Below, piece by piece: positions 1 to 64,000 of a stretch of 64,000 nucleotides of DNA. The notes under the pieces are model-generated. The model saw nothing but the letters and a program-made list of their open reading frames with translations, made no database searches and had not been told where the DNA came from. The stretch's first letter is position 1. Each line of letters starts with the position of its first letter. The stretch comes from Clostridia bacterium. GTDB taxonomy: Bacteria; Bacillota; Clostridia; Oscillospirales; CAG-272. The DNA is taken from the NCBI GenBank assembly GCA_017461055.1, contig JAFTZI010000056.1:19175-83174 (forward strand). Direction: 5' to 3'. The translations under genes were made by a program, and so were the position numbers.

Positions 1-1319
1 TATCTTGTGCCGACACCCGCCAAGCCTGCCATTGCCATTTTTACATTGGAATTTGCATTGATAACACCAACACCGCTGCCGGTAGGCGCTATAACTGTGT
101 TACAGTGACCGTCATATGCGCAGGATGTAAATGCTGCCAATTCATATGGAGAAAATCCGTCATTTCCTTCACCGTTTGGCTCATTTCCCGCCTCAATCCA
201 CTGAATTGTGTTTTGGTTAAATCTTAATTGAAGTCCGAGAACCTTAACTAAGTGCTTAGCATTTTCTTTTGTATAATCCTTGTTATAGCCAAATCTTAAT
301 GCTGTCTGGTACATAAATTCACCGTACATTACATACGATTCGGGCTTTACGTAATCGCTAAGGCTTGTTAGATTAAAATCAGATGCGCCGAACATAAAGC
401 AAGGAACAGGTCTGACTTCAAATAATGCGCTTGTCAAATTTTTGTAGATAGCATCGTACAAGCCTGACATAACGGTTGTATAGGTTGTTCCGGGAGCCTC
501 GGGGTAAGAGGATCTCTCAAAGCACCATAGCCAGTTAATGTAATCTCTGAAGTAGGAAGCGCACTTAAGCGTAGAGCTTCTGTCCGCTTGGTTACCGTTT
601 ATGCCAAGGAAGTAATCAAAATCCTTGTACTCGTGCTTTTCTGTATTGACGGGGTCATATTTTCCGGTTCTTATACCGTAGAAAACAAGCTCGCTTGGGG
701 CCTGACCGTTGTTGAATTTAACATTAATGTATCTTGTCTGCTTTTTAATGTCAACACTTGCCCAGCTCATGCTTTCACAGGTGTATGTAACGGTATTGTC
801 ATACTTAAAGGGTTCACCCGTTTCAAAGGTAATGGAATCACCCGCAGCCTCGAAGAAAACATAAATGCTGTCAACATAATGCTCAGCACCTAAATCAACA
901 GTAACCTCATATATGTGCTCACGGTCAGCGCTGTTTACATCACCGTTTCCGTCAGCATCATAAACAGGAACAAATGAAACAGGGAAAACAGGAAACTCGC
1001 CGTCTTCCATGTCAGCGCGCGGATCTTTAACAAAGTCCTGCTCGTCAAAAATTGGGGAAAAGTCCTTTAAAGATGTGCCGACATATGTCATTGTCTTATA
1101 ATCAACAGTTAGCTTAACGGCATCCTCGGAGTCAAAGGGACCGGTTGGTAGCTTTTCTTCCTCATCACCGTCCTCTACATCATCGCTTGCTGTGTTGCTT
1201 GATGAGGTAGACGGTGGGTTGTTATTCGGCTCCTCATCGTCATTACAAGCTACAACAATAAAGCATAAGGAAAGAACAAGGAGCATCGATACAATTAGTC
1301 CAAGTATATTCTTCTTCAT
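1..1319 (-). CDS. Cell-surface lipoprotein with a discoidin-like region and a clan GH-A-type glycoside hydrolase region. Only the N-terminal 439 codons are present; the gene continues past the left window edge.
   Basis: Absent from the ORF track because it is open at the edge. I checked every in-frame triplet from the ATG (complement of 1317-1319) down to base 3 and found no stop. GGAGG RBS at 1326-1330. N-terminus MKKNILGLIVSMLLVLSLCFIVVAC/NDDEEPNNNPPSTSSS is a signal peptide plus lipobox Cys. Near the left end it reads IQWIEAGNEPNGEGNDGF (NEP is the complement of 177-185), the acid/base Glu motif typical of clan GH-A hydrolases. Confidence 0.65.
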   Translation of the reverse strand, partial: MKKNILGLIVSMLLVLSLCFIVVACNDDEEPNNNPPSTSSSNTASDDVEDGDEEEKLPTGPFDSEDAVKLTVDYKTMTYVGTSLKDFSPIFDEQDFVKDPRADMEDGEFPVFPVSFVPVYDADGNGDVNSADREHIYEVTVDLGAEHYVDSIYVFFEAAGDSITFETGEPFKYDNTVTYTCESMSWASVDIKKQTRYINVKFNNGQAPSELVFYGIRTGKYDPVNTEKHEYKDFDYFLGINGNQADRSSTLKCASYFRDYINWLWCFERSSYPEAPGTTYTTVMSGLYDAIYKNLTSALFEVRPVPCFMFGASDFNLTSLSDYVKPESYVMYGEFMYQTALRFGYNKDYTKENAKHLVKVLGLQLRFNQNTIQWIEAGNEPNGEGNDGFSPYELAAFTSCAYDGHCNTVIAPTGSGVGVINANSNVKMAMAGLAGVGTR

Positions 1320-1355
1320 TTAAAGCCTCCTATATATAAAATATAGCTTATGTTA

Positions 1356-1384
1356 AGTATACCCTATATTTAATGAAAAGTCAA
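1356..1384 (-). promoter_or_regulatory. Putative sigma-A promoter of the 1-1319 lipoprotein gene
   Basis: Minus strand TTGACT (1384-1379), 17 nt, TATACT (1361-1356), about 37 nt upstream of the ATG. Confidence 0.4.
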
Positions 1385-1449
1385 TAAAAAAGCAACTATT
1401 TTAACATAATAATTTGATAAATTTCACCAAAGGCGCATATGATAATAGG

Positions 1450-1478
1450 TTGACAAGAAAGAAGAAAAGTAGTATAAT
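1450..1478 (+). promoter_or_regulatory. Putative sigma-A promoter of the GT2 gene
   Basis: Perfect consensus TTGACA (1450-1455), 17 nt, TATAAT (1473-1478), 30 nt upstream of the ATG at 1508. Confidence 0.5.
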
Positions 1479-1507
1479 AAAATGAAACAACCAAAAGGAG
1501 AGAAAAA

Positions 1508-2740
1508 ATGAAATTAAGCGTAATAATTTGTCTATACAACACAAACAAGGAATATTTTGAAAAATGCTTAAACAGTGTATGCACCTCAACTCTTAAGGAT
1601 TTTGAGGTTATAGTAATTGATGACGGATCAAGCATTGACTATAGCGAAATTATAGAAAAGTACCACCCTGTGTACGTAAAAACAAATAACAGAGGACATT
1701 TAGCTGCAAGAACCTATGGCTTAATGCTTGCAAAGGGTGAATATATTACATATGTTGATTCCGATGATTCGGTGACCTTTAATTACCATATGCCGATGGT
1801 TGATGTAGCAATTAAGGAAAATGCAGATATTATTATAAATGACTGGGCGTTTAAAACAGCCTCGGCAATTGCGTCCTGCAAAAGCGATACAACAATATCT
1901 GGAAATTTGGTATTGGAGGGCGACGGAATTTTAAAGCAGTATGCCTTACATCAGGGCAGACAGCATTCATACTACGTTTTGTGGAATAAGGTGTTTAAAA
2001 GGGAGCTCTTGCTCAAAGCCAAGGCGGAGATTGAAAAGACAGATGCCATTATGAAAAAAATGACATATTCGGAGGATGTGATAATCACATTTTTCGCCTT
2101 CAAGTATGCCAAAAAACTAAGAAATATTCACACAGGGTACTACTTTTACAATGTTCATAACGGTCAAACTATAGTTGCAGACACAAGCGAAAAAATCAAA
2201 GGTCAAATTGATATGACAAACAAAAGCTTTGATATTATGCTTAATAATATCGGAGCAAACGCATACGCCGACGAAATTAAAGAAAACATTATCGCTTGGA
2301 AGGAACTGATGTCAAGAGCTCATTATTCTTACGCAAAAGCGCAAGGAGATAAGGAGCTATGCCAATACGTAAAGGAAAGCTACAATGTGGAAAAATTGAC
2401 AGCTGCCAAGGCTAAGGACAGCTTCGATTATATTGCATCGGATTTGCTCGGAGATAACCTGGAGGGAATAGATACAATTTTCAGATGGATTTGCAAAAAA
2501 GGCAGGGACGTGTCTGTAAATTACGATAAAGGCGATGAATATATTGCCAAGTGTATCGGCTATCTTGCTCAAAAGGAGGGCATTAAAATAACCTTCTCCA
2601 AAAATGCGGAAATCACCATTCCAAAAAGGACAAGCTCACTTAAAAACAAGCTTTTCCACAGTAAGCTTGCATATACAGTCGGCTTAACATTATTTCCAAA
2701 GGGCTCGCCTCTCAGAAAGGCGTTAAAAAACAACTTGTAA
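1508..2740 (+). CDS. Family 2 glycosyltransferase (GT-A fold)
   Basis: 410-aa ORF with AAGGAG RBS 8 nt upstream. N-terminus MKLSVIICLYNTNKEYFEKCLNSVCTSTLKDFEVIVIDDGSS...YVDSDD is the classic GT2 signature (DDGS, DxD). Confidence 0.85.
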   Translation: MKLSVIICLYNTNKEYFEKCLNSVCTSTLKDFEVIVIDDGSSIDYSEIIEKYHPVYVKTNNRGHLAARTYGLMLAKGEYITYVDSDDSVTFNYHMPMVDVAIKENADIIINDWAFKTASAIASCKSDTTISGNLVLEGDGILKQYALHQGRQHSYYVLWNKVFKRELLLKAKAEIEKTDAIMKKMTYSEDVIITFFAFKYAKKLRNIHTGYYFYNVHNGQTIVADTSEKIKGQIDMTNKSFDIMLNNIGANAYADEIKENIIAWKELMSRAHYSYAKAQGDKELCQYVKESYNVEKLTAAKAKDSFDYIASDLLGDNLEGIDTIFRWICKKGRDVSVNYDKGDEYIAKCIGYLAQKEGIKITFSKNAEITIPKRTSSLKNKLFHSKLAYTVGLTLFPKGSPLRKALKNNL

Positions 2741-2804
2741 TATAAATTATTTATGAACAGTGTGTTACTCTTTTAGCAAACTAAAATATTTTGCTTGGAT
2801 TCTA

Positions 2805-2833
2805 TTGATTTTTTGTTGCTTTTATGGTATCAT
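2805..2833 (+). promoter_or_regulatory. Putative promoter of the 2879-6154 lipoprotein gene
   Basis: TTGATT (2805-2810), 17 nt, TATCAT (2828-2833), with a TG two bases upstream of the -10. Confidence 0.35.
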
Positions 2834-2878
2834 ACTACGTGGTTTAATTTAAGCTTAAATTTATTAAGGAGAAATAAT

Positions 2879-5800
2879 ATGGAAAGAACCAAGAGATTGT
2901 TGTCCTTGTTGCTTGCCCTTGTGTTTGTTTTTATCACAGTGGCAACTATGGTATCCTGCGGCGATGAAGAGAATCCTACACCAAACAGCTCTTCCACACC
3001 GCCTGTAACCTCATCAAGCAACGACAACGGTAACAATGACAACACGGATGATGAAAATAATAATCCGGGAGACAGTACAGAGGGAGAAAAGTCAAGCTAT
3101 ACTGTTAAAATTACTGACAAAAATACAGGCAAGCCTATTTCGGGAGTAAGCGTATTCCTGCAAGAAGAGGCAAGCATGACAGCTGTTATGTACGCAAGAG
3201 GAACAACTGACGAAAACGGTATAGTTGTTCTCAGCGCTGAGCCAAAGCACGCAAAGTACGTGTATGTTGAAGGCTTCCCAAAGGGCTATGTTTATGATGA
3301 TTTCTATGCACTCAACGCAACAGGTGTTGAAATTAAGGTAGGTACTCAAGTCATTGCAAATGACGGTAACTTCAACGGAAAGACCGTTGCTTTAGGCGAT
3401 GCTATGTATGACTTTACCTTGAATACCTTCTCATACGACAAGGAAACCGAATCCTTCGTATCAAAGGAAATTAAGCTTTCAGAGCTTTTTGCAAGCGGTA
3501 AAAAGGCTGTAATGCTTAACTTCTGGTACACAACCTGTACTTACTGTATTGAAGAATTCCCATACATCCAACAGGCTTATGAGCAATATGGCGAGGATTT
3601 GGAGATTATTGCCATTAATGCTTACGGCGATACAGAGGATGACTGTAAGAGCTTCTTGGAGTCCTTTGCACAGGGCGGCTATTATACAGAAGAGCCATGC
3701 CCACTCACCTTCTCATTTGCTCTCGACGCACTTGGTATTCAGGACGCATTCGGCTTTACAGTTAACCCATGCTCGGTTATTATTGACCGCTATGGAGTTG
3801 TGTCTATGATACAGGTCGGCGGTGTACTTGGTCCAAGATACTTTACAAATGCCTTTGACCATTATGTAGCAACCGACTATGAGCAAGGCTTGTACTCATC
3901 AATTTATGACTTAACTCCTGTACTTAAGCCTGACGTTGAAATGTCAGATGAAAGTGAAATTAAGGATGCTACCGTAGTAGGTGACATTACAATCTCCTTC
4001 AGACCCGAGGACGGTGAGGATGGAGAATACGCTTGGCCATTCGTTGTAAAGGGTGAGGGCGATGAAAAATATCTTGAAACGACAAACGTTGATATTGATA
4101 ACTCCTTTGCAATCCTTTACGCAGATGTTGAGTTGAAGGCAGGTCAAGCAATTATGTTTGATTATTTTGTATCATCGCAAAGACTTTACGATGTTCTTTA
4201 CGTTTTAGTTAACGGAAAGGACATTTACACAATTTCAGGAAGACCTCTTGAGGATGATGAAGGTAACTTCTTAGAGGATACATGGCAAAGCTGCTGTCCT
4301 TGGGTTGCAGAGGAAGACGGAATATATGAGGTTGCCTTCTGCTACGTTAAGGATGAAAGCGAAAAGGATGGCGACGACGTTGCCCGCCTTGATAACTTTA
4401 AAGTAGTTAACGAAAACGAAATCAATATCGAAACCTACATTCCAAGATATGCGGCACAGGGCCTTAGGGATGATAACACCTTCGAGCATTATGTTGATGT
4501 TGTATATAATGAAGAGGATGGCTACTATCACGTAGGTGAAAAGGGCGGCCCGCTTCTTTTGGCTGGACTTATTGGCGTTAATACACAGTTCTCCTTGAAA
4601 ATGGAAGAGGAGGACAGATACACAGTAGTAATCAAGCTGTCTCAGGATGGAAAGTTTGTCGTTAACGGTGAAGACAAATATACTCCTTTCATTATGTATT
4701 GTAACTATGCTTCCAATTCTCAGCTTTATGGCTACTGCCCTGTAACAGAGGAGCTAAAGGGCTACCTTGAGGAGTTTGTAAGACAAAACGACTTTATTAC
4801 AGACGAAAATTCTTGGCTTCAGCTCTGTGCATATTATGATTCTTACGGAACCGATAAAGAGCTTGAAGACCCGATAAAAGGACTTGCAACCTTCTCAGCT
4901 TTTGATGCTATTGAAACACAAGAGGGCGAAGAGGGCTTTAAGAATACAGTAACATATACACAAATTCTTATGCCAAGAGGTAAGCTTTACAAGTTCGTAC
5001 CTACAAAATCAGGTGTATATCGTATAACATCTAAGTCCTCACAGGAGGTTGACGGATGGATATTCGTAGGCGACCATAATCAATGGAATAATGAGAACAA
5101 TGGCGACAGAGTTCTTTTTGACGATTCTGTAATCGGCGAAAGATACTGTCCTGAGCTGCTTATCGACCCTGACGGAGACGGAAAGCTTGAAAGAGACTTA
5201 AAAAACTGCTCTATGATAGCATACTTTGAAGAGGGCGTAGAGTACTATATCGCTATCGGTTACTATGATGTATACGGCGCAGGCACATTTACCTTTGACC
5301 TTAAGTATGTAGGCGAGGAGTTTAATAAGTTTGAGGAAGCATCCATAGGCGCATTCACATATGATTTGGAAACTATGGATACAATAACAGGCGGTATTAA
5401 CGTTAAGCTTTGCGAGGACGAAAGCGACCCAAGATACGGTTACTATTGCCACTTGCTTCCAAACGGTGAGCTTGGCTCAATTTTGTATGCAGATTTCCAC
5501 TATACAACAAATATTTTCCCATCACAGTCAATAACTCAGCTTATTGAAAACAATGGCTTTAACTTTGGATGGACAGCAACCGACCACGAGGCTTATGTTT
5601 ACTATAAGAACTACTATGAAAAGGACGGTTACGAGGCACTTGAAAAGCTTTGGAAGAGCGACTTTGAAGCAAATTGGGAGCTTTACAAAATGGATGATAT
5701 AATCAATGGCATTTATCACGGCAAGGGTTCCGACCTTACTGACGAGGCAAGAAAATATCTTGACAAAATCGAGGACGGAACAGACGGTGTTAGCAATGAG

Positions 5801-6154
5801 ATGATTTATCCTGAGCGTCAGGGCTGTGTTCCTGTTGATGCAAAGCTTGCAGAATTACTCCAAGCTCTTATGGACAAATTCTCATTCTCAGGAATTGACC
5901 ATTCCTGGACAAAGCTCTGCTACTACTATAAGTCACTTGAAGCGCCTGCAAGCTCAGAGGAAAAGCTTGCACAGCTTGAAAGCATGATAGACAATGCTAC
6001 TATTTCAAGCTCTGACATTAAGGCGGAAATAGACGAAATTGTTGAGGAGCTTATGGCAGCATTGGAAAATTGGACTGTTGAAACAGTGAGAAGAAACCTT
6101 ATTGATGATGCTATGTCAGAAATCTATGAGCTAATCGAGGCTGACGCAGAATAA
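2879..6154 (+). CDS. Very large lipoprotein (1091 aa) with a carboxypeptidase-regulatory-like beta-sandwich, an embedded thioredoxin-fold (TlpA/redoxin-like, CxxC) domain and further beta-rich domains
   Basis: The track ORF starts at 2795. The internal ATG at 2879 has an AAGGAG RBS (2867-2872) and gives MERTKRLLSLLLALVFVFITVATMVSC/GDEENPTPNSSSTPP (lipobox). KAVMLNFWYTTCTYCIEEFPYIQQAYEQYGEDLEIIAINAY is a redoxin fold with CTYC at 3536-3547. YTVKITDKNTGKPISGVSVFLQ...TTDENGIVVL resembles a CarboxypepD_reg-like repeat. Confidence 0.8.
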   Translation: MERTKRLLSLLLALVFVFITVATMVSCGDEENPTPNSSSTPPVTSSSNDNGNNDNTDDENNNPGDSTEGEKSSYTVKITDKNTGKPISGVSVFLQEEASMTAVMYARGTTDENGIVVLSAEPKHAKYVYVEGFPKGYVYDDFYALNATGVEIKVGTQVIANDGNFNGKTVALGDAMYDFTLNTFSYDKETESFVSKEIKLSELFASGKKAVMLNFWYTTCTYCIEEFPYIQQAYEQYGEDLEIIAINAYGDTEDDCKSFLESFAQGGYYTEEPCPLTFSFALDALGIQDAFGFTVNPCSVIIDRYGVVSMIQVGGVLGPRYFTNAFDHYVATDYEQGLYSSIYDLTPVLKPDVEMSDESEIKDATVVGDITISFRPEDGEDGEYAWPFVVKGEGDEKYLETTNVDIDNSFAILYADVELKAGQAIMFDYFVSSQRLYDVLYVLVNGKDIYTISGRPLEDDEGNFLEDTWQSCCPWVAEEDGIYEVAFCYVKDESEKDGDDVARLDNFKVVNENEINIETYIPRYAAQGLRDDNTFEHYVDVVYNEEDGYYHVGEKGGPLLLAGLIGVNTQFSLKMEEEDRYTVVIKLSQDGKFVVNGEDKYTPFIMYCNYASNSQLYGYCPVTEELKGYLEEFVRQNDFITDENSWLQLCAYYDSYGTDKELEDPIKGLATFSAFDAIETQEGEEGFKNTVTYTQILMPRGKLYKFVPTKSGVYRITSKSSQEVDGWIFVGDHNQWNNENNGDRVLFDDSVIGERYCPELLIDPDGDGKLERDLKNCSMIAYFEEGVEYYIAIGYYDVYGAGTFTFDLKYVGEEFNKFEEASIGAFTYDLETMDTITGGINVKLCEDESDPRYGYYCHLLPNGELGSILYADFHYTTNIFPSQSITQLIENNGFNFGWTATDHEAYVYYKNYYEKDGYEALEKLWKSDFEANWELYKMDDIINGIYHGKGSDLTDEARKYLDKIEDGTDGVSNEMIYPERQGCVPVDAKLAELLQALMDKFSFSGIDHSWTKLCYYYKSLEAPASSEEKLAQLESMIDNATISSSDIKAEIDEIVEELMAALENWTVETVRRNLIDDAMSEIYELIEADAE

Positions 6155-6169
6155 GAGGCTTAATTATGT

Positions 6170-6199
6170 GCGGTAAGGTTACGCCTTACCGCATTTGCT
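6170..6199 (+). terminator. Weak or partial intrinsic terminator
   Basis: GCGGTAAGG (6170-6178), ttacg, CCTTACCGC (6184-6192), followed by atttgctt (poor U-tract). The next gene starts 25 nt later, so read-through is likely. Confidence 0.4.
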
Positions 6200-6223
6200 T
6201 AATAAAATTAATCGGAGAATGCT

Positions 6224-7897
6224 ATGAAAAAATTATTTAAGAAGATAGCACTTTTATGCTTGATAATAGGAGCAATATTGACAGTATGCTCCTGTGATAA
6301 CGAAGAAACTCCCGAACCAACACCTACTACTCCTACATCATCATCTACAATAGACTCAGGCAACAACGGTAATGTGGATGACAACGAAAAGGAAGAGCCT
6401 GAGATTGTTGATTACAAGATAATGGCGGTTGATGCCTTTGGAAATAACATAAGCGCAGTTGTTGAAATGTTTAAGGATGGAGAAAGCTTAGGCGAAATGC
6501 CAACAAGACAGGGCATTGCTACCTTCAGACAGGAAAAGGGAGATTACACCTTTGAAATTGAGCCATTACAGGGCGAGTACTACTGTGATGTAAACGAGTG
6601 CATATTAAGTAGTGATGTGACAGAAAAAACAGTTACCCTTTATGCTTACGCAGATAGCTCCAATAAGCAAGAAATATGGGTATTTGACGAAACAATAGAG
6701 GAGCACATTCCGTATGAGTCAGTTTCTGTTTCAGAGGGTGGAATGTATGTAAATATTGATCGTCCCGCGCTTACATATTTCATTTTTACCCCGACACGTG
6801 GCGGTATTTACAAATTCAGCTGCGTATCAGACAAGAAGGTAACCTTTGGCTATTACGGTTCGCCGCATAACGTTTTAAAGGACTGTCCAATTGATGTTAC
6901 CGAGGACTCAACCTTTGAAATAGAGATTAAGGACGGTAGCGTAGCTATTGGAAATCAAGGCGGTACATCACAATATGTTATTGGTGTACGTACCTTTGCT
7001 ACTAAAAACTGCATAATTAAAATTGAACGTATTGGAAACGCAACTGTTGACCTTGAATGGACAGATGTTCACGCAAATAGAAATGAAACCAAAAAGGACA
7101 ACTATCTCAATAGCGAATTTGTGGATTTTGATGTTACAAATCCTGATTTAAAGGTAGTGTTTAATGAAAATGATGGCTATTATCACCTTAATACTGTTGA
7201 CGGCCCACTTGTTTATTTAAGAATATCAACTGCGGTTATTAAAGGAACAATAGTAGAGGGCGAAGCAGAGTACACTGAGTATAAGTACTTAGCGCCATTT
7301 ACAGTAATGTGTGAAACCGGCAGACTTGGAAAAATATACTACGACGACAACGGAAAGATAGTTTTAAAGGAATGCTATAACGAGATGTTTAAGGAATACG
7401 CCCAGCTTTGCGGTACTAAGGGTGTATATCCTTTAAATAAACAGCTTGAAGAGGCAATCAAAAACATAGGCACTCAAGAGGGCTGGTTTGACCTTGATAG
7501 TGAATCTAACCTTTGCTTTAAGGACGATACTTCGAGTGTAGTTGAAGAAAACGCTTGGTTGTTTGCTTGCTGCTATGAAAATATGCAAGCGCTTGGCACT
7601 TCTGAAAGACCGGCTCCTATTACAGCAGGCGCACAGGATAACATTACAACAGAAGCAATTTTTGTGACAAAGGGCGAAGAGGTAACCTTAAGAACAATTA
7701 CAAAAGCAAAGCTAACGGTTAAAAATCCTGAGGGCGTTAAGATTATAGCAAACGGCGGAACAGAATATCAAGCTGATTCCGAGACAGGAAAGCTTGAGGT
7801 AATAATCAAGGCAAATCAAAACTTTGTGATTGTTTACGACGGTGAGGAAGCGGAAACAGCGGTTCGCTTCACCTTTGCCGAGTACTTTGGAGAATAA
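6224..7897 (+). CDS. Large lipoprotein (557 aa), paralogous in part to the 2879-6154 product
   Basis: MKKLFKKIALLCLIIGAILTVCSC/DNEETPEPTPTTPTSSS (lipobox). Shares NENDGYYHLNTVDGPL and NAWLFACCYEN motifs with NEEDGYYHVGEKGGPL and NSWLQLCAYYD / HSWTKLCYYYK of the upstream protein. GGAG RBS. Confidence 0.75.
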   Translation: MKKLFKKIALLCLIIGAILTVCSCDNEETPEPTPTTPTSSSTIDSGNNGNVDDNEKEEPEIVDYKIMAVDAFGNNISAVVEMFKDGESLGEMPTRQGIATFRQEKGDYTFEIEPLQGEYYCDVNECILSSDVTEKTVTLYAYADSSNKQEIWVFDETIEEHIPYESVSVSEGGMYVNIDRPALTYFIFTPTRGGIYKFSCVSDKKVTFGYYGSPHNVLKDCPIDVTEDSTFEIEIKDGSVAIGNQGGTSQYVIGVRTFATKNCIIKIERIGNATVDLEWTDVHANRNETKKDNYLNSEFVDFDVTNPDLKVVFNENDGYYHLNTVDGPLVYLRISTAVIKGTIVEGEAEYTEYKYLAPFTVMCETGRLGKIYYDDNGKIVLKECYNEMFKEYAQLCGTKGVYPLNKQLEEAIKNIGTQEGWFDLDSESNLCFKDDTSSVVEENAWLFACCYENMQALGTSERPAPITAGAQDNITTEAIFVTKGEEVTLRTITKAKLTVKNPEGVKIIANGGTEYQADSETGKLEVIIKANQNFVIVYDGEEAETAVRFTFAEYFGE

Positions 7898-7901
7898 AAT
7901 C

Positions 7902-7938
7902 AAAAATATTGCGGAAAGCCTTCCGCAATATTTTTTGG
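7902..7938 (+). terminator. Rho-independent terminator
   Basis: AAAAATATTGCGGAA (7902-7916), agcc, TTCCGCAATATTTTT (7921-7935), running into a T-tract. Confidence 0.7.
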
Positions 7939-7948
7939 TGTCAACGTA

Positions 7949-7977
7949 TTGCAATATAACTGAATAAATGTTATAAT
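7949..7977 (+). promoter_or_regulatory. Putative promoter of the 8033-10786 lipoprotein gene
   Basis: TTGCAA (7949-7954), 17 nt, TATAAT (7972-7977). Confidence 0.45.
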
Positions 7978-8032
7978 ATATGCGTAAATTGTGTAGCTTC
8001 AAAATGGGCTATACTGATTTTGGGAGGAATTT

Positions 8033-10786
8033 ATGAAAAATTTAAAAAGAATTATGCTGCTCGTAGTAGTCATAATGGCTGTGCTTAGTATGACCTTACT
8101 AATGTCAGCTTGCGGTGATGATGAGGAAAATCCTACTCCGCCTACATCTTCATCAAGCGGTAGCTCAAACACAACAAACGGCTCAAATCCGGGCGATTCA
8201 TCAAATACCGATGATGAAAAGGATGAATTAGAAACAAATCCAAATCTTGTAAGAGTAAACGTTGTTGACGAAAAGGGTAAGCCCGTAAACGGTGCAACCG
8301 TACAAATTTGTCAGGGTGAGCTCTGCTTTTCAAAGCCTATTAAGACAGGCGCTGACGGTACAGGAACAAGAGAATATGAGCTTGACGGCTCTGCTCTTAA
8401 GGCAAAGGTTATTAAAATAGACGGTATGACCGACTATTTAACTCCGGGCGAGCTTGGTTATATCTATTTTGACTCAGGCTCACGTGAAATTACAATCACA
8501 ATTAAAAAGGTAACCGTAAATGTATTCGACTCTGACGGCAAGGCTGTTGAGGGTGCAGTTGTTCAGCTTTCTCAGGGCGAGCATATTTTAGGCGCTAACA
8601 CCGAGCTTGTAACAGATGCTGATGGCGTAGCTTATGGCTTTGTAGCTTTAAGCGGCGAGGAAATTATGGTTAAGGTTACAGAAATTTTAAGCGGCGGAAG
8701 CTACGAGCTTGATAATGAGGCAGTTGGCTTCGGTATAGGTGTATATGATGGCACAGTTACAGTACAAAAGCTTTTAGCCTATGTTGTTAAGCTTTCCACT
8801 ATGCTTGGCGATAATCTTGCCGATGTAAAGGTTCAGCTTTTCGATTCCAAGAACAGAATGAGAAAGACCCTAACCACCGATGAAAACGGTATGGTAAAAT
8901 TTGAAAACGTTGACCCCGACACATACTATGTAAAGGTTGTTTGCAACGACCCTACATATGTTATAATCAGCGAAGGGGTTGACGGCAAATATTATTTTCC
9001 CGCAGGCTCTACCACACTTAACCTTGATGTGGCAATAGTTACTGACGTTACATATGAAATAACAGTGTCAAACGGTCTTAGCGGACAAACCGTAAAGCTA
9101 TATAATAAGGACAGTGAGCTTATTGCATTTGCAGAAACAGATGAAAACGGTGTTGCAAGCATTGTAGCTCCTTATGGAGAATATTATGCGGTTCTTGACA
9201 GTGAATATTTTGCGGAATATATTCAGTTTACAAAGGACGGCAACTTAAGCGGCACAATTACAGTGACAGACGAGCTTGCAGGCTCTTCAGAGTATAGCCC
9301 TATATACCTTTTTGATTACGATAATATAAGCTTTGATGCAAGCAGTGAATTTCTTTGGTATGAGGTTGTTGACTATGAAGGAAAGCTTGTAGTTATTAAC
9401 TTAAGCTCAGGCGCATATATCTTTGGCTATAACTTAATTAGCTCGATTGGCGGCGAAACAGAAACAATTGTTCTTAATGAAACAGGCATATTCAATATAG
9501 GACCGCACCAAAGCTCTGCTGACATTACAGTAACTCTCAAGGTTCCGGGCACACATTCAAGCCCTATTGATATTACAGAAAATGTAACAGATGCACCAAG
9601 CAATATAGATGTATCAATTAAGAAGGATCACGTTTCTTACTATTCCTACTCAGCAAGCAAGGATGGCGTTATTAAAATAACAGTTGACCCAAGCGTTATA
9701 ATTTCCTTTGAGGGCGTAGGACAGGGTCTTAGCTACGGTGACGGAGATAAGGTTGTTTACATTTACCCATTATGCGCAGGCGAAGGCGTTATAATCGGTA
9801 TTAACTCATTTGATGCGGAAATCGGTGAGTCCGTTGACCTTGACGCTACCTTATCAGTAGCATATGGCAAGGAAAACCAAAGCTATACTGTTTTAGTGCT
9901 TAAGGAAGGCGAAGCTTCACAGGGCACAACCGTAATTCTTTATACTAAGGTAAACGGTGAATTAACCGAGGTTGCAAGAGGTACAACTGACGAAAACGGA
10001 AAATACGTATTCGATGGCATTAACTATGCTAACAGCTATGTAGTTAAGGTTGAATATCCCGAGGGCTATACATCAACCTACGAGGAAACAGCATTCGGAA
10101 CAGAGCTTACCGCAAGCGTATATATGACCACAATTAAAACGGGTAGCGTTGATCTCCCATTTGATTTTGACACTCTTGGCGGCGAGGAGAGCATAACCGT
10201 TAACGCAAATTCAACTGTTTGGTATACAGTTAATGTTCGTCCAAGCAATGACGGAACAAAATTCACACTTTCCGTAAACAGTGCAAACGTAGTAATTAAG
10301 GTATATTATTCCGACACAAACGGTGATGACGTAATTGACGAAAACGACACACCTGTGGGCATTTCAACCGTTGCTGACGGAAAGGCGGTATATACCTTCG
10401 GCTCAAATAACAGAGTATACAAAATCGCTGTTTCTACCGAAAACGGTGAAGCAGAGGATGTTACATTATTCTATGCTTCCAAGGCAACAGCAGAGGGCGA
10501 AACCGTAGATAATGCTATTGAAATTACCGAGGCAGGTAAGTATAGCGTAAGCCTTGATGCTTCATGTGTATATTACAGATATACAGGCGAGGCGGCAACT
10601 CTTACAGTAACTGTTGAAGGCGAAAATGTAACACTCAAAACCGTAGAGCTTTCTATGGATGCTGACCCTGTTATAAAGGATGCAAGCGGAAACACATTCA
10701 CCGTTATCACAGAGGGTGATTGGATTTACTTTGCAATCGAATCAAGTGCACAAGCTGAGGTTGAATTTACAGTAACCGCTGAATAA
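8033..10786 (+). CDS. Very large lipoprotein (917 aa) built from repeated carboxypeptidase-regulatory-like / prealbumin-like beta-sandwich modules
   Basis: MKNLKRIMLLVVVIMAVLSMTLLMSAC/GDDEENPTPPTSSSSGSS (lipobox). At least five repeats of the type VxVxVxDxxGKxVxGAxVQLxxG....TDxxGxxxF, for example VRVNVVDEKGKPVNGATVQIC, VTVNVFDSDGKAVEGAVVQLS, VVKLSTMLGDNLADVKVQLF, YEITVSNGLSGQTVKLY, YTVLVLKEGEASQGTTVILY. GGGAGG RBS. Confidence 0.75.
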   Translation: MKNLKRIMLLVVVIMAVLSMTLLMSACGDDEENPTPPTSSSSGSSNTTNGSNPGDSSNTDDEKDELETNPNLVRVNVVDEKGKPVNGATVQICQGELCFSKPIKTGADGTGTREYELDGSALKAKVIKIDGMTDYLTPGELGYIYFDSGSREITITIKKVTVNVFDSDGKAVEGAVVQLSQGEHILGANTELVTDADGVAYGFVALSGEEIMVKVTEILSGGSYELDNEAVGFGIGVYDGTVTVQKLLAYVVKLSTMLGDNLADVKVQLFDSKNRMRKTLTTDENGMVKFENVDPDTYYVKVVCNDPTYVIISEGVDGKYYFPAGSTTLNLDVAIVTDVTYEITVSNGLSGQTVKLYNKDSELIAFAETDENGVASIVAPYGEYYAVLDSEYFAEYIQFTKDGNLSGTITVTDELAGSSEYSPIYLFDYDNISFDASSEFLWYEVVDYEGKLVVINLSSGAYIFGYNLISSIGGETETIVLNETGIFNIGPHQSSADITVTLKVPGTHSSPIDITENVTDAPSNIDVSIKKDHVSYYSYSASKDGVIKITVDPSVIISFEGVGQGLSYGDGDKVVYIYPLCAGEGVIIGINSFDAEIGESVDLDATLSVAYGKENQSYTVLVLKEGEASQGTTVILYTKVNGELTEVARGTTDENGKYVFDGINYANSYVVKVEYPEGYTSTYEETAFGTELTASVYMTTIKTGSVDLPFDFDTLGGEESITVNANSTVWYTVNVRPSNDGTKFTLSVNSANVVIKVYYSDTNGDDVIDENDTPVGISTVADGKAVYTFGSNNRVYKIAVSTENGEAEDVTLFYASKATAEGETVDNAIEITEAGKYSVSLDASCVYYRYTGEAATLTVTVEGENVTLKTVELSMDADPVIKDASGNTFTVITEGDWIYFAIESSAQAEVEFTVTAE

Positions 10787-10871
10787 TTATAATAGGAGCT
10801 GTCCTGTAGGAGCCATACCCTAAAGGATGGCTTCAAGAAATCATACAATTGCGTACCTATCGACAGAAAAA

Positions 10872-10908
10872 GGCAGAGAAAGTTTTACGTTCTCTGCCTT
10901 GTTTTCTT
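10872..10908 (+). terminator. Rho-independent terminator
   Basis: GGCAGAGAA (10872-10880), 9-nt loop, TTCTCTGCC (10890-10898), followed by ttgttttctt. Confidence 0.7.
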
Positions 10909-10917
10909 AATAAGTCT

Positions 10918-10937
10918 GCATTTGTGATCACAAATGC
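10918..10937. promoter_or_regulatory. Perfect 20-bp palindrome, candidate operator upstream of the sigma-factor gene
   Basis: GCATTTGTGATCACAAATGC is its own reverse complement. It lies about 107 bp upstream of the GTG at 11044, just upstream of a weak TAGACT-17-TATAAT promoter-like string. Confidence 0.35.
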
Positions 10938-11043
10938 TTTGTATAGACTAATTCACAATTTCATGATATAATTATAAAAATTTCCCAACCTTTTTCAAAA
11001 TCCGTGTCTATATGGGTGAAAGCTTTCAACGAGGTACAAATAA

Positions 11044-12705
11044 GTGAACAGACAAGATGCCGAAAAAATCATAACTGAATATTTAAAACCCATGTTTGGC
11101 TTTGCACTGAAGCGGTGCAAAAACGCACACGACGCACAGGATCTATCTCAAGATATAGTATTGAAGGCGTTTCGCGCACTTTTGATCAAAGACGATATTG
11201 GAGATGTTAGCAAATTTATTTGGACGATTGCGCACAATGCACTCAGCAATTACTATCGAGATACTGCTAAAAGTATTATAGGCGTACCCATTGATGAGAT
11301 GGCTGAGATTATTGCGGATCCCGACTCGGCTTTTGATGATAATGACAATACTGATGCGGTTCGCAAATTACAGAGTGAAATCGCATATCTTTCAAAACTC
11401 CAACGTAAGATTGTAATTGCATACTATTTCGAAAACCGTAAGCAAGCCAATATTGCTGAAGATTTAGATATTCCTCTCGGCACGGTCAAGTGGCACTTGT
11501 TTGAAGCGAAAAAAGAATTGAAACGAGGTATGGATACTATGAGAAAAACAAGTGAACTAAAATTTAATCCAATCAAATTCACCGCAGTTGGCATTAACGG
11601 TGCTATCGGAACTAAATCTACTGATGAATTTTTCCGTTCCGCACTTTCGCAGAACATCTGTTATTGTGTACGTAATGAAGCAAAAACGGTCAATGAAATT
11701 GCAGATGCCATCGGTGTTTCGCCCGTGTATGTGGAAACTGAGGTCGATTTTTTGGAGAAATACGGCTTTTTGAAGCAAAGTCATGATAAATATATCGTCA
11801 ATTTTATCATAAGCGAGCCCACAGTAGAGCTTTTGACTATGCAAGATGAAATGTATAAAAAAGCGGCAGGATTGTTTGCAAATGAGCTATATGATGAGCT
11901 GATGAACAGTGGAATTTTGGACGATGAGAATATTTTCTGCAATCAAATGCTTTCCAATTCTACACGAGAAAAGCCGCTCAGAGATAAAAACTTTCTTCTG
12001 TGGTCGCTTATACCGTATATCGCAGCAATGTCGGGGGAAAAACTTATTGACAATACAATTACCTTTGAAGAGGTTGCTACCATTCGTCCTGACGGAGCAC
12101 ATAATATCGCTCATGCCACTGTTGTAGCGGATGAACTGAAATTGCCAAACGATTACGTTTATATGAGAGATTGGTGTGGACCGTGTTATAATGCGAACGT
12201 GGATCATATGCTTTGGAAGGTTGATACCGAGTGGTCGGGGCGACGCATCGAGGTTACTAGACATGAGCATGAAGTCGCAAAACGTGTCCTTTCGCTTTAT
12301 GAACACGAAGAAGAAAATCTCCTTTCAAAAGAAGATTATGCTTGGCTTTCTGAACGTGGATATATCAAAACTTGGGGAGATTATGATGGATACTTTAAAA
12401 CAGCGTGGCAGATCATCGTATTGAGAAACAAGGAGATTAAAGAAAAACTTCTCGCGATTGGTGAAAAGATAAAAGAAAAATACAAGGACGAATTTGATAT
12501 TATAAAAGAGCCTTATGTTAAGGCTACATTGAACTCGGTTCCTGCCCATTTGCGCAAAGTCAAGGCATATGAATTGCAGTTTGCGTTTCATGCTGACGGG
12601 TGGTTCTTACTGCACTGTATTGTTGCTCTCCTGAACAATGGCAAGTTAACGCTGCCCACCGAAGAACAGAAAAAAATACTTACAACGATTATTCTTCCGA
12701 ATTAA
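11044..12705 (+). CDS. Sigma-70 family (ECF-type, regions 2 and 4) RNA polymerase sigma factor with a roughly 390-aa C-terminal extension containing an extra winged-helix-like segment
   Basis: GTG start with GAGGT RBS 8 nt upstream. DAQDLSQDIVLKAF...FIWTIAHNALSNYYRD resembles region 2. LQRKIVIAYYFENRKQANIAEDLDIPLGTVKWHLFEAKKELKRG resembles the region 4 HTH. After about residue 165 the protein is soluble (no TM) and includes TVNEIADAIGVSPVYVETEVDFLEKYGFLK (wHTH-like). Confidence 0.8.
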   Translation: MNRQDAEKIITEYLKPMFGFALKRCKNAHDAQDLSQDIVLKAFRALLIKDDIGDVSKFIWTIAHNALSNYYRDTAKSIIGVPIDEMAEIIADPDSAFDDNDNTDAVRKLQSEIAYLSKLQRKIVIAYYFENRKQANIAEDLDIPLGTVKWHLFEAKKELKRGMDTMRKTSELKFNPIKFTAVGINGAIGTKSTDEFFRSALSQNICYCVRNEAKTVNEIADAIGVSPVYVETEVDFLEKYGFLKQSHDKYIVNFIISEPTVELLTMQDEMYKKAAGLFANELYDELMNSGILDDENIFCNQMLSNSTREKPLRDKNFLLWSLIPYIAAMSGEKLIDNTITFEEVATIRPDGAHNIAHATVVADELKLPNDYVYMRDWCGPCYNANVDHMLWKVDTEWSGRRIEVTRHEHEVAKRVLSLYEHEEENLLSKEDYAWLSERGYIKTWGDYDGYFKTAWQIIVLRNKEIKEKLLAIGEKIKEKYKDEFDIIKEPYVKATLNSVPAHLRKVKAYELQFAFHADGWFLLHCIVALLNNGKLTLPTEEQKKILTTIILPN

Positions 12706-12714
12706 TAAAACAAG

Positions 12715-12749
12715 CCGCCGAGAGTTACCATAATGGTAACTCTCGGCGG
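12715..12749. terminator. Bidirectional rho-independent terminator between convergent genes
   Basis: 15-bp perfect stem CCGCCGAGAGTTACC (12715-12729), ataat, GGTAACTCTCGGCGG (12735-12749). A-rich on the left flank and T-rich on the right. Confidence 0.8.
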
Positions 12750-12783
12750 TGCTTTGTTATTCATTTTTACTTACAGAAATTTT

Positions 12784-14397
12784 TTAATCGTTTTTTGCCA
12801 ATTCCGTATCAATTATTTCTTTTAGTGAATTGTAGTTCATTGAGGCTTTAATTGATGCAATAATCACACCGTCCTTATCAAGAATAATAGTGATAGGATA
12901 GGAATCTCCGCCGCCAAGCATCTTAAAGTAGGTTTCATCAGCGTACTCATCGCTTTCGTCTAAGGAAGTATCCTTAACGAAAATCATATCTGAGTCCTTA
13001 TAATGCGTATCTACATAATCCGCAGCAGTATTAAAATCTCTGTGTGTATGTACAGCAACAACTGTTACTGTGTCCTTATATTCTGTTGCAATTGTGTCAA
13101 AATAAGGCAGCTCCTCAATGCATCCGCCGCACCAAGTACCCCAGAAGTTTATAACTGTGATTTTACCATTGTTGCTTGCAGGATTAAAGCTTTCTCCATT
13201 TTTTCCGTTTTCGTCAAATACCTCCATATCGTAACCGTAGCAGGTATTGCCAACCTCGTTTCCAAGAGGTGGAGCATTATCTTCAACAGGAGGCTGATTA
13301 TTTGTTGGTGGAAGCTGTGGCTCCTTGATAACATCAATGAAATTGTAGTAAATTAGAGCAAATGCCAAAACGCCTGTCATTAAACAAGCAACAACGATTT
13401 TTAAAATCTTATTGCGCTTTTTGATTTTTTCATTGCGCGCCAAGAATTCCTCTCTTTGCTTGCTTGCAAGTAAAATTTCATCCTCGGAGCTGTTTTCGTT
13501 TATAGAAACAGGAGCATCAATTTCATTGGGCGGTAAAATAAGCTTTGAGCCCTTCCAAGAAATCGCTTGCGTCGGACAAACCTCAATACACTCACCGCAA
13601 TTTATACATTCGTGGTCATTAACGTGGCGAATATCTACCTTACATTTATTTACACAAAGTCCGCAATCGGTACACTTGCTTTTTTCAAGCTTTATTCCGA
13701 ATACGCTGAAACGGTTGAAAAGACCGTAAATAGCGCCAAGAGGACAAATGAAACGGCAGAACATTCTGAAAATAAATATAGAGCCTACAACAATGCTGAC
13801 AAGTAAAAGGAATTTCCAAGTAAACAAAGGACCAAGACGCGCAAGCTCGCTTTCGTTTACCTTGTTGGAAAGAAGTCCCATAGCGCCCTCAAGAGTGCCG
13901 GCAGGACATATGTATTTGCAAAAGGCAGGAATAGCTCTGTCCTTAAATGCGTAGAGAATAGGAACGACAACGACAAACAATACCAAAATAACGTATTTTA
14001 AATAAGACAAAATTTTGGTAATCTTGTTTTTCTTTAGCTTAGGGGTTTTAATCTTATATAAAAGCTCCTGAATAAGTCCGAACGGACAAAGAAATCCGCA
14101 AATAAAGCGACCGAAAAGCAAGCCGTAAAGCAAGAGAATACCGATAACATAAAATGGAACGGTTTTCTGACTTGCTCCGAGAGCATTTTGTAAAGCTCCC
14201 AAGGGACAAGCTCCGACAGCGCCCGGACAGGAATAGCAGTTAAGACCGGGGGCGCAGATGTTTTTTGAAGGACCCTTGTAAATCTTTCCGTTAAAGAAGC
14301 CCTTAATGTTTGCATTAAACAATAGAGCCGCATAAAGCTGAATCAGCTTTCTCTTTGATGGGAGAAGGCTTTTTATTTTACTGAACACTTTTTTCAT
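12784..14397 (-). CDS. NapH/MauN-like polytopic 4Fe-4S protein fused to a C-terminal TlpA/ResA-like thioredoxin domain
   Basis: Start chosen at MKKVFSK (14397), 2 nt after the upstream stop; the track ORF extends to 14427. CxxCP and CxxxCP motifs: NCYSCPGAVGACP, CGFLCP, CKYICP, CRFICP. Two ferredoxin motifs, CTDCGLCVNKC and CINCGECIEVCP (about 13566-13680). Then a TM helix ILKIVVACLMTGVLAFALIYYNF, a Pro-rich linker, and ITVINFWGTWCGGCIEELPYF with WCGGC at 13120-13134. Confidence 0.8.
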   Translation of the reverse strand: MKKVFSKIKSLLPSKRKLIQLYAALLFNANIKGFFNGKIYKGPSKNICAPGLNCYSCPGAVGACPLGALQNALGASQKTVPFYVIGILLLYGLLFGRFICGFLCPFGLIQELLYKIKTPKLKKNKITKILSYLKYVILVLFVVVVPILYAFKDRAIPAFCKYICPAGTLEGAMGLLSNKVNESELARLGPLFTWKFLLLVSIVVGSIFIFRMFCRFICPLGAIYGLFNRFSVFGIKLEKSKCTDCGLCVNKCKVDIRHVNDHECINCGECIEVCPTQAISWKGSKLILPPNEIDAPVSINENSSEDEILLASKQREEFLARNEKIKKRNKILKIVVACLMTGVLAFALIYYNFIDVIKEPQLPPTNNQPPVEDNAPPLGNEVGNTCYGYDMEVFDENGKNGESFNPASNNGKITVINFWGTWCGGCIEELPYFDTIATEYKDTVTVVAVHTHRDFNTAADYVDTHYKDSDMIFVKDTSLDESDEYADETYFKMLGGGDSYPITIILDKDGVIIASIKASMNYNSLKEIIDTELAKND

Positions 14398-14399
14398 AA

Positions 14400-15245
14400 T
14401 CAACCCATCCCTATACATTCTGTACAAATATTAATTGCCTTTGTAAGCACGTCAGCCATGCCTCCGTTTGTAACACCCAAGATTATAAAGGTAAGCGCAA
14501 GACAAGCTACAACACACTTCATTACAATTGATAAAATTCTGTGCCATTTTTTAGGTGCAGACGCATTTTTAAAGCTCTGTGTAAGTCCCTGTGAAAGCCT
14601 TGTAAATGTACCAAGCTCCGTGCCATTTTCTGACACTCCCTCGGCTGTTTTTGCGTTTTTAAGCTCATTTTTAACTATTTCAAGCTCTTTTCTTATGCTG
14701 AATTTGCAAACATAAGCAGTAACTACGAGATAAACCACAGGAACAGCAAAATATCTAAGGACAGAAAGACAAGCCTTAGTCATTTCTGCGTTAATGTCGG
14801 TTTTTGAAGCGTCAAAATTATTAAGCACGCTGACAAAGGAAATAACAGATGCAGCCACAATAAGCAGTACGCTGATTAGCACCATAACCAAGCGAAGAAT
14901 ACGTTGCTTTTCTATCATAGCACCGCCTTGGCCGCTTACCCTTTCAAGACGCAAGCTTAAATTGTGCAGTACTAATGAATCCTTTACCTTACCCTTTTCC
15001 TTTTTATGCTCCCTCGGTGTTATTATGCTGAGAACAACGCCAAAAGCCACAAGGCAAAGAAGCGCATAAACCAAAACCGCAATTTTTGAAAAATGCTCGC
15101 CAACGCTTTCTCTTGTAAAGGGAGAAGGGCCTGAGTTGTATATGTCAATGCACATAACAATGAACAAAACAGCCACAACGCATATAAGCAGGGTCGTTGC
15201 TATACCGTAAATCAAATTTATCTTTTTCAATGCTCTATTTGACAT
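14400..15245 (-). CDS. Polytopic membrane protein (281 aa, about 5 TM) ending in a C-terminal CxxC motif
   Basis: AAAGGAG RBS. Hydrophobic helices throughout. The last residues are ...GVTNGGMADVLTKAINICTECIGMG (CTEC at 14415-14426). From memory this tail resembles the small CD1871A-family CXXC proteins that sit beside 4Fe-4S-binding membrane proteins in Clostridia. Unverified. Confidence 0.65.
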   Translation of the reverse strand: MSNRALKKINLIYGIATTLLICVVAVLFIVMCIDIYNSGPSPFTRESVGEHFSKIAVLVYALLCLVAFGVVLSIITPREHKKEKGKVKDSLVLHNLSLRLERVSGQGGAMIEKQRILRLVMVLISVLLIVAASVISFVSVLNNFDASKTDINAEMTKACLSVLRYFAVPVVYLVVTAYVCKFSIRKELEIVKNELKNAKTAEGVSENGTELGTFTRLSQGLTQSFKNASAPKKWHRILSIVMKCVVACLALTFIILGVTNGGMADVLTKAINICTECIGMG

Positions 15246-15277
15246 AAGTAAGCTCCTTTCGAAAAATATTCCTACTT

Positions 15278-15306
15278 ATTTTAACATAAAAACAAGAAAA
15301 TGTCAA
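15278..15306 (-). promoter_or_regulatory. Putative sigma-A promoter of the CxxC-protein / NapH-TlpA operon
   Basis: Minus strand TTGACA (15306-15301), 17 nt, TAAAAT (15283-15278), 32 nt upstream of the ATG at 15245. Confidence 0.5.
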
Positions 15307-15644
15307 TAAGAAGGAAATATGTAGCTTTAAAAAGTAAAAAAAAGCAAAAAACAGACACAGGGTGGGCAAAATACAAGCTTTTTTCAATGGCTTTTTCTCG
15401 TAATCAATCTAAATTTTGAGAAAAAATCAAAATAATGAAACAAAAAGTAAATTTCTTGTCACAAAAAAGTAACAAAGTAATCTTTACACAAAAAAGCCTG
15501 CGTTTTTTACAAATGCCAAAAATAGTCAAAAGCCTATTGAACTCTAAGGCTTTTAGTGTTTTTTCGTTTTATCATAGTAAATCAAAAGCAAGGTAAATTG
15601 ATGAAGCTTTTGGCCTAATATTATATAATAGTTATAAAAAAGCC

Positions 15645-15673
15645 TTGCAATTTACTTACCAATATGTTAAAAT
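15645..15673 (+). promoter_or_regulatory. Putative promoter of the protease/Opp operon
   Basis: TTGCAA (15645-15650), 17 nt, TAAAAT (15668-15673), about 60 nt upstream of the ATG at 15736. Confidence 0.4.
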
Positions 15674-15735
15674 TAATCACGTATGTAATGTTTTATATTT
15701 TATACACGCAATAATATAAGGAAAGGCGAAACAAA

Positions 15736-18700
15736 ATGAAAAGAAACCGAATCGTAAGATTAGCCGTTGCCACCGTATCGGTAATACTGCTAATCGCCAT
15801 GATGCTCTCAATTTGTACATCAGCACTTGGCGTGTCCACATCAGCGCCAACGTACATAAACGAGTATAATGGAAACCTTAAAACAAATATCGAGCAATTT
15901 TTTAACAACAGCGTGGTACAAAAGCTGCCAAGCACTGTTAAAAACACAGATACAATATCTGTAATTGTCGATCTTGACTTGCCTGCCATTATGGACGCAT
16001 ATGACTGGTCAGGCTCTGATTTGTCTATGGCTGAGTATGCTTCTACAAGTGAGGCTAAGGCGCTTATCAGCGAGGCTTTAAAGGAGAAGACAAGCATTCT
16101 TGAAAAGCTTGACGAAAAGGGAGTTAAATATACTCAAGGCGCTAATTACTCCACAATATTCAGCGGCTTTGAAATTTTAATTCAAGCCTGTGATTTTGAC
16201 ACTGCCTGCGACGCAATCGGCACAAAGGCAACTGTTATGGTTGGTGAGGTATATGCACCTGCTGAATCAAAGCTTGTAGAAAATGACGTTAACTTCTATG
16301 AGGATACGGGTATTTTCAACAGCTCCGATTTCAAGTATCAGGGTCAGGGTATGGTTATAGCTGTGCTTGACACAGGTCTTGACTATACACATACTGCATT
16401 CCTTGACAGTAACTTTACAGCAGACAGAGAAAAGCTTGGCTTAACAAAGCAAATGGTGGCTGACCTCTTGCTCGCTAAGGACACTCGCGCTGAATACTAT
16501 ATGCAGGGCGTTACTGCCGACGACCTTTATGTAAGCGACAAGGTTCCGTTTGCATTTGACTATGCTGACGGTGACGCTGACGTTTACTCACTGCATAACA
16601 ACCACGGAACTCACGTATCCGGTGTTATTGTAGGTAATGATGACGTAATTACAGGCGTTGCTCCGCAAGCACAGGTAGTTTCTATGAAAACCTTCTCCGA
16701 CGTTGAGGAGTCAGCTCGTACCTCTTGGATTCTTTCTGCTCTTGAGGACTGCGTGCTCTTAGGCGTTGACGTTATCAATATGTCACTTGGTACAGCTGCA
16801 GGCTTCAGCCGTGAAAGCGATAAGGAAGCGATAAACGGTAACGTATATCAGAAGATAAGAGATGCAGGCATTAGCTTGGTTGTTGCCGCATCAAACAGCT
16901 ACAACTCTGCATACGGCTCCGATAAAAACGGTAACTTGGGTCTTACATCTAACCCCGATACATCAACAGTCGGTTCACCTTCAACCTATGAGGGTGCTAT
17001 GTCTGTTGCATCTATCGACGGTAAAAAGACTCCTTACATCTTATACAACGGCTCAATAATCTACTTTATTGAGGCAACAAATGCTTCAAGCAAGGAAAAG
17101 GACTTCTTTGCTGAGGTCTTAAAGGACAGAATACCCGAGGACTCAAACGAAGCCATTGAGCTTGAATATGTTGTAGTTCCCGGTGCGGGCCGTCCTGCTG
17201 ACTATATGGGCTTAGACGTAACAGGAAAAATTGCCTTGGTTCGCCGTGGCTCAACAACCTTCGAGGAAAAGGCGCAGGCTGCTCAAAAGGCAGGCGCTTC
17301 TGCAATCATCATTTACAACAACGTATCCGGTGATATTAAAATGAACGCGGGTACAATTACAATTCCAATCTGTTCAATTTCACAGGACGACGGTGAATTG
17401 TTAGCCGCAAGCGAAACAGGAAAAATTAAAATCAGTCGCGCGCAAACATCGGGCCCATTCATTTCCGACTTCTCATCCTGGGGTCCTGCGCCTAACCTGA
17501 GCATTAAGCCTGAAATTACAGCTCACGGAGGTAACATCCTTTCTGCTGTAACAGGTGGCGACTATGACCGCTTGTCAGGTACATCAATGGCGTGTCCTAA
17601 TATGTCAGGTGTTATTGCGCTTTTGCGTCAATACGTGACAAACGAATACGATAGCATTAAAAATATGCCCGAGGGCGCTGAAAAGTCCAAGGCAACAAAC
17701 GCGCTTGTTAACTGCCTCTTAATGTCAACTGCCGATATTATGAGAAACAAGAGCGACTTACCGTACGCTGTAAGAAAGCAAGGCGCGGGTCTTGCCAATC
17801 TTGTAAAGGCATCAACAACAACAGCTTACATTCAAACCTACGACAGAGAAGATGGCTCTGTTATGGACAAGGCAAAAATTGAGCTTGGCGATGACAAGGA
17901 AAAAACAGGCGTATACACACTTAAATTCGCAATAAACAACTTCGGCTCAGCAGCACTTACATATGATTTAACGGCTCAGGTGTTGACAGAGGGCGTAAGT
18001 GACACAGAAACAGTTCGCGGTGAAACAACCGTAACCGAGGAGGGCTATCTCCTAAGCGGTGCCACATTTGAGGTAACAAAGGTAACAAACGGTACACAAA
18101 ACGGTAATAAGGTAAGCGTAAGCGGCGGCAACATAGCAGTTGTTGAGGCAAAGATAACTCTTTCCGATGCAGATAAGAAATATCTTGACGAGTCCTTTGA
18201 AAACGGTATGTACGTTGAAGGCTTTGTATGCTTAAAGGCTACCAGCGGAACAACCATTGACCTAAACGTTCCATTCCTTGCCTTCTACGGTGACTGGACA
18301 AAAGCACCTCTTTTCGATACAGATTACTATGAAACAAACCCCGATGAGATTGACGACGGTGTTTCACAGGACGATAAGGTAATGGCTGACGCTTATGCCA
18401 CACGTCCTATAGGCGGTCTTTACTCCGACTACGTAAGCTACTTGGGCGCATACTACTTCCAGCAGAATCCAAACGATAAGGTTATTGCCGCAAACAAAGA
18501 TTTTATCGCTCTTTCCTATGCTGACGAAACGGTTCACTCCTTCCGCTTCGTTTGGGCAGGCCTTTTAAGAAATGCCGCTAAGATGGTTATTACCATTACA
18601 AACGATGCAACGGGCGAGGTAATTTTTGAGACAGAAAAGCACGACATCCGTAAATCCTACGGTGACGGTGGCTCTATCTACCCCGCAAACATTGAGGTTG

Positions 18701-21700
18701 AGTTCGATACTCAGGATTATGACCTTCCGAACAATGCGCAGCTTTCAGTTAAAATCGAGGGCTACCTTGACTATGAGGACGGAGGCAGTGACACTAACTT
18801 AAAGAATACCTTTGAGTTCCCAATCGTAATTGACTATCAGGCTCCAAGCATTACAGATTGCGAGTTCTACACAGAATACGATAAGGACTTAAAGAAGAAC
18901 AGACTCTTTGCAAGAGTTGGCGTTTACGACAACCATCACGCAATGGCGCTTAACTTCGGTTATGTAAGAGAAGCAACAGATGAAGAGTACGCGCAGGACG
19001 GATACAAAAACCTTATGGAATCCTTCGAAAGCTACTTAACACCTGTATATTCAACCTTCAACAATACAACATATGTTGAGTATGAGCTTACAGATTACAT
19101 CTATGATATTAAGGAAAAATCAGCACATCCAAACTCCTTCGTTGTAACCTGCTATGACTACGCACTTAATACGACAACCTATGAAATAGGCTTGCCGGAT
19201 GAATATGTAGACTTCTACTTTGAGGAATCAAAGAACGAAACAAACTACTTAAGCGTAAATCAGGTATATCAGCTTAACCCAATCCTTTATCCAAATGAGG
19301 AAACAAATCCTGACGGAACTGACAACCCTTGGGGTGAGCTTGTTGAGTTCAACTCCACAAGACCGAGAGTTGCAAAGATAGTAAACGATAAGGTTGTTGC
19401 ATTGAGCCCGGGTGTTACTTGGATTCAGGCTAAGGATGCAAACGGTCACGTAGCACAGTTCCACGTAACGGTTCTCGGCAGCGAGGATGTAAAGAACAAT
19501 CCAAGCCTTGCCCAATATTACAAGGAATACGATAAGCCGGTAGCTGACGAATTTGACGTAATAGGCTACAAAACCTTAAAGGCATTCTACTACCTTAACA
19601 ATGATGAAAGAGATATAGGCTCAACAGGAGATCTTAAGCTGTTTGACGGTGGCTTTGACTTGAAGATGTTCCCATCCGAATCAGTTATGCTTAAGTCAAG
19701 GTTTACACCGTATCTCGATTCAGCAAAAATAGCATATCAATCCAATAATACAAATATTGTAGAAATTGATGAAAACGGCGTTGTAGTTGCCAAGGCAGAG
19801 GGATATGCCTCTGTAACAGTAAGAGTTCTTCTCGATGGAGAAAGAACCTACTTCTCGGAAACCGTTAACGTTGAGGTTAAAAATCCTTGGATAAGAACAG
19901 GCCCGTCACTTACTCACTACTTTGGTGCAGGCGGCACTGTAACAGTTCCGACCAACCTGAACCTTACAGAAATCGGTGCTTACGCATTTTCTAACTTTGA
20001 CTATGTAGAAAAGGATGAAAATGACGAAATCTCCGAGGAGGATCCAAACCTTACAAAGCAGGAATTCCTTGGTGAAAATACAGTAACAAAGGTAATTATT
20101 CCTATCGGTGTTGAAAAAATCGGCCCATATGCCTTTGCAGGACTTACAGCGCTTGAAGAGGTTGTAATTCCTTACACAGTAGAGGCAATTGAGTATGGCG
20201 CATTCTTCGGATGCACAAGCTTAAGAACCGTGTCCTATATGGATGAAAACGGACAGGTATTGCCGTCCGTTGGCTTAAAGAACGTTAAGCTTATCAATAT
20301 GGGCGCATTCCAAAACTGTAATTTAAGAGGAGAGCTTGTTCTTGACAATGCACGCGCAATCGGTGATTACGCATTTGCAGGTAACACAACTCTTTCCTCA
20401 GTAGTAATTCCACAAACACTTCAGTCCATTGGCGGATACGCATTCTATGGAAATAAGTCCCTTACAAGCGTAACAGTTCACGCTGAGCTTGTTAAGTACG
20501 GTCCGTACGTATTTGCAGGCTGCTCAAAGCTAAGCTCTATGACAACACTTAACAGTGATGACGAGTCAATAGGAACAATCAATGCAGCAGTTATCCCACA
20601 GGGCGCTTTCTATGGCTGTGAAAGGCTTACAAGCGTAACAATCGGTAAGGACGTAAATGTAATTGGCGAATACGCCTTTGCAAGAACAGGTGTTAAGAGA
20701 TTTATAGTAGCTGAGAATAATTCAGTATTCAAGCCACAAAATAACACATACATAGTATCCAAGGACGGACAAGAGCTTGTATTGGTAGCTCCTACCATAG
20801 AGGGTACATTTGAGCTTAAGGGCGTTACCTCAGTAGGTATCGGCGCATTTGCTGAAAACACAGGCATCGTTGAAATTAAGCTCCCCGACGTTACAAGTGT
20901 AGACAAATATGCCTTTGCTGAATGTCACAAGCTTCAAAGCATAACTCTCGGTAAGCTAACCGAGATTGGAGAATATTCATTCTTCGGCACAGCAATTACC
21001 GCTCATCCATCATTTGACAGTGTTAGCTACATAGCTCCGTACGCATTTTCAAATACAAAGCTTACAAGCGTTGTAATTCCAAATGGCGTAACTGTTGGAG
21101 AGGGCGCATTCTGCGAGTGCGACAAGCTTGAAAGCGTGGTTATCGGTAACGATGTCGTGCTTGAAATGGGCGCGTTTATGTACAACAACAGAATTAGCGG
21201 CAGATGGCAGCTATTGTACTACGTAAAGAACAATGTGCGCCATTACTATTACGATTACATTTCACCGCTTAAATCACTTACAATCGGCGACAATGCTGTA
21301 ATCGGTGAGTCTGCATTTATGGGCGCTGCCGATCTTGAAGCAGTAACACTTGGCGAAAATATTGTAATAGGCAATCAGGCATTCTACAATGCTTGCTCAT
21401 TAAAGACAATTCTTGATAAGAACGGTAATAACGTTGGATTTAAGAATGTAATTTCTATTGGCGAGCTTGCCTTTACAGGTGATGAGCAATTCGTATTTAC
21501 AAACTCATTTGATACTCCGGACTCCGCAAATATAATGATTTCGGGCGATTCTTATGTATATCACTACTACGGTGCTGCCTTTGAGGAAATCGACTTAACT
21601 AATGTCAAGGAAATAGGCAAGGGTGCTTTTGCATACTGTACACAGCTTGTAAGTGCAAATGTAGGCGAACGTAAGGACATACCCGAGCTTGCATTCTATG

Positions 21701-23154
21701 GCTGCGAAAAGCTTGAAAGCATTAATCTTGAGGGAGTAGAAACAATTGGTAATAACGCATTTGCAAATACTTCTTCATTAAAGAACGTTGATTTGTCCGC
21801 CGCTGTAAGCATTGGCGAATATGCCTTTACCTTAAGCGGACTTGAAAGCGTAACACTTAACGCAAACGGTACAGATATCGGCACAGGTGCATTTGCATAC
21901 TGCAAGTCATTAAATAATGCTGAAAATCTCGGTGCTTCACGCAATATTGCTTCATACGCATTTGCATATTCAGGACTTACAAGGGCTGATATAACAAGTG
22001 CAGAAACACTTGGAGATCACGTATTTATTAAGGAAGCCTTAACTCCGTTTGATTTGACCTATGGCAAGAGCCTTAAGTCAGTTGGCGATAACCCATTCGC
22101 TCTTTGTGCAATAGCTCCGTTTGTTGAAAAGACAAATTATGAGTTTAACGGTACAAGCTATGTGGTTGAAAATTACACCTTTAATATGACAGATACAGTA
22201 AAGGTTGTTAACGGCTCTCTCTACTGCAAGGTAGACTCAGGCTATGAGCTTATTACATATGCAGGCACTGAGGGTAAAAATGTTGTAGTCGTTGCCGAGG
22301 ACACAGTAAGAGTAAGCTCTTATGCCTTCGCAGGCTCCGATGTTGTGACAGTTCAGCTTCCACACTCATTAAATGCAATAGGACACAAGGCATTCTATGG
22401 CTGTGATAGCCTTGAAACAGTAATATTTAAGAGCTACGTAGCTCCTGTTCTTGAGGAACAGCTTGACGTAGCATACTACAACACATACAGTAACATTCCG
22501 GGTAACGGTACATATGAAATACCGCTCAACAACGGTGATGTTCTTGTTAAGGAAGGCTTAGGAATAGTAGACTTCTATATGTGGAATGTTCCTTCGGGAC
22601 TTTACTATGATGTATTCTTTGGCGCAAGCTTTATGAATAACATCGGACACATAGACAGACAGCTTGTTATGATAAGACCTTCAAACGGTCAATACTACGA
22701 AACCTTTATTTACGGTCAATACTTTGACAAGGTAATAGACGGCGCAATTTCCGCAACCGATGAAACCTTGGCAGCAATTGCCGCAATTGCTCAGCTTCCA
22801 AGAGTAATCAAGCTTACACACGAGCCGCTTGTTATAGCAGCACGTGAGGCATATAACAAGATAGCTACAAGAGACCAGCAGGCGCTTGTAACAGATTACG
22901 CTACCTTGGTATCGGCTGAAAACAAGATTCAACGTCTGAAGGACGAGGCTTCAGCCCCCGATATAACACCTCCGGACGACACCAATACACCAAATGACAA
23001 TCCGATTGATACAGTAGAACCGCAAAAAGACAGGTCAACAGTTGGCTATGTAATAGCAATTATTGTATTGTCAGTAATGCTTGTTGGCGGTGCGGTAGCT
23101 TCCGTATTGTTTATGGTAAAGATGAAAAAGCGCTACGATAGACCCCTTATGTGA
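15736..23154 (+). CDS. Giant (2472 aa) cell-envelope subtilisin-like serine protease (peptidase S8 with PA-domain insert) fused to Big_2-like domains, a very long BspA-type leucine-rich-repeat array and a C-terminal TM anchor
   Basis: N-terminal signal/anchor RLAVATVSVILLIAMMLSICTSALG. Catalytic motifs: VIAVLDTGLD (Asp codon 16369-16371), HNNHGTHVSG (His 16603-16605), LSGTSMACPNMSG (Ser 17584-17586). PA-like insert GKIALVRRGSTTFEEKAQAAQKAGASAIIIYNN. Big_2-like VALSPGVTWIQAKDANGHVAQFHVTV. LRR_5-type repeats (IGxYAFxxCxxLxSVxIPxxV) from about 19960 to 22440. Pro-rich stalk plus TM VGYVIAIIVLSVMLVGGAVASVLFMV, then KMKKRYDRP. Confidence 0.9.
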   Translation: MKRNRIVRLAVATVSVILLIAMMLSICTSALGVSTSAPTYINEYNGNLKTNIEQFFNNSVVQKLPSTVKNTDTISVIVDLDLPAIMDAYDWSGSDLSMAEYASTSEAKALISEALKEKTSILEKLDEKGVKYTQGANYSTIFSGFEILIQACDFDTACDAIGTKATVMVGEVYAPAESKLVENDVNFYEDTGIFNSSDFKYQGQGMVIAVLDTGLDYTHTAFLDSNFTADREKLGLTKQMVADLLLAKDTRAEYYMQGVTADDLYVSDKVPFAFDYADGDADVYSLHNNHGTHVSGVIVGNDDVITGVAPQAQVVSMKTFSDVEESARTSWILSALEDCVLLGVDVINMSLGTAAGFSRESDKEAINGNVYQKIRDAGISLVVAASNSYNSAYGSDKNGNLGLTSNPDTSTVGSPSTYEGAMSVASIDGKKTPYILYNGSIIYFIEATNASSKEKDFFAEVLKDRIPEDSNEAIELEYVVVPGAGRPADYMGLDVTGKIALVRRGSTTFEEKAQAAQKAGASAIIIYNNVSGDIKMNAGTITIPICSISQDDGELLAASETGKIKISRAQTSGPFISDFSSWGPAPNLSIKPEITAHGGNILSAVTGGDYDRLSGTSMACPNMSGVIALLRQYVTNEYDSIKNMPEGAEKSKATNALVNCLLMSTADIMRNKSDLPYAVRKQGAGLANLVKASTTTAYIQTYDREDGSVMDKAKIELGDDKEKTGVYTLKFAINNFGSAALTYDLTAQVLTEGVSDTETVRGETTVTEEGYLLSGATFEVTKVTNGTQNGNKVSVSGGNIAVVEAKITLSDADKKYLDESFENGMYVEGFVCLKATSGTTIDLNVPFLAFYGDWTKAPLFDTDYYETNPDEIDDGVSQDDKVMADAYATRPIGGLYSDYVSYLGAYYFQQNPNDKVIAANKDFIALSYADETVHSFRFVWAGLLRNAAKMVITITNDATGEVIFETEKHDIRKSYGDGGSIYPANIEVEFDTQDYDLPNNAQLSVKIEGYLDYEDGGSDTNLKNTFEFPIVIDYQAPSITDCEFYTEYDKDLKKNRLFARVGVYDNHHAMALNFGYVREATDEEYAQDGYKNLMESFESYLTPVYSTFNNTTYVEYELTDYIYDIKEKSAHPNSFVVTCYDYALNTTTYEIGLPDEYVDFYFEESKNETNYLSVNQVYQLNPILYPNEETNPDGTDNPWGELVEFNSTRPRVAKIVNDKVVALSPGVTWIQAKDANGHVAQFHVTVLGSEDVKNNPSLAQYYKEYDKPVADEFDVIGYKTLKAFYYLNNDERDIGSTGDLKLFDGGFDLKMFPSESVMLKSRFTPYLDSAKIAYQSNNTNIVEIDENGVVVAKAEGYASVTVRVLLDGERTYFSETVNVEVKNPWIRTGPSLTHYFGAGGTVTVPTNLNLTEIGAYAFSNFDYVEKDENDEISEEDPNLTKQEFLGENTVTKVIIPIGVEKIGPYAFAGLTALEEVVIPYTVEAIEYGAFFGCTSLRTVSYMDENGQVLPSVGLKNVKLINMGAFQNCNLRGELVLDNARAIGDYAFAGNTTLSSVVIPQTLQSIGGYAFYGNKSLTSVTVHAELVKYGPYVFAGCSKLSSMTTLNSDDESIGTINAAVIPQGAFYGCERLTSVTIGKDVNVIGEYAFARTGVKRFIVAENNSVFKPQNNTYIVSKDGQELVLVAPTIEGTFELKGVTSVGIGAFAENTGIVEIKLPDVTSVDKYAFAECHKLQSITLGKLTEIGEYSFFGTAITAHPSFDSVSYIAPYAFSNTKLTSVVIPNGVTVGEGAFCECDKLESVVIGNDVVLEMGAFMYNNRISGRWQLLYYVKNNVRHYYYDYISPLKSLTIGDNAVIGESAFMGAADLEAVTLGENIVIGNQAFYNACSLKTILDKNGNNVGFKNVISIGELAFTGDEQFVFTNSFDTPDSANIMISGDSYVYHYYGAAFEEIDLTNVKEIGKGAFAYCTQLVSANVGERKDIPELAFYGCEKLESINLEGVETIGNNAFANTSSLKNVDLSAAVSIGEYAFTLSGLESVTLNANGTDIGTGAFAYCKSLNNAENLGASRNIASYAFAYSGLTRADITSAETLGDHVFIKEALTPFDLTYGKSLKSVGDNPFALCAIAPFVEKTNYEFNGTSYVVENYTFNMTDTVKVVNGSLYCKVDSGYELITYAGTEGKNVVVVAEDTVRVSSYAFAGSDVVTVQLPHSLNAIGHKAFYGCDSLETVIFKSYVAPVLEEQLDVAYYNTYSNIPGNGTYEIPLNNGDVLVKEGLGIVDFYMWNVPSGLYYDVFFGASFMNNIGHIDRQLVMIRPSNGQYYETFIYGQYFDKVIDGAISATDETLAAIAAIAQLPRVIKLTHEPLVIAAREAYNKIATRDQQALVTDYATLVSAENKIQRLKDEASAPDITPPDDTNTPNDNPIDTVEPQKDRSTVGYVIAIIVLSVMLVGGAVASVLFMVKMKKRYDRPLM

Positions 23155-23189
23155 TTTAGTAAAAGTAATAAAAGGATGCAATTAAAGAA

Positions 23190-24569
23190 ATGAACAAGAG
23201 AATAAGAGTAATTTTATTAGCAGCTATTGCATTAATTACCGTATTGCTTGTTACATCCTGTGATGATTCTCCGTATGGCACGTATGATAACTTCGGCTAC
23301 GGTGTCAGCGTTAAATACGATGCCAACGGCGGAACATTTACAGCAGGAACATCAGTAATAGTAGATACATACAGCTTAGAAAGCTTGCCTACAATGAATG
23401 GCAAAAAGGTTGCCAAGCTAATGACTCCCGACGATGAGGGCAGAGGCTCAGGTAACTCCTTCATTCCAAGTAAAACAGGCTATACCTTTGTTGGCTGGTA
23501 TGCAGAATGTAATAGAACCGAAAGCCCCAGTGGCGAAACCACATATGAATATTCAAAAATGTGGGATTTTAAAAACGATCGCTTAGAGCTTGATCCAAAT
23601 AAGGAATACACAGCATCAGAGCCTGTGCTCACACTTTATGCTGCATGGATTCCCGAATTCAAGTTTGAATTTTATTCAATTGATGACCCAAATACTCTTC
23701 TAAAGGAATATAAGGTAGCTCCTTATACTGAAATTAATGTTCCTGCCTGGGACAAAAAGAGCAGCAAGGGTGCAATTAAAATGTATCAATTCCCTGAAAT
23801 TGACGGAAAAACCTTTGAGGCTGTATATGCAGACCCTGAGGGAACAGTTAAGCTGAGTGGGGAAACAATAATGCACTCAGGACAATTGAATTATGATAAT
23901 GCAACAGCAACCGACCCTGTAATGAAGCTTTACATTGAAACAATAGACGGTGAATGGTATCACATCTTTACCGCTAACCAGCTTAGGAACATTTCCTCAA
24001 ACGGTAATTATGTAATTGAAAACGATATTGACCTTGAAAATGTTACAAGAAACTGGGCAAGCTACTTAACCTACGGTAAGTTTACAGGTAAGCTTATAGG
24101 TAAGGAGCAGGAAAACGGTGAAGCTGTTAAGCTAAAGAATATAAGCTTCTATCAGGCTACAATAGGCGCTGACAAATATGCAACAGGCTTATTTGGACAG
24201 ATAACCTCAGAGGCAGTAATAGAAAACATTGCCTTTGAAAATGTAACTATGAATATGGACACAGGCGCACCTATGAGAAAGGATGTAAGCTTCGGCTTGC
24301 TTGCCGGTATCATTGATGCAAATGCAACCTTAAACGGTGTTACCGTAACAGGAACAGTCAAGGTTAGCACAAAGTGCGTATTCTCACCTGATACAAGCTC
24401 ATACAGAACAGATGCAGGCTATTCCATAGGCTTGATTTGCGGAATGGGCGCAACACACGGAATTGACTATTCAGGCATACTTGTTGAAATAGTAAATGAC
24501 GGTGATGCACAGACAATCGAGTATGAGCTTGACGGTAACAGCTTAGTGCTTATCGTTAACAAACAATAA
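23190..24569 (+). CDS. Lipoprotein with a Listeria-Bacteroides (InlB B-type) repeat and a GLUG-like C-terminal region
   Basis: MNKRIRVILLAAIALITVLLVTSC/DDS lipobox. YDANGGTF...GYTFVGWY...WDF...LTLYAAW is the List_Bact repeat pattern. ATGLFGQITSEAVIENIAFENVTMN...SFGLLAGII is GLUG-like. Starts 36 nt after the protease stop with no terminator between. Confidence 0.7.
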   Translation: MNKRIRVILLAAIALITVLLVTSCDDSPYGTYDNFGYGVSVKYDANGGTFTAGTSVIVDTYSLESLPTMNGKKVAKLMTPDDEGRGSGNSFIPSKTGYTFVGWYAECNRTESPSGETTYEYSKMWDFKNDRLELDPNKEYTASEPVLTLYAAWIPEFKFEFYSIDDPNTLLKEYKVAPYTEINVPAWDKKSSKGAIKMYQFPEIDGKTFEAVYADPEGTVKLSGETIMHSGQLNYDNATATDPVMKLYIETIDGEWYHIFTANQLRNISSNGNYVIENDIDLENVTRNWASYLTYGKFTGKLIGKEQENGEAVKLKNISFYQATIGADKYATGLFGQITSEAVIENIAFENVTMNMDTGAPMRKDVSFGLLAGIIDANATLNGVTVTGTVKVSTKCVFSPDTSSYRTDAGYSIGLICGMGATHGIDYSGILVEIVNDGDAQTIEYELDGNSLVLIVNKQ

Positions 24570-24612
24570 TTTTTGCTCAAAATTTAAGTTAATATAAATA
24601 AGGAGAAACAAC

Positions 24613-27276
24613 ATGAAAAAGAGAATTCTTTCTTTGATACTCTGCATTGCAATGTGTATGAGTCTTGTTGGAATTTTTGCAGGCTGTGGCGGAGATGAAA
24701 ATACTGATCCGAACAACCCAAATAACGGTTCACAGAGCACAGGCTTGCCTGCCAACAAGGACGCGCTTGTAATTATGTCAGAGGAGCTTGACGGATTATT
24801 CAATCCTTTCTATTCAACCTCCGGCGCTGACAGTACAATAGTATCAATGACACAAATCGGTATGCTTACATCTAAGTATGTAAATGGCGAGGTAGAGGTT
24901 GCCTTCGGTGAAAACGAGGCAGTTGTAGCCAAGGATTATATGTCAAAGTATGATGAAGCAACAGAAACAACAACCTACACCTTCGTTTTGAAGAACGGTA
25001 TTAAGTATTCAGACGGAGCGCCTCTTACAATGGAGGACGTGCTTTTCAACCTTTACGTTTACTTAGACCCTGTTTACGCAGGCTCAGCAACACTTTATTC
25101 AACAAAGATTCAAGGCTTAACTGAGTACAGAACTCAGGAGCAAAGCTCTGACACAGGCGTAGATGCTGACAGCCAGCTTTCCGAAACTGCAACAGCAAGC
25201 GCTATGAACCGTGTTAACGAGCTTGTAAACCTTTTCAAATCAGTTGGTAAAACACAGCAGGACGGCGTATTTTACGCAGACGTTCAGATGATGACAGATG
25301 CTATCAACGCATTGTCCGATAGCCAGATAAGTGACGGTTATAAGGAAGCGGTTACACACGACCCATCCTCTATTTCTCACGAGGATTGGAAAAAGCAGCT
25401 TCTTGAGGACTATGAAAATATCTGTAAGCTTTATAAGGAAGAGCTTCAAACTGCATACAACACAGCAAAAGAGGCTTATACAGAATCTCCTTATAAGGAG
25501 CACGATGAGTTTAAGGATCAGCTCTTCTGCTTTATGGCTTCACAGGGCTATGTTGAAATTACATACGTTAAGGTTAACGGAAAAGACGACAAGAGCCAGA
25601 TTGAAAGCGTAAGAGCGCAGTACGGTTCTACAATTGATACAATGGAAGAGGCAATTGAGTATGCTTACAATGATACAATCTCAAGCGCACTTCCTGCGGT
25701 ATTCTCATACACAAGCTCTGCACAAAAGGTAATTAACGAGTACGTTTCCAACGCAAAGGACGTAATCCTTCGCGGTAAGGTGCAGGCAGACGGCTCACTT
25801 AAGTTCGATAGCATTTCAGGTATCGTTTCCCTTGGTCACACAGAAGACAAGAAGGGTACAACAATTGAAGTAAACGGAACAACATATAAGATTGCATCCG
25901 CTCACAATAGCGACGGTACAGTAGCTAACGCAGATGAGTATGACGTTCTTCAAATCACAATTGACGGTATTGACCCTAAGGCTGTATGGAACTTTGCATT
26001 TGCAGTAGCTCCACAGCACTACTACGGTAAGGGCTCAAGCGTTGGTGTTGACATTGAAAACAACCAGTTCGGTGTTGAATGGGGTTCATTCGAGTTTATG
26101 AAAGAAATCATTCAATCCCCACTTAACATCAAGGTTCCAATGGGCGCAGGCGCTTATAAGGCAACAGACCGTTCCGACGCAGATAACCCTGCCGGCAACG
26201 CATTCTATAACAGTAACGTAGTATATTTCAAGGCTAACAACTATTTTGACACAGTAGGCGAGGGCATTGAAAACGCTAAGATTCAAAAGGTACGCTATCA
26301 GGTAGTAAGTGCATCTAACGCACTTCCAATGCTTGAAAGCGGCTCTATCCACTATGCAACACCTCAATTGACAGACGCTAACTTTGCAAAGATTGAGGCT
26401 CTTGACAAAATCGGCGCTAACTATATTCTTAATGACCAGCTCGGCTACGGTTATATCGGTGTTAACGCATCTAAGGTTACAGACATTAACTTGCGTAAGG
26501 CAATTATGTGTGCAATGAACACAGCATTAGCGCTTGACTACTACCGTCCGGGTACAGCAGAAAGAATTTTCTGGCCAATGTCAACTGTAAGCTGGGCATA
26601 TCCAAAGGATGGCTCAGGCAAGCTTGACGAAAACAACGAGCGTGATTATCCGTTGCCTGACTTCAATGAAGAAGACGCAACAATTCTTATTGAGGACTAT
26701 ATGCAAAGAGCAGGCGTTACAGCAGGCTCAAGCAAGCTTAAGTTCACATTTACAATTGCAGGCTCAAATCTTCAGGATCACCCAACCTATAAGACCTTCA
26801 GAGACGCAGCGGCGCTTCTTAACAAATTAGGCTGGAGCATTACTGTACAGGCAGATACACAGGCGCTTACAAAGCTCTCCACAGGCTCACTTGAGGTATG
26901 GGCAGCAGCTTGGGGCTCAACAATTGACCCTGATATGTATCAGGTTTACCACAAGAACTCAACAGCTACAAGCACACTTGCTTGGGGCTACCCAACAATC
27001 AAGAGCTCAGGCTCAAAGGAAGAGCAGGACATCTTGAACGAGCTCAGCAAGGTAATTGAAGAGGCTCGTGAAACAGACGTACGTGCTGACAGAGCAGAGC
27101 TTTACAGAGAAGCAATGGGCTATGTTCTTGACCTTGCAATTGAGCTTCCTGTATATCAGCGTAGCGTAGTTTACGTATATAATGCAAACGTAATTGATGC
27201 TTCCTCATTACCTGAGGCATCTAACCCATATTCCTCACCTCTTGACAGAATTTGGGAACTTGAATTTGTGAAATAA
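24613..27276 (+). CDS. ABC transporter substrate-binding lipoprotein, peptide/nickel (family 5, OppA/DppA-like), unusually long at 887 aa
   Basis: MKKRILSLILCIAMCMSLVGIFAGC/GGDEN lipobox; AAGGAG RBS. Family-5 SBP-like N- and C-terminal lobes (YTFVLKNGIKYSDGAPLTMEDVLFN...; GYGYIGVNASKV...; AAAWGSTIDPDMYQVYH), interrupted by a roughly 300-aa insert. Confidence 0.8.
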   Translation: MKKRILSLILCIAMCMSLVGIFAGCGGDENTDPNNPNNGSQSTGLPANKDALVIMSEELDGLFNPFYSTSGADSTIVSMTQIGMLTSKYVNGEVEVAFGENEAVVAKDYMSKYDEATETTTYTFVLKNGIKYSDGAPLTMEDVLFNLYVYLDPVYAGSATLYSTKIQGLTEYRTQEQSSDTGVDADSQLSETATASAMNRVNELVNLFKSVGKTQQDGVFYADVQMMTDAINALSDSQISDGYKEAVTHDPSSISHEDWKKQLLEDYENICKLYKEELQTAYNTAKEAYTESPYKEHDEFKDQLFCFMASQGYVEITYVKVNGKDDKSQIESVRAQYGSTIDTMEEAIEYAYNDTISSALPAVFSYTSSAQKVINEYVSNAKDVILRGKVQADGSLKFDSISGIVSLGHTEDKKGTTIEVNGTTYKIASAHNSDGTVANADEYDVLQITIDGIDPKAVWNFAFAVAPQHYYGKGSSVGVDIENNQFGVEWGSFEFMKEIIQSPLNIKVPMGAGAYKATDRSDADNPAGNAFYNSNVVYFKANNYFDTVGEGIENAKIQKVRYQVVSASNALPMLESGSIHYATPQLTDANFAKIEALDKIGANYILNDQLGYGYIGVNASKVTDINLRKAIMCAMNTALALDYYRPGTAERIFWPMSTVSWAYPKDGSGKLDENNERDYPLPDFNEEDATILIEDYMQRAGVTAGSSKLKFTFTIAGSNLQDHPTYKTFRDAAALLNKLGWSITVQADTQALTKLSTGSLEVWAAAWGSTIDPDMYQVYHKNSTATSTLAWGYPTIKSSGSKEEQDILNELSKVIEEARETDVRADRAELYREAMGYVLDLAIELPVYQRSVVYVYNANVIDASSLPEASNPYSSPLDRIWELEFVK

Positions 27277-27296
27277 TATAGGAGATACAAGGACCT

Positions 27297-28292
27297 ATGT
27301 TAAAGTACATTCTTAAAAGATTAGCATTATCAATATTGATACTTATCGGCGTATCCTTGATAATTTATTTTCTGATTCGTTTAATGCCTGTTGACTTTAT
27401 TCAGGATAAAATCAACGCAATGAATCAGGGCGGTGCAACAGTACCGCAGGAAACTGTTGATAAGATGTACGAAATGTATGGACTTGAGGCTAATCCTACT
27501 TTCTTAGGTATCATTAAGGGTTATTTAACCTGGCTAAAGGCGCTATGCCGTTTCGATCTTGGTACAAGCTTCGTTTACGGCATACCTGTAGCCGAGGTAA
27601 TTGTTGACCATATGGGCGTTTCCTTTGCAGTAGCCTTAATCGCAACTGTATTTGAATTTTTAATAGCAATCCCACTTGGTATAACAGCAGCAACACATCA
27701 GTATTCAATAAGAGACTATGTTGTTACAATCTTCGTAATGATAGGTATTTCTTTACCGTCCTTCTTCTTTGGACAAATGCTGAAGGACTGGTTTGCAATA
27801 AAGCTGGACATTTTCCCTGTATCAGGACTTGTAGACGCAAGCGGCTCTGCAACAGGACTTGCATTATTGCCTGACTACTTTATGCATATGTTCTTGCCGA
27901 TTTTGACCGTAGTAATCCTTTCCATAGGCGGTCGAATGAGAATGACAAGAACAAATATGCTTGAGGTTATGAACTCAGACTATATTCGTACAGCAAGAGC
28001 AAAGGGCTTAAAGGAAAGTAAGGTTATTTACAAGCACGCATTCCGTAACACACTTATTCCAATAGTAACAACCTTGGCAGCATTGTTGCCATCCTTGTTC
28101 TCAGGTGCTATTATCACTGAGCAGGTATTTGACCTGCCCGGTATCGGTAACGTAGCCTTGAAGGCAATGAACAAGGGCGATATTCCATTCATAATGGGCT
28201 ACAATATGTTCTTAGCAATTTTGAGCGTAGTAGGTGTATTGTTATCAGACCTTATGTACGCAGTTGTTGACCCACGTGTTAAGCTTGAGTAA
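27297..28292 (+). CDS. ABC transporter permease (OppB/DppB-like)
   Basis: MLKYILKRLALSILILIGVSLIIYFLIRLMP plus the EAA-loop region YIRTARAKGLKESKVIYKHAFRNTLIP. 331 aa. Confidence 0.9.
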   Translation: MLKYILKRLALSILILIGVSLIIYFLIRLMPVDFIQDKINAMNQGGATVPQETVDKMYEMYGLEANPTFLGIIKGYLTWLKALCRFDLGTSFVYGIPVAEVIVDHMGVSFAVALIATVFEFLIAIPLGITAATHQYSIRDYVVTIFVMIGISLPSFFFGQMLKDWFAIKLDIFPVSGLVDASGSATGLALLPDYFMHMFLPILTVVILSIGGRMRMTRTNMLEVMNSDYIRTARAKGLKESKVIYKHAFRNTLIPIVTTLAALLPSLFSGAIITEQVFDLPGIGNVALKAMNKGDIPFIMGYNMFLAILSVVGVLLSDLMYAVVDPRVKLE

Positions 28293-28305
28293 GGGGGAAG
28301 TTTAA

Positions 28306-29538
28306 ATGGCTAATTTAGAATACATTAATCAAATAGACCTGACAGCTTCCGCCGAAAATATATCCGAAAGCGGTGTAACTCTTTCTCCAAACGGTGAAAT
28401 TAAAAGAAATTACGACCCTGAGGAATTAAGAGCAAAGCGCTTAAAGGAAATTGAAGAAAAGAAACGTATTGAAGAAGAGCAAAGAATACAAGACGAGCTT
28501 AAAAAGCAGGAAGAGGACAACAAAAAAGCAGAGGAAGAGGACGAGCCATTAGATAAAAATGTAAAGCTTATGTCCCCAACCCGTATGGTTTTGCGTAGAT
28601 TTTTCCGTTCCAAGCTCAGTATTGTGGGTCTTATAATGGTTGTTGGACTTTTCATATTCAGCTTCTTTGGACCTCTTGTTTATAATGAATGGGGCGAAAC
28701 AGAGCTTGATGAAAGCGGAAAGACCATTTATACAACAACAGAAATTGAAATGACTGACGACAACGGAGATAAATATATCATTTATCAGACAATCGAAAAA
28801 GAGGTTAAGGATAACTTCTTGGCTGCTCCCTCAAAGGACCACATCTTAGGTACAGATAATGAGGGCTACGATATTTTCGTAAGACTTATGTACGGTGGCA
28901 GAATTTCCTTGACAGTTAGCTTTATCGCAGTATTTGTAATTACAATACTCGGTGTTGTCTTAGGCGGTGTAGCAGGCTACTTCGGCGGCGCAATTGATAA
29001 TATTATAATGAGAATTTGTGATATTTTAATGTGCTTACCTGGTATTCCTATTCTCCTTATAATCAGTACTATTCTTGATGCCGCAGAGGTTGACGGAAAG
29101 TACCGTATTTATTTACTTATGATATATCTTACCTTGTTCTCCTGGACAGGAACCGCACGTCTTGTAAGAGGTCAGATTCTTTCCTTAAGAGAGCAGGAGT
29201 ATATGGTAGCCGCTGAGGCTATGGGCTACTCCACAGGAAGAAAGATATTCAAGCACTTAGTACCAAACGTAATGCCACAGCTTATAGTTCAAATGAGCTT
29301 AAGCCTTGGTAGTATGATTTTGTACGAGGCAACCTTGTCCTACCTGAACCTTGGCGTTAAGCCACCGTATGCAGCGTGGGGTACAATGATTAACATTATT
29401 TCAACCAATATGGATATTTTGCAGAACCACTTCAACGTATGGGGACCTGCGGGTATTTGTATTGTAATTGCCGTTCTTGGCTTTAACTTTGTGGGCGATG
29501 GCTTACGAGATGCCCTTGACCCTAAGATGAGGAGATAA
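28306..29538 (+). CDS. ABC transporter permease (OppC/DppC-like) with a roughly 95-aa charged N-terminal extension
   Basis: Core: LGTDNEGYDIFVRLMYGGRISL..., REQEYMVAAEAMGYSTGRKIFKHLVPNV. N-terminal extension EELRAKRLKEIEEKKRIEEEQRIQDELKKQEEDNKKAEEEDE (K/E-rich). Confidence 0.9.
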   Translation: MANLEYINQIDLTASAENISESGVTLSPNGEIKRNYDPEELRAKRLKEIEEKKRIEEEQRIQDELKKQEEDNKKAEEEDEPLDKNVKLMSPTRMVLRRFFRSKLSIVGLIMVVGLFIFSFFGPLVYNEWGETELDESGKTIYTTTEIEMTDDNGDKYIIYQTIEKEVKDNFLAAPSKDHILGTDNEGYDIFVRLMYGGRISLTVSFIAVFVITILGVVLGGVAGYFGGAIDNIIMRICDILMCLPGIPILLIISTILDAAEVDGKYRIYLLMIYLTLFSWTGTARLVRGQILSLREQEYMVAAEAMGYSTGRKIFKHLVPNVMPQLIVQMSLSLGSMILYEATLSYLNLGVKPPYAAWGTMINIISTNMDILQNHFNVWGPAGICIVIAVLGFNFVGDGLRDALDPKMRR

Positions 29539-29541
29539 CAT

Positions 29542-30900
29542 ATGAGCATTATAGATAAACTCAAAAGCCTCATTTCAAAGGAAAAGAATGGTGATGAGGT
29601 AAAAACAGTAAATTCCTATCTTTCAGGTAAGGAAATTCGCAAAATCGCCAAGGAAAACAGCAAGGTTATGAAGCGCTTAGAGGCGTATAAGTATCGTAAG
29701 GCAGATGAAAGCGAATTTATAACTGAGCTTAAAGATAGCGCAAACATTTTGGAAATTGAGGATTTACACACATACTTCTTTACAGACCAAGGCGTTGTAA
29801 AGGCGGTAAACGGTGTTTCCTTCAATGTTCCGAAAAATGCAACCGTCGGTGTCGTTGGCGAAAGTGGATGCGGTAAGAGTGTAACAAGTATGTCTGTTAT
29901 GCGTCTTTTACAGGGCCCGCAGGGTCAGATTTACTCAGGTGACATTCGCTTTAAGGCAAATGACTATAAGTACGACGCAAGCGGCAAAATGATTCCCGTT
30001 TACGAAACAGACGAAAACGGTGAAATTGTTTATGAAGAAAAGGTTAACAAAAAGGGAGAGACTGTAAAGGAGCCCGTTCAAAAGAGAAACGAAGATGGCG
30101 CCTTACAGTATGAAATGGAGGAAAAGATTTACGATATTGCTAAAATGCCGATTAACGAAATACACCGTATTCGCGGCAAGCAAATCGCAATGATATTCCA
30201 AGAGCCAATGACATCCTTAAACCCCATATTCACAATCGGCGAACAGCTTGACGAGGTAACCTTTATTCACGTGCCCGGCGCAACAAAGCAAATGGCAAAG
30301 GATAAGTCAATTGAAATGCTTAACCTTGTCGGCATTGCTATGCCGGAAAGAGTGTATAAGTCCTACCCACACGAGCTGTCAGGCGGTATGCGTCAAAGAG
30401 TTATGATAGCTATGGCGCTTGCCTGCAACCCACGCTTGATTATAGCTGACGAGCCTACAACAGCTCTTGACGTTACAATCCAAGCACAAATTCTTGATTT
30501 ATTACGTGACCTTAAGGAAAAAATTGACGGTTCAATTCTTCTTATCACTCACGACTTAGGTATAATTGCCGAAATGGCTGACTATGTTGTGGTTATGTAT
30601 GCAGGAAGAGTAATTGAAAAGGGAACGGTTTCTGAAATTTTCCACAATCCTATGCACCCATATACCATAGGCTTGCAAAAGTCAAAGCCAACTCTTGAAT
30701 CAAATACAGATACACTTTTCAATATTCCGGGTAACGTACCAAACCCAATTAATATGCCTAACCACTGCTATTTCAAGGAAAGATGCTCCAAGTGCATTCA
30801 CAAATGCTCAGGTGATTATCCTCCAATGGTACAGGTTAGCCCAACACACTATGTAGCTTGTCATTTATACGAAGAGGAGAAGGAGGAGCAAGATGGCTGA
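29542..30900 (+). CDS. ABC transporter ATP-binding protein (OppD/DppD-like) with an N-terminal extension and an internal insert
   Basis: Walker A GESGCGKS, signature LSGGMRQR, Walker [12 protein letters not shown], and an oligopeptide C-terminal Cys-rich tail. There is a roughly 65-aa N-terminal extension and a roughly 60-aa insert ([55 protein letters not shown]) between Walker A and the Q-loop. Confidence 0.9.
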
Positions 30901-32194
30901 AGATAAGATTTTAGAAGCGCAAGAAGCAGAAAACTCCATTTCCTGTGATGATGTGGCAGAGTGCGTTGAAAACGAAATCACTCAAGAGGTTAGCGAAACA
31001 GTATCCGAGGAAGTGACCGAAGAGGTATCCGAGGAAGCAACAGAAGAAGCAACCGAGGAAGTAATCGCAGAGGAACCGACCGAAGAAGCAACGGCAGAGG
31101 AAGGCGAGCAGGACACACAGATGCCTGTTGACGAGTCTACTCAATATGATGACGAGGCTGAAAAGGCAAAATACTTAGCCGCACGCAAGGCGCAAGCGGA
31201 GGAGGACTTTAAAAAGCCCTTTGATAAGGATGCGCTTTTAGAGGTTCGTCATTTAAGAAAGGCATTCCCAATTAAAAAGACCATAACAGGTAAGGTTTTA
31301 CAGGAGCTTGTAGCAGTTGATGATATTTCCTTCAAGCTTCACGCAGGCGAAACCATTGGTATCGTTGGCGAAAGCGGATGCGGTAAAACCACAATGGGAA
31401 GAACCGTTCTTAAGCTACATAAATCCAACGGCGGTCAAATTATATTTGACGGTCAGGATATAACCGATTTAAAGCCAAGCCAAATGAGAGAAATACGTAA
31501 GAAAATGCAAATCATTTTCCAAGACCCGTATTCCTCACTCCCACCGAGAAGCACAGTTGGCGGTATCTTGTCAGAGCCTGTAAATGTTCATAAAATCGTT
31601 CCTAAGGATCAGGTCAAGGACTACGTTCTTGAATTAATGGACAAGTGCGGCTTGCGTGATTATTATTACGAAAGATATCCACACGAGTTCTCAGGCGGTC
31701 AGCGTCAAAGAATTTGTATTGCCCGTGCCCTTAGTGTTAATCCAAAGCTTGTAATTTGCGACGAGCCTGTTTCAGCTCTTGACGTATCAATTCAGGCACA
31801 GATTATCAACCTTTTAAAGAGCCTTCAGGAATCAATGAACTTAGCATATTTGTTTATTTCACACAATTTAAGCGTTGTTAAGTTTATCTCCGATAAAATC
31901 GGCGTTATGTACTTAGGCTCAATGGTTGAATTTGGCTCAAAGACCGATATATTTGCAAATCCGCTTCACCCTTATACAAAGGCGCTGTTCTCAGCTATAC
32001 CGAATCCTAATCCCGATATTAAGATGAAGCGTATAGCCTTGGCAGGTGATATTCCATCTCCTGCTAACCCACCAAGCGGATGCCGCTTCCATACCCGTTG
32101 CCCTTACGCAAAGGAAATATGCAAGCACGTAACCCCTGAGTATAAGGAGTACGAAACAGGTCACTTTGCAGCCTGCCATTTGTTAGAGGAGTAA
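30893..32194 (+). CDS. ABC transporter ATP-binding protein (OppF/DppF-like) with a roughly 110-aa acidic repeat N-terminal extension
   Basis: Overlaps the upstream gene by 8 nt. Walker A GESGCGKTT, signature FSGGQRQR, Walker B VICDEPVSALD. N-terminus ITQEVSETVSEEVTEEVSEEATEEATEEVIAEEPTEEATAEEGEQD (nt about 30983-31108). Confidence 0.9.
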   Translation: MAEDKILEAQEAENSISCDDVAECVENEITQEVSETVSEEVTEEVSEEATEEATEEVIAEEPTEEATAEEGEQDTQMPVDESTQYDDEAEKAKYLAARKAQAEEDFKKPFDKDALLEVRHLRKAFPIKKTITGKVLQELVAVDDISFKLHAGETIGIVGESGCGKTTMGRTVLKLHKSNGGQIIFDGQDITDLKPSQMREIRKKMQIIFQDPYSSLPPRSTVGGILSEPVNVHKIVPKDQVKDYVLELMDKCGLRDYYYERYPHEFSGGQRQRICIARALSVNPKLVICDEPVSALDVSIQAQIINLLKSLQESMNLAYLFISHNLSVVKFISDKIGVMYLGSMVEFGSKTDIFANPLHPYTKALFSAIPNPNPDIKMKRIALAGDIPSPANPPSGCRFHTRCPYAKEICKHVTPEYKEYETGHFAACHLLEE

Positions 32195-32197
32195 TTA

Positions 32198-32434
32198 ATG
32201 AAGGAAAAAAAGAAAAAGGAAAAGGTAACCTATATTGACGACGGACGCACAATTGCAGATATGTCAAATGTAGGCTATGGTAAATACATAAGCAGGGACG
32301 GAAAAAGGAAATCCACCTTCAAGGAAAAATGGACTACCTACTGGGAAGCAGTCAGAATGATGCTTCTTCCAATGCTTGTCGTAATTGGTATAATTACCTT
32401 AGCATACCTTATTATGTACTTTTCTTTAAAATAA
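32198..32434 (+). CDS. Small single-TM protein (78 aa) closing the ABC operon
   Basis: Starts 3 nt after the ATPase stop. Lys-rich N-terminus MKEKKKKEKV and one TM helix MMLLPMLVVIGIITLAYLIMYF. Followed by a strong terminator. No family recognised. Confidence 0.5.
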   Translation: MKEKKKKEKVTYIDDGRTIADMSNVGYGKYISRDGKRKSTFKEKWTTYWEAVRMMLLPMLVVIGIITLAYLIMYFSLK

Positions 32435-32457
32435 GAATTACTTTAATAAAGAAAAAA

Positions 32458-32488
32458 GCACAGAGCCAAGAAAGCTCTGTGCTTTTTT
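32458..32488 (+). terminator. Rho-independent terminator ending the protease/Opp operon
   Basis: GCACAGAGC (32458-32466), caagaaa, GCTCTGTGC (32474-32482), TTTTTT (32483-32488). Confidence 0.85.
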
Positions 32489-32597
32489 CATATAAACCTG
32501 TATGGCAGGGCTTGCTTCTGTGCCGAAATGCTAACCTGCAAAAATTAATAATTTGTAAGTTGGGGGCTTGCTCCTGCTGAAAGCTGCGGTAACTCCT

Positions 32598-32921
32598 TTA
32601 AATTAACTCAATCTCTATTGCCAATACTCCGTAAAGCTTTATTTGCTCTTTGCTATAATACTTGCTCATATCGTCAGGGTCAGCAATTTCATTCTCGTTG
32701 TAGCCAAGATTAAGCTTGTCGTATTGTTCGTAAAGCTCTGCAAAATCCTTGAATTTTGTTAAATTACGAACACGTGTCAGCATTTTTTCGCCACTGTCTC
32801 TTTGGTAAAACTCAATTTCATCACCGATTTTTATTAAAGCGCGCTTTTCATCGCAAAGACGCATTTCTATGGTTTTTTGCCCCGATTTAATCGCACAAAA
32901 GGGCGAGCTATGTAAATTCAT
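32598..32921 (-). CDS. ASCH domain protein
   Basis: MNLHSSPFCAIKSGQKTIEMRLCDEKRALIKIGDEIEF matches the ASCH beta-barrel N-terminal pattern. I prefer the ATG at 32921, 1 nt after the trmO stop. The track ORF uses a GTG at 32939 that would overlap trmO. Confidence 0.65.
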   Translation of the reverse strand: MNLHSSPFCAIKSGQKTIEMRLCDEKRALIKIGDEIEFYQRDSGEKMLTRVRNLTKFKDFAELYEQYDKLNLGYNENEIADPDDMSKYYSKEQIKLYGVLAIEIELI

Positions 32922-32922
32922 A

Positions 32923-33606
32923 CTATGTCTCATTCTCACTAATCTCCACTACCGTTAAAATTTTGCCATCAACCGTAAACTTAATTTCGTACCTGTCAAA
33001 GAAAAAGCCGTAAACTCTGTCCCTGTCATCAATATAAGACGGTCGAGGGTCTTGACCCAGTGCTTCTTCTAAGCATACAATTAATGATGGGTCAATTTTG
33101 CGCCTTAGCTTATTTGGTATTATAACCTCTTTTGTATAGTCCTCAATTTCAGTGCTGAACCCACCCAAAGCGTCATTAATACAATCAATGTGAGGAAGAT
33201 ATGGCTTTATATCATAAACAGGAGTTTTGTCCATCATGTCAGCGCCGCTTAAATGCAAAATACAGCCAAGAGTGTCTGTCTTTTCTATTTTTTCAAGCTT
33301 CAAGCAGGAAAGAGCTAAGGAATTGGGACGGAATGAGGAGCGTGTCGCAAAAACCCCCATGCGCGTATTCCCACCCAAGCGCGGAGGACGCACCGTTGGG
33401 GAAAAGCTCGATTGCTTGTTTTCGGAAAATCCCCAAATTATCCACACGTGGCTGTACCTTTCTAATCCCCTCAATGCTTCTGCCACCCTAAATTCAGGCT
33501 CAAAAACAAGAGTTGCCATAATGCTTTTGCAAAGCCCGCTTTGTCTTGGCAAGCCAAACTTTGTGGGGAAGGCTGTTCTTATATATCCTATGGGCTTAAT
33601 CTCCAT
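32923..33606 (-). CDS. trmO: tRNA (N6-threonylcarbamoyladenosine(37)-N6)-methyltransferase TrmO (TsaA/YaeB family)
   Basis: MEIKPIGYIRTAFPTKFGLPRQSGL...VWIIWGFS...RPPRLGGN...GVFATRS..RPN is the characteristic TsaA-like fold sequence. AAGGAG RBS. Confidence 0.85.
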   Translation of the reverse strand: MEIKPIGYIRTAFPTKFGLPRQSGLCKSIMATLVFEPEFRVAEALRGLERYSHVWIIWGFSENKQSSFSPTVRPPRLGGNTRMGVFATRSSFRPNSLALSCLKLEKIEKTDTLGCILHLSGADMMDKTPVYDIKPYLPHIDCINDALGGFSTEIEDYTKEVIIPNKLRRKIDPSLIVCLEEALGQDPRPSYIDDRDRVYGFFFDRYEIKFTVDGKILTVVEISENET

Positions 33607-33734
33607 TTTTATCTCCTTGTAATTTCAGTGTCATAACTATTTTAACATAAATATAGGGAAAATTCCACATTATAAGTTGAATTTCCCTTTGCTTTGTGCT
33701 ATTATTACGTTGTAAAACATATTTGAGGTGCGTA

Positions 33735-34433
33735 ATGGTTGATATAATTTTAAATATTGTTGAATACATAGGCGTTATTTCCTTTGCAATTTCGGGCACA
33801 GTTATTGCAATCAATAAAAAAACCGATGCGGTAGGAGCAGTCGTTTTTGCGTTGCTTACCTGCTTCGGCGGCGGTACGGTAAGAGATATTGTCTTAGGTA
33901 CAACTCCAAGAATTTTAACTAACAGAGAATATCATTATTTGGCAATTACCTGTATTGCTATTGCTTTAATTTGCTTTGCCTTGGCATTCATTCCGAAAAC
34001 TGCCTCGTTTATAACAAAGCACAGCCACGATTTTGTAATTGATTTCACCGATGCTATTGGTCTTAGCGTATTTTGCGTTTTCGGTGTGGATGTAGCAATT
34101 GAAATAAATGCAAATGCTAACCCCGTATTGCTTATCTTCTGCGGCTGTATAACTGCTGTTGGCGGCGGAATGCTAAGAGATGTTTGCTCAGCTGAAATTC
34201 CGTTCATTTTCAGAAAGCATATTTATTTAATTCCAACACTGTGCGGCTCTACCTTCTATGCCTTGACCTATAAGCATATTCCCCATTTGGTATCAATACT
34301 CATAGCCATAGGAATCGTAATCGCCTTGCGTGTCCTTGCCATTATATTCAAATGGAATTTGCCCGTACCAAAGGGAAATGATGACAAAACAGAGCAAGCT
34401 CAAATTGACACCCTTGAAATGAGCCAAATATAA
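33735..34433 (+). CDS. Trimeric intracellular cation channel family protein (UPF0126 / YadS-like, two glycine-rich repeats)
   Basis: ATG at 33735 with GAGGTG RBS (33725-33730). VEYIGVISFAISGTVIAINKKTDAVGAVVFALLTCFGGGTVRD and the second repeat DAIGLSVFCVFG...VGGGMLRD. Seven hydrophobic helices. Confidence 0.8.
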   Translation: MVDIILNIVEYIGVISFAISGTVIAINKKTDAVGAVVFALLTCFGGGTVRDIVLGTTPRILTNREYHYLAITCIAIALICFALAFIPKTASFITKHSHDFVIDFTDAIGLSVFCVFGVDVAIEINANANPVLLIFCGCITAVGGGMLRDVCSAEIPFIFRKHIYLIPTLCGSTFYALTYKHIPHLVSILIAIGIVIALRVLAIIFKWNLPVPKGNDDKTEQAQIDTLEMSQI

Positions 34434-34588
34434 AAAATCTCTTACGGTTTAGTGCGTCACGCCAAAGGACAGTTTTTCAAAAATACGGTATATCTCGAAA
34501 GAGGTATGCCGTATTTATCGTTTGTGTCCATAAATGCAGTCCTTGTGAGAAAAATTGACAAGCAACAGATGAACATGAAGAAAAGCCT

Positions 34589-35200
34589 TTACACAAGGGA
34601 GACTTTTCTGCTAACCGTTACGTATGCGTGGTCTGTTTCAAAATTATTTATGATTTTAAGTTTTGATATTGAAAGATATCTACATATATCGTCAGGGTTA
34701 TCGGGATATATTTTTACTTTTCTGTCACCCATATCGATATATTCATTCTGATTTTTATCTATTGATAAAACGAAAACCCCGTTATTTGTCAGCAAAGTAG
34801 TAATTTTTTGTATAGCTGATAATTTATCTTCTATATGCATAAAGGTTAATGACGAATATATTACATCAAACTGTGCTTCAAATTCACAAGACATAAAATC
34901 ACCGCAAATAAGTTTTATATTTTTATACGTTGATAGATTTTCAGTTGCTCTTTGGATTGTCTTTTCGGAAATATCTATTCCACACAAACTTTTACAATTT
35001 GGTGCAACTTTTATAGCAAGTCGTCCTGTTCCTATTCCTATTTCCAATACGGATTTGCTTTTATCAAGCTGCATACTCTCGATAAACTTCTCTCCGTCCC
35101 ACTTATCCATATAATCTCTCAAAGGTTTAGGATCACGAGCAGGATCATTGTTTTCGTCAATTAGCTTGTTATAATGTTCAATCACATCTCTCATAAGCAT
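34589..35200 (-). CDS. Class I SAM-dependent methyltransferase
   Basis: ATG at 35200 (MLMRDVIEHYNKL) with GAGGAAAAGGAAG RBS region. Motif I VLEIGIGTGRLAIKVA; post-I DISEKTI; FDVIYSSLTFMHI. Confidence 0.8.
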   Translation of the reverse strand: MLMRDVIEHYNKLIDENNDPARDPKPLRDYMDKWDGEKFIESMQLDKSKSVLEIGIGTGRLAIKVAPNCKSLCGIDISEKTIQRATENLSTYKNIKLICGDFMSCEFEAQFDVIYSSLTFMHIEDKLSAIQKITTLLTNNGVFVLSIDKNQNEYIDMGDRKVKIYPDNPDDICRYLSISKLKIINNFETDHAYVTVSRKVSLV

Positions 35201-35376
35201 CTTCCTTTTCCTCTTTAAAATTATTGTCTTTATTATATCATAAAAACCGCAGAAAATCAATCTGCGGTTTCCGTTTTTGTGTCGGTAGGTAATGTACTCT
35301 CAAAACTGTCCTTAAGAGGAACAGCCCATTAGTCCGTAGAGGCTTTTCTAATTAATATGCCAATATTATAAATCAT

Positions 35377-36609
35377 TTATTTGTGCATCATTCCCGGCAG
35401 TACAATTTCCTTGTGTGAGTTTTTCGGCATTTTGCTCTCTCCCAAAATTACAGCAGGCTTAATTGCGCCCTTTCCAAATTCGTCATTGATTTCATCCAGA
35501 GCTGAATTTAATTTTTTGCGTCTTTCGTCCCTTTCGTAGTCGTGCAACAATATTGATTGAATAGGTGTGCCGCCTTGACTTAAATGAATTGCAGTTACCG
35601 TCACAGCTCTTATGCTTTGCTTAAAATCATAGCCTTCCACTAATAATTCATAAGCCACCTTTGAAATTGTCAATTCGTCTTGCACAGGGGCATCAAGCCT
35701 TTTTTGATATGAGCTGCAAAAAAGGTTCTTGTCCTTAACGGTAAGACAAACACCGCCTGCAAACAAATTCATGCTTCTTAATTTATAACCGATATCTTGA
35801 CACAAGGAAACTATTACCTTGTTTACTTCATCAGGACTTTCCAAATTTTCAACACAGGTAATTCCGTGCCCAAGTGATTTTGCAGGCGCGCAATAATCCA
35901 TATGCGCCACACGTGAATCGTCAAGGCCGTTTGCAAAATGCCAAAGCATATTTCCGTTTTTGCCAAGCTTGTTGGTAATATAATCAAGAGGAAGAGCGGC
36001 TAAATCACCAATTGTATGAACAGCCATTCTTTCAAGAGCTTTAGTTGTCTGCCTTCCGCAATATAAAAGCTCGGAGCAGGGAAGAGGCCATATTTTTTCC
36101 TTAAAGCTTTCCCTTGTAATTTCGGTAATGGCATCAGGCTTTTTTAAATCACTTCCCAATTTTGCAAAAACCTTGTTAAAGGAAACGCCAATGCTAACGG
36201 TGAGCCCAAGCTCGTCCTTAACTGCTTGCCTTATCTCCTCGGCAATTTCCATAGGAGCCTTTATGCTGTCGGTAACATCAAGCCAGCATTCGTCCATACC
36301 GTATGGCTCTATGCAGTCAGTATATCTTTCGTATATTCCGTGTAAAAGCTTGGAAAAACGGACATAGTAATCAAATCTCGGAGGAACAATTACCAAATCG
36401 GGACATTTTTGCAAAGCCTCCCAATTGGGCATTCCTGTGGTAATACCGGCTTTTTTGGCAAGCTCACTTTTTGCAAGCACAATTCCGTGTCGCTCCTCGG
36501 TATTTCCGCAAACAGCCACAGCCTTGTTTTGTAAATGTGGCTGAAGCACCATTTCACAGGATGCGTAAAAGCAATTTGCATCACTGTGTAAAATAGCTCT
36601 ATCCTTCAT
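35377..36609 (-). CDS. Y-family (translesion, UmuC/PolY2-like) DNA polymerase
   Basis: ILHSDANCFYASCEMV (catalytic Asp and FYAS motif), YERYTDCIEPYGMDECWLDVT, SIGVSFNKVFAKLGSDLKKPD, and a little-finger region. 410 aa. Overlaps the upstream small ORF by 11 nt. Confidence 0.9.
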   Translation of the reverse strand: MKDRAILHSDANCFYASCEMVLQPHLQNKAVAVCGNTEERHGIVLAKSELAKKAGITTGMPNWEALQKCPDLVIVPPRFDYYVRFSKLLHGIYERYTDCIEPYGMDECWLDVTDSIKAPMEIAEEIRQAVKDELGLTVSIGVSFNKVFAKLGSDLKKPDAITEITRESFKEKIWPLPCSELLYCGRQTTKALERMAVHTIGDLAALPLDYITNKLGKNGNMLWHFANGLDDSRVAHMDYCAPAKSLGHGITCVENLESPDEVNKVIVSLCQDIGYKLRSMNLFAGGVCLTVKDKNLFCSSYQKRLDAPVQDELTISKVAYELLVEGYDFKQSIRAVTVTAIHLSQGGTPIQSILLHDYERDERRKKLNSALDEINDEFGKGAIKPAVILGESKMPKNSHKEIVLPGMMHK

Positions 36610-36856
36610 ATGCCTTTACCGAAAACCACATATTGCTGTGTGGCTCAAAATAAATCTTTTTTTCATTTCCCTCAACAATAACAGTGTACTGTATAGGCGC
36701 AACACAGCTTACCACACGGGGACAGTACCTTTTTATATCAACAATTTTATCAATATTAAAAATCCCCTCGGCGGTAATTATCTTTTTTGGCTTTACAGAG
36801 CCATCCTTCATAAACAGCGCATTAATTGTTAAGGGTATTCTTTTGTATTCTGCCAT
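36599..36856 (-). CDS. Small protein (85 aa) translationally coupled between lexA and the Y-family polymerase; family unknown
   Basis: Its ATG overlaps the lexA stop (TAATG) and its 3' end overlaps the polymerase start by 11 nt. I could recognise no similarity to YolD or UmuD. Confidence 0.55.
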   Translation of the reverse strand: MAEYKRIPLTINALFMKDGSVKPKKIITAEGIFNIDKIVDIKRYCPRVVSCVAPIQYTVIVEGNEKKIYFEPHSNMWFSVKAYEG

Positions 36857-37452
36857 TATAAATTCTTAATCACCTTTGTAGCCACACCCTGTATATATAG
36901 CTCGCTTACATAAAAATCCTGCATAGAGCTGTTTTCGGGATGAAGCCTTATTCTTTTGTTCTCGGGCTCGGGAAAATATCTTTTAAGAGTATTTTTACCG
37001 TCAGCCAAAGCAACAATAATATCTCCGCTTTTTGCGTGATTTTGCTTTCTTATAACAACCAAATCTCCATCGTCAATTCCCGCCTCGGTCATAGATTCTC
37101 CGCTTGCGGTAAGAATGAAAAACTCACCCTTGCCCAAAAAGGAGCTTGGAAGCTTAATGTAGCTATCAACATATTCCTCTTCCTCGGTTAAAGGGCCGCA
37201 GGGAATAAAGCCAAGCAACGGAACAGAAACAAAGGTTCTTTCCGATTTTGCAATATGGTCGGTTTCAATACCGTACTTGCCATTTCTGATAATTCCCATA
37301 TCACGCATAGAATCAAGATACCTCTGCACCGTGCTTTTTGGCGTGCCTATAACAACGGAAATATCGCGAACGGAAGGAGAATATCCGTTTATGTCAAAAA
37401 AGTTATCAATACATTTTTTTATTTTAGTGAAAAGCTCCTCGTTTTTAGCCAT
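36856..37452 (-). CDS. lexA: LexA-type repressor (wHTH plus S24 autopeptidase)
   Basis: ATG at 37452 with GGAGG RBS. N-terminal wHTH YSPSVRDISVVIGTPKSTVQRYLDSM. Predicted cleavage site PCGP (Cys-Gly, as in UmuD, rather than Ala-Gly). Ser in ASGESM and Lys in NTLKRY. The track N-terminal extension (to 37521) runs through the promoter. Confidence 0.85.
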   Translation of the reverse strand: MAKNEELFTKIKKCIDNFFDINGYSPSVRDISVVIGTPKSTVQRYLDSMRDMGIIRNGKYGIETDHIAKSERTFVSVPLLGFIPCGPLTEEEEYVDSYIKLPSSFLGKGEFFILTASGESMTEAGIDDGDLVVIRKQNHAKSGDIIVALADGKNTLKRYFPEPENKRIRLHPENSSMQDFYVSELYIQGVATKVIKNL

Positions 37453-37470
37453 AACAACCTCCAAAAAAGA

Positions 37471-37491
37471 ATTGGGACACTCTGTCCCAAT
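37471..37491. promoter_or_regulatory. Candidate operator: 9-bp perfect inverted repeat directly downstream of the lexA -10
   Basis: ATTGGGACA (37471-37479), ctc, TGTCCCAAT (37483-37491). It sits between the -10 (37493-37498) and the RBS. It is not the Firmicutes GAAC-N4-GTTC SOS box. Confidence 0.5.
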
Positions 37492-37492
37492 C

Positions 37493-37521
37493 ATTATACC
37501 AAATAAAAATCCCTTTGTCAA
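37493..37521 (-). promoter_or_regulatory. Consensus sigma-A promoter of the lexA cassette
   Basis: Minus strand TTGACA (37521-37516), 17 nt, TATAAT (37498-37493). Confidence 0.6.
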
Positions 37522-37530
37522 TAGGAAAAT

Positions 37531-37567
37531 AAAAAAATCGTATCAGTCAAAACCGATACGATTTTTT
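37531..37567 (-). terminator. Rho-independent terminator after the P-II-like gene
   Basis: A7, then ATCGTATC (37537-37544), 10-nt loop, GATACGAT (37555-37562), then T6. It is symmetric, so usable on either strand, and sits directly after the stop at 37569. Confidence 0.75.
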
Positions 37568-37568
37568 G

Positions 37569-38240
37569 TTATATCTTAAATACCTTGTCAACAGGCACGG
37601 AAAGAACTGTGCCCTGTGCCTCGGACTTTAGTCCGAATCCATTGTTAACATCCTCAAGAATTTGATTTCTTACACTGCTCGGAGCAAGAATGGTAACAAT
37701 TTCCTTTTCATCATTCAGCTTTGTATTGGCATAAGCCTCAATTTCCTGCGCCTCAGCCAAACGCGCCTTGATTACAGTACCACCCGTAGCGCCTGCCTTT
37801 TTTGCTGTTTGCATAACATCATCGGAATAACCGCGGTTAACTGAAATTAAAATAAGACTGTACTCAAATTCACTGTGCATATTGCTTCCATCCCCCTTTG
37901 CAATATCCTTACTGTTTCTTTTGATTATTTCTGCTGTAATTCTGCTGAATGCAGAGGGAGAAATAACCATTGCAAGACCGTTATAGCCCATTGTAGCGCC
38001 GACCATTTTGCTAAGCTCACCGCTTAAGGAGTCAATGGCGTTGTACGTGCCAAAGCTTAGCATAATGTCCTTGTCATTGCTTCCAAGACCTAAAATGTCC
38101 ATCATTTCGGAAGAGGCAGTACCGTGACCTACAAATTGATAATGCAGATACAGACCCTTTTCCTTCATCATTTTAATATATTGCGCACCCTTACCACGTT
38201 GAATAATGGAGAGTAGCATTGTAATTCTGTCACCGTTCAT
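37569..38240 (-). CDS. Tandem P-II-like (GlnB-fold) protein, partner of the DUF1538 membrane protein
   Basis: Two halves with beta-alpha-beta character (MLLSIIQRGKGAQYIKMMKEKGL... and YSLILISVNRGYSDDVMQTAKKAGATGGTVIKAR...EKEIVTILAPSSVRNQILEDV). Its start overlaps the upstream stop. The assignment is from remembered gene-neighbourhood annotation and is not verified. Confidence 0.6.
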   Translation of the reverse strand: MNGDRITMLLSIIQRGKGAQYIKMMKEKGLYLHYQFVGHGTASSEMMDILGLGSNDKDIMLSFGTYNAIDSLSGELSKMVGATMGYNGLAMVISPSAFSRITAEIIKRNSKDIAKGDGSNMHSEFEYSLILISVNRGYSDDVMQTAKKAGATGGTVIKARLAEAQEIEAYANTKLNDEKEIVTILAPSSVRNQILEDVNNGFGLKSEAQGTVLSVPVDKVFKI

Positions 38241-39796
38241 TATGCAGCCTCCTCGTCGTAGTAAACGATACCGTCATCAATTTGCTCAAGCTCAAGATGA
38301 ATTTTCTTCATCATTCTGTCCTGCTTTGTTTTACCAATCAAGCCAAGAACCTGAATAGTAATAAGAGGAGTCATAGCAATCATAGCAACAATGCCAAAAG
38401 CATCTGTCATAACATTACCGCCCATAGCATTACAAGCGCCGATTGCGAATGGAAGAATAAAGGTAGTTGCCATAGGACCCGATGCAACTCCACCGGAGTC
38501 AAAGGCGATACCTGTATAAATCGGCGGAACAAAGAAGGTTATAATAAGCGGAATAATATAGCCAACTATCAAAATAGGCAAAATAGGAATACCTGTAAGA
38601 ACTCTTACCATTGAAATACCAACAGAAACAGCAACACCGATAGACAAAGCAATTCCTATTGATTTATGGGAAATAGCACCGTTTGTAACCTCTTCAACCT
38701 GTCTTTTCAAGGTGTGAACAGCAGGCTCGGCAGATACAACGAAGTAGCCGAGAATCATACCGATAGGTATAAGAGCAAGCTTGAATTCGCTTGAGGCAAT
38801 AACCTCGCCGATTAACTGACCCGCAGGCATAAAGCCAACATTTGCGCCAGTCAAGAAAAGAACAAGACCCACATAAGTGTAAGCAAAGCCAACCGAAATT
38901 CTTAAAACCTGATGCTTTTTAAATCTCTTGAATATAAGCTGATAAATAAGGAACATTCCTACAATAGGAAGAAAAGCAAGCGCCACCTCTTTAATATATT
39001 TTAGTATGCCTGTTTCAGGGTCTAAAAATCTTAAAAAGGCTTCGCGTGTGTTCATATCGTAGCTGATAGCATCGGCACCTTCGGTAACAGCCTCAGGCTT
39101 AACAACAAGACTAAGAATTAAAATTGACAAAATAGGTCCAATGGAGCAAAGAGCAACAAGACCGAAGCTGTCCTCAGCAGAGCGCTTATCCTTACGCATA
39201 GAGGCAAGACCTGCACCCAGAGCCATAATAAACGGAACAGTAATAGGACCCGTTGTAACTCCTCCGGAGTCAAAGGCAGTGGGAATAAAGTCAACAGAGC
39301 CAATATTAGTTCCCGGTATGTAAGGAAGTGTTGCCAAAATTAAAACAATAGTATAAAGGGGGACTAAAATATAAGAAAGTCTGATCTTAAATTTAGTCTT
39401 TATAAAGGCAACAGCCAAGAAAATACCAACGCCTATGGCAACAAGCAAAATCAAAAGCCAGTTGTTGATAGAAGGCACCTTTTCCGCAAGCACCTGTAAA
39501 TCGGGCTCGGCAATAGTAATAAGAACACCTACCACAAAGCAAATCAAAAAAGGAAGAATTTTTGTCTTTGATTTGGAAAGCTGAATACCTATACCCTCAC
39601 CGAGAGGCTCCATAGAAATTGAAGAGCCTATTGTAAATATACTCATTCCGAAAATAAGAAGCATAGCTCCCATAAGGAACATAACCATAACACCGGGCAT
39701 AACAGGGGCAATAGATATACTAAGCAATAAAACTATGGCACAAATTGGCAAAACCGAATGTAAGGACTCATTAATAGAAGCGTAAAGCTGACGCAT
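38240..39796 (-). CDS. Polytopic membrane protein with duplicated DUF1538-like halves
   Basis: ATG at 39796 (MRQLYASINESL) with AAGGGGG RBS. Repeated motif FDSGGVTTGPITVPFIMALG / FDSGGVASGPMATTFILPFAIG. More than 10 TM helices. Confidence 0.7.
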   Translation of the reverse strand: MRQLYASINESLHSVLPICAIVLLLSISIAPVMPGVMVMFLMGAMLLIFGMSIFTIGSSISMEPLGEGIGIQLSKSKTKILPFLICFVVGVLITIAEPDLQVLAEKVPSINNWLLILLVAIGVGIFLAVAFIKTKFKIRLSYILVPLYTIVLILATLPYIPGTNIGSVDFIPTAFDSGGVTTGPITVPFIMALGAGLASMRKDKRSAEDSFGLVALCSIGPILSILILSLVVKPEAVTEGADAISYDMNTREAFLRFLDPETGILKYIKEVALAFLPIVGMFLIYQLIFKRFKKHQVLRISVGFAYTYVGLVLFLTGANVGFMPAGQLIGEVIASSEFKLALIPIGMILGYFVVSAEPAVHTLKRQVEEVTNGAISHKSIGIALSIGVAVSVGISMVRVLTGIPILPILIVGYIIPLIITFFVPPIYTGIAFDSGGVASGPMATTFILPFAIGACNAMGGNVMTDAFGIVAMIAMTPLITIQVLGLIGKTKQDRMMKKIHLELEQIDDGIVYYDEEAA

Positions 39797-39910
39797 AAAA
39801 TACCCCCTTTGATAAAAATAAAAAACTATCTTAAATATTATACTATATATTAATAATAAAAACAACCGAAAAATCAAAAATTTAAAGATAAATAATAATT
39901 TCTTAAAAAT

Positions 39911-39938
39911 TGCACAAAAGGGTCAGCAAAACTGACCC
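39911..39938 (-). terminator. Rho-independent terminator after the MBL hydrolase gene
   Basis: Minus strand GGGTCAG, ttttg, CTGACCC (39938-39920), followed by ttttgtgca. Confidence 0.55.
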
Positions 39939-39987
39939 TAAAATTTATTTTTTTGCCAAAGGCTCTAATCCCAAACGAAGAGCAGCC

Positions 39988-40608
39988 TTACACCTCATCT
40001 CCAATAGTGGAGCTTCCGTAATGCCCGGGATAAAATGTTATATCCCTGTCCATAGAAAAAAGGCGTCTTAGGGAAGAATACATATCGGCAGTATTGCCAT
40101 ATTTGAAATCCGTTCTGCCATAGCTCCTTTTAAAAAGAGTGTCCCCTGTGAACATAATTTTGCTTTTTTCATCATATAAGCACATTGAGCCGGGAGTGTG
40201 CCCGGGAGTGTGCAAAACTTTAAAATTCATACACGTCTTGGCGCTTTTTTCTCCTAAAGTAAGTATATCGCCTTCCTTTACGTAGGTATAATTACAATCA
40301 TAGCAATGAGGAAAGCGTCCCCAGGAGGAAAGATTAGCTTCGGTGTCGTATAAAACCTGTTTTTCATCCACGTGGCAGACTATTTTTGCATTTTCAAACA
40401 CTTTTTCGTACTCCTCTGCATATTCTGCGTGGTCAAAATGACCGTGAGTAAGAACAACATATTTAATACTGATTCCATTCTCTGTCACAAAGGAAAGAAC
40501 AATGCTTGGGTCAACACCGCAGTCTATAATCATTCCTTCCTTGGATGTGCTTTCAAAAACAACGTACGTGTTTGTATCGAGAAGTCCGCAGGAAAATATT
40601 TTTATCAT
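39988..40608 (-). CDS. MBL-fold metallo-hydrolase (glyoxalase II-like)
   Basis: VVLTHGHFDHAE (HxHxDH motif), HTPGHTPGS, later GD and H ligands. 206 aa. AAGGAGA RBS. Confidence 0.85.
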   Translation of the reverse strand: MIKIFSCGLLDTNTYVVFESTSKEGMIIDCGVDPSIVLSFVTENGISIKYVVLTHGHFDHAEYAEEYEKVFENAKIVCHVDEKQVLYDTEANLSSWGRFPHCYDCNYTYVKEGDILTLGEKSAKTCMNFKVLHTPGHTPGSMCLYDEKSKIMFTGDTLFKRSYGRTDFKYGNTADMYSSLRRLFSMDRDITFYPGHYGSSTIGDEV

Positions 40609-40678
40609 ACTGTCTCCTTGTAAGTCATACTACATACATTTTACACTAAAAAAATTAAAACGTCAACATATAAAATTG

Positions 40679-40707
40679 TTGACAATCGTATTATGTTGTG
40701 TTATACT
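40679..40707 (+). promoter_or_regulatory. Putative pheST promoter
   Basis: TTGACA (40679-40684), 17 nt, TATACT (40702-40707). An inverted repeat GTCAACA-N8-TGTTGAC (40662-40683) overlaps the -35. Confidence 0.5.
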
Positions 40708-40765
40708 AACTGTTGAAATTTAATATTATATATTTTAAGTTTAATATACATTTTGGAGGTTAAAG

Positions 40766-41818
40766 ATGAACGAGCAGATAAACGAGCTAAAAAACCAGCT
40801 TGACGATCAGCTTAGTCAGGCTGCAAGCTTACAGGACATTGAGGCTATACGTGTTGCTTATCTTGGTAAGAATGGCTCAATTACAGAGCTTTTGAAGAAA
40901 ATGGGCGGACTTTCCCCCGAGGAAAAGAAAAGCTTTGGACAGGCAGTTAACGTGCTTAAGGGCTACGCTACACAGGCTATTACAGATAAAATTGAGGAGC
41001 TTAACAGAATTGAGCTTGAAAGAGAGCTTAACTCCTTCCCTGAAATTGATTTGAGCATTCCTACTCATCTTGTAAAGGGCTCATATCACCCAATTACACT
41101 TGTTCAGCGCCATTGCGAAAACGTTTTCCGTACAATGGGCTTTAACATTGAGGACTACAGCGAGGTTGTAACTGATTACGAGTGCTTTGAGGCTCTTAAT
41201 ATTCCTAAGTTCCATCCGGCTCGTGATATGCAGGATACATATTATCTTGAAAACGGTCAGCTTTTAAAATCCCATACATCTGCTGCGCAAAACGCAATTT
41301 ACAAGAAGTATAAGGATCAGCTTATAAATGAGGGTAAGCCGATTCGTGCAATATTCCCCGGCAGATGCTTCAGAAACGAGTCAACCGATGCTTGCCACGA
41401 AAATACCTTCTTCCAAATGGAAGGCGTTATGGTTGATAAGAACATTTCCATATCTAACCTTATTTTCTTTATGAAATCAATGCTCTCCGAGGTATTCCAA
41501 AGAGATTTAAAGGTAAGGCTTCGCCCCGGCTTTTTCCCATTCGTTGAGCCCGGCTTTGAGCTTGATATCAGCTGTGCCATCTGCGGCGGTGAGGGATGTC
41601 CTTCTTGTAAGCACAGCGGCTGGCTTGAGCTTTGCCCATGCGGTATGATTCATCCAAATGTACTAACCGAGGGCGGAATCGACCCTGATGAATATACAGG
41701 CTTTGCCTTCGGTCTTGGCTTAACACGTCTTGCAATGATGAAGTACGGTGTTAAGGACATTCGTGACCTTAACAGCGGCAATCTAACAAGCCTTGACCAA
41801 TTTACAGACGACAAATAA
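40766..41818 (+). CDS. pheS: Phenylalanine--tRNA ligase alpha subunit
   Basis: 350 aa. HPITLVQRHCENVFRTMGF, KFHPARDMQDTYYL, LLKSHTSAAQ, FPGRCFRNE..DACHENTFFQMEG, FAFGLGLTRLAMMKYG. Confidence 0.95.
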   Translation: MNEQINELKNQLDDQLSQAASLQDIEAIRVAYLGKNGSITELLKKMGGLSPEEKKSFGQAVNVLKGYATQAITDKIEELNRIELERELNSFPEIDLSIPTHLVKGSYHPITLVQRHCENVFRTMGFNIEDYSEVVTDYECFEALNIPKFHPARDMQDTYYLENGQLLKSHTSAAQNAIYKKYKDQLINEGKPIRAIFPGRCFRNESTDACHENTFFQMEGVMVDKNISISNLIFFMKSMLSEVFQRDLKVRLRPGFFPFVEPGFELDISCAICGGEGCPSCKHSGWLELCPCGMIHPNVLTEGGIDPDEYTGFAFGLGLTRLAMMKYGVKDIRDLNSGNLTSLDQFTDDK

Positions 41819-41832
41819 GGAGGGATGAGAAT

Positions 41833-44193
41833 ATGTTAATTTCAATGAATTGGATATCAGATTTTGTAAATCTTGACGGTGTCGACTTAAACGCATTAAT
41901 ACAAAAGTTCTCTCTTTCCACAGCAGAGGTAGAGAATGAAATTTTCTACAAGGGTAAGGATTTAAACGGAGTTGTAGTTGCTAAAATCGTTTCCGTTGAA
42001 AACCATCCCGAATCCAAGAAGCTTCATCTTTTAAAGGTTGATATAGGAGAGAGTGACTTAGTTGACGTTGTGTGCGGAGCGCCAAACGTAAGAGTAGGAA
42101 TGAAAACCGCATTTGCCAAGCTTGGCGCGCAAATCGGTGAAATTACAATCGCTCCGAGAGCCTTGGCAGGCTACACCTCACACGGTATGTGCTGCTCTGA
42201 AAAGGAGCTTGGCTTAAGCGATGAAAACTCAGGAATTATGGAAATTTTTGAGGACGTAGCCCTTGGCACAGACATTAAGGAAATTTACGATATTGACGAT
42301 ATCGTTTTCGAGGTTGATAATAAATCCTTAACTAACCGTCCTGACCTATGGGGTCACTACGGTATTGCAAGAGAAATTGCAGCCTTGGCAGGCAGAGAAT
42401 TAAAGCCGCTTCCAAAGGCAGACCTAAGCGCATATAACAATCTCCCTAAAATTGATTTAAAGATTGAGGACCCAATTTGTCAAAGATATTCTTGCTTGCA
42501 ATTTGAGAATATTACAAGACACGTAAGCCCTGTTAATATGCGTATTCGTTTGTTCTACTGCGGTATGCGTGCAATTAACTTCTTAGCCGATATTACAAAC
42601 TACATTATGCTTGAAATGGGTCAGCCAATGCACGCCTTCGACTCACGTAAGGTGGAAAAAATCAGAATTAAGAGATTTGACAAGCCATTCGACTTTGAAA
42701 CTCTTGACGGTGTAAAGCGCCATATCGACGAAAATACACTTATGATTTGCAATGGCAACAGCCCTGTTGCAATAGCAGGTATTATGGGCGGCCTTGATTC
42801 TGAAATCGTTGAGGACACATCCTCGTTAACTCTTGAATCCGCAACCTTTGAGGCTTCCTCTATCAGAAAAAGCTCATCCCGTCTTGCTCACCGTACAGAT
42901 GCATCTCAGCGTTATGAAAAGAGCCTTGACCCTGAGCTTACAGTTTCCGCAATTGAAAGATTTGTAAAAATTCTTTCCGATTGGGACAACGGTGTTAAAA
43001 TCACATCCTCATTAACCGACGAGTATAGCTATAAGTACGACAAGGTAACATTAAGCTTTGATAAGAATTTTGTTGACCGCTACACAGGTATTGAAATTTC
43101 CAATGAAACCATTGTAAAGACCTTGAAGGCGCTCGGCTTCGGTGTTAACCTTGAAAACGACAGCTTTACAGTTGAGGTTCCGTCCTGGAGAGCAACAAAG
43201 GACGTTACCTTAAAGGCGGACATCATCGAGGAAATTACACGTATTTACGGCTACGATAACTTTAATGTAAATACAACAGTAGCTCCGCTTTACCCTGTTC
43301 GTGCCTTTGTTGAAAAGACAACAGATGAGCAGATAAAGGATATTCTTGTAAAAGCCTTCGGATTACACGAGGTTCATTCATACATTTGGGCATATACGGA
43401 CGAATGTAAAAAGCTTGGTATTGAATATGAAAGCAATATAAAGCTTCTTAATGCCACAAACCCAAATATCGAAACCATTAGAAAATCAATGGTACCGAAT
43501 CAGCTTTGTCAGGTTAAGTCAAACACCTCTTACGCTTCAGACTTCGGTATTTTTGAAATCGGCAGAGTTGTAAATGGTTTAAAGGAAAACGGTATGTGCG
43601 ACGAGCAGAAAAAGCTTTGCATCACCCTTTTCTCAAAGACCAAGAATGTTGTAGAGCTTTACTACGACCTTGCAAATATAATTTCAAGCGTAGTTGATGA
43701 TATTAAGCATCGCTCACTTGAATATAAGGCTGTTACAACAGAGCTTAACTACATTCATCCAAAGAACTACAATGAAATCATCTTAAACGGAGTGTGCATC
43801 GGTAATATAGGTATTGTACATCCAACCGTTTCTAAGAAGATTGATAAAAAGGCAAGCGTTGTATTCCTTGAAATTGATGTAAATAAGCTTGTGGGTGTTG
43901 AAAATGCAGGTATTCACTATGTTGAAGCGCCTAAGTACCCAACAATTGACGTTGACGTTACCTTTGTTACTTCAAGGTATGCTCCTATTGCCGATGCAAT
44001 AAAGCAGGTTAACTCCAGCCTTATTAAGAAGGAAGCAGTAGTTGACACCTACGAGGATGAAAGCGGAAAATCCATAACAGTACGTCTGACCTTTATGCAC
44101 GAGGACAGAACTCTTACAAAGGACGAGGTTATGGAAATTGTAGATAAGATAATTGCTATTTTAAAGGCTCAAGGCATTGAAATGAAGCAATAA
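41833..44193 (+). CDS. pheT: Phenylalanine--tRNA ligase beta subunit
   Basis: 786 aa. MLISMNWISDFV, tRNA-binding domain VVVAKIVSVENHPESKKLHLLKVDIG, B3/4 and B5 regions, C-terminal FDX-ACB-like domain. Confidence 0.95.
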   Translation: MLISMNWISDFVNLDGVDLNALIQKFSLSTAEVENEIFYKGKDLNGVVVAKIVSVENHPESKKLHLLKVDIGESDLVDVVCGAPNVRVGMKTAFAKLGAQIGEITIAPRALAGYTSHGMCCSEKELGLSDENSGIMEIFEDVALGTDIKEIYDIDDIVFEVDNKSLTNRPDLWGHYGIAREIAALAGRELKPLPKADLSAYNNLPKIDLKIEDPICQRYSCLQFENITRHVSPVNMRIRLFYCGMRAINFLADITNYIMLEMGQPMHAFDSRKVEKIRIKRFDKPFDFETLDGVKRHIDENTLMICNGNSPVAIAGIMGGLDSEIVEDTSSLTLESATFEASSIRKSSSRLAHRTDASQRYEKSLDPELTVSAIERFVKILSDWDNGVKITSSLTDEYSYKYDKVTLSFDKNFVDRYTGIEISNETIVKTLKALGFGVNLENDSFTVEVPSWRATKDVTLKADIIEEITRIYGYDNFNVNTTVAPLYPVRAFVEKTTDEQIKDILVKAFGLHEVHSYIWAYTDECKKLGIEYESNIKLLNATNPNIETIRKSMVPNQLCQVKSNTSYASDFGIFEIGRVVNGLKENGMCDEQKKLCITLFSKTKNVVELYYDLANIISSVVDDIKHRSLEYKAVTTELNYIHPKNYNEIILNGVCIGNIGIVHPTVSKKIDKKASVVFLEIDVNKLVGVENAGIHYVEAPKYPTIDVDVTFVTSRYAPIADAIKQVNSSLIKKEAVVDTYEDESGKSITVRLTFMHEDRTLTKDEVMEIVDKIIAILKAQGIEMKQ

Positions 44194-44246
44194 TTAATGA
44201 ATGGGCTGTCGTAATTAGAAAGCCGATTGTACAATATAATAAATTG

Positions 44247-44430
44247 CCTTCTCCAGTGGGTAGCGAAGCGGCATTGTGGTAGTGAATAACACTCGGTGAG
44301 TGTTAGAGCCACAATGTGACCGAGCCGCAGCGAGAAAGGTGGCACGCAGAGCGTGACGGATGAGGTGTTTTTATGTTAAACTACTACTCATCCACCGCTT
44401 ACGCGGTCCCCCTTCTCTCACAAGAGAAGG
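44247..44430. repeat. GC-rich intergenic element made of nested or alternating inverted repeats (REP/MITE-like)
   Basis: Hairpin 1: CATTGTGG (44272-44279) / CCACAATG (44309-44316), enclosing AACACTC (44288-44294) / GAGTGTT (44298-44304). Hairpin 2: GGATGAG (44358-44364) / CTCATCC (44387-44393), extended by GCGT/ACGC. Hairpin 3: CCTTCTC (44411-44417) / GAGAAGG (44424-44430). Arms 44327-44367 and 44385-44430 are imperfect inverted copies of one unit. Confidence 0.6.
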
Positions 44431-44485
44431 CATAGTTTTGTGTAATTTTCTTAAATGCTGCATTAAAGAAGGGAGAGAGGCTGAT

Positions 44486-46123
44486 ATGGCTATGCGCGGA
44501 AAAAATATGCACCTTGCCTTTGGCTTGGAGGTTATATTTGACGATGCGGAATTTGTCATAAGCGATAAGGACAAGGTTGGAATTGTCGGCGTTAACGGTG
44601 CCGGTAAAACAACGCTTTTCAAGGTTCTTTTAGGCAAGGAAAGCTTAGATAGCGGTATTATATCAACAGGCAACTCACGCATTGGCTATCTCCCGCAGGA
44701 AATCGTAGTGGAAAATGAGCATCAGACTGTATGGGACTATCTTCGCCAAGGCAGACCAATCGGTGCTCTTGAAAATGAGCTTAACGATATATACGTTAAA
44801 TTGGAAACAGCAGAAGGCGAGGAGCAGGAAAGGCTTCTTAGACGTATGGGCAAGGTTCAAGAGCTTTTGGAGTATTTTGAATGCTATGATGCAGAGGACA
44901 TTTTATTTGACTTAGTTAACGAAATGGAAATAGACTTAGACCTGTTAGAGCGTCCTATGAGCGAGCTGTCCGGCGGTCAAAAGTCCAAAATGGCATTTTG
45001 TCAGCTTTTGTTTTCCAAATCGGAAATCCTTTTGCTTGACGAGCCCACTAACCACTTGGACGTTTCCACAAAGGACTATATAACCAAGCGTCTCAAGACC
45101 TATAACGGAATGGTACTGATAATAAGCCACGATGTTGATTTTTTAAATCAGATTATCAACAAAACAATGCTTGTTAATAAAATCACCCACAAAATACAAA
45201 TGTACGACGGTGATTATACAACCTACCAAAAGAAATATGCCGAGGAAATGCGTCTGCGTGAAATGACAATAGTACAGCAGGAAAAGGAAATAAAAACCCT
45301 TGAGGAATTTGTCCTTCGCGCAAAGCAGGCAAGCCAAACAAATCACGCATTAAAGCGTATGGGACAGGAAAGAGCCCTGCGCCTTGAAAAAAAGAGAGCA
45401 GAAATGCTCACACGCCTAAAAACCTATAAGCGTGTAAAAATGGACATTCGCCCCTTAAGAGAGGGAGCAAAAATTCCGCTTGAGGTTGAAAATTTAACCT
45501 TTAATTACCCTGACCGGCCCCTTCTTTATAAGGATTTGTCCTTTAAAATCAACGGGGGAGAGCGGTTCTTGGTCGTTGGCGAAAACGGTGTCGGTAAATC
45601 AACCCTTTTAAAGCTCATTATGAACATTTTACAGCCACAGGGTGGCAAAATTCGATATAATGACAAAACAGATATTGCGTATTACGCGCAGGAATTAGAG
45701 CAGCTTGACCTTGAAAAAACAATTCTCCAAAACGTTGACGGAGAAAAGTACACCGAGTGGCAGCTAAGAGGCGCGCTCAGTAACTTCCTTTTCTATGAGG
45801 ACGACGTTAACAAAAAGGTAAAGGTTTTATCCCCAGGTGAAAAGGCGAGGGTGGCGCTGTGCAAGGTGCTTTTGCAAAAGGCAAATCTTTTGATTTTGGA
45901 TGAGCCCACAAACCATTTAGACCCAGAAACTCAAAAAATAATAGGCGGTAACTTTAAGCTGTTTGAGGGCACCATAATCGTAGTCAGTCACAACCCCTCG
46001 TTTGTGGAGCAAATCGGTATTAGCCGTATGCTTGTTTTACCCTTTGGCAGAATTGAGGAATATTCTCACGAGCTGCTTGAATATTATTATGAATTAAACA
46101 CACCTGATGAGGAGAAGTATTAA
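44486..46123 (+). CDS. ABC-F family ATPase (two ABC domains, no TM; translation-factor/ribosome-associated type)
   Basis: ATG at 44486 with GGGAGAGAGG RBS. Walker A GVNGAGKTT and GENGVGKST; signatures LSGGQKSKM and LSPGEKARV; Walker B LLLDEPTNHLD and LILDEPTNHLD; charged inter-domain linker. The track N-terminal extension from 44360 translates the repeat element. Confidence 0.9.
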   Translation: MAMRGKNMHLAFGLEVIFDDAEFVISDKDKVGIVGVNGAGKTTLFKVLLGKESLDSGIISTGNSRIGYLPQEIVVENEHQTVWDYLRQGRPIGALENELNDIYVKLETAEGEEQERLLRRMGKVQELLEYFECYDAEDILFDLVNEMEIDLDLLERPMSELSGGQKSKMAFCQLLFSKSEILLLDEPTNHLDVSTKDYITKRLKTYNGMVLIISHDVDFLNQIINKTMLVNKITHKIQMYDGDYTTYQKKYAEEMRLREMTIVQQEKEIKTLEEFVLRAKQASQTNHALKRMGQERALRLEKKRAEMLTRLKTYKRVKMDIRPLREGAKIPLEVENLTFNYPDRPLLYKDLSFKINGGERFLVVGENGVGKSTLLKLIMNILQPQGGKIRYNDKTDIAYYAQELEQLDLEKTILQNVDGEKYTEWQLRGALSNFLFYEDDVNKKVKVLSPGEKARVALCKVLLQKANLLILDEPTNHLDPETQKIIGGNFKLFEGTIIVVSHNPSFVEQIGISRMLVLPFGRIEEYSHELLEYYYELNTPDEEKY

Positions 46124-46708
46124 ATGAAGCTTGATTTTATGTTTATATTCAATAGCATTCTTTTGGGTGTTGGACTTGCTATGGATGCCTTTTCCGTTTC
46201 ATTAGCCAATGGCTTAAATGAGCAGACGATGAAAAGGGGTAAGGCGCTTGGCATAGCAGGAGTGTTCGCCTTTTTCCAAGGACTTATGCCGCTTATTGGC
46301 TGGATATGCGTTCACAGCATCTTATCTTACTTTCAAGCCTTTGAAAAATTTATTCCTTGGATCGCCTTAATTCTGCTTTTGCTCATAGGAGGAAAAATGC
46401 TTTTCGACGGTATTTTTCATAAAGAGGGCGAGGAGAAAAAGGCAATCGGTATTTTAGGCTTGCTCCTACAGGGAATAGCAACATCAATAGATGCCCTAAG
46501 CGTTGGCTTTACAATAGCAGAGTATGATATAAAAATGGCTTTTGTCTCCGTTTTAACAATCGCATTAGTAACCTTCGCAATCTGCTTTTGCGGAATTGAA
46601 ATAGGTAAAAAATTCGGCACAAAGCTATCAAATAAAGCAACAATATTTGGCGGAATTATTTTAATCGCCATTGGTATAGAAATTTTTATAACGGGGTTAA
46701 TAAAATGA
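46124..46708 (+). CDS. mntP: Manganese efflux pump MntP family protein
   Basis: ILLGVGLAMDAFSVSLANG and the second-half ATSIDALSVGFT (duplicated DUF204 motifs). 6 TM. The ATG directly abuts the ABC-F stop codon. Confidence 0.8.
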   Translation: MKLDFMFIFNSILLGVGLAMDAFSVSLANGLNEQTMKRGKALGIAGVFAFFQGLMPLIGWICVHSILSYFQAFEKFIPWIALILLLLIGGKMLFDGIFHKEGEEKKAIGILGLLLQGIATSIDALSVGFTIAEYDIKMAFVSVLTIALVTFAICFCGIEIGKKFGTKLSNKATIFGGIILIAIGIEIFITGLIK

Positions 46709-47316
46709 TAAAAAACGTAATTTTTGATTTTGGACAGGTTCTTGTACACTTTGAGCCTGAATATATGGTAAGGCAATATGTAAGCGACAGCGATGATGTA
46801 AAGCTTCTTTCAGAGGCGGTATTTGACCGTCTTTATTGGGATAAGCTTGATCTTGGCACAATAACCGATGAGGAAACAATTGCTCTTGTAAAGGAAAGAA
46901 TACCGAAAAGACTTTGGGACGTGGCTGAAAAAATCCATTGGAACTGGATTTATAACATCCCCGAGGTTGACGGAATGAAGGAACTGATTAAGTACATAAA
47001 GAAAGAATACGGTGTAGGCGTATATGTTCTTTCCAACATTTCAAAATATTTTGCCGAGCATAGCGGTGAAATAGAAATATTAAAGGAAGCAGACGGATGC
47101 GTTTTCTCCGCCTATTTGGGCATAACCAAGCCAGACCATAGAATTTTCAACCATTTGTGCGAAAAATTCGGCATAAATCCAAGTGAGGCGATTTTTGTTG
47201 ATGACAACTCAAATAACATAGCTTCATCTGTTGAATTTGGTCTTAATGGCTATCTGTTTGATAAGGATGCACAAAAGCTAAAGACCTATTTTGACGAGGT
47301 GCTAAAGCAGAAATAG
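46705..47316 (+). CDS. HAD-superfamily hydrolase (subfamily IA-like)
   Basis: IKNVIFDFGQVLVHF (motif I variant), VLSNIS (motif II), KPDHRIF, FVDDNSNN (motif IV). 4-nt overlap with mntP. Confidence 0.75.
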   Translation: MIKNVIFDFGQVLVHFEPEYMVRQYVSDSDDVKLLSEAVFDRLYWDKLDLGTITDEETIALVKERIPKRLWDVAEKIHWNWIYNIPEVDGMKELIKYIKKEYGVGVYVLSNISKYFAEHSGEIEILKEADGCVFSAYLGITKPDHRIFNHLCEKFGINPSEAIFVDDNSNNIASSVEFGLNGYLFDKDAQKLKTYFDEVLKQK

Positions 47317-47345
47317 ACTGAGCCAATATCTGTTTATGTAAAATG

Positions 47346-47372
47346 GGTGTACCAAACGTGGTACACCTTTTT
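47346..47372 (+). terminator. Rho-independent terminator
   Basis: GGTGTACC (47346-47353), aaacgt, GGTACACC (47360-47367), TTTTT. Confidence 0.8.
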
Positions 47373-47373
47373 C

Positions 47374-47402
47374 TTGACTAACTTTAATAAATATGTTATA
47401 TT
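47374..47402 (+). promoter_or_regulatory. Putative promoter of the 5'-nucleotidase gene
   Basis: TTGACT (47374-47379), 17 nt, TATATT (47397-47402). Confidence 0.45.
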
Positions 47403-47433
47403 ACAAGTAGAGAGAACGTAAAGGAGAAAGAAA

Positions 47434-48348
47434 ATGCCAGTAGATTTAAGCGGAAAATTAGTAGTTGGAATTTCCTCACGCGCGCTTTTTGACTTAGAGG
47501 AGGAAAATAAAATATTTGAGGAGCAGGGCTTGGAGGCTTATTCAAAATATCAGCAGGAGCACGAAAACGATATTTTAAAGCCGGGTACAGCCTTTCCATT
47601 AATAAAAGCATTGCATAACCTTAACTGTGGAGAAAAGAAGCTAACTGAGATTATAGTTATGTCAAAAAATAACACATCAACCAGTATGCGTATTTTCAAT
47701 TCAATAAAGCATTATGGGCTTGATATTTCAAGAGCCGCCCTTGTTAGCGGAATGTCCTTAGCGCCCTATCTTGCTGCCTTTAAAACAGATTTGTTTTTGT
47801 CAGCCTCGGAGCAGGACGTGCAGGAGGCAATAAATGCCAATATTGCGGCAGGAATAATTTGCTCAAACAAGGACCTGCCAATTGACCATAGTGAAGAAAT
47901 TTCTCAAATAAGAATTGCCTTTGACGGAGATGCGGTAATTTTCTCCGACGAAAGTGAAAAGATATTTAAACAGGACGGAATAAAAGCCTTTGAGCAGCAC
48001 GAGGAGCAAAATGCAAAAAATCCCTTACCGGAAGGCCCCTTTGCTAAGCTTTTAAAAACAATTTCCTTAGTTCAAAGCGAATTTGACGATGTGTCTATTC
48101 CAATAAGAACAGCCCTTGTCACAGCCAGAAATGCCCCTGCCCACGAGCGTGTTATAAGAACGCTTCGCGCTTGGAATGTTCGCATTGATGAAGCATTTTT
48201 CTTAGGCGGAATAGAAAAAAGCGCAGTTTTAAAGGCATTCGGAGCGCACATTTTCTTTGACGACCAAACAGTACATATCGACCCTGCCTCAAGCTTAGTT
48301 CCCGCCGCCCGCGTACCGTACAAAAGCACTGAGGAGCAGAAAAATTAA
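47434..48348 (+). CDS. 5'-nucleotidase family protein (PF06189-like)
   Basis: LVVGISSRALFDLEEENKIFEEQGLEAYSKYQQEHENDILKPGTAFPLIKAL and IAFDGDAVIFSDESEKIF...LVTARNAPAHERVIRTLRAWNVRIDEAFFLGG match my memory of this family. Not verified. Confidence 0.6.
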   Translation: MPVDLSGKLVVGISSRALFDLEEENKIFEEQGLEAYSKYQQEHENDILKPGTAFPLIKALHNLNCGEKKLTEIIVMSKNNTSTSMRIFNSIKHYGLDISRAALVSGMSLAPYLAAFKTDLFLSASEQDVQEAINANIAAGIICSNKDLPIDHSEEISQIRIAFDGDAVIFSDESEKIFKQDGIKAFEQHEEQNAKNPLPEGPFAKLLKTISLVQSEFDDVSIPIRTALVTARNAPAHERVIRTLRAWNVRIDEAFFLGGIEKSAVLKAFGAHIFFDDQTVHIDPASSLVPAARVPYKSTEEQKN

Positions 48349-48424
48349 AAATTTCAAAAAATGTGTAACCAATTCACTTAAAATTCCGTCTATATAAGTG
48401 AAGGACAAAATTGGAGGTGAAAAT

Positions 48425-49807
48425 ATGAAAAATAAGCTAAGCACATTATTTATCAGTCTGTTACTTACTTTCTTAGTGATATTTTGTCTTTCATCCTGTG
48501 AAAGTAGTGAAACAGAAAATCCACCAAGCAGTACGTTAGGCACCACTCAGTCGCAAACAATCGACAGTCAGGGTCAAGCTGACATAATCGACAGGGGTGA
48601 CGGGGCAGGTAACACCGACGTAAAGGACGAGAATCAAGCCATAGACTTAATGGCAGGCTACACAGCGGGTATATCAAGCACAAGGGAGCTTGATGAGGCA
48701 TTTATCTCTAATGGGTGGCGTCTTGCAACACAGCTTTTTAAAAGCTCAAACGAATCAAGCCCCAACGGAAACGTGCTTATATCTCCTTTGTCAATTCAGT
48801 TAGCCCTTGCTATGACAGCAAACGGTGCCGAGGGTGAAACCAAGACCCAAATGGAAACACTTTTAGGTAATAATTTTACAATTGATGAGCTTAATGCTTA
48901 TCTTAAAACCTATGTAAGCAATTTACCAAACGAAAAGGGCTACAAATTAAATGTAGCAAACTCCATATGGTTTAGAAATTGGGGCTTTGCGCCTAATTCG
49001 GATTTTTTGCAAGCAAATAAAAATTACTACGATGCAAGCATTTATTCTGCCCCCTTTGATAATACCACAGTTAACGACATAAACAACTGGGTAAATACAA
49101 ATACCGACGGTATGATTAAAAAGCTCTTAGACCAAATAAGCAACAACTCGATTATGTATTTAATTAATGCCATTGCCTTTGATGCTGAATGGGATGTAAA
49201 GTACAGTGAGGACAGCATACACAACGATTTGTTTACTATGGAAAACGGTGAAACCAAGGAAACAGAATTTATGCAGTCAACAGAGTATGCCTACTATGAG
49301 TTAAACAATGCCGTAGGCTTTAGAAAGGATTATAAGAACGGTCAATATTCCTTTGTAGCACTTTTGCCAAATGAAGAAATCAGCATAAACGACTTTGTTA
49401 ATTCGCTTTCCTATGAGGAAATAATCAATATGCTGAATAACCCTGACTATTCAAAGGATGTTATAGCAAAAATGCCAAAGTTCAGCTATGAATATAGCTT
49501 GGAAATGAATGATGTTCTTTCATCCTTAGGCATGGAAAGAGCATTTGATCAAACCGGAGCCGAATTTGGCAAAATAGGTCAAGCAGGCGGAAATATTTTC
49601 ATAGGTGCAGTCCGTCATAAAACCTTTATCAGTGTTGACGAGGCAGGAACAAAAGCAGGCGCGGTTACATTGGTGGAAGTAAAGGAGGAGTGCGCAGGCG
49701 AGAGAAACGAAATAGAAATAGTACTTGACAGACCCTTTGTATATATGATAATAGATAACGCAACAGGCTTACCTGTATTTATAGGTACATTAACAAGTAT
49801 CAAGTAG
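48425..49807 (+). CDS. Serpin-family protease inhibitor, lipoprotein form
   Basis: ATG at 48425 with GGAGGTG RBS. MKNKLSTLFISLLLTFLVIFCLSSC/ESSE lipobox. NVLISPLSIQLALAMTANGAEGET, hinge VDEAGTKAGAVT, C-terminal VLDRPFVYMIIDNATGLPVFIG (serpin signature). Confidence 0.85.
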   Translation: MKNKLSTLFISLLLTFLVIFCLSSCESSETENPPSSTLGTTQSQTIDSQGQADIIDRGDGAGNTDVKDENQAIDLMAGYTAGISSTRELDEAFISNGWRLATQLFKSSNESSPNGNVLISPLSIQLALAMTANGAEGETKTQMETLLGNNFTIDELNAYLKTYVSNLPNEKGYKLNVANSIWFRNWGFAPNSDFLQANKNYYDASIYSAPFDNTTVNDINNWVNTNTDGMIKKLLDQISNNSIMYLINAIAFDAEWDVKYSEDSIHNDLFTMENGETKETEFMQSTEYAYYELNNAVGFRKDYKNGQYSFVALLPNEEISINDFVNSLSYEEIINMLNNPDYSKDVIAKMPKFSYEYSLEMNDVLSSLGMERAFDQTGAEFGKIGQAGGNIFIGAVRHKTFISVDEAGTKAGAVTLVEVKEECAGERNEIEIVLDRPFVYMIIDNATGLPVFIGTLTSIK

Positions 49808-49883
49808 GGCGTGCTTTCAATAATGGAAAGCAAAAAAGGACGGATGTGTCGCAATTAGCGACACTCCCCCCCCGTAAAATAAT

Positions 49884-49924
49884 ATGCCACAATGGGAATA
49901 AGTCCATTGTGGCATTACTTTTTT
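49884..49924. terminator. Bidirectional terminator between the serpin gene and bcp
   Basis: 12-bp stem ATGCCACAATGG (49884-49895), 8-nt loop, CCATTGTGGCAT (49904-49915), then tactttttt. A/T-rich on both flanks. A second hairpin GTGTCGC-aatta-GCGACAC lies just upstream, at about 49846-49864. Confidence 0.7.
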
Positions 49925-50375
49925 AAAGCATAGCTAAAATTTCCATAGCATTTGTGTCAGGCTTTACCTTAGGCATAATTTCTTGAATGTAACCGTTTTC
50001 GTCAATTATAAAGGTTGTCCGAACCACACCCATAGATGTTTTGCCACAAAGCTTCTTTTCCTGCCATACACCGTAGCTTTCAATAGCTTTTCTTTCCGGG
50101 TCAGCCAAAAGAATAAATGGAAGATCATATTTTTGGGCAAATTTTACGTGGGAAGCAACGCTGTCCTTACTAATTCCAATTACGATTACACCCTTATTTT
50201 CAAACTCCTTGTACAGTCCCGCAAAGGCACAGGCTTGCCTTGTACAGCCCGGAGTGCTGTCCTTGGGATAAAAATACAAAACAACCCTCTTTCCCAAAAA
50301 GTCAGTAAGAGAAACCTCATTGTTATTTGTGTCAACAAGAGTAAAACAGGGGGCCTTATCGCCAATTTTAATCAT
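49923..50375 (-). CDS. bcp: Thioredoxin-dependent thiol peroxidase (Bcp / PrxQ)
   Basis: ATG at 50375 (MIKIGDKAPCFTL) with TAAGGAGA RBS. VVLYFYPKDSTPGCTRQACAF is the peroxidatic/resolving Cys motif. Confidence 0.9.
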   Translation of the reverse strand: MIKIGDKAPCFTLVDTNNNEVSLTDFLGKRVVLYFYPKDSTPGCTRQACAFAGLYKEFENKGVIVIGISKDSVASHVKFAQKYDLPFILLADPERKAIESYGVWQEKKLCGKTSMGVVRTTFIIDENGYIQEIMPKVKPDTNAMEILAML

Positions 50376-50385
50376 ACCCGTCTCC

Positions 50386-51144
50386 TTATATTTCAATTTC
50401 GGCGCAAACTGCAAAATGGTCGGAGTAATATTGTCCGTTTACAGGAATATCCTCGACCCTGTGTACGCTTTTGCAAGCTCCGTTTGTGAAAATATAGTCA
50501 ATTTTAACCTGCTTTTCCTGTGGCAACGCTCCAAACGCATGGAATGTCGGGCCAATATTCAAGGTGCAATCAATACAGCCCTTGCTTGCTAAATTTTCAG
50601 TTATCATTTTAATTTCCTTGGTGCTTGGCTCAGCATTAAAGTCACCCGTTAAAATGAATTTTTCCTCATATTTTGCAATGTCAGCGGTTAATTGTGTTGA
50701 CTCCTGTACACGTGCCCTTTCACCTGTGTGGTCAAGGTGAGTATTAATGAATCTGAAGGGCTTTTCAATATCGTTGTGCTTTAATAAAAGGGAGGTGTAC
50801 ATTCTTGGACAGGGGCTATGGTCAAAACCGTATTTTGAGCCCGGAACGCTTGGCGTTTCGGAGAGCCAAACATTTTCAAGAGAAATAAGCTCAAACAAAT
50901 CGGGCTTAAAGGCAATAAGCATAGCCTCATCCTTGTAATTCCATCCTCTGCCACAGCCAACGGTTGTATATTCTTTAAGAGCAGCGCGAATCTTAGGTCT
51001 CATGCTGTCAGTAACCTCTTGAAAGCCGATAATGTCAGCATTTTCATTTCTTATTGTGTCTATTACACGCTGAAATCTGTTAGTAAAGGAATTGATTCCG
51101 TCGTGCTCTGTGTCCATTCTTAAATTAAATGTCATTATTTTCAT
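50386..51144 (-). CDS. Endonuclease/exonuclease/phosphatase (EEP) family protein
   Basis: MKIMTFNLRMDTEHDG...ADIIGFQEV...NTHLDH...LTGDFN...SDHFAV are the conserved EEP catalytic motifs. The stop lies 8 nt before the bcp start. Confidence 0.8.
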   Translation of the reverse strand: MKIMTFNLRMDTEHDGINSFTNRFQRVIDTIRNENADIIGFQEVTDSMRPKIRAALKEYTTVGCGRGWNYKDEAMLIAFKPDLFELISLENVWLSETPSVPGSKYGFDHSPCPRMYTSLLLKHNDIEKPFRFINTHLDHTGERARVQESTQLTADIAKYEEKFILTGDFNAEPSTKEIKMITENLASKGCIDCTLNIGPTFHAFGALPQEKQVKIDYIFTNGACKSVHRVEDIPVNGQYYSDHFAVCAEIEI

Positions 51145-51191
51145 TTTAACGTATCTCCTTAGCTTTATATAGGTATTTTATCACAGCAAGC

Positions 51192-51240
51192 TTTAAAATT
51201 CAATGACTATATTGAATTTTAAATGCTCTTATGTTAAAAT
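51192..51240 (+). promoter_or_regulatory. Promoter with overlapping AT-rich 13-bp inverted repeat (candidate operator) for the amidohydrolase-GH2 unit
   Basis: TTTAAAATTCAAT (51192-51204), gactat, ATTGAATTTTAAA (51211-51223). The right arm contains the -35 TTGAAT (51212-51217), then 17 nt, then TAAAAT (51235-51240). Confidence 0.4.
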
Positions 51241-51301
51241 TATGAAAAGAAATCTGCACCACTTAATCTTGGTGTCGCTGTTAAGCCTTGGAGGTTAACC
51301 T

Positions 51302-52363
51302 ATGAGAAATGAAAATTTAATAGATACCCATATGCACATTGAAGCTTGGGAAAACGAGGAATGTGAGTTTATCGACTGCTTTGAAAGGCACAGACAGGAG
51401 TCAGATTTAAAATCTCTTAACATATGCGTAGTTCCAACAAAGCAGAGAAATTTTTGCAATAATATTATGTGCGCTCTTTACAAGCTTGCGCATCCTAATA
51501 CATATATTCACGGCGGCTTTGACCATATGATTTATCCGATTACGGAAAATATGCCAAGCGGTATGGATTTAGTCACTCAATACCGGGAGCTAATGGAAAT
51601 AGGCTTTGACGGAATTAAGCTGATTGAAGGAAAGCCCACAGTCCTTAAGCCACTGGGCAACAACTTAAACCATCCGGCGCTTGACCGTCTTTACACCGAA
51701 ATGGAAAAGGATGGCACACATATCGTTTTTCACATAAATGACCCCATTGATTGCTGGGACATTAATAAAACAAGCAAGGAATTTATTGATAAGGGCTGGT
51801 TTTATGGCGACGGTACATATTTAACCTATGAGGAAACCTATGAGCAGGCATTAAAGCTTTTTGAAAATCATCCAAGTCTGAAGGCTACCCTTGCCCACTT
51901 CTTTTTCTGTGGGGACACACCTGAGAAAGTTGTGTCTTTGCTTGAAAAATACCCCAACCTGTGTGTGGATTTGACCCCGGGATGCGAAATGTACCACTCC
52001 TTTGAAGGAAAGCACGACTATTACCGTGAGTTCTTTAAAAAGTATTCCGACAGAGTTTTGTTAGGCACAGACGGAACATTCCCGTGGGCAACCAAATGCC
52101 ACGTGTGGTGCATTGATATTCTTTCCCGCTTTATAGCAACGGAGGATAAAATGATGGCATTTGACGACAGCATTTTAACAGGCTTGGGCATTGGCGGCGA
52201 GGCAAAGGAAAATATGTTCTACAAAAACTACGAAAGGCGTGTTGGCACCTCTCCCAAGCAAATAAACAAAAAAGCCTTAAAGGACTACATTCATAAGTAT
52301 TGGCAGCTTTTAAGCAAGGACGAGCAGGAGCACTTAACTCCATACATTAAAAGGTATATATAA
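51302..52363 (+). CDS. Amidohydrolase-superfamily (TIM-barrel metal-dependent hydrolase) protein
   Basis: NLIDTHMHIEAW (HxH metal motif), later VFHINDP and LGTDG. 353 aa. GGAGG RBS. Confidence 0.65.
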   Translation: MRNENLIDTHMHIEAWENEECEFIDCFERHRQESDLKSLNICVVPTKQRNFCNNIMCALYKLAHPNTYIHGGFDHMIYPITENMPSGMDLVTQYRELMEIGFDGIKLIEGKPTVLKPLGNNLNHPALDRLYTEMEKDGTHIVFHINDPIDCWDINKTSKEFIDKGWFYGDGTYLTYEETYEQALKLFENHPSLKATLAHFFFCGDTPEKVVSLLEKYPNLCVDLTPGCEMYHSFEGKHDYYREFFKKYSDRVLLGTDGTFPWATKCHVWCIDILSRFIATEDKMMAFDDSILTGLGIGGEAKENMFYKNYERRVGTSPKQINKKALKDYIHKYWQLLSKDEQEHLTPYIKRYI

Positions 52364-52378
52364 TAACGGAGAAGCAAT

Positions 52379-54706
52379 ATGAAGAAAATTAACATGAACA
52401 AGGGCTGGAGCTTTTGCTTAAACGACGGACTTGATTGGGACGCAAGGACGGATAAGTGGGACGGAATAGTTGATTTACCCCACGATTTTTCGATAATTCA
52501 AGAAAGAAGCAAGGACGCGCCGAGTGGCTCCTCGGGCGGATTTTTCCAAGGCGGACTTGGCACATATCAAAAAACCTTTAAAGCAAAGAAAAACAAAAAA
52601 TATTTCTTTATGTGTGATGGCTCATTCGGTGTTACCGACGTGCAGATAAACTCAAATATAGCTTGCACAAACACCTATGGCTATAATAGCTTTTTTGCCG
52701 ACATTACGGAATATTTAAGATATGATAAGGAAAATGAGCTTTATATAAGAGTAGATGCGGTTTCTCAGCCAATGGCACGCTGGTACACAGGCGCAGGCTT
52801 ATACAGAGATGTGTACTTGTGCGAGGGTGAGGCTGTGTCCGTACATCCCTTTGGTGTTTTCGTGCGTACAGAAAATGTAATTGACAAAACAGCCTATATG
52901 AGCTTAAGCGCGATTATACTGTCTGAGCGAAAAACCGAAGCCACCTTGAATTTTGAAATTTTCGAGGGCAAAAAGCGCACTCCCTGCTTAAGCCTTTCAA
53001 AATGCGTTGTTCTTAATAACGGTGAAAACGAAATAAACAGTAAATTCCAAATTGATAATGTAAAGCTGTGGGATATAGACTCTCCCAATATGTACCGTAT
53101 CAAAACAACAGTTAAGGTAAATGACGCTCAGGACTCTGACGAAAGCGCCTTTGGCGTAAGAACTGTAAATATAGACTCCCAAAAGGGCTTTATGCTCAAC
53201 GGAAAAAGCATTAAGCTTCGCGGCGGCTGTATTCACCACGACCAAGGACCTCTTGGCGCTTCTGTATATGCCGAAACGGAGTACAGACGAGTAGCAAGAC
53301 TAAAGGAAGCAGGCTTCAATGCAATTCGTCTGTCACATAACCCACAGTCAAAGCATCTGTATGATGCCTGTGATAATTTGGGTATGCTTGTAATGGATGA
53401 GCTTTTTGACTATTGGACACAGGGAAAAAAGGACCACGATTTTCATTCGTATTTTCAAGATAACTGGGAAAAGTGGACTGAGTTAATCGTTTTACGCAAC
53501 AGATGCCACCCAAGCATAGTTATGTGGTCAACAGGAAATGAAATTCCGCAAAAGTCTGGCAGAGGAAATGGCTATTACATAGCTACCGATATTGCAAATA
53601 AAATCCGTTCTCTTGATTCAACCCGTCCGATAACCCACGCCCTTTGCAGCCTTTGGGACAATAAAGAGGAGTACGAAAAGGAAAAGAACGAGCAGGATTT
53701 TGGCAAAGATAAAATGGACTATTTTGCAAGGGCAACAGCCATAACCGCTGATACCACCGACATAATAGGCTATAACTATCTTGAATATCGCTTGGAGAGG
53801 GATTTGGTAAGATTTCCTCAAAGAGTAATTATAAACACCGAAACCTTCCCGCTTTGCGCTTATAAAACAATAAAGCAACAGCTAAGCAATCCAAGAATTG
53901 CAGGCGACTTTGTTTGGACCGCTTGGGACTATTTTGGCGAAACAGGTATAGGTCACGTTGAGTATAATGAAAGAACGTACGATTTTATTCTTAAGCACCC
54001 ATATCACATTGCTAACTGTGGCGACATTGATATTATAGGAGAAAGAAAGCCACAGTCCTATTACCGTGAAATAGCTTGGGAGCTAAGACGCGACCCGTAT
54101 ATAGCAGTCCGTCATCCAAAGGTATGTCATATTCCTTATTTTATAAGCGGCTGGGGCTTCTATGACTGTGAGCATTCTTGGGGATTTACAGGCTATGAGG
54201 GAAAAGAATGTGAAGCGTACGTGTTTGCAGACTGTGACGAGTTAGTCTTATACATAAATGATAAAGAGGTAGGACGTAATACAAGGACAGAGGACGGTGT
54301 ATATAAATTTAATGTAAAATACGAAAACGGTACTATTTTGGCAGTTGCATATACAGATGGCAAGGAAATAGGAAGGTCTTGCATTAAAACCGAGGGCGAG
54401 GCAAAGACACTTAATCTTGTTAAGGAAAAATCATACACCAATACAGACATTGTATATGTAGATGCGCTGATTCAAGACGAAAGCGGAAGCCTATGCACAC
54501 AAGAGGAAAGAGAAATTACCTTTACCGTAAACGGAGGCAAGCTTCTTGCCTGCGCAGGCGGCAGCCTTACCGATACGGGAGTTTATACCGATAATAAATG
54601 CAGAGTTTATAAGGGCAGAGGCATTGCTATTGTAAAAAGAACAGACAAGCAAGCAACACTGCGTGCAGAATGTGAAGGACTTCCAACCGTTGAAATTGTG
54701 GTGTAA
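52379..54706 (+). CDS. Glycoside hydrolase family 2 (beta-galactosidase / beta-glucuronidase-like)
   Basis: Sugar-binding N-domain (GWSF...VDLPHDFSI), NAIRLSHNPQSKHLYDACDNLGMLVMDE, and acid/base WSTGNEIP. 775 aa. Confidence 0.85.
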   Translation: MKKINMNKGWSFCLNDGLDWDARTDKWDGIVDLPHDFSIIQERSKDAPSGSSGGFFQGGLGTYQKTFKAKKNKKYFFMCDGSFGVTDVQINSNIACTNTYGYNSFFADITEYLRYDKENELYIRVDAVSQPMARWYTGAGLYRDVYLCEGEAVSVHPFGVFVRTENVIDKTAYMSLSAIILSERKTEATLNFEIFEGKKRTPCLSLSKCVVLNNGENEINSKFQIDNVKLWDIDSPNMYRIKTTVKVNDAQDSDESAFGVRTVNIDSQKGFMLNGKSIKLRGGCIHHDQGPLGASVYAETEYRRVARLKEAGFNAIRLSHNPQSKHLYDACDNLGMLVMDELFDYWTQGKKDHDFHSYFQDNWEKWTELIVLRNRCHPSIVMWSTGNEIPQKSGRGNGYYIATDIANKIRSLDSTRPITHALCSLWDNKEEYEKEKNEQDFGKDKMDYFARATAITADTTDIIGYNYLEYRLERDLVRFPQRVIINTETFPLCAYKTIKQQLSNPRIAGDFVWTAWDYFGETGIGHVEYNERTYDFILKHPYHIANCGDIDIIGERKPQSYYREIAWELRRDPYIAVRHPKVCHIPYFISGWGFYDCEHSWGFTGYEGKECEAYVFADCDELVLYINDKEVGRNTRTEDGVYKFNVKYENGTILAVAYTDGKEIGRSCIKTEGEAKTLNLVKEKSYTNTDIVYVDALIQDESGSLCTQEEREITFTVNGGKLLACAGGSLTDTGVYTDNKCRVYKGRGIAIVKRTDKQATLRAECEGLPTVEIVV

Positions 54707-54732
54707 ATTTTGATGCGAAAAATAAATTTTTG

Positions 54733-54783
54733 CTTGAAAAAGAAATTAAAAAGTGATAAAATAAAGATGTAACTTAGGTTACA
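54733..54783 (+). promoter_or_regulatory. Putative promoter plus 7-4-7 inverted repeat upstream of the 82-aa ORF
   Basis: TTGAAA (54733-54738), 17 nt, TAAAAT (54756-54761), followed by ATGTAAC-ttag-GTTACAT (54766-54783). Confidence 0.35.
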
Positions 54784-54878
54784 TTTGAGAGTGAATATCA
54801 GTGGATTTCCAATGTTATCTTCCCTCGAGCACATCTCTCTAATTAAGGATGCGTAAGGCGTTAAAGGAGGTGTGTTAA

Positions 54879-55127
54879 ATGAAGCGTGTAAAGGCAGGAT
54901 GTATTCTTCAAACACTTGTGTTTATGCAAAAGGAAGAAAGAGGCTTTAGTAAAGAGCAACAGCTTAAGTATAATCGCGAGGAGCTTGAAAAGTACAAGAG
55001 CGATTTGAACAAGAATAAAACACGTTATCAAATTCTCGAGGTAAGAGAAGAGCCTGACTGTTCAATAATTGTTCGCGTAAGAAAGCAATTGAACGATACG
55101 GTTAGTGTTGATGAATATTTTGAATAA
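54879..55127 (+). CDS. Hypothetical small protein (82 aa)
   Basis: Strong AAAGGAGGTG RBS. Charged, soluble. Followed by the hairpin AGCCGACTGT...ACAGTCGGCT at about 55136-55190. No family recognised. Confidence 0.45.
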   Translation: MKRVKAGCILQTLVFMQKEERGFSKEQQLKYNREELEKYKSDLNKNKTRYQILEVREEPDCSIIVRVRKQLNDTVSVDEYFE

Positions 55128-55286
55128 TGCTTGAACAGCCGACTGTAATGTGTAGCTTTCTTAAAAGTATCACACTAACAGTCGGCTTTTCCAAAGCATT
55201 TAATTGGAATTTGTTGTATTTTCACTCCGAAAACCCATTATTGATAATATGAACATATGATAATATGTAAATTCAACGGAGAAAAA

Positions 55287-55688
55287 ATGACAAAAGAAGA
55301 GTTTTTTAAATACAATTTGGAAAAATATGGAATAGATCCGGACTACCCCTTTGAAAATGATTTTGAAACTGCGGTTTTGCGTCATCCGGATAATAAGAAA
55401 TGGTATGCCTTAACAATGCGTGTTTCCAAAAGCAAATTTGGACATAAAAGTGACAAAGCAGTGTGGGTCGTAAATATGAAGCTTCCCATAGAGCTGTTTG
55501 GCTCCTTTAACGCAAACGACGGAGTTTATCCTGCTTACCACATGAACAAGCTTCATTGGATTTCCGTTTTAATTGAAGAAGCGGAAAAAGAAACAATAGA
55601 GTTTTTAACCGACGTAAGCTTTGATGCTACTCAAAAGAAGTCAAAGACAAATAAAAAGCAAAAAAAGCTATCACACCCAACCTGTTAA
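55287..55688 (+). CDS. MmcQ/YjbR family DNA-binding protein
   Basis: ATG at 55287 (GGAG RBS). DYPFENDFETAVLRHPDNKKWYALTM...PAYHMNKLHWISV is the family pattern. Confidence 0.7.
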   Translation: MTKEEFFKYNLEKYGIDPDYPFENDFETAVLRHPDNKKWYALTMRVSKSKFGHKSDKAVWVVNMKLPIELFGSFNANDGVYPAYHMNKLHWISVLIEEAEKETIEFLTDVSFDATQKKSKTNKKQKKLSHPTC

Positions 55689-55705
55689 GTGTGATAGCCT
55701 TTTTT
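55669..55705 (+). terminator. Rho-independent terminator
   Basis: TATCACAC (55669-55676), 12-nt loop, GTGTGATA (55689-55696), gccTTTTTT. The stem includes the stop codon. Confidence 0.6.
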
Positions 55706-55728
55706 ACTTAATCATTAATTCAAACCTA

Positions 55729-56019
55729 TCATGCGTCCTTCCATTTAAGCGGAGCAATTGAAACGCACCCCTTATTCGGTACATCATCATATTCGTTCCG
55801 GCCGCAGGTTGTTATGTAGTACTTGTCCCCTTCGTAATAACCTCGGGCGCGTGAGCAAATAGTGTTGTAATCGGTATAGTGCCATCCTCAAAGTCGGTAA
55901 GACCAAATAAATGATATTTACCGTCGTGTGCCTTGATTACCGAGCGGTCGTTAATATAATTGCCTTTTTTTCAGGCTTAAAGGTACACCCCATTCTCCGT
56001 CAATATACGGTATTTTCAT
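55729..56019 (-). pseudogene. Decayed gene remnant (frameshifted, truncated), possibly a beta-propeller glycosidase-like fragment
   Basis: Good AGGAG RBS plus an ATG (56019). It reads MKIPYIDGEWGVPLSLKK and stops after a poly-A run. The other frames continue GNYINDRSVIKAHDGKYHLFGLTDFEDG... and ...GYYEGDKYYITTCGRNEYDDVPNKGCVSIAPLKWKDA. No ORF of 60 aa or more appears in the track here. Confidence 0.4.
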
Positions 56020-56250
56020 ATTTAACTCCTTGATGTGCATATTTATAATTTAACTTCTGTTTTCATTGTAGCGCCAAACAAAAATTATTTCAATAATATT
56101 GCAAAGAATTAGGAAAAAGTAATTGAAAATAGAATAGTCAAATGCTATAATGAAAATATATCAATTGTAAAATTCCGTTTTGATATTAAAATGTAATTTT
56201 CACCCGGTTTTTTACTTGTGTGCCACTTAAAGTTTTATCAAGGAGCAACA

Positions 56251-57813
56251 ATGGAAAACAGTTTTTACTATGAATATATAGAGTCAGACGGGGATAGGCT
56301 TTTTACCTGTGTTTGTCTGCCACAAAAGAAAAATGAGCTACCCTGTGTCGTTATGCGCTCACCTTATGTTGACGGTTGTGAACAGCTTGACGAAAACGAG
56401 GTATGCAAAAAAATCCTTGAAGGCAATATAAAATGGTTAGAAAACGGATATGCGGTTGTGTTTCAGCATTGTAGGGGAAGAGGAAAAAGCACAGGCGATT
56501 TTATCCCTTATGTGTACGAAAGAAAAGACGGACTTTTGCTTCAAAGCTGGATACGTACTCAAGGATTTTATAACGGAGAGCTATATTTGGTTGGCGGAAG
56601 CTATACTGCCTCTGTCCATTACTTAACCGCCCCCTTTGCCAATGATATTAAGGGCGCAATTTTTGCGGTGCAGGACACAGAGCGATACAATCTGAATTAC
56701 CGAAACGGATTTTTTAAAATCGGTCTGCACGGTGAATGGTATGTGCAAATGTATAAAAACAGGAGCATACCAAAGAAAAGCTACACAATCGATTCCTACA
56801 ATATGTTACCCCTTTCTTCCTTTTCAAAAGCAGTTTTTGGGGAGGACGTGGATGATTTTGATGAAATTTTGCGTCGCCCAAATAAGAATGATCCATTTTG
56901 GAAAACACAAAAGGGCGGGTGCGAATCACATAACGCAATAAACAATTCAAATATTCCTATTTTGCTGACAACGGGATTTTACGACATATACACAGGCGGT
57001 GTATTTGATATGTGGAAGAAGCTTGATTGGGCAACTAAGGAAAAAAGCGCCTTAGTTGTTCATCCCTATGACCACGGCGGAATACCCGATTTTCAACCTG
57101 TTCGCTTCGAAAACGGTATGATATCAGAGGCCTTTGGCGATTATGAGCGTAACTGGCTAAATGCCATAAGAGGAGTGGGCAAATTTCCCTTTGAGCGTGG
57201 CAAGGTAACCTACTACAATTTATTTGAAAACCGCTGGCACGTGGATGATTTTGCCACTCCAAGCAGCAAAATTACCTTTACTCTCGGCGAAACGGAACAG
57301 TCCTATTTGTATGACCCAAGCAACCCTGCAACCTTTAACGGAGGGCTCAGCGCAAACTTTGGCGGCACATCTTGGCAAAATAAGCCGAATTTACGAAAGG
57401 ATATAGTAACTCTATATACACCAAGGCTTGAAAAGGACGTTTATGTAAAAGGCAAGATAAGTGCTAAGCTGCTTGTAAAATCAAGCTGTGAGGACACCTG
57501 CTTTTATGTTCGCATAAGCCTTGAAGATAAGGACGGAGATTATGGCTTGCGTGATGATATAAATCAAATTTCAAGCTTTGCCAAGGATTATAAGCCAAAT
57601 ACCGAAATTTATATGGACTTTTCCTTTGATGAGCATGCCTTTTTAATTAAAAAGGGTCAAAGGCTCCGTGTTGATATTTCGTCAAGCGCACTGCCACACT
57701 ATGTCAGACATACTAATAAAAAGGGCCTTTTTTCGACACAGGGTGAGGCTTTTGTTGCAAAAAACACAGTTGTTTGTAATAAATCAACCTTGACTGTTCC
57801 TTACAGCGATTAA
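56251..57813 (+). CDS. CocE/NonD family hydrolase (S15 X-Pro dipeptidyl-peptidase-like alpha/beta hydrolase)
   Basis: ATG at 56251 with AGGAG RBS. VVMRSPY, GYAVVFQHCRGRGKSTG, nucleophile elbow VGGSYTAS, C-terminal beta-sandwich domain. Confidence 0.7.
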   Translation: MENSFYYEYIESDGDRLFTCVCLPQKKNELPCVVMRSPYVDGCEQLDENEVCKKILEGNIKWLENGYAVVFQHCRGRGKSTGDFIPYVYERKDGLLLQSWIRTQGFYNGELYLVGGSYTASVHYLTAPFANDIKGAIFAVQDTERYNLNYRNGFFKIGLHGEWYVQMYKNRSIPKKSYTIDSYNMLPLSSFSKAVFGEDVDDFDEILRRPNKNDPFWKTQKGGCESHNAINNSNIPILLTTGFYDIYTGGVFDMWKKLDWATKEKSALVVHPYDHGGIPDFQPVRFENGMISEAFGDYERNWLNAIRGVGKFPFERGKVTYYNLFENRWHVDDFATPSSKITFTLGETEQSYLYDPSNPATFNGGLSANFGGTSWQNKPNLRKDIVTLYTPRLEKDVYVKGKISAKLLVKSSCEDTCFYVRISLEDKDGDYGLRDDINQISSFAKDYKPNTEIYMDFSFDEHAFLIKKGQRLRVDISSSALPHYVRHTNKKGLFSTQGEAFVAKNTVVCNKSTLTVPYSD

Positions 57814-57862
57814 AATAGCTGCATAACGTAGCTTAAATAAATTATTTACTTCGGAGGTAAAA

Positions 57863-59182
57863 ATGAAAATTACTTTTATGGGTGCGGGAAGCACAGTCTT
57901 CGCAAAAAACGTTTTAGGTGACGTTCTCTTAACACCGGCACTTACAAAGGATTTAACCATCGCTCTTTACGACATAGACGGTGACAGACTTGAGGAATCC
58001 TATGTAGTTATTGATGCACTTAACAAAAAGTACAACGAGGGCAAGGCAGTTATCAACAAATATTTGGGAGTTGAAAATCGCAAGGATGCCCTAAGAGACG
58101 CAAAATTTGTTGTAAACGCAATACAGGTTGGCTTATACGACCCTTGTACAATTATAGATTTTGAAATTCCCAAGAAATACGGTCTCCGTCAAACAATAGG
58201 CGATACCCTTGGAATAGGCGGCATCTTCAGAGGTCTCAGAACCATCCATGTTCTAAAAGACTTTGCTAAGGATATGGAGGAGGTTTGCCCCGACGCTTAC
58301 TTCCTTAACTACACAAATCCAATGGCAATTCTTACAGGCTATATGCTTCGCTACACCAAAATAAAGACCTTGGGTCTTTGCCATAGCGTTCAGGTATGTA
58401 CAGAATGGCTTTTTGGCAAGCTTGGATTAGACAAGGAAATAATCGGCTCAGAGCTGATAGCGGGAATTAACCATATGGGCTGGCTCCTTGAAATCCGTGA
58501 CAAGGAAGGCAATGATTTATATCCGCAAATCCGCGCGCTTGCAAAGGAGAAAAACGCAAAGGAAAAGCATAGCGATATGGTAAGATACGACTATATGGAC
58601 AAGCTTGGCTATTATTGCACAGAAAGCTCCGAGCATAATGCAGAGTATAACCCGTTCTACATAAAGTCCAAATACCCCGAGCTTATTGAGAAGTTCAACA
58701 TTCCTCTTGATGAATATCCGCGCCGCTGCGTTGACCAAATCGCAAGATGGCAAAAGCAAAAGGAGGAGCTATTGAACGGTGGCGACATAGAGCATAAGAG
58801 AACTCACGAGTATGCTTCATACATAATGGAGTCAATCGTGACAAATACTCCGTACAAAATCGGCGGAAATGTTCTTAACACAGGCTTAATCGACAACCTA
58901 CCGTCCAATGCCTGCGTTGAGGTTCCTTGCTTGATTGACGGTAACGGAATCCACCCAACACACGTAGGAGAATTGCCACCGCAATGCGCCGCTATGAATA
59001 TGCTTAACATAAATGCTCAGCTTCTTACAATAGAGGCGGCAAGAACAGGCAAGCGCGAGCATATTTATCACGCGGCAATGCTTGACCCACATACAAACTC
59101 CGAATTGTCAATTGACGATATAATCGCAATGTGTGATGAGCTGATAGAGGCTCACACCAAGGCGGGTTATCCAGTGCTTTAA
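57863..59182 (+). CDS. Glycoside hydrolase family 4 (NAD/Mn-dependent alpha-galactosidase / alpha-glucosidase)
   Basis: MKITFMGAGSTVFAKNVLGD (Rossmann NAD site), NYTNPMAILT, GLCHSVQ, INHMGW. 439 aa. Confidence 0.85.
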   Translation: MKITFMGAGSTVFAKNVLGDVLLTPALTKDLTIALYDIDGDRLEESYVVIDALNKKYNEGKAVINKYLGVENRKDALRDAKFVVNAIQVGLYDPCTIIDFEIPKKYGLRQTIGDTLGIGGIFRGLRTIHVLKDFAKDMEEVCPDAYFLNYTNPMAILTGYMLRYTKIKTLGLCHSVQVCTEWLFGKLGLDKEIIGSELIAGINHMGWLLEIRDKEGNDLYPQIRALAKEKNAKEKHSDMVRYDYMDKLGYYCTESSEHNAEYNPFYIKSKYPELIEKFNIPLDEYPRRCVDQIARWQKQKEELLNGGDIEHKRTHEYASYIMESIVTNTPYKIGGNVLNTGLIDNLPSNACVEVPCLIDGNGIHPTHVGELPPQCAAMNMLNINAQLLTIEAARTGKREHIYHAAMLDPHTNSELSIDDIIAMCDELIEAHTKAGYPVL

Positions 59183-59184
59183 TA

Positions 59185-60114
59185 ATGAGCTTTCAAGGTA
59201 AAGCAAAGTCCGTAATTGTAGGACACGCAGTTGCCGATGCCCTTGGCGTTCCCGTTGAATTTATGTCAAGGGAGGAGCTTAAGAAAAACCCTGTTAAGAA
59301 TATGAGGGAATTTGGCACTCACAAAGTGCCAAAGGGCTCTTGGTCAGATGACACAAGCATGGCTCTGTGTACTCTTGATGTCTTGACAAGCGGAAGCATC
59401 GATTACGAAAAAATAATGGATAACTTTTGCAAATGGTGCTATGAAAATGAATATACTCCAACAGGAATCAATTTCGACATAGGCATAGGCTGTAGCCAAG
59501 CCATTGGTAATTACAAGCGCGGTAAATCGTATAGCGAGTGTGGCTTAAGCGATGAATATTCAAACGGTAACGGCTCGCTTATGAGAATACATCCCGTAAC
59601 GCTGTATTTAGCAAATTCCTGTATGCCAATAAAGGAAAAAATCGAAATTATTCATAACGTGTCAGCTCTTACTCACGCGCATAAGCGCTCTATGATAGGC
59701 TGTGGCATATATTCCTTCATTTTGTGGAAGCTTTTAAAAAATCCGCAAAAAGAAAGCATTTACAGAGGAATTGAAAAGGCTAAGGAATACTATTGTAGCG
59801 AAAGCGAGCTTAAGCATTACGAAAGAATACTTAACGGTAAGCTTGAGAAACTAACAGAAAATGAAATTTCAAGCTCAGGCTACGTTGTTCATTCTCTTGA
59901 AGCTTCCTTGTGGTGCTTGTTAACCACAAGCAGCTATGAGGAGTGCGCCTTAAAGGCAGTAAATCTCGGCTCGGACACAGATACCGTTGGCGCAATTGCA
60001 GGAGGTCTTGCAGGAGCCTTATACGGATACGACTCCATCCCAAGCGATTGGAAGGACAGCCTGATTAAGCTTAAATGGATAGAAGAGCTTTGTCAAAGCG
60101 CATATAAAGATTAA
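59185..60114 (+). CDS. ADP-ribosylglycohydrolase (ARH/DraG) family protein
   Basis: GHAVADALGVPVEF...GSWSDDTSMALC...GNGSLMRIHP...LGSDTDTVGAIAGGLAGALYG are the di-metal ligand motifs of the family. Starts 2 nt after the GH4 stop. Confidence 0.85.
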   Translation: MSFQGKAKSVIVGHAVADALGVPVEFMSREELKKNPVKNMREFGTHKVPKGSWSDDTSMALCTLDVLTSGSIDYEKIMDNFCKWCYENEYTPTGINFDIGIGCSQAIGNYKRGKSYSECGLSDEYSNGNGSLMRIHPVTLYLANSCMPIKEKIEIIHNVSALTHAHKRSMIGCGIYSFILWKLLKNPQKESIYRGIEKAKEYYCSESELKHYERILNGKLEKLTENEISSSGYVVHSLEASLWCLLTTSSYEECALKAVNLGSDTDTVGAIAGGLAGALYGYDSIPSDWKDSLIKLKWIEELCQSAYKD

Positions 60115-60119
60115 TAAAC

Positions 60120-60160
60120 AACCACCTGCCTCGGAAAACCGAAGCAGGTGGTTATTTTTT
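60120..60160 (+). terminator. Rho-independent terminator
   Basis: AACCACCTGCcTCGG (60120-60134), aaaa, CCGAaGCAGGTGGTT (60139-60153), aTTTTTT. Confidence 0.85.
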
Positions 60161-60210
60161 GAGCAAAGAGCAGCTACGCTAATATAATAAGTCATATTAG
60201 AAAAAATATC

Positions 60211-60239
60211 TTGTATTTTTGTCGAAAGTATGATAAAAT
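60211..60239 (+). promoter_or_regulatory. Putative promoter of the TIR-LRR / permease unit
   Basis: TTGTAT (60211-60216), 17 nt, TAAAAT (60234-60239), about 54 nt upstream of the ATG. Confidence 0.45.
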
Positions 60240-60292
60240 GAAAAATAGCGAATTGTTTTATCTTTTAGATTCTACATAAGGAGGTGGCGTAT

Positions 60293-61948
60293 ATGCCAAG
60301 CAAATCCACTAATACTAAACAAGTGAAGGAAGAAACATTCCCATTAATTCAGACTAAATTTGAGGCTTATTCCGGTAGTGAGCCATATTTGTTTATCAGC
60401 TATTCTCACAGAGATACAGCAAAGGTGTATCCGATTTTAGATGCCTTGCACGACAGAAAGTACCGTATTTGGTATGATGAATCCTGTGAAACAGGTAACG
60501 ACTTCAGAGACGAGCTAAGACACAGAATAGAAAGATGCTCTGCGGTAGTTTTATTTGTATCAAAGGCATCTATGTCCTCACCGTTCTGCGGAATGGAAAT
60601 TATCGTTGCCCGCGAAAACGCTAAGAGGATATATCCTATTTTCTTGGAGGACGCTTCAATTGTTCCGCCTGCATTTTCAATTCTTCTTGCCAATACTCAC
60701 CATATCACAACAGAAAATGTAGATAAGCTTGTAAAGGCTATGGTAAGAGATCTGCCGGCTGAGGCTATGGATAGACTTACCCTCGCAGACGGAAAGCTTG
60801 AAAAGTGTGAGGACAACGGACGTACAATTGATGTTGATGAGGGTGTACGTATTATTTGTGCAGGAGCATTCAAAAACAGAAAGCAGCTGCATAATATCAA
60901 CTTGCCACGCAGCCTTGAGGAAATTGAAGAAGAGGCATTCCGTGGCTGTAACAGTCTTGAAGCAATGCATATTCCGTCAAAAACTCTTCGTGTTGGCGAA
61001 AGTGCGTTCCGTGATTGCGTAAGTATGAAGACACTTATAGTAGATAATGACTGTATCAAAATTGGTGAAAGAGCATTTGAAAACTGCGCAAGCTTGGAAA
61101 ATGTAACATTGCCGGACGGATTAACCGAATTATATGGCGGTGTATTCAATTCCTGTAAGAGCTTGAAGTCTATTGATTTGCCTTCATGCTTGACAGTAAT
61201 CGGTGAAAATGCTTTTTCCGACTGTGTAGGTCTTGAAAAGGTAGTTTTCCCTGATAACGTTACAAAAATTGACGACTTGGTATTCAACGGTTGTACCAGC
61301 CTGTCAGCAGTAGAGCTACCGGAAAATCTTAGAAAAATCGGTAAGAGTGCATTTAAAAACTGTAAATCTCTTACAAAGGTTTCAATACCTAAGTCTGTTG
61401 TATTTATTGCAAGCGCTCCGTTCAGAGGATGTGAAAACCTTAAATCAATTAAGGTAGACCCTAAAAATATGCACTATAAATCTGTGCTTAATAATGACGG
61501 AAGCAAGGAAGGCAGCTACGTATTGTTTAATAAAAACAAGTCAGCTCTTATTGCTTATCCTGCTAACAGTGATGCTGTTCAGTACGACGTTCCGGATAGC
61601 GTAACAGTTATTAGCGACTGGGCATTCTGCGACAGTAAGAAGCTTTCCCGTATTACCTTGCCTGATAGCATTATCGAAATCGGTGAGGGTGCATTCTGCA
61701 ACTGTATTCACCTTGACAGAATTAAAATTCCCGACAGCGTGGAAAAGATTGATGACTGCGCATTCAGACAGTGCGTATGCTTAGAAAAGGTTATTATTCC
61801 TGACTCCGTAAAGGAAATGGGCTGGGGTATATTTGACGGTTGTGAGGACAAGGTAGTTGTTTATTGTAGCGAAGGCTCTTTGGCACATGAATATTGTGTT
61901 CGCAACAAAATTAAGACAGAAATACTTTCTGAAGAAGATGGAGAATGA
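60293..61948 (+). CDS. Cytoplasmic TIR-domain protein fused to a BspA-type (LRR_5) leucine-rich-repeat array
   Basis: ATG at 60293 lies 9 nt after AAGGAGG; the track uses a GTG at 60284. TIR pattern EPYLFISYSHRDTAKVYPILDALHDRKYRIWYDE...AVVLFVSKASMSSPFCGMEIIVARENAKRIYPIFLED (about 60380-60760; putative catalytic Glu codon 60596-60598). About 13 repeats of IxxxAFxxCxxLxxIxIPxxV (about 60860-61900). No signal peptide or TM. Confidence 0.85.
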   Translation: MPSKSTNTKQVKEETFPLIQTKFEAYSGSEPYLFISYSHRDTAKVYPILDALHDRKYRIWYDESCETGNDFRDELRHRIERCSAVVLFVSKASMSSPFCGMEIIVARENAKRIYPIFLEDASIVPPAFSILLANTHHITTENVDKLVKAMVRDLPAEAMDRLTLADGKLEKCEDNGRTIDVDEGVRIICAGAFKNRKQLHNINLPRSLEEIEEEAFRGCNSLEAMHIPSKTLRVGESAFRDCVSMKTLIVDNDCIKIGERAFENCASLENVTLPDGLTELYGGVFNSCKSLKSIDLPSCLTVIGENAFSDCVGLEKVVFPDNVTKIDDLVFNGCTSLSAVELPENLRKIGKSAFKNCKSLTKVSIPKSVVFIASAPFRGCENLKSIKVDPKNMHYKSVLNNDGSKEGSYVLFNKNKSALIAYPANSDAVQYDVPDSVTVISDWAFCDSKKLSRITLPDSIIEIGEGAFCNCIHLDRIKIPDSVEKIDDCAFRQCVCLEKVIIPDSVKEMGWGIFDGCEDKVVVYCSEGSLAHEYCVRNKIKTEILSEEDGE

Positions 61949-61967
61949 TACTTAGGCGGGGGCAAAT

Positions 61968-63131
61968 ATGAACACACTTGTTAAAATTAAGAATAAAATC
62001 CTTGCCTTTGTTAAAAAAGAGGTAGTTTTATCCATTGCTATTGTTGCCGCAATAATAACAATGTTTTTCGTACCTGTCGACAAGGAATATCTTGATTATT
62101 TTGAGTATAAAACCTTAGTTGTACTCTTTTGTATGCTTGCGGTTGTTGCAGGTCTTAAAAATACAAACGTGTTTGAAATCTTTTCAAAAAAGCTAATCTG
62201 CTTGTTTAAAACAAGACGCGCTGTAATATACGCTTTGGTTTTCGGAACATATTTCTTTGATATGATTGTTGCTAACGATATGTCATTGATTACTTTGCTG
62301 CCGCTTGCATACATCGTTATGCACGCCACAGGCAACGATAAGTATTTAAGTATAACCTTTATCTTAATGACCATAGCAGCAAATATGGGAGGTATGATTA
62401 CTCCTTATGGCAACCCGCAAAACCTGTATCTGTTTTCGTTCTACGAAATGGGGCTGTTAGATTTCCTGTCAGCCTTGGCAATACAAGCAGGAACTATCTT
62501 AATTTTGTTATTTATCAGCGGATTGTTTATCAAGAACGAAAAATTGACCTTGGTTAACGATGAAGAGCTGCCTCTCGATAAAAAGCGCTTGGCGGTTTAC
62601 GCAGTTTTGTTCGTTCTGGTAATTTTGTGTATTTTCCGCGTAATGGAGAAGGTTTTCGGCAAAGGCATTGATTTTTGGGTATTGTTAGGTGTTGTAGTAT
62701 TAACAGTCTTGATAGTAGACAGAAAACGCTTTAAAGAGGTTGACTATGCACTTCTTGCCACATTCTGCGTATTCTTTGTATTTTCCGGTAACATTGCAAG
62801 AATAGATGTTATCAGTAATTTCATTCAGAGTATCGTAGGAGCAAACGGTGAAAACGTTTTGGTGGCAGGCATTGTTTCTTGTCAGTTTATCAGTAACGTT
62901 CCTACAGCTATCTTCCTTTCAAAGTTTACAGACTCTGCGTATGCCGCTGATCTATTGGTATCAGTTAATGTAGGCTCACTTGGAATTATCATTTCATCCT
63001 TGGCAAGCTTAATTACCTTGAAGGAGTACTTGAAGCATCAGCCAAAGAACTTCAAAAAGTATATGGGATTGTTTACACTTGTCAACACAATCTTCTTGGC
63101 AATTGTGCTTTTAGTTACAATTTTGACGTAA
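61968..63131 (+). CDS. ArsB/NhaD-superfamily anion permease (YbiR/CitMHS-like)
   Basis: 387 aa, about 10 TM. LITLLPL...IAANMGGMITPYGNPQNLYLFS motif. Starts 20 nt after the TIR-LRR stop with no terminator between. Confidence 0.7.
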   Translation: MNTLVKIKNKILAFVKKEVVLSIAIVAAIITMFFVPVDKEYLDYFEYKTLVVLFCMLAVVAGLKNTNVFEIFSKKLICLFKTRRAVIYALVFGTYFFDMIVANDMSLITLLPLAYIVMHATGNDKYLSITFILMTIAANMGGMITPYGNPQNLYLFSFYEMGLLDFLSALAIQAGTILILLFISGLFIKNEKLTLVNDEELPLDKKRLAVYAVLFVLVILCIFRVMEKVFGKGIDFWVLLGVVVLTVLIVDRKRFKEVDYALLATFCVFFVFSGNIARIDVISNFIQSIVGANGENVLVAGIVSCQFISNVPTAIFLSKFTDSAYAADLLVSVNVGSLGIIISSLASLITLKEYLKHQPKNFKKYMGLFTLVNTIFLAIVLLVTILT

Positions 63132-63153
63132 AAATAAGACATAAATAAAACAT

Positions 63154-63194
63154 ACGCGCCCCGAAGGCTTTTACCTTCGGGGCGCGTGCTTTTT
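63154..63194. terminator. Bidirectional rho-independent terminator
   Basis: 14-bp GC-rich stem ACGCGCCCCGAAGG (63154-63167), ctttta, CCTTCGGGGCGCGT (63174-63187), gcTTTTT. A-rich on the left flank. Confidence 0.85.
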
Positions 63195-64000
63195 ATATTA
63201 CTGTTAATGTTGCATTAAGCGGCTTAGCTGTGTATTCTTTATCTCTTATTTTGAAGCTCACGGGTTTAGCTTCGGGATTTACCACAATATATGCAGTCCT
63301 ACCGTTTTCAGCTTCCCAAGAGGATGAAAGCAGACGTGGCAGTATTGCATTTCCACGGTTGTTCGTCATAGGAATTTCTATGCTTTCGCACTTGAAACCG
63401 TCAGTTGCCTTCATTCTGCCATTATATAAGTATTTTTTGCCGTCAGTCTTATAAAAATCCATTAAATTCCTTATAAGAGCCAAGGTGTTGTCCATATTGG
63501 GACAGCTTTCAAAATCACGTGTTCCCCAATGAGTCATTAAGCTACCGTTTGGAGAAAGCGTAAGGGTCATAATATCTCCAATAGAGAATGAGTAAGCAAG
63601 ACGGTAGCTAAGGGTGTTAATTTTTGTATCAAAGGGACATCCGACCTGATTGCCCATAAAGTTTCTTACATATTCGTGATAAATGTAAGCATAAACGGGA
63701 ACAGGCACACCAAATGCATAATTAAGCTCAAATCTGTTGTCACTCATTAAAAGATTGCCTATAAATGGCTCAGAGGCAGCGCTTTCACAGCCAAACAGCA
63801 TATTGGGAGCAAGAGTATTCCATTTACATAGCAGCTCTTGCATGGCTTCCGTCATCCAATCACCTGGCATAGGCGGATGATCATGCTCTTGCGCATAGCA
63901 TAAATATTGCCCGCCGCCGTGATTTTGGTCCAGGATTTGAGCATAATCAACCCCGCTTTTGAAAAGAGGAGTGTAAGCCTCAAAAAGTATTTCGCGACCG
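63193..64000 (-). CDS. Hypothetical protein, C-terminal about 268 codons, possibly a glycosidase-associated family; the gene continues past the right window edge
   Basis: The track lists 63193-63870 from an internal Met. The same frame stays open to base 64000 (GREILFEAYTPLFKSGVDYAQILDQNHGGGQYLCYAQEHDHPPMPGDW...). No family confidently recognised. Confidence 0.55.
   Translation of the reverse strand, partial: GREILFEAYTPLFKSGVDYAQILDQNHGGGQYLCYAQEHDHPPMPGDWMTEAMQELLCKWNTLAPNMLFGCESAASEPFIGNLLMSDNRFELNYAFGVPVPVYAYIYHEYVRNFMGNQVGCPFDTKINTLSYRLAYSFSIGDIMTLTLSPNGSLMTHWGTRDFESCPNMDNTLALIRNLMDFYKTDGKKYLYNGRMKATDGFKCESIEIPMTNNRGNAILPRLLSSSWEAENGRTAYIVVNPEAKPVSFKIRDKEYTAKPLNATLTVI

Follow-up and report, generated by a model that had tools for sequence, protein, structure and literature searches.

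A NapH-like Fe-S protein fused to a TlpA-like thioredoxin as a candidate CcdA/DsbD-independent route for reductant across the membrane of gut Clostridia

Within the window, by which we mean the whole stretch of 64,000 nucleotides analysed here, a two-gene operon encodes a membrane protein with a C-terminal CXXC tail (gene 1) and a fusion of a NapH-like membrane Fe-S protein with a TlpA-like thioredoxin (gene 2; Table 1). We consider it likely, with a probability of roughly 0.6, that this operon constitutes a transmembrane reductant-delivery system built on a NapH-like Fe-S protein and not on CcdA or DsbD. To our knowledge, all characterised outward thiol-reducing routes in bacteria belong to the CcdA/DsbD/ScsB family and are fed by cytoplasmic thioredoxin. 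If our reading is true, a ferredoxin-fed Fe-S route would represent a second, mechanistically different solution, and it would explain the upkeep of surface thioredoxin and methionine sulfoxide reductase in ferredoxin-centred gut anaerobes under oxygen or peroxide. It would also provide a first concrete function for genes labelled '4Fe-4S binding protein', 'hypothetical protein' or 'CD1871A family', and a handle on the CX3CP motifs of NapH, NosR and RdhC.

The first-pass annotation had described two minus-strand genes separated by 2 nt behind a single consensus promoter, and every one of its coordinates that we re-read matches. The TGA stop codon of gene 1 (14402-14400) is followed by a TT spacer (14399-14398) and the ATG of gene 2 (14397-14395). 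The promoter has 11 of 12 matches and ranks first among 10 promoter-like sites in the region; the terminator hairpin is bidirectional and common to gene 2 and a convergent sigma-like gene. With this promoter ahead of gene 1 and this hairpin after gene 2, the pair thus forms a self-contained bicistronic unit. We place the start of gene 2 at ATG 14397 because separate gene calls on near-identical scaffolds (281 aa and 537 aa) and the N-termini of homologues (MKK) agree. A start at TTG 14427, ten codons further out, was rejected, as it would overlap gene 1.

Table 1. Features of the operon, in coordinates of the window.
Feature	Position	Strand	Description
Promoter, sigma-70-type	15278-15306	-	TTGACA-17 nt-TAAAAT with TG extension; common to both genes
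Ribosome-binding site AGGAG	15253-15257	-	7 nt 5' of gene 1 ATG; sequence reading
Gene 1	14400-15245	-	281-aa polytopic membrane protein; CD1871A-type CXXC-tail partner, long form
Gene 1, last TM helix and tail ...NGGMADVLTKAINICTECIGMG (residues 236-281)	14403-14540	-	CD1871A-family unit; tail predicted extracytoplasmic
Gene 1, CTEC, tail CXXC (C274/C277)	14415-14426	-	Invariant
Gene 2	12784-14397	-	537-aa fusion: NapH-like membrane Fe-S protein, extra TM helix, Pro-rich linker, TlpA-like thioredoxin
Loop 1 Cys cluster C48-x5-C54-x2-C57-P-x5-C64-P (CAPGLNCYSCPGAVGACP)	14203-14256	-	Predicted extracytoplasmic
CX3CP number 1 (C100, C104)	14083-14100	-	Cytoplasmic end of TM1
CX3CP number 2 (C160, C164)	13903-13920	-	After TM2 (loop 3); predicted extracytoplasmic
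CX3CP number 3 (C214, C218)	13741-13758	-	Cytoplasmic end of TM3
Two ferredoxin-type 4Fe-4S motifs, CxxCxxCxxxC and CxxCxxCxxxCP (C242-P275)	13573-13674	-	Predicted cytoplasmic; Fer4_7, Fer4, Fer4_18
Extra TM helix (residues 331-349)	13351-13407	-	Hydropathy 2.57; predicted to return the chain to the cell exterior
Pro-rich linker EPQLPPTNNQPPVEDNAPPLG after last helix	13258-13332	-	Predicted extracytoplasmic; sequence reading
Thioredoxin domain, TlpA/ResA fold (residues 387-537)	12787-13239	-	Acidic; predicted outside
WCGGC active site (C423/C426)	13120-13134	-	Sequence reading; Cys invariant
Intrinsic terminator hairpin, 16-17 bp	12715-12749	-	Directly 3' of gene 2

Gene 1 had been taken for a protein with about five TM helices and a CTEC motif near its end, and both sequence reading and profile search agree with this description. 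Its C-terminal residues, CTECIGMG, conform to the arrangement of the CD1871A family, a TM helix followed by a ...KAxxICxECxGxG C-terminus, and residues 245-281 match the family model NF040920 with 39.5 bits against a cutoff of 32. In 117 sequences the tail columns K269, A270, I273, C274, E276, C277 and G279 are invariant. The gene also has the position that we derive from related loci as a mark of such partners, directly 5' of a NapH-like 4Fe-4S gene, here at a gap of 2 nt. In Peptoclostridium acidaminophilum, PGAP gives the CD1871A name to a 45-aa gene that adjoins a '4Fe-4S binding protein' and lies near a 'TlpA disulfide reductase family protein'. Compared with the family model, which covers the last 37 residues, gene 1 is long: its CD1871A unit comes at the end of a 235-aa four-helix extension, and 762 protein clusters share this long form at E<=1e-30. 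Five TM helices are predicted, for which the positive-inside rule places the N-terminus in and the C-terminus out (K+R per loop, mean of 117 homologues: 3.3, 2.5, 11.6, 1.2, 9.2 and 1.5), and the AF2 model (pLDDT 78) places long helices over the five hydrophobic segments and a further helix in the tail. Gene 1 matches no Pfam family, and a PDB fold search with the AF2 model gave no meaningful match for the five-helix body (best E-value 0.6). The CD1871A family is a name only, our literature search having found no paper on NF040920. Literature mentions of the name-giving gene, C. difficile CD1871, go no further than to place its neighbourhood in a conjugative transposon region.

In gene 2, the proposed set of one CxxCP, three CxxxCP and two 4Fe-4S motifs could be located in full by sequence reading: C54-YS-C57-P, C100-GFL-C104-P, C160-KYI-C164-P, C214-RFI-C218-P and the eight ferredoxin cysteines (C242-C274; 13674-13576), which fall within the interval 13566-13680 first assigned to them. 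Pfam finds Fer4_5 (PF12801) three times, with 74.7 bits against a cutoff of 22, as well as Fer4_7/Fer4 at residues 236-285 and a partial match to the CcoG/FixG-type Fer4_18 (34.6 bits against 27; profile positions 57-97 of 114). The Fer4_5 stretches have weak internal repeat similarity. The anatomy of NapH is all there (four TM helices, a pair of CX3CP motifs on the cytoplasmic side and, C-terminal to them, a cytoplasmic 4Fe-4S pair), and beyond it gene 2 is predicted to carry extra outward Cys motifs and a fifth helix. All 18 cysteines of the NapH-like part are invariant in homologues, the loop 1 cluster being so in 77 fused and 32 unfused proteins. Both CXXC pairs, in the tail and in the thioredoxin, are invariant too, which brings the invariant redox cysteines of the two proteins to 22; the conservation in orthologues on which the first-pass annotation had counted for its CxxC residues extends to every CxxC and CX3CP cysteine. 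By sequence or profile, the membrane part has no solved homologue in the PDB, where only the ferredoxin and thioredoxin stretches find matches, and polyferredoxins are matched only within the former. In an AF2 model from a 77-sequence alignment, the NapH-like and ferredoxin parts reach a pLDDT of 30-55, and less than 50 over most Cys motifs. With confidence this low, the model lends the mechanism no support.

The far end of gene 2 is better defined. Here the first-pass annotation had read from the letters a further helix, a linker rich in Pro and a TlpA/ResA-like thioredoxin with a WCGGC motif, and for the thioredoxin Pfam and fold matches concur. Residues 394-521 match Redoxin (49.4 bits against 26.6), AhpC-TSA (36 against 26) and Thioredoxin; the domain is modelled with a pLDDT mostly of 82-97, and a long helix (305-354) covers the extra TM segment. 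In a fold search with the gene 2 model the thioredoxin domain alone was matched, to ResA, Etrx, StoA and TlpA with TM-scores of 0.58-0.86 relative to the target (most 0.7-0.86); for ResA, Etrx1 and StoA they are about 0.8. This fold class comprises extracytoplasmic thiol-disulfide oxidoreductases, mainly reductases (ResA, Etrx1, StoA, CcmG, TlpA). C423, C426 and P501 are invariant in the 77 fused homologues, and P501 is taken, by inspection, to be the cis-Pro position of the thioredoxin fold. The active sites across the family are mostly CxPC variants; that of the window protein is WCGGC. Thus the domain combines the thioredoxin fold, a CXXC motif and a cis-Pro loop at scores over the Pfam cutoffs with a location that is predicted to be outside, as befits the TlpA/ResA type. 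It falls short of the equivalog models for ResA, TlpA and StoA (NF002854, NF047696 and NF041202: 47.4 against 170, 44.5 against 230 and 36 against 210).

On which side of the membrane do these parts lie? For the window protein, and for means over 77 and 33 homologues, the positive-inside rule gives a cytoplasmic location to the N-terminus, to loop 2 and to the ferredoxin domain. Linker and thioredoxin domain, with 11.6 K+R against 32.1 D+E, are assigned to the outside, as are loops 1 and 3, which have 0.08-0.09 K+R per residue versus 0.23-0.36 for the N-terminus and loop 2. TM0 (residues 19-37) is weakly hydrophobic, and the outward placement of loop 1 follows from the charge bias and the fit with the remaining topology. 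Of the four Cys motifs in the NapH-like part, CX5CX2CX6C of loop 1 and the second CX3CP, in loop 3, are thus predicted to face outward, which sets gene 2 apart from NapH; so is the tail of gene 1. In orthologous loci, unfused thioredoxin partners carry a signal peptide and lipobox and are therefore lipoproteins (five partners examined), which implies that the unfused thioredoxin acts outside the cell. Charge bias and lipoprotein partners agree with the earlier proposal of an extracytoplasmic thioredoxin and a cytoplasmic ferredoxin domain, both as predictions.

Judged by sequence comparison, the fused gene 2 is one form of a widespread and conserved three-part module: a CD1871A tail peptide (...KAxxICxECxGxG), a NapH-like protein, in which four Cys motifs flank the membrane and two 4Fe-4S sites follow, and a TlpA/ResA-fold thioredoxin, which is either fused or, often, encoded by its own gene. 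There are hundreds of homologues with the architecture of gene 2, and at least 587 species-representative genomes have the NapH-like gene; human-gut assemblies frequently contain the module, and its cultured hosts include Peptoclostridium acidaminophilum DSM 3953, Flavonifractor porci and Lachnoclostridium sp. An181. The first-pass annotation had suggested a survey of the pair's co-occurrence and had considered that it might vary independently of extracytoplasmic thiol substrates. We surveyed the neighbourhoods of 157 related loci, in which the position of the tail could be tested in 146 and that of the thioredoxin in 85. A tail ORF lies directly upstream of the NapH-like gene in 145 of 146 loci (76/76 genome, 69/70 metagenome), which makes the CD1871A-type tail the constant element of the module. 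In 83 of 85 loci (50/52 genome, 33/33 metagenome) there is a thioredoxin, either fused or encoded no more than 2.5 kb away on the same strand. Some loci also have MsrAB downstream, and the pair does not vary independently in the manner considered. One locus (L061) has the order tail, NapH-like protein, thioredoxin, lipoprotein MsrAB, and in another (L082) the NapH-like gene is followed by one for a 675-aa Redoxin+PMSR+SelR fusion. Of the 33 metagenome loci, 7 have MsrA/B at a distance of up to 2.5 kb, and 31 have a two-component system in divergent orientation. MsrAB linkage occurs in the unfused clade; in the window's own clade the operon stands alone. Cytoplasmic low-potential proteins encoded next to some relatives, and thus possible donors, are a flavodoxin (L057), a TrxB-like flavoprotein (L081) and a DUF362+Fer4 protein (L083). 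A 502-aa 'tail' ORF (L077) is an artefact of choosing the longest ORF, and the same holds for comparable long forms at loci of high GC content.

These neighbourhoods bear on whether the operon might be an ordinary NapH/NosR-type quinol dehydrogenase of anaerobic respiration, in which the thioredoxin and the CXXC peptide would only assemble or protect an extracytoplasmic reductase. NapH-like modules do partner many respiratory reductases (PMC8238504), and the best NCBIfam match of gene 2 is napH_ (TIGR02163), but its 83.8 bits lie far under the cutoff of 213.05, and the NapH equivalog NF007013 scores 62.9 against 234. Genes for NapA/G, NosZ, Rdh, FMN-binding proteins or ApbE are absent near the operon in the window and from the sampled loci, and neither NapG/NapAB nor MauM/methylamine dehydrogenase partners were found near the operon or among recurrent neighbours in those loci. 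Moreover, on general grounds menaquinol, at about -74 mV, would need energy from elsewhere to reduce a disulfide of the thioredoxin type. We regard such a dehydrogenase as exceedingly improbable.

How might the operon deliver reductant instead? The sequences show anatomy, conservation, predicted topology and gene linkage; which way the electrons flow, what donates them, which cofactors the CX3CP sites hold and what the client is are inferred. We envision that the two 4Fe-4S clusters on the cytoplasmic side of gene 2 would receive electrons from a donor of low potential in the cytoplasm, probably ferredoxin or flavodoxin in reduced form, and would hand them on to the CX3CP pairs C100/C104 and C214/C218, which are predicted to lie at the inner face of the membrane. 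Electrons might then cross the four-helix core to the outward Cys motifs (C48/C54/C57/C64 and C160/C164), which may cooperate with the CXXC tail that gene 1 would present outside the cell. At this outer face the change from one-electron carriers to a dithiol would take place, as it does in ferredoxin:thioredoxin reductase, and the outer cysteines might either bind a further cluster or form a disulfide relay. Finally, the tethered thioredoxin would be reduced and would in turn reduce extracytoplasmic clients. In relatives the client could be a secreted methionine sulfoxide reductase (MsrAB); candidates in the genome studied here are surface proteins, among them a neighbouring 1091-aa lipoprotein that itself has a TlpA-like domain. 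Against this explanation stand the oxygen lability of an outward Fe-S cluster and the lack of MsrAB linkage in the window's own clade.

Alternatively, the same hardware might serve a small extracellular substrate, such as a metal ion, peroxide, or cystine and other low-molecular-weight disulfides, and not protein disulfides or MsrAB. NapH-related CcoG reduces Cu2+. The Fer4_18 and AhpC-TSA matches and the lack of MsrAB near the window operon fit such a role, as does the service of membrane-associated thioredoxin proteins in metal uptake elsewhere, FetE being among the fold matches. Against it, the active site is of the thioredoxin-type WCxxC with an invariant P501 read as cis-Pro, an NCBIfam scan, which compares family models and not the active-site signature, put no peroxiredoxin-specific model over cutoff, metal-transport genes do not recur near the module in sampled loci, and the operon-encoded client, where present, is MsrAB. 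We therefore consider a small substrate unlikely. Conceivably, electrons could also flow in reverse, with the thioredoxin oxidising exported proteins like DsbA or MdbA and a cytoplasmic acceptor taking up the electrons by way of the Cys motifs and Fe-S clusters, as an anaerobe's substitute for DsbB or VKOR. The hardware has no built-in direction, the fold matches include the oxidases SdbA and DsbF, and genes around the operon encode many large surface proteins that contain Cys. However, linked MsrAB uses up reducing equivalents, reductants typically have active sites of the CxPC/CGPC type, the hosts live in the gut as strict anaerobes, and low-potential ferredoxin-type clusters in general accept thiol electrons poorly, which makes an oxidative role very unlikely.

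How does an outward, reductive route of this kind compare with known systems? CcdA/DsbD pathways have the same output side, a membrane-anchored or lipoprotein thioredoxin of TlpA fold outside the cell. They include CcdA-Etrx1/2-MsrAB2 of S. pneumoniae and CcdA-SdbB/Sgo_1177-MsrAB of S. gordonii (PMC3914529, PMC7034828), msrAB2-ccdA-eTrx-modRS and msrAB1-ccdA of F. nucleatum (PMC12288474), and DsbD-PilB of Neisseria. The loci of our relatives are laid out like CcdA-Trx-MsrAB loci, with a secreted MsrAB or Trx-MsrA-MsrB in the operon and a two-component system beside it, CcdA being replaced. Neither protein matches CcdA or DsbD (PF02683/PF13386), whose six-TM core has one Cys in each of two inverted repeats, in Pfam or NCBIfam, and a search by a signature motif, which is weak evidence, found no ccdA or dsbD in the window or in 165 loci. 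In contrast to CcdA/DsbD, the membrane protein of the module has two 4Fe-4S sites and ten further invariant cysteines, and it requires a separate CXXC-tail peptide. Given these features and the lack of CcdA/DsbD homology, the donor is probably ferredoxin-like and not cytoplasmic thioredoxin. The earlier idea that other hardware does a CcdA/DsbD-like job fits these domain scans and the CcdA-type layout in relatives, from which we infer it.

With NapH, NosR, RdhC (PceC) and CcoG (PF12801), gene 2 shares the four-helix core, CX3CP motifs after helices and a C-terminal cytoplasmic double 4Fe-4S site. The extra helix, predicted to put the C-terminal domain outside, has a parallel in CcoG. Gene 2 differs by its CX5CX2CX6C and third CX3CP motifs, predicted to face outward, and by its obligate CD1871A-type partner; its outside partner is a thioredoxin and not NapG, an FMN-binding or an Ig-like domain, its locus is devoid of a respiratory reductase, and quinone is probably uninvolved. 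Pfam detects no Ig-like FixG_C domain in gene 2, which separates it from CcoG/FixG, and the FMN-binding domain or ApbE that would mark a flavinylated NapH-like system (PMC8238504) was found neither in the two proteins nor in the sampled loci. That study portrays NapH-like proteins as modules that conduct electrons across the membrane to acceptors outside the cytosol, and both disulfides and clusters have been considered for CX3CP motifs (PMC5928378). Our searches of the literature on CD1871A, NapH-like with thioredoxin-like proteins, PF12801/Fer4_5 and DsbD- or CcdA-independent routes found no paper on the module.

A chemical analogy is with ferredoxin:thioredoxin reductase (FTR) and HdrB-type Fe-S disulfide reductases, in which electrons from ferredoxin-type clusters serve to reduce a thioredoxin or another disulfide. 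A Cys-rich site is needed there to couple one- and two-electron steps. FTR and Hdr have no sequence relationship to the module and are soluble, cytoplasmic or stromal enzymes, whereas in the module the conversion would occur across or outside the membrane. More tentatively, at a little short of even odds, we suggest that tail, NapH-like protein and thioredoxin make up a new transmembrane thiol reductase class, common in gut Clostridia, which turns ferredoxin electrons into a dithiol outside the cell and replaces CcdA/DsbD, and that the CX3CP motifs of NapH, NosR and RdhC are conversion or relay sites. With the same reserve, such a class might in effect be a membrane-spanning ferredoxin:thioredoxin reductase, in organisms whose central metabolism runs on ferredoxin.

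Direct reading of the sequence bore out the operon architecture that the first-pass annotation had proposed. Gene 1, which encodes a polytopic protein ending in CTECIGMG and thus carrying CTEC within its final eight residues, is separated by 2 nt (TGA 14402-14400, TT spacer, ATG 14397-14395) from gene 2, which encodes a NapH-like/thioredoxin fusion. The fusion contains one CxxCP motif (C54/C57), three CxxxCP motifs (C100/104, C160/164 and C214/218), two ferredoxin motifs (C242-C274), an additional hydrophobic helix (residues 331-349), a Pro-rich linker (EPQLPPTNNQPPVEDNAPPLG) and a WCGGC site. The promoter claimed for the pair, TTGACA-17-TAAAAT with a TG extension, matches at 11/12 positions and is the top promoter-like site of the region. 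A promoter before the genes and a strong bidirectional terminator after them, the latter common to gene 2 and a convergent sigma-like gene, thus delimit a self-contained bicistronic unit, flanked by one divergent and one convergent gene. Gene calling on two public, near-identical scaffolds yields the same products, of 281 aa and 537 aa. A mechanical ORF list starts gene 2 at an in-frame TTG (14427), 10 codons further into gene 1, yielding a 547-aa form; we rejected this start in favor of ATG 14397. No clear Shine-Dalgarno motif precedes this ATG, which suggests that translation of gene 2 is coupled to that of gene 1.

Features of the operon and its surroundings
Feature	Position	Strand	Remarks
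1091-aa lipoprotein	2879-6154	plus	signal MERTKRLLSLLLALVFVFITVATMVSC; ORF listed from 2795, 1119 aa
Sigma-like protein	11044-12705	plus	553 aa; converges on gene 2
Hairpin terminator	12749-12715 (12714-12750 as the bidirectional element)
Gene 2	12784-14397	minus	537 aa counted from ATG; ORF call
WCGGC of gene 2	13134-13120
C386 of gene 2	about 13240-13242
Gene 1	14400-15245	minus	281 aa; ORF call
CTEC of gene 1	14426-14415
C32 of gene 1	about 15150-15152
Promoter	15306-15278
S8-PA-LRR giant surface protease	15736-23154	plus	2472 aa, secreted subtilase; divergent from operon

How widespread is this arrangement? Homologues of gene 2 number in the thousands, and the best 120, all from Clostridia MAGs and 500-800 aa long, invariably pair Fer4_5 with Redoxin, and their annotation goes no further than '4Fe-4S binding protein' or 'redoxin family protein'. 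Longer homologues bear two thioredoxin domains: among four proteins of 650-800 aa with such a tandem pair, P0022 and P0027 keep WCPGC in both domains, and P0002 and P0006 have lost the CXXC from the first (FWSFGNSNAH). In some variants the N-terminus is also extended by a long acidic segment. Gene 1 in its long form comprises 762 clusters (50% identity, E<=1e-30), all of similar length. Species-representative genomes contain at least 587 related loci, the 80 closest of which we analyzed with HMMs built from our own alignments. An ORF with the C-terminal tail KAxxICxECxGxG lies directly upstream on the same strand in 76/76 of these loci with a complete NapH-like ORF, either as a long protein (250-300 aa, as in the window) or as a minimal peptide of 40-60 aa consisting of a basic N-terminus, a single TM helix and the tail. 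A total of 44 loci have the thioredoxin fused, and elsewhere it is encoded separately, directly downstream or just upstream. When the count is confined to the 52 loci flanked by 2.5 kb or more on each side, the thioredoxin is fused or found on the same strand within 2.5 kb in 50. In another set of 80 loci, drawn from metagenomes (mostly of human gut) and centered on an unfused relative, the tail was present in 69/70 and a thioredoxin gene in 33/33.

The trio also occurs in Peptoclostridium acidaminophilum DSM 3953, which is in culture and has a completely sequenced genome; there, PGAP names the trio's members 'TlpA disulfide reductase family protein', 'CD1871A family CXXC motif-containing protein' and '4Fe-4S binding protein', and the trio sits on an 809-kb plasmid, adjoining an IS256 transposase. 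In the literature, the gene that names the CD1871A family carries a number adjacent to CD1871 of C. difficile 630. One table labels CD18710 'Conjugative transposon' (PMC12772354), another paper has CD1871 as an ABC transporter permease (PMC11326576), and in a third, CD1863-CD1870 belong to the CTn5 conjugation module (PMC3158075). Given this conjugative-transposon region, the minimal module may be carried by mobile elements.

Domain assignment fits a composite protein. Pfam places Fer4_5 on gene 2 in three stretches, which agrees with a weak mutual similarity among its three CX3CP units, followed by 4Fe-4S dicluster families (residues 236-285) and by Redoxin, AhpC-TSA and Thioredoxin (residues 394-521). 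The NCBIfam models for ResA, TlpA and StoA score far below their cutoffs; in the AF2 model, the thioredoxin domain alone is confident and superposes on ResA, Etrx1, StoA, CcmG and TlpA, and the unreliable membrane part has no match among solved structures. The top NCBIfam match, napH_, might point to a genuine respiratory NapH role. Its score, 83.8 bits where the cutoff is 213, weighs against that assignment, as does the fact that no respiratory partner was found among the genes around the operon or in the sampled loci, and we regard it as the least probable of the readings considered here. In gene 1, the last 37 residues match NF040920 ('CD1871A family CXXC motif-containing protein') above cutoff; the remainder belongs to no Pfam family, and the AF2 model (pLDDT 78), in which long helices span the five hydrophobic segments and one more helix ends the chain, has no fold match. 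Neither protein shows homology to CcdA or DsbD in Pfam or NCBIfam.

The cysteines are highly conserved. Invariant in 77 fused homologues are ten membrane-flanking and eight ferredoxin cysteines, C423, C426 and P501, the last of which we read as the cis-Pro position of the thioredoxin fold, and the 18 cysteines that belong to the NapH-like part are likewise retained in all of 32 unfused orthologues. In 117 gene 1 sequences, C274, C277 and five neighboring residues do not vary, and neither does C32, located near the outer end of the first TM segment. C386 of gene 2, just N-terminal to the thioredoxin domain, is kept in at least 90% of the 77 sequences; both C32 and C386 fall outside recognized motifs. 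The thioredoxin active site varies within its CxxC frame, mostly as CxPC (CGPC, CTPC, CNPC, CSPC). A flow of electrons in the opposite direction, with the module acting as a DsbB substitute, could employ the same cysteines; the CxPC sites and the MsrAB linkage described below weigh against it, and we consider it very unlikely.

On which side of the membrane do these motifs reside? Both for the window proteins and for alignment averages, hydropathy and the positive-inside rule place the N-terminus of gene 2 (19 aa, K+R 6.8), loop 2 (30 aa, 6.8) and the ferredoxin domain (110 aa, 17.0 with linker) inside, and loop 1 with its CX5CX2CX6C cluster (46 aa, 3.8), loop 3 with the second CX3CP (44 aa, 4.0) and the linker plus thioredoxin (184 aa, K+R 11.6 vs D+E 32) outside. 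TM0 is only weakly hydrophobic. A topology without it, which would move the ferredoxin domain and the Lys-rich loop 2 outside, was discarded, as it contradicts the lipoprotein nature of thioredoxin partners: those unfused partners that we inspected begin with a signal peptide and have a lipobox cysteine, which puts the working thioredoxin outside the cell independently of any helix prediction. Charge bias and lipoprotein partners thus both favor the predicted orientation on which the original proposal hinged, a cytoplasmic ferredoxin domain and an extracytoplasmic thioredoxin. For gene 1, the charge of loops 2 and 4 (K+R 11.6 and 9.2, alignment average) implies a cytoplasmic N-terminus and an exported CXXC tail, in agreement with the minimal peptides, whose basic N-terminus precedes a single helix. 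In contrast to NapH, gene 2 has predicted cysteine motifs on both faces, with two CX3CP inside and, outside, one CX3CP and the cluster of four cysteines. These outer motifs would have the exported tail and the CXXC of the thioredoxin as neighbors.

Gene order in relatives gives the best indication of function. In L061, a locus from a Solobacterium MAG, the operon reads tail, NapH-like protein, thioredoxin and an MsrAB with lipoprotein signal; in another relative, L082, the next gene after that for the NapH-like protein encodes a 675-aa Redoxin+MsrA+MsrB fusion. Of 33 metagenome loci, 7 have MsrA/B at a distance of up to 2.5 kb, a linkage that belongs to the unfused clade, the window's own clade having a stand-alone operon. 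Conceivably, the same hardware might instead reduce a small substrate such as a metal, peroxide or cystine. The MsrAB linkage of the unfused clade weighs against this alternative, which we deem unlikely. From the gene order, and from the module filling the slot of CcdA, we read it as a supplier of reducing equivalents across the membrane to the outside thioredoxin. Some relatives adjoin a flavodoxin, TrxB-like flavoprotein or DUF362-ferredoxin gene, and the donor is likely a low-potential cytoplasmic carrier that loads the two 4Fe-4S clusters. We envision that electrons would then pass from the inner to the outer cysteine sites, to the tail and finally to the thioredoxin; how they cross the membrane and are converted to a dithiol is what we infer. 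In NapH/NosR/RdhC, the role of CX3CP is unassigned, redox-active disulfides being preferred over clusters (PMC5928378); either reading fits an inner-to-outer cysteine relay.

Which proteins might be served in the window itself? Two neighboring genes are found repeatedly in the operon's clade, those for the divergent protease and the 1091-aa lipoprotein. The divergent subtilase combines Peptidase_S8, PA, eight LRR_5 stretches of the BspA type and, at its C-terminus, a TM anchor. Such a divergent protease recurs in at least 9/80 loci and also in L166 and L167, whose gene 2 homologues are only 58-60% identical, so that the arrangement is conserved beyond close relatives. In the 1091-aa lipoprotein, a separate TlpA/AhpC-TSA-like domain that includes CTYC covers about residues 200-340 of the 1119-aa ORF and is followed by about 750 aa without a Pfam family; homologues of 900-1170 aa occur within 10 kb of the module in 17/80 genome loci, and in L167. 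We regard this lipoprotein as a candidate for a client or partner of the module. Several surface-protein genes lie in a row on the plus strand, namely those for GT2, the Trx-lipoprotein, a protein of 557 aa and a SpaA/prealbumin-fold protein of 917 aa. The row ends with the sigma-like gene, whose product has sigma-70 regions 2 and 4 within its first 160 residues and a C-terminal extension of about 390 aa that matches no family.

In published work, NapH-like proteins already figure as modular conduits that serve extracytosolic acceptors, in most cases flavinylated domains (PMC8238504). We found no description in the literature of one coupled to a thioredoxin and no study of the CD1871A family, and public annotation gives the module's parts generic names only. 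The chance is substantial that the module is a transmembrane thiol reductase of a distinct class. CcdA-Trx-Msr pathways are already well established. Extracytoplasmic repair is carried out by CcdA-Etrx-MsrAB2 in S. pneumoniae (PMC3914529) and by a locus of the same type in S. gordonii (PMC7034828), and F. nucleatum has the repair loci msrAB2-ccdA-eTrx-modRS and ccdA-msrAB1 (PMC12288474). The relatives' module shares this layout, except that a CXXC peptide and a NapH-like protein occupy the CcdA slot. The likeness extends to the adjoining genes: a divergent pair of HisKA histidine kinase and OmpR-type response regulator, missing from the window's fused clade, directly adjoins the unfused operon in L061, L066, L068, L072, L074, L075, L081 and L082 as well as in 31/33 metagenome loci, much as ModRS flanks msrAB2 in F. 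nucleatum.

Follow-up and report, generated by a model that had tools for sequence, protein, structure and literature searches.

An S8 cell-envelope protease with a leucine-rich repeat solenoid heads a putative peptide-acquisition operon in uncultured gut Clostridia

Introduction

A single gene of the 64,000-nt stretch of DNA analysed here (the window) encodes a protein of 2,472 residues that runs, from N- to C-terminus, through an S8 domain with a PA insert, Fn3 domains, Ig-like domains, a leucine-rich repeat (LRR) array, a linker and a transmembrane (TM) helix. This raises the question of whether such a protein is a genuine protease and, if so, whether it acts on one special target or feeds the cell. 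As judged from its sequence, the product is confirmed as a real, intact surface protease of uncultured gut Clostridia; for this protein we infer proteolytic activity and a nutritional role. The features of the locus are collected in Table 1.

Table 1. Features of the protease gene and its operon (window positions)
Feature	Position	Strand	Details
Promoter-like site (TTGCAA, 17 nt, TG-TAAAAT)	15645..15673	+	Consensus match only; such sites not enriched over shuffled sequence
Protease gene	15736..23154	+	2,472-aa LRR-stalked, membrane-anchored S8 cell-envelope protease
Signal peptide, aa 1-32	15736..15831	+	Hydropathy: basic n-region, hydrophobic core, A-L-G before likely cleavage site
Putative propeptide, aa 33-200	15832..16335	+	Without Pfam match; kept in orthologues
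Peptidase_S8 catalytic domain, aa 203-685	16342..17790	+	D212, H290, N387, S617
PA domain insert between catalytic His and Ser, aa 484-556	17185..17403	+	Pfam 1.2e-18
fn3_5 domain, aa 716-848	17881..18279	+	Pfam 38.5 bits (cutoff 27.6); AF2 strands; first Fn3 of cell-envelope protease 'A domain'
Second and third Fn3-like beta-sandwich domains, aa 935-1032 and 1038-1152	18538..19191	+	AF2 model
Two Ig-like/Big_2-like domains, aa 1170-1247 and 1270-1381	19243..19878	+	AF2 model
BspA-type (LRR_5) solenoid, aa 1405-2240	19948..22455	+	About 30 rungs, two beta-hairpin insertions
Alpha/beta cap domain (aa 2259-2336) and three-helix bundle (aa 2342-2406)	22510..22953	+	Without Pfam match; AF2
Pro/Asp/Thr-rich linker, aa 2407-2435	22954..23040	+	Sequence; pLDDT <50, predicted disordered
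C-terminal TM helix (aa 2436-2461) and basic cytoplasmic tail KMKKRYDRPLM	23041..23151	+	Sequence
Accessory lipoprotein, 459 aa	23190..24569	+	Lipobox LVTSC, Listeria-Bacteroides repeat, C-terminal M26_N-like region
Giant OppA-type substrate-binding lipoprotein, 887 aa	24613..27276	+	Lipobox FAGC
OppB and OppC permeases	27297-28292 and 28306-29538 (27297..29538)	+	
OppD and OppF ATPases	29542-30900 and 30893-32194 (29542..32194)	+	oligo_HPY domains
78-aa protein	32198..32434	+	Hydrophobic C-terminal stretch (by eye)
Hairpin, 17-bp stem, flanking A and T runs	32451..32489		3' of last gene

Catalytic head

The open reading frame begins with an ATG, upstream of which AGGAAAGG provides a Shine-Dalgarno sequence. 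The Peptidase_S8 domain was recognised by Pfam at 148 bits (cutoff 21.8, 4e-43). A sequence-only reading of the gene had placed an intact catalytic triad here, and D212 (in VLDTGLD), H290 (in HNNHGTHVSG) and S617 (in LSGTSMACP) were found exactly where it had put them, in the Asp-His-Ser order and with the motifs and oxyanion Asn of S8 subtilases. The same reading was to be given up if orthologues had lost triad residues; all three are kept in 120/120 of them, and the oxyanion residue N387 (AASNS) is invariant. At 1.4e-60, the catalytic domain aligned with 7edd, deposited as 'C5a peptidase'. The PA domain, detected at 67 bits (cutoff 23.9), is inserted as in cell-envelope proteinases, and the proposed likeness to lactocepin and C5a peptidase is upheld by its alignment with the corresponding insert in 7edd and in 5xya ('Chemokine protease C', SpyCEP-type).

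Immediately C-terminal to the catalytic domain, the AF2 model places three beta-sandwich domains, which correspond to the Fn3-type 'A domain' and whose best fold matches were SpyCEP 6vjb (4.6e-17) and ScpA 1xf1. For the segment that follows, Big_2-like domains had been proposed. Two beta-sandwich domains are indeed modelled there, but the Big_2 match in Pfam (aa 1316-1362) is weak, at 20.9 bits against a cutoff of 22.8, so that the label 'Big_2-like' holds just loosely; PF02368 is precomputed in many orthologues. At the N-terminus, the cleavage site of the signal peptide was placed by the -3/-1 rule. The region that follows is a putative propeptide by analogy with other cell-envelope proteases: it had no profile match in Pfam, I9 included, at E up to 1, and phmmer detected it in 51 of 78 long distant representatives.

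Comparison with known cell-envelope proteases

On the evidence of its domains, the protein is best read as a variant of the lactocepin/C5a-peptidase/SpyCEP-type cell-envelope proteases, with an LRR in place of the wall-spanning/sortase module. Like the lactocepins (PrtP, PrtB, PrtH, PrtS), it is a very large surface-tethered protein that combines a pre-pro region at its N-terminus, an S8 domain interrupted by PA, and an Fn3-type 'A domain'. Unlike them, it has no B/H/W module and neither an LPXTG nor an S-layer-type anchor; the place of B/H/W is taken by two Ig-like domains, an LRR_5 solenoid of about 30 rungs, the cap, the three-helix bundle and the TM helix.

The best sequence and fold matches for the catalytic, PA and Fn parts came from streptococcal ScpA/ScpB and SpyCEP (7edd, 5xya, 6vjb and 1xf1). 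The sequence similarity takes in the catalytic domain, PA and Fn1, and stops at about residue 866 of 2,472. In contrast to the protein described here, these enzymes are LPXTG-anchored virulence factors of narrow specificity, with no LRR and no linked transporter. The best NCBIfam match, NF040553 (SGO_0316/SGO_0317 LPXTG-anchored serine peptidase), spanned residues 100-866, but it scored 238.9 bits where the family cutoff is 1400; as LPXTG is also absent, the protein falls outside that family.

C-terminus and anchoring

That the protein has no wall-spanning or sortase module had been noted by eye, as had the lack of LPXTG. Both observations are borne out. The LRR array is followed by a linker, the TM helix and a basic tail, and neither this protein nor any of the 120 orthologues has an LPXTG close to its C-terminus; 117 of the orthologues have the C-terminal TM helix. 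A loose regular expression gave 22 matches among the orthologues, which were discarded as sorting signals: all were internal NLPATG strings of the cap domain, with more than 210 aa still to follow. Neither an S-layer-like domain nor a basic wall-binding W domain was recognised in the protein, and the cap and three-helix bundle received no Pfam assignment at E up to 1.

The protease would thus be exported by its signal peptide and tethered to the cytoplasmic membrane through the C-terminal TM helix, and its LRR and Ig-like domains would stand where other cell-envelope proteases usually have their wall-spanning/sortase module. The three-helix bundle, the cap, the LRR of about 30 rungs and the two Ig-like domains may form a stalk that holds the catalytic head off the membrane, probably beyond the cell wall.

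Distribution of the protease-LRR fusion

A fusion of this kind could be an assembly artefact, and the sequence-only reading was to be abandoned if the LRR segment turned out to be a separate gene in relatives. The survey of S8-LRR_5 fusions rules this out: at least 80 GTDB species have full-length orthologues, and the LRR part was never a separate gene across more than 80 species. All are represented by MAGs, and they belong to three families (Oscillospiraceae, Acutalibacteraceae and Christensenellaceae). The orthologues came from the herbivore hindgut, rabbit and chicken, with ruminants and deer among the hosts. Among the 78 long representatives, drawn at 50% clustering, S8-PA, Fn1, the middle region and the LRR were all kept in 75, the C-terminal TM helix was present in 68, and LPXTG in none (0/78).

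Where the orthologues are named in source databases, the only names used are 'leucine-rich repeat protein' and 'hypothetical protein', so that their proteolytic nature is hidden from annotation-based surveys. A full-text literature search (cell-envelope proteases with LRR, BspA, Oscillospiraceae, Faecousia, MAGs) returned no description of the protein family or the operon.

The operon

The protease gene is the first of an eight-gene cassette, followed by the genes for the accessory lipoprotein, OppA, OppBCDF and a small membrane protein, with intergenic gaps of at most 44 nt. The order protease-lipoprotein-OppA-OppBCDF was colinear in 59/59 loci, these being the loci with at least 9 kb of downstream DNA, and the accessory lipoprotein, of about 450 aa, was present in 71/71 loci. 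In distant relatives (30-35% identity in the middle region), Opp genes were adjacent in three cases out of four, once with a different gene order. Universal Opp linkage is ruled out by the distant member P0177, which has no adjoining Opp genes and has other large proteins of unknown function encoded downstream.

The neighbouring genes have the parts of a PepT-type importer, namely SBP_bac_5, two BPD_transp_1 proteins (one with OppC_N) and two oligo_HPY ATPases. By sequence this places them in the Opp/Dpp-type ABC importer family, with peptides as the presumed substrate. Their best NCBIfam matches were Opp4A/B/C, OppD and DppF, most of them below equivalog cutoffs. Nickel, opines and murein peptides are further substrates of the Opp/Dpp/Nik family, which counts against assuming a peptide substrate. 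OppA has an insertion of about 370 aa between its SBP_bac_5 lobes, is some 300 aa longer than usual and measures 844-887 aa in related loci. The accessory lipoprotein had no match among PDB sequences, even at E = 1; the GLFG/GLLAG motifs in its M26_N-like region look GLUG-like by eye. In two protein clusters, P0106 and P0116, a TM hairpin joins it to the protease in a single chain, and the P0116 fusion was also found in independent assemblies.

In lactic acid bacteria, cell-envelope proteinases make oligopeptides that are taken up by the Opp ABC importer. The position of the protease as first gene of a conserved operon with an Opp-type importer is a hallmark of nutritional proteolysis, and the supply of oligopeptides to Opp would be a further likeness to lactocepin. 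We therefore consider it probable that the protein is a cell-envelope serine protease which works outside the cell as the first step of an operon dedicated to peptide acquisition, and that it most likely cuts outside proteins to peptides for food rather than one special target. The catalytic head would cleave extracellular proteins (dietary, host or microbial) into oligopeptides, the giant OppA lipoprotein would capture these for import by OppBCDF, and the accessory lipoprotein may be the protease's physical partner at the membrane. The arrangement differs from that of Lactococcus, where protease and opp genes are separate loci, in that all are in one operon here. It differs also in the partner: the place of PrtM (PpiC-type) is filled by the accessory lipoprotein, which matches the Listeria-Bacteroides repeat and, in part, M26_N, and no PrtM-like maturase (PpiC/PrsA-type, with a rotamase domain) is encoded among the neighbouring genes. 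A PepX-like S15 peptidase is also encoded within the window.

Opp systems of Bacillota also import signalling peptides, and the last gene of the operon is small (78 aa), with an ORF of 76-85 aa beside the Opp genes in related loci, matched by position and size. The protease could then process secreted signalling pro-peptides, with Opp importing the mature pheromones in an RNPP-like quorum-sensing circuit. We regard this as very improbable: neither an RNPP-type regulator nor a pro-peptide gene was seen in the operon, the 78-aa product resembles a membrane protein, and a multi-domain surface protease of 2,472 aa is out of proportion for such a job.

The protease gene is preceded by 490 nt of intergenic DNA, at the end of which lies the promoter-like site, about 60 nt before the ATG. 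No riboswitch, T-box or other known RNA was found in this leader, there being no Rfam match anywhere in the window. CodY-box regulation, as in the lactococcal prtP/opp regulon, was considered and set aside: the site at 15412-15426 has 3 mismatches, and the window holds 10 matches against 9.3 expected. Within the operon, terminator-like matches have short stems of 5-8 bp and are no commoner than in shuffled sequence; the strong hairpin 3' of the last gene is likely a bidirectional terminator that closes the operon. Upstream, a Fer4/redoxin gene was left out of the system because its association is partial, as the immediate divergent neighbour in just 29/64 loci.

The LRR solenoid: receptor, platform or stalk

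The sequence-only reading had placed dozens of LRR_5 repeats at about 19960-22440. This matches the array delimited here (nt 19948-22455), and 'dozens' is fair for about 30 rungs. LRR_5 was detected in 8 stretches (349 bits, 8.6e-106 in Pfam), as tandem PF13306 repeats spaced by 22-23 residues, and the AF2 model, with pLDDT mostly above 90, gives the right-handed beta-solenoid of BspA-type LRRs, with Foldseek matches to 4fs7, 4cp6, 4gt6 and 6mlx. Repeat type and fold are those of BspA, TpLRR, PcpA and the JCSG structures 4fs7, 4gt6 and 4h09, of which 4gt6 is a cell-surface protein of Faecalibacterium prausnitzii, from the same order as the source of the window. These BspA-type proteins are stand-alone binding proteins or adhesins with far fewer repeats, and none is fused to a protease; their chains run to about 210-445 aa, whereas the array here has about 830 aa.

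Conservation within the array is uneven. Its core is 60% conserved and its length is fixed across orthologues (802-885 aa). Its polar residues are the least conserved of the protein, with 34% identity against 63% in the catalytic domain. With beta-strands as a proxy for the concave face, polar conservation was 0.35 in strands and 0.33 in loops, and 32 polar positions among the 836 residues of the array are conserved at 90% or more.

These figures bear on the suggestion, made from sequence alone, that the protein is built for targeted capture of a specific macromolecule rather than for bulk degradation. The LRR would then be a receptor that offers a particular host or dietary macromolecule to the catalytic head, and the protein a targeted processing protease or an adhesin. 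Several BspA-type LRR proteins are adhesins, and the closest folds are of this type (4fs7, PcpA 4cp6, TpLRR 6mlx); ScpA and SpyCEP, the nearest proteases of solved structure, are virulence proteases of high specificity, and the conserved number of rungs could reflect a defined binding geometry. The low polar conservation, however, with strands no better conserved than loops, argues against a single conserved specific ligand, and the spread of the family over ruminants, deer, rabbit and chicken makes a single host-specific target unlikely. The linkage to the Opp importer is moreover strict and survives gene-order rearrangement. With both the operon (59/59) and the variable LRR surface speaking against it, the capture of a specific target in place of nutrition appears unlikely. 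Binding of substrate by the LRR is conceivable, though none of the results speaks for it.

We infer that the LRR is mainly a length-defined stalk or scaffold and not a specific receptor. Diversifying, lineage-specific ligand recognition would also yield a variable LRR surface, so that the stalk-only reading is tentative; that an LRR of 830 aa is a costly spacer also counts against it.

It is also conceivable, although we find it doubtful, that protease, accessory lipoprotein and giant OppA form one surface machine, in which the LRR docks the lipoproteins, for example through the OppA insertion, and peptides are passed directly to the transporter. All parts co-occur invariably, and each of the three proteins is tethered to the outer side of the membrane. 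Two lineages have the accessory protein fused to the protease, and OppA keeps both its size and its unexplained insertion. If the LRR were a docking surface, however, patches of conserved polar residues would be expected on it, and few were seen. The nutritional reading, with the LRR mainly as a stalk, is the one we retain.

Implications

Taken further, the whole could be a single membrane-tethered 'protein utilisation machine', a Gram-positive counterpart, for protein, of the polysaccharide-utilisation locus, in which the LRR would serve as both assembly platform and molecular ruler; such a locus would define the nutritional niche, and perhaps the unculturability, of many hindgut Oscillospirales and Christensenellales. 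We offer this as a speculation with a small chance of being correct. The locus is in any case a natural instance of an LRR solenoid standing in place of the classical wall-spanning/sortase module. Hindgut protein breakdown drives the formation of ammonia, branched-chain fatty acids and other metabolites, and the proteolytic enzymes of the dominant, mostly uncultured hindgut Clostridia are poorly known. The eight-gene cassette, found in no fewer than 80 species-level genomes, is easily recognised and offers a marker for proteolytic, peptide-feeding lineages, and the locus hints at protein- or peptide-based media for their cultivation.

Domain structure of the protease

The protease gene is an unbroken reading frame of 2,472 codons, preceded by a good Shine-Dalgarno sequence that closes a 490-nt intergenic region. 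The S8 catalytic triad proposed in the sequence-only reading was found where that reading had placed it, with D212, H290 and S617 all lying within canonical subtilase motifs. The PA insert and the LRR_5 array that it had described were recovered by Pfam, and many cysteines are conserved in the repeats. The C-terminal membrane anchor was likewise borne out: only two hydrophobic segments were present, namely the N-terminal signal peptide and the C-terminal TM helix, and no LPXTG was found in the 2,472-aa protein. Its 'Big_2-like' domains were the sole label to hold up weakly, the Big_2 match remaining below threshold.

Features of the protease, its operon and other genes of the window (nt, window positions; aa, protease residues)
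Feature	Position	Properties
Protease gene	nt 15736-23154 (+)	2,472 aa
Peptidase_S8	aa 203-685	Pfam 4e-43
PA domain	aa 484-556	Pfam 1.2e-18
fn3_5	aa 716-848	Pfam on fragments, above cutoff
Big_2	aa 1316-1362	Pfam on fragments, sub-threshold
LRR_5	eight stretches	Pfam 8.6e-106
LRR solenoid	~aa 1421-2231	AF2 model
Alpha/beta domain	aa 2259-2336	AF2 model
Three-helix bundle	aa 2342-2406	AF2 model
TM helix	aa 2436-2461	followed by KMKKRYDRPLM tail
Accessory lipoprotein	nt 23190-24569 (+)	459 aa; lipobox LVTSC, Listeria-Bacteroides repeat, M26_N-like C-terminal region
OppA-type lipoprotein	nt 24613-27276 (+)	887 aa; insertion of ~370 aa splits SBP_bac_5 lobes
OppB, OppC, OppD, OppF	after OppA gene, same strand	OppD and OppF (nt 29542-32194 (+)): 452 and 433 aa
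78-aa protein	last of seven genes	hydrophobic C-terminal stretch
Strong hairpin	nt 32451-32489	closes transcription-unit-like gene run
Cluster of large proteins	nt 2795-6154, 8033-10786, 11044-12705 (+)	1,119 aa, AhpC/TSA-redoxin domain; 917 aa, SpaA/CarboxypepD_reg/MG-like domains; 553 aa, sigma-70 (regions 2 and 4), C-terminal extension of ~390 aa
Divergent gene pair	nt 12784-15245 (-)	547 aa, Fer4_5 polyferredoxin and redoxin/thioredoxin domains; 281 aa, CD1871A-family CXXC motif at end
Bacterial serpin	nt 48398-49807 (+)	469 aa; PF00079, 5.7e-91
S15 X-Pro dipeptidyl-peptidase	nt 56218-57813 (+)	PepX-like
TIR-LRR fusion	nt 60284-61948 (+)	554 aa; TIR_2 (its aa 37-141, 3.8e-19), BspA-type LRR_5 array (4.5e-80)

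By sequence, residues 196 to 866 aligned with the streptococcal cell-envelope proteases 7edd (1.4e-60), 5xya, 6vjb and 1xf1. An AF2 model of residues 690 to 1420 (mean pLDDT 71) contained five beta-sandwich domains, and its top PDB matches were the Fn3 regions of SpyCEP and C5a peptidase (4.6e-17 to 1e-13). We conclude from these sequence and fold matches that the first 1,150 residues form a cell-envelope protease head of the classical type: a pre-pro region comes first, followed by S8 with its PA insert and by three Fn3 domains. The C-terminal part, of 1,300 residues, forms a stalk built unlike that of any described cell-envelope protease. Modelled over residues 1380 to 2440 (38 aligned sequences, mean pLDDT 87), it comprises an unbroken LRR solenoid of about 30 rungs with two beta-hairpin insertions, then a small alpha/beta domain, a three-helix bundle and a disordered Pro/Asp/Thr linker that connects to the TM helix. 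The top PDB folds for this model were BspA-type LRR proteins: 4fs7, PcpA 4cp6, F. prausnitzii 4gt6 and TpLRR 6mlx.

The same genome stretch that carries this surface serine protease also encodes a serpin and a TIR-LRR fusion, which could be a defence or NAD-consuming sensor.

Orthologues and age of the fusion

The protease was found in identical form on seven independently assembled contigs, and more than 120 full-length homologues (2,390 to 2,600 aa, 52 to 100% identity) had the same Pfam content. A scan with one genome per GTDB species gave 396 relatives. The best 80 of these were all MAGs, from 80 different species labelled Oscillospiraceae, Faecousia, Acutalibacteraceae, Christensenellaceae (Borkfalkia), Stercoripulliclostridium and Avispirillum; they came from the hindgut of roe deer, sheep, goat, buffalo and cattle, and from rabbit and chicken, and covered nearly the whole query length, bar a few copies ending at contig edges. 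An exhaustive HMMER search with the family-specific middle region (aa 861 to 1400) as query yielded 74 clusters at 50% identity (E <=1e-30). S8-PA, the first Fn3 domain, middle region and LRR were all kept in 75 of 78 long representatives; 68 of these had the C-terminal TM helix and none had LPXTG.

The sequence-only reading had named two observations that would count against it, an LRR encoded by a separate gene in relatives and a substituted triad. Neither was made: full-length homologues were found in at least 80 species, and the triad was kept in all 120 orthologues. The oxyanion residue N387 was invariant among orthologues. The TM helix was present in 117 of the 120; LPxTG-like strings in orthologues were ruled out as sorting signals, being internal. 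The S8-LRR fusion is real and old.

In L082, a related locus from a high-GC rabbit-gut MAG, a 2,038-aa ORF (5960-12076 (+)) lies directly 5' of a 2,500-aa orthologue, and the match at 10001-20455 reaches into it; this ORF could encode a tandem paralogue or some other LRR protein.

A conserved operon

Seven same-strand genes follow the protease gene, with gaps of at most 44 nt. We compared the operon proteins by tblastn with 81 related loci from other organisms. The whole cassette was colinear in 59/59 loci where the downstream DNA extended for at least 9 kb, and the accessory lipoprotein was present in 71/71 where it extended for at least 1.5 kb. Among very distant protease relatives (28 to 35% identity in the middle region), Opp genes adjoined in three of four, in one of these three upstream rather than downstream; the fourth had other neighbours. 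Opp linkage is not universal among the most distant relatives.

In two clusters, P0106 and P0116, protease and accessory protein form one in-frame fusion of about 2,990 aa; the protease C-terminus is linked to its partner (loci L091 and L092) by an amphipathic W-A-K-K repeat on the cytoplasmic side, together with a second TM helix. The P0116 form was recovered from independent assemblies, with OppA directly next. Such a fusion is classical evidence pointing to a functional partnership, and probably to a physical one too.

PDB homologues of OppA align up to about residue 173 and from about residue 555 on; the insertion gave no family match. The large size of OppA (844 to 887 aa) is kept in related loci. 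OppD and OppF are unusually long; in OppF, the ATPase domain is preceded by an acidic extension of about 110 aa that is rich in Glu, Thr and Ala.

Upstream of the protease gene lies the divergent Fer4_5/CXXC pair, which may form an extracytoplasmic thiol-redox system. A homologue of its 547-aa member occurred at some position in 48 of 64 related loci; in 29 of the 64 it was the immediate upstream neighbour, in divergent orientation. Redoxin-domain giants, as in the cluster of large proteins, are found upstream in related locus L005 too.

Role of the LRR

Using polar residues as a surface proxy, we calculated identity to the reference in orthologues of at most 60% identity. Polar identity fell from 0.63 (catalytic domain) through 0.57 (the three Fn3 domains) to 0.34 (LRR), and within the LRR it was alike on beta-strand (0.35) and loop (0.33) positions; identity of the apolar LRR core was 0.60. 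Array length was tightly kept (802 to 885 residues, median 811). This pattern fits a scaffolding role that depends on length and rigidity. Binding that evolves fast and differs between lineages would also agree with it. The capture of one specific macromolecule, as first proposed for the LRR, fares less well: the pattern argues against a single conserved, specific ligand across the family.

In standard LRR geometry a rung adds roughly 0.48 nm. About 30 rungs would then span some 15 nm and, with Ig domains, cap and helical bundle, the stalk might reach about 30 nm, comparable to the Gram-positive wall. A membrane-anchored enzyme acting beyond the wall would need a reach of this order.

Proposed function

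The secreted, membrane-tethered protease would cut extracellular proteins to oligopeptides, which the co-encoded OppA and OppBCDF would capture and import, with the accessory lipoprotein as a putative partner in peptide acquisition. That oligopeptides are the transported substrate is suggested by the best family matches, which lie below equivalog cutoffs. Also encoded in the window is an S15 PepX-like enzyme, a type of peptidase that one would expect to act after peptides have been imported. The proposed mode of working resembles the lactococcal PrtP/Opp system, from which the present one differs in that no PrtM-type maturase is present. The protease also falls outside the cell-envelope protease sub-architectures described so far, their anchor having been looked for and not found.

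A full-text literature search found no paper on an LRR-stalked S8 protease family or this operon; source databases, where they give names, use 'leucine-rich repeat protein' or 'hypothetical protein'. The parts (S8 cell-envelope protease, BspA LRR, Opp) are all of known kinds; what is new is the way they are combined, along with the TM anchor, the coupling within one operon and the unusually large OppA. A specialist would find the system plausible more than startling; it is of value for annotation, for the ecology of gut protein fermentation and as a source of hints for cultivation.
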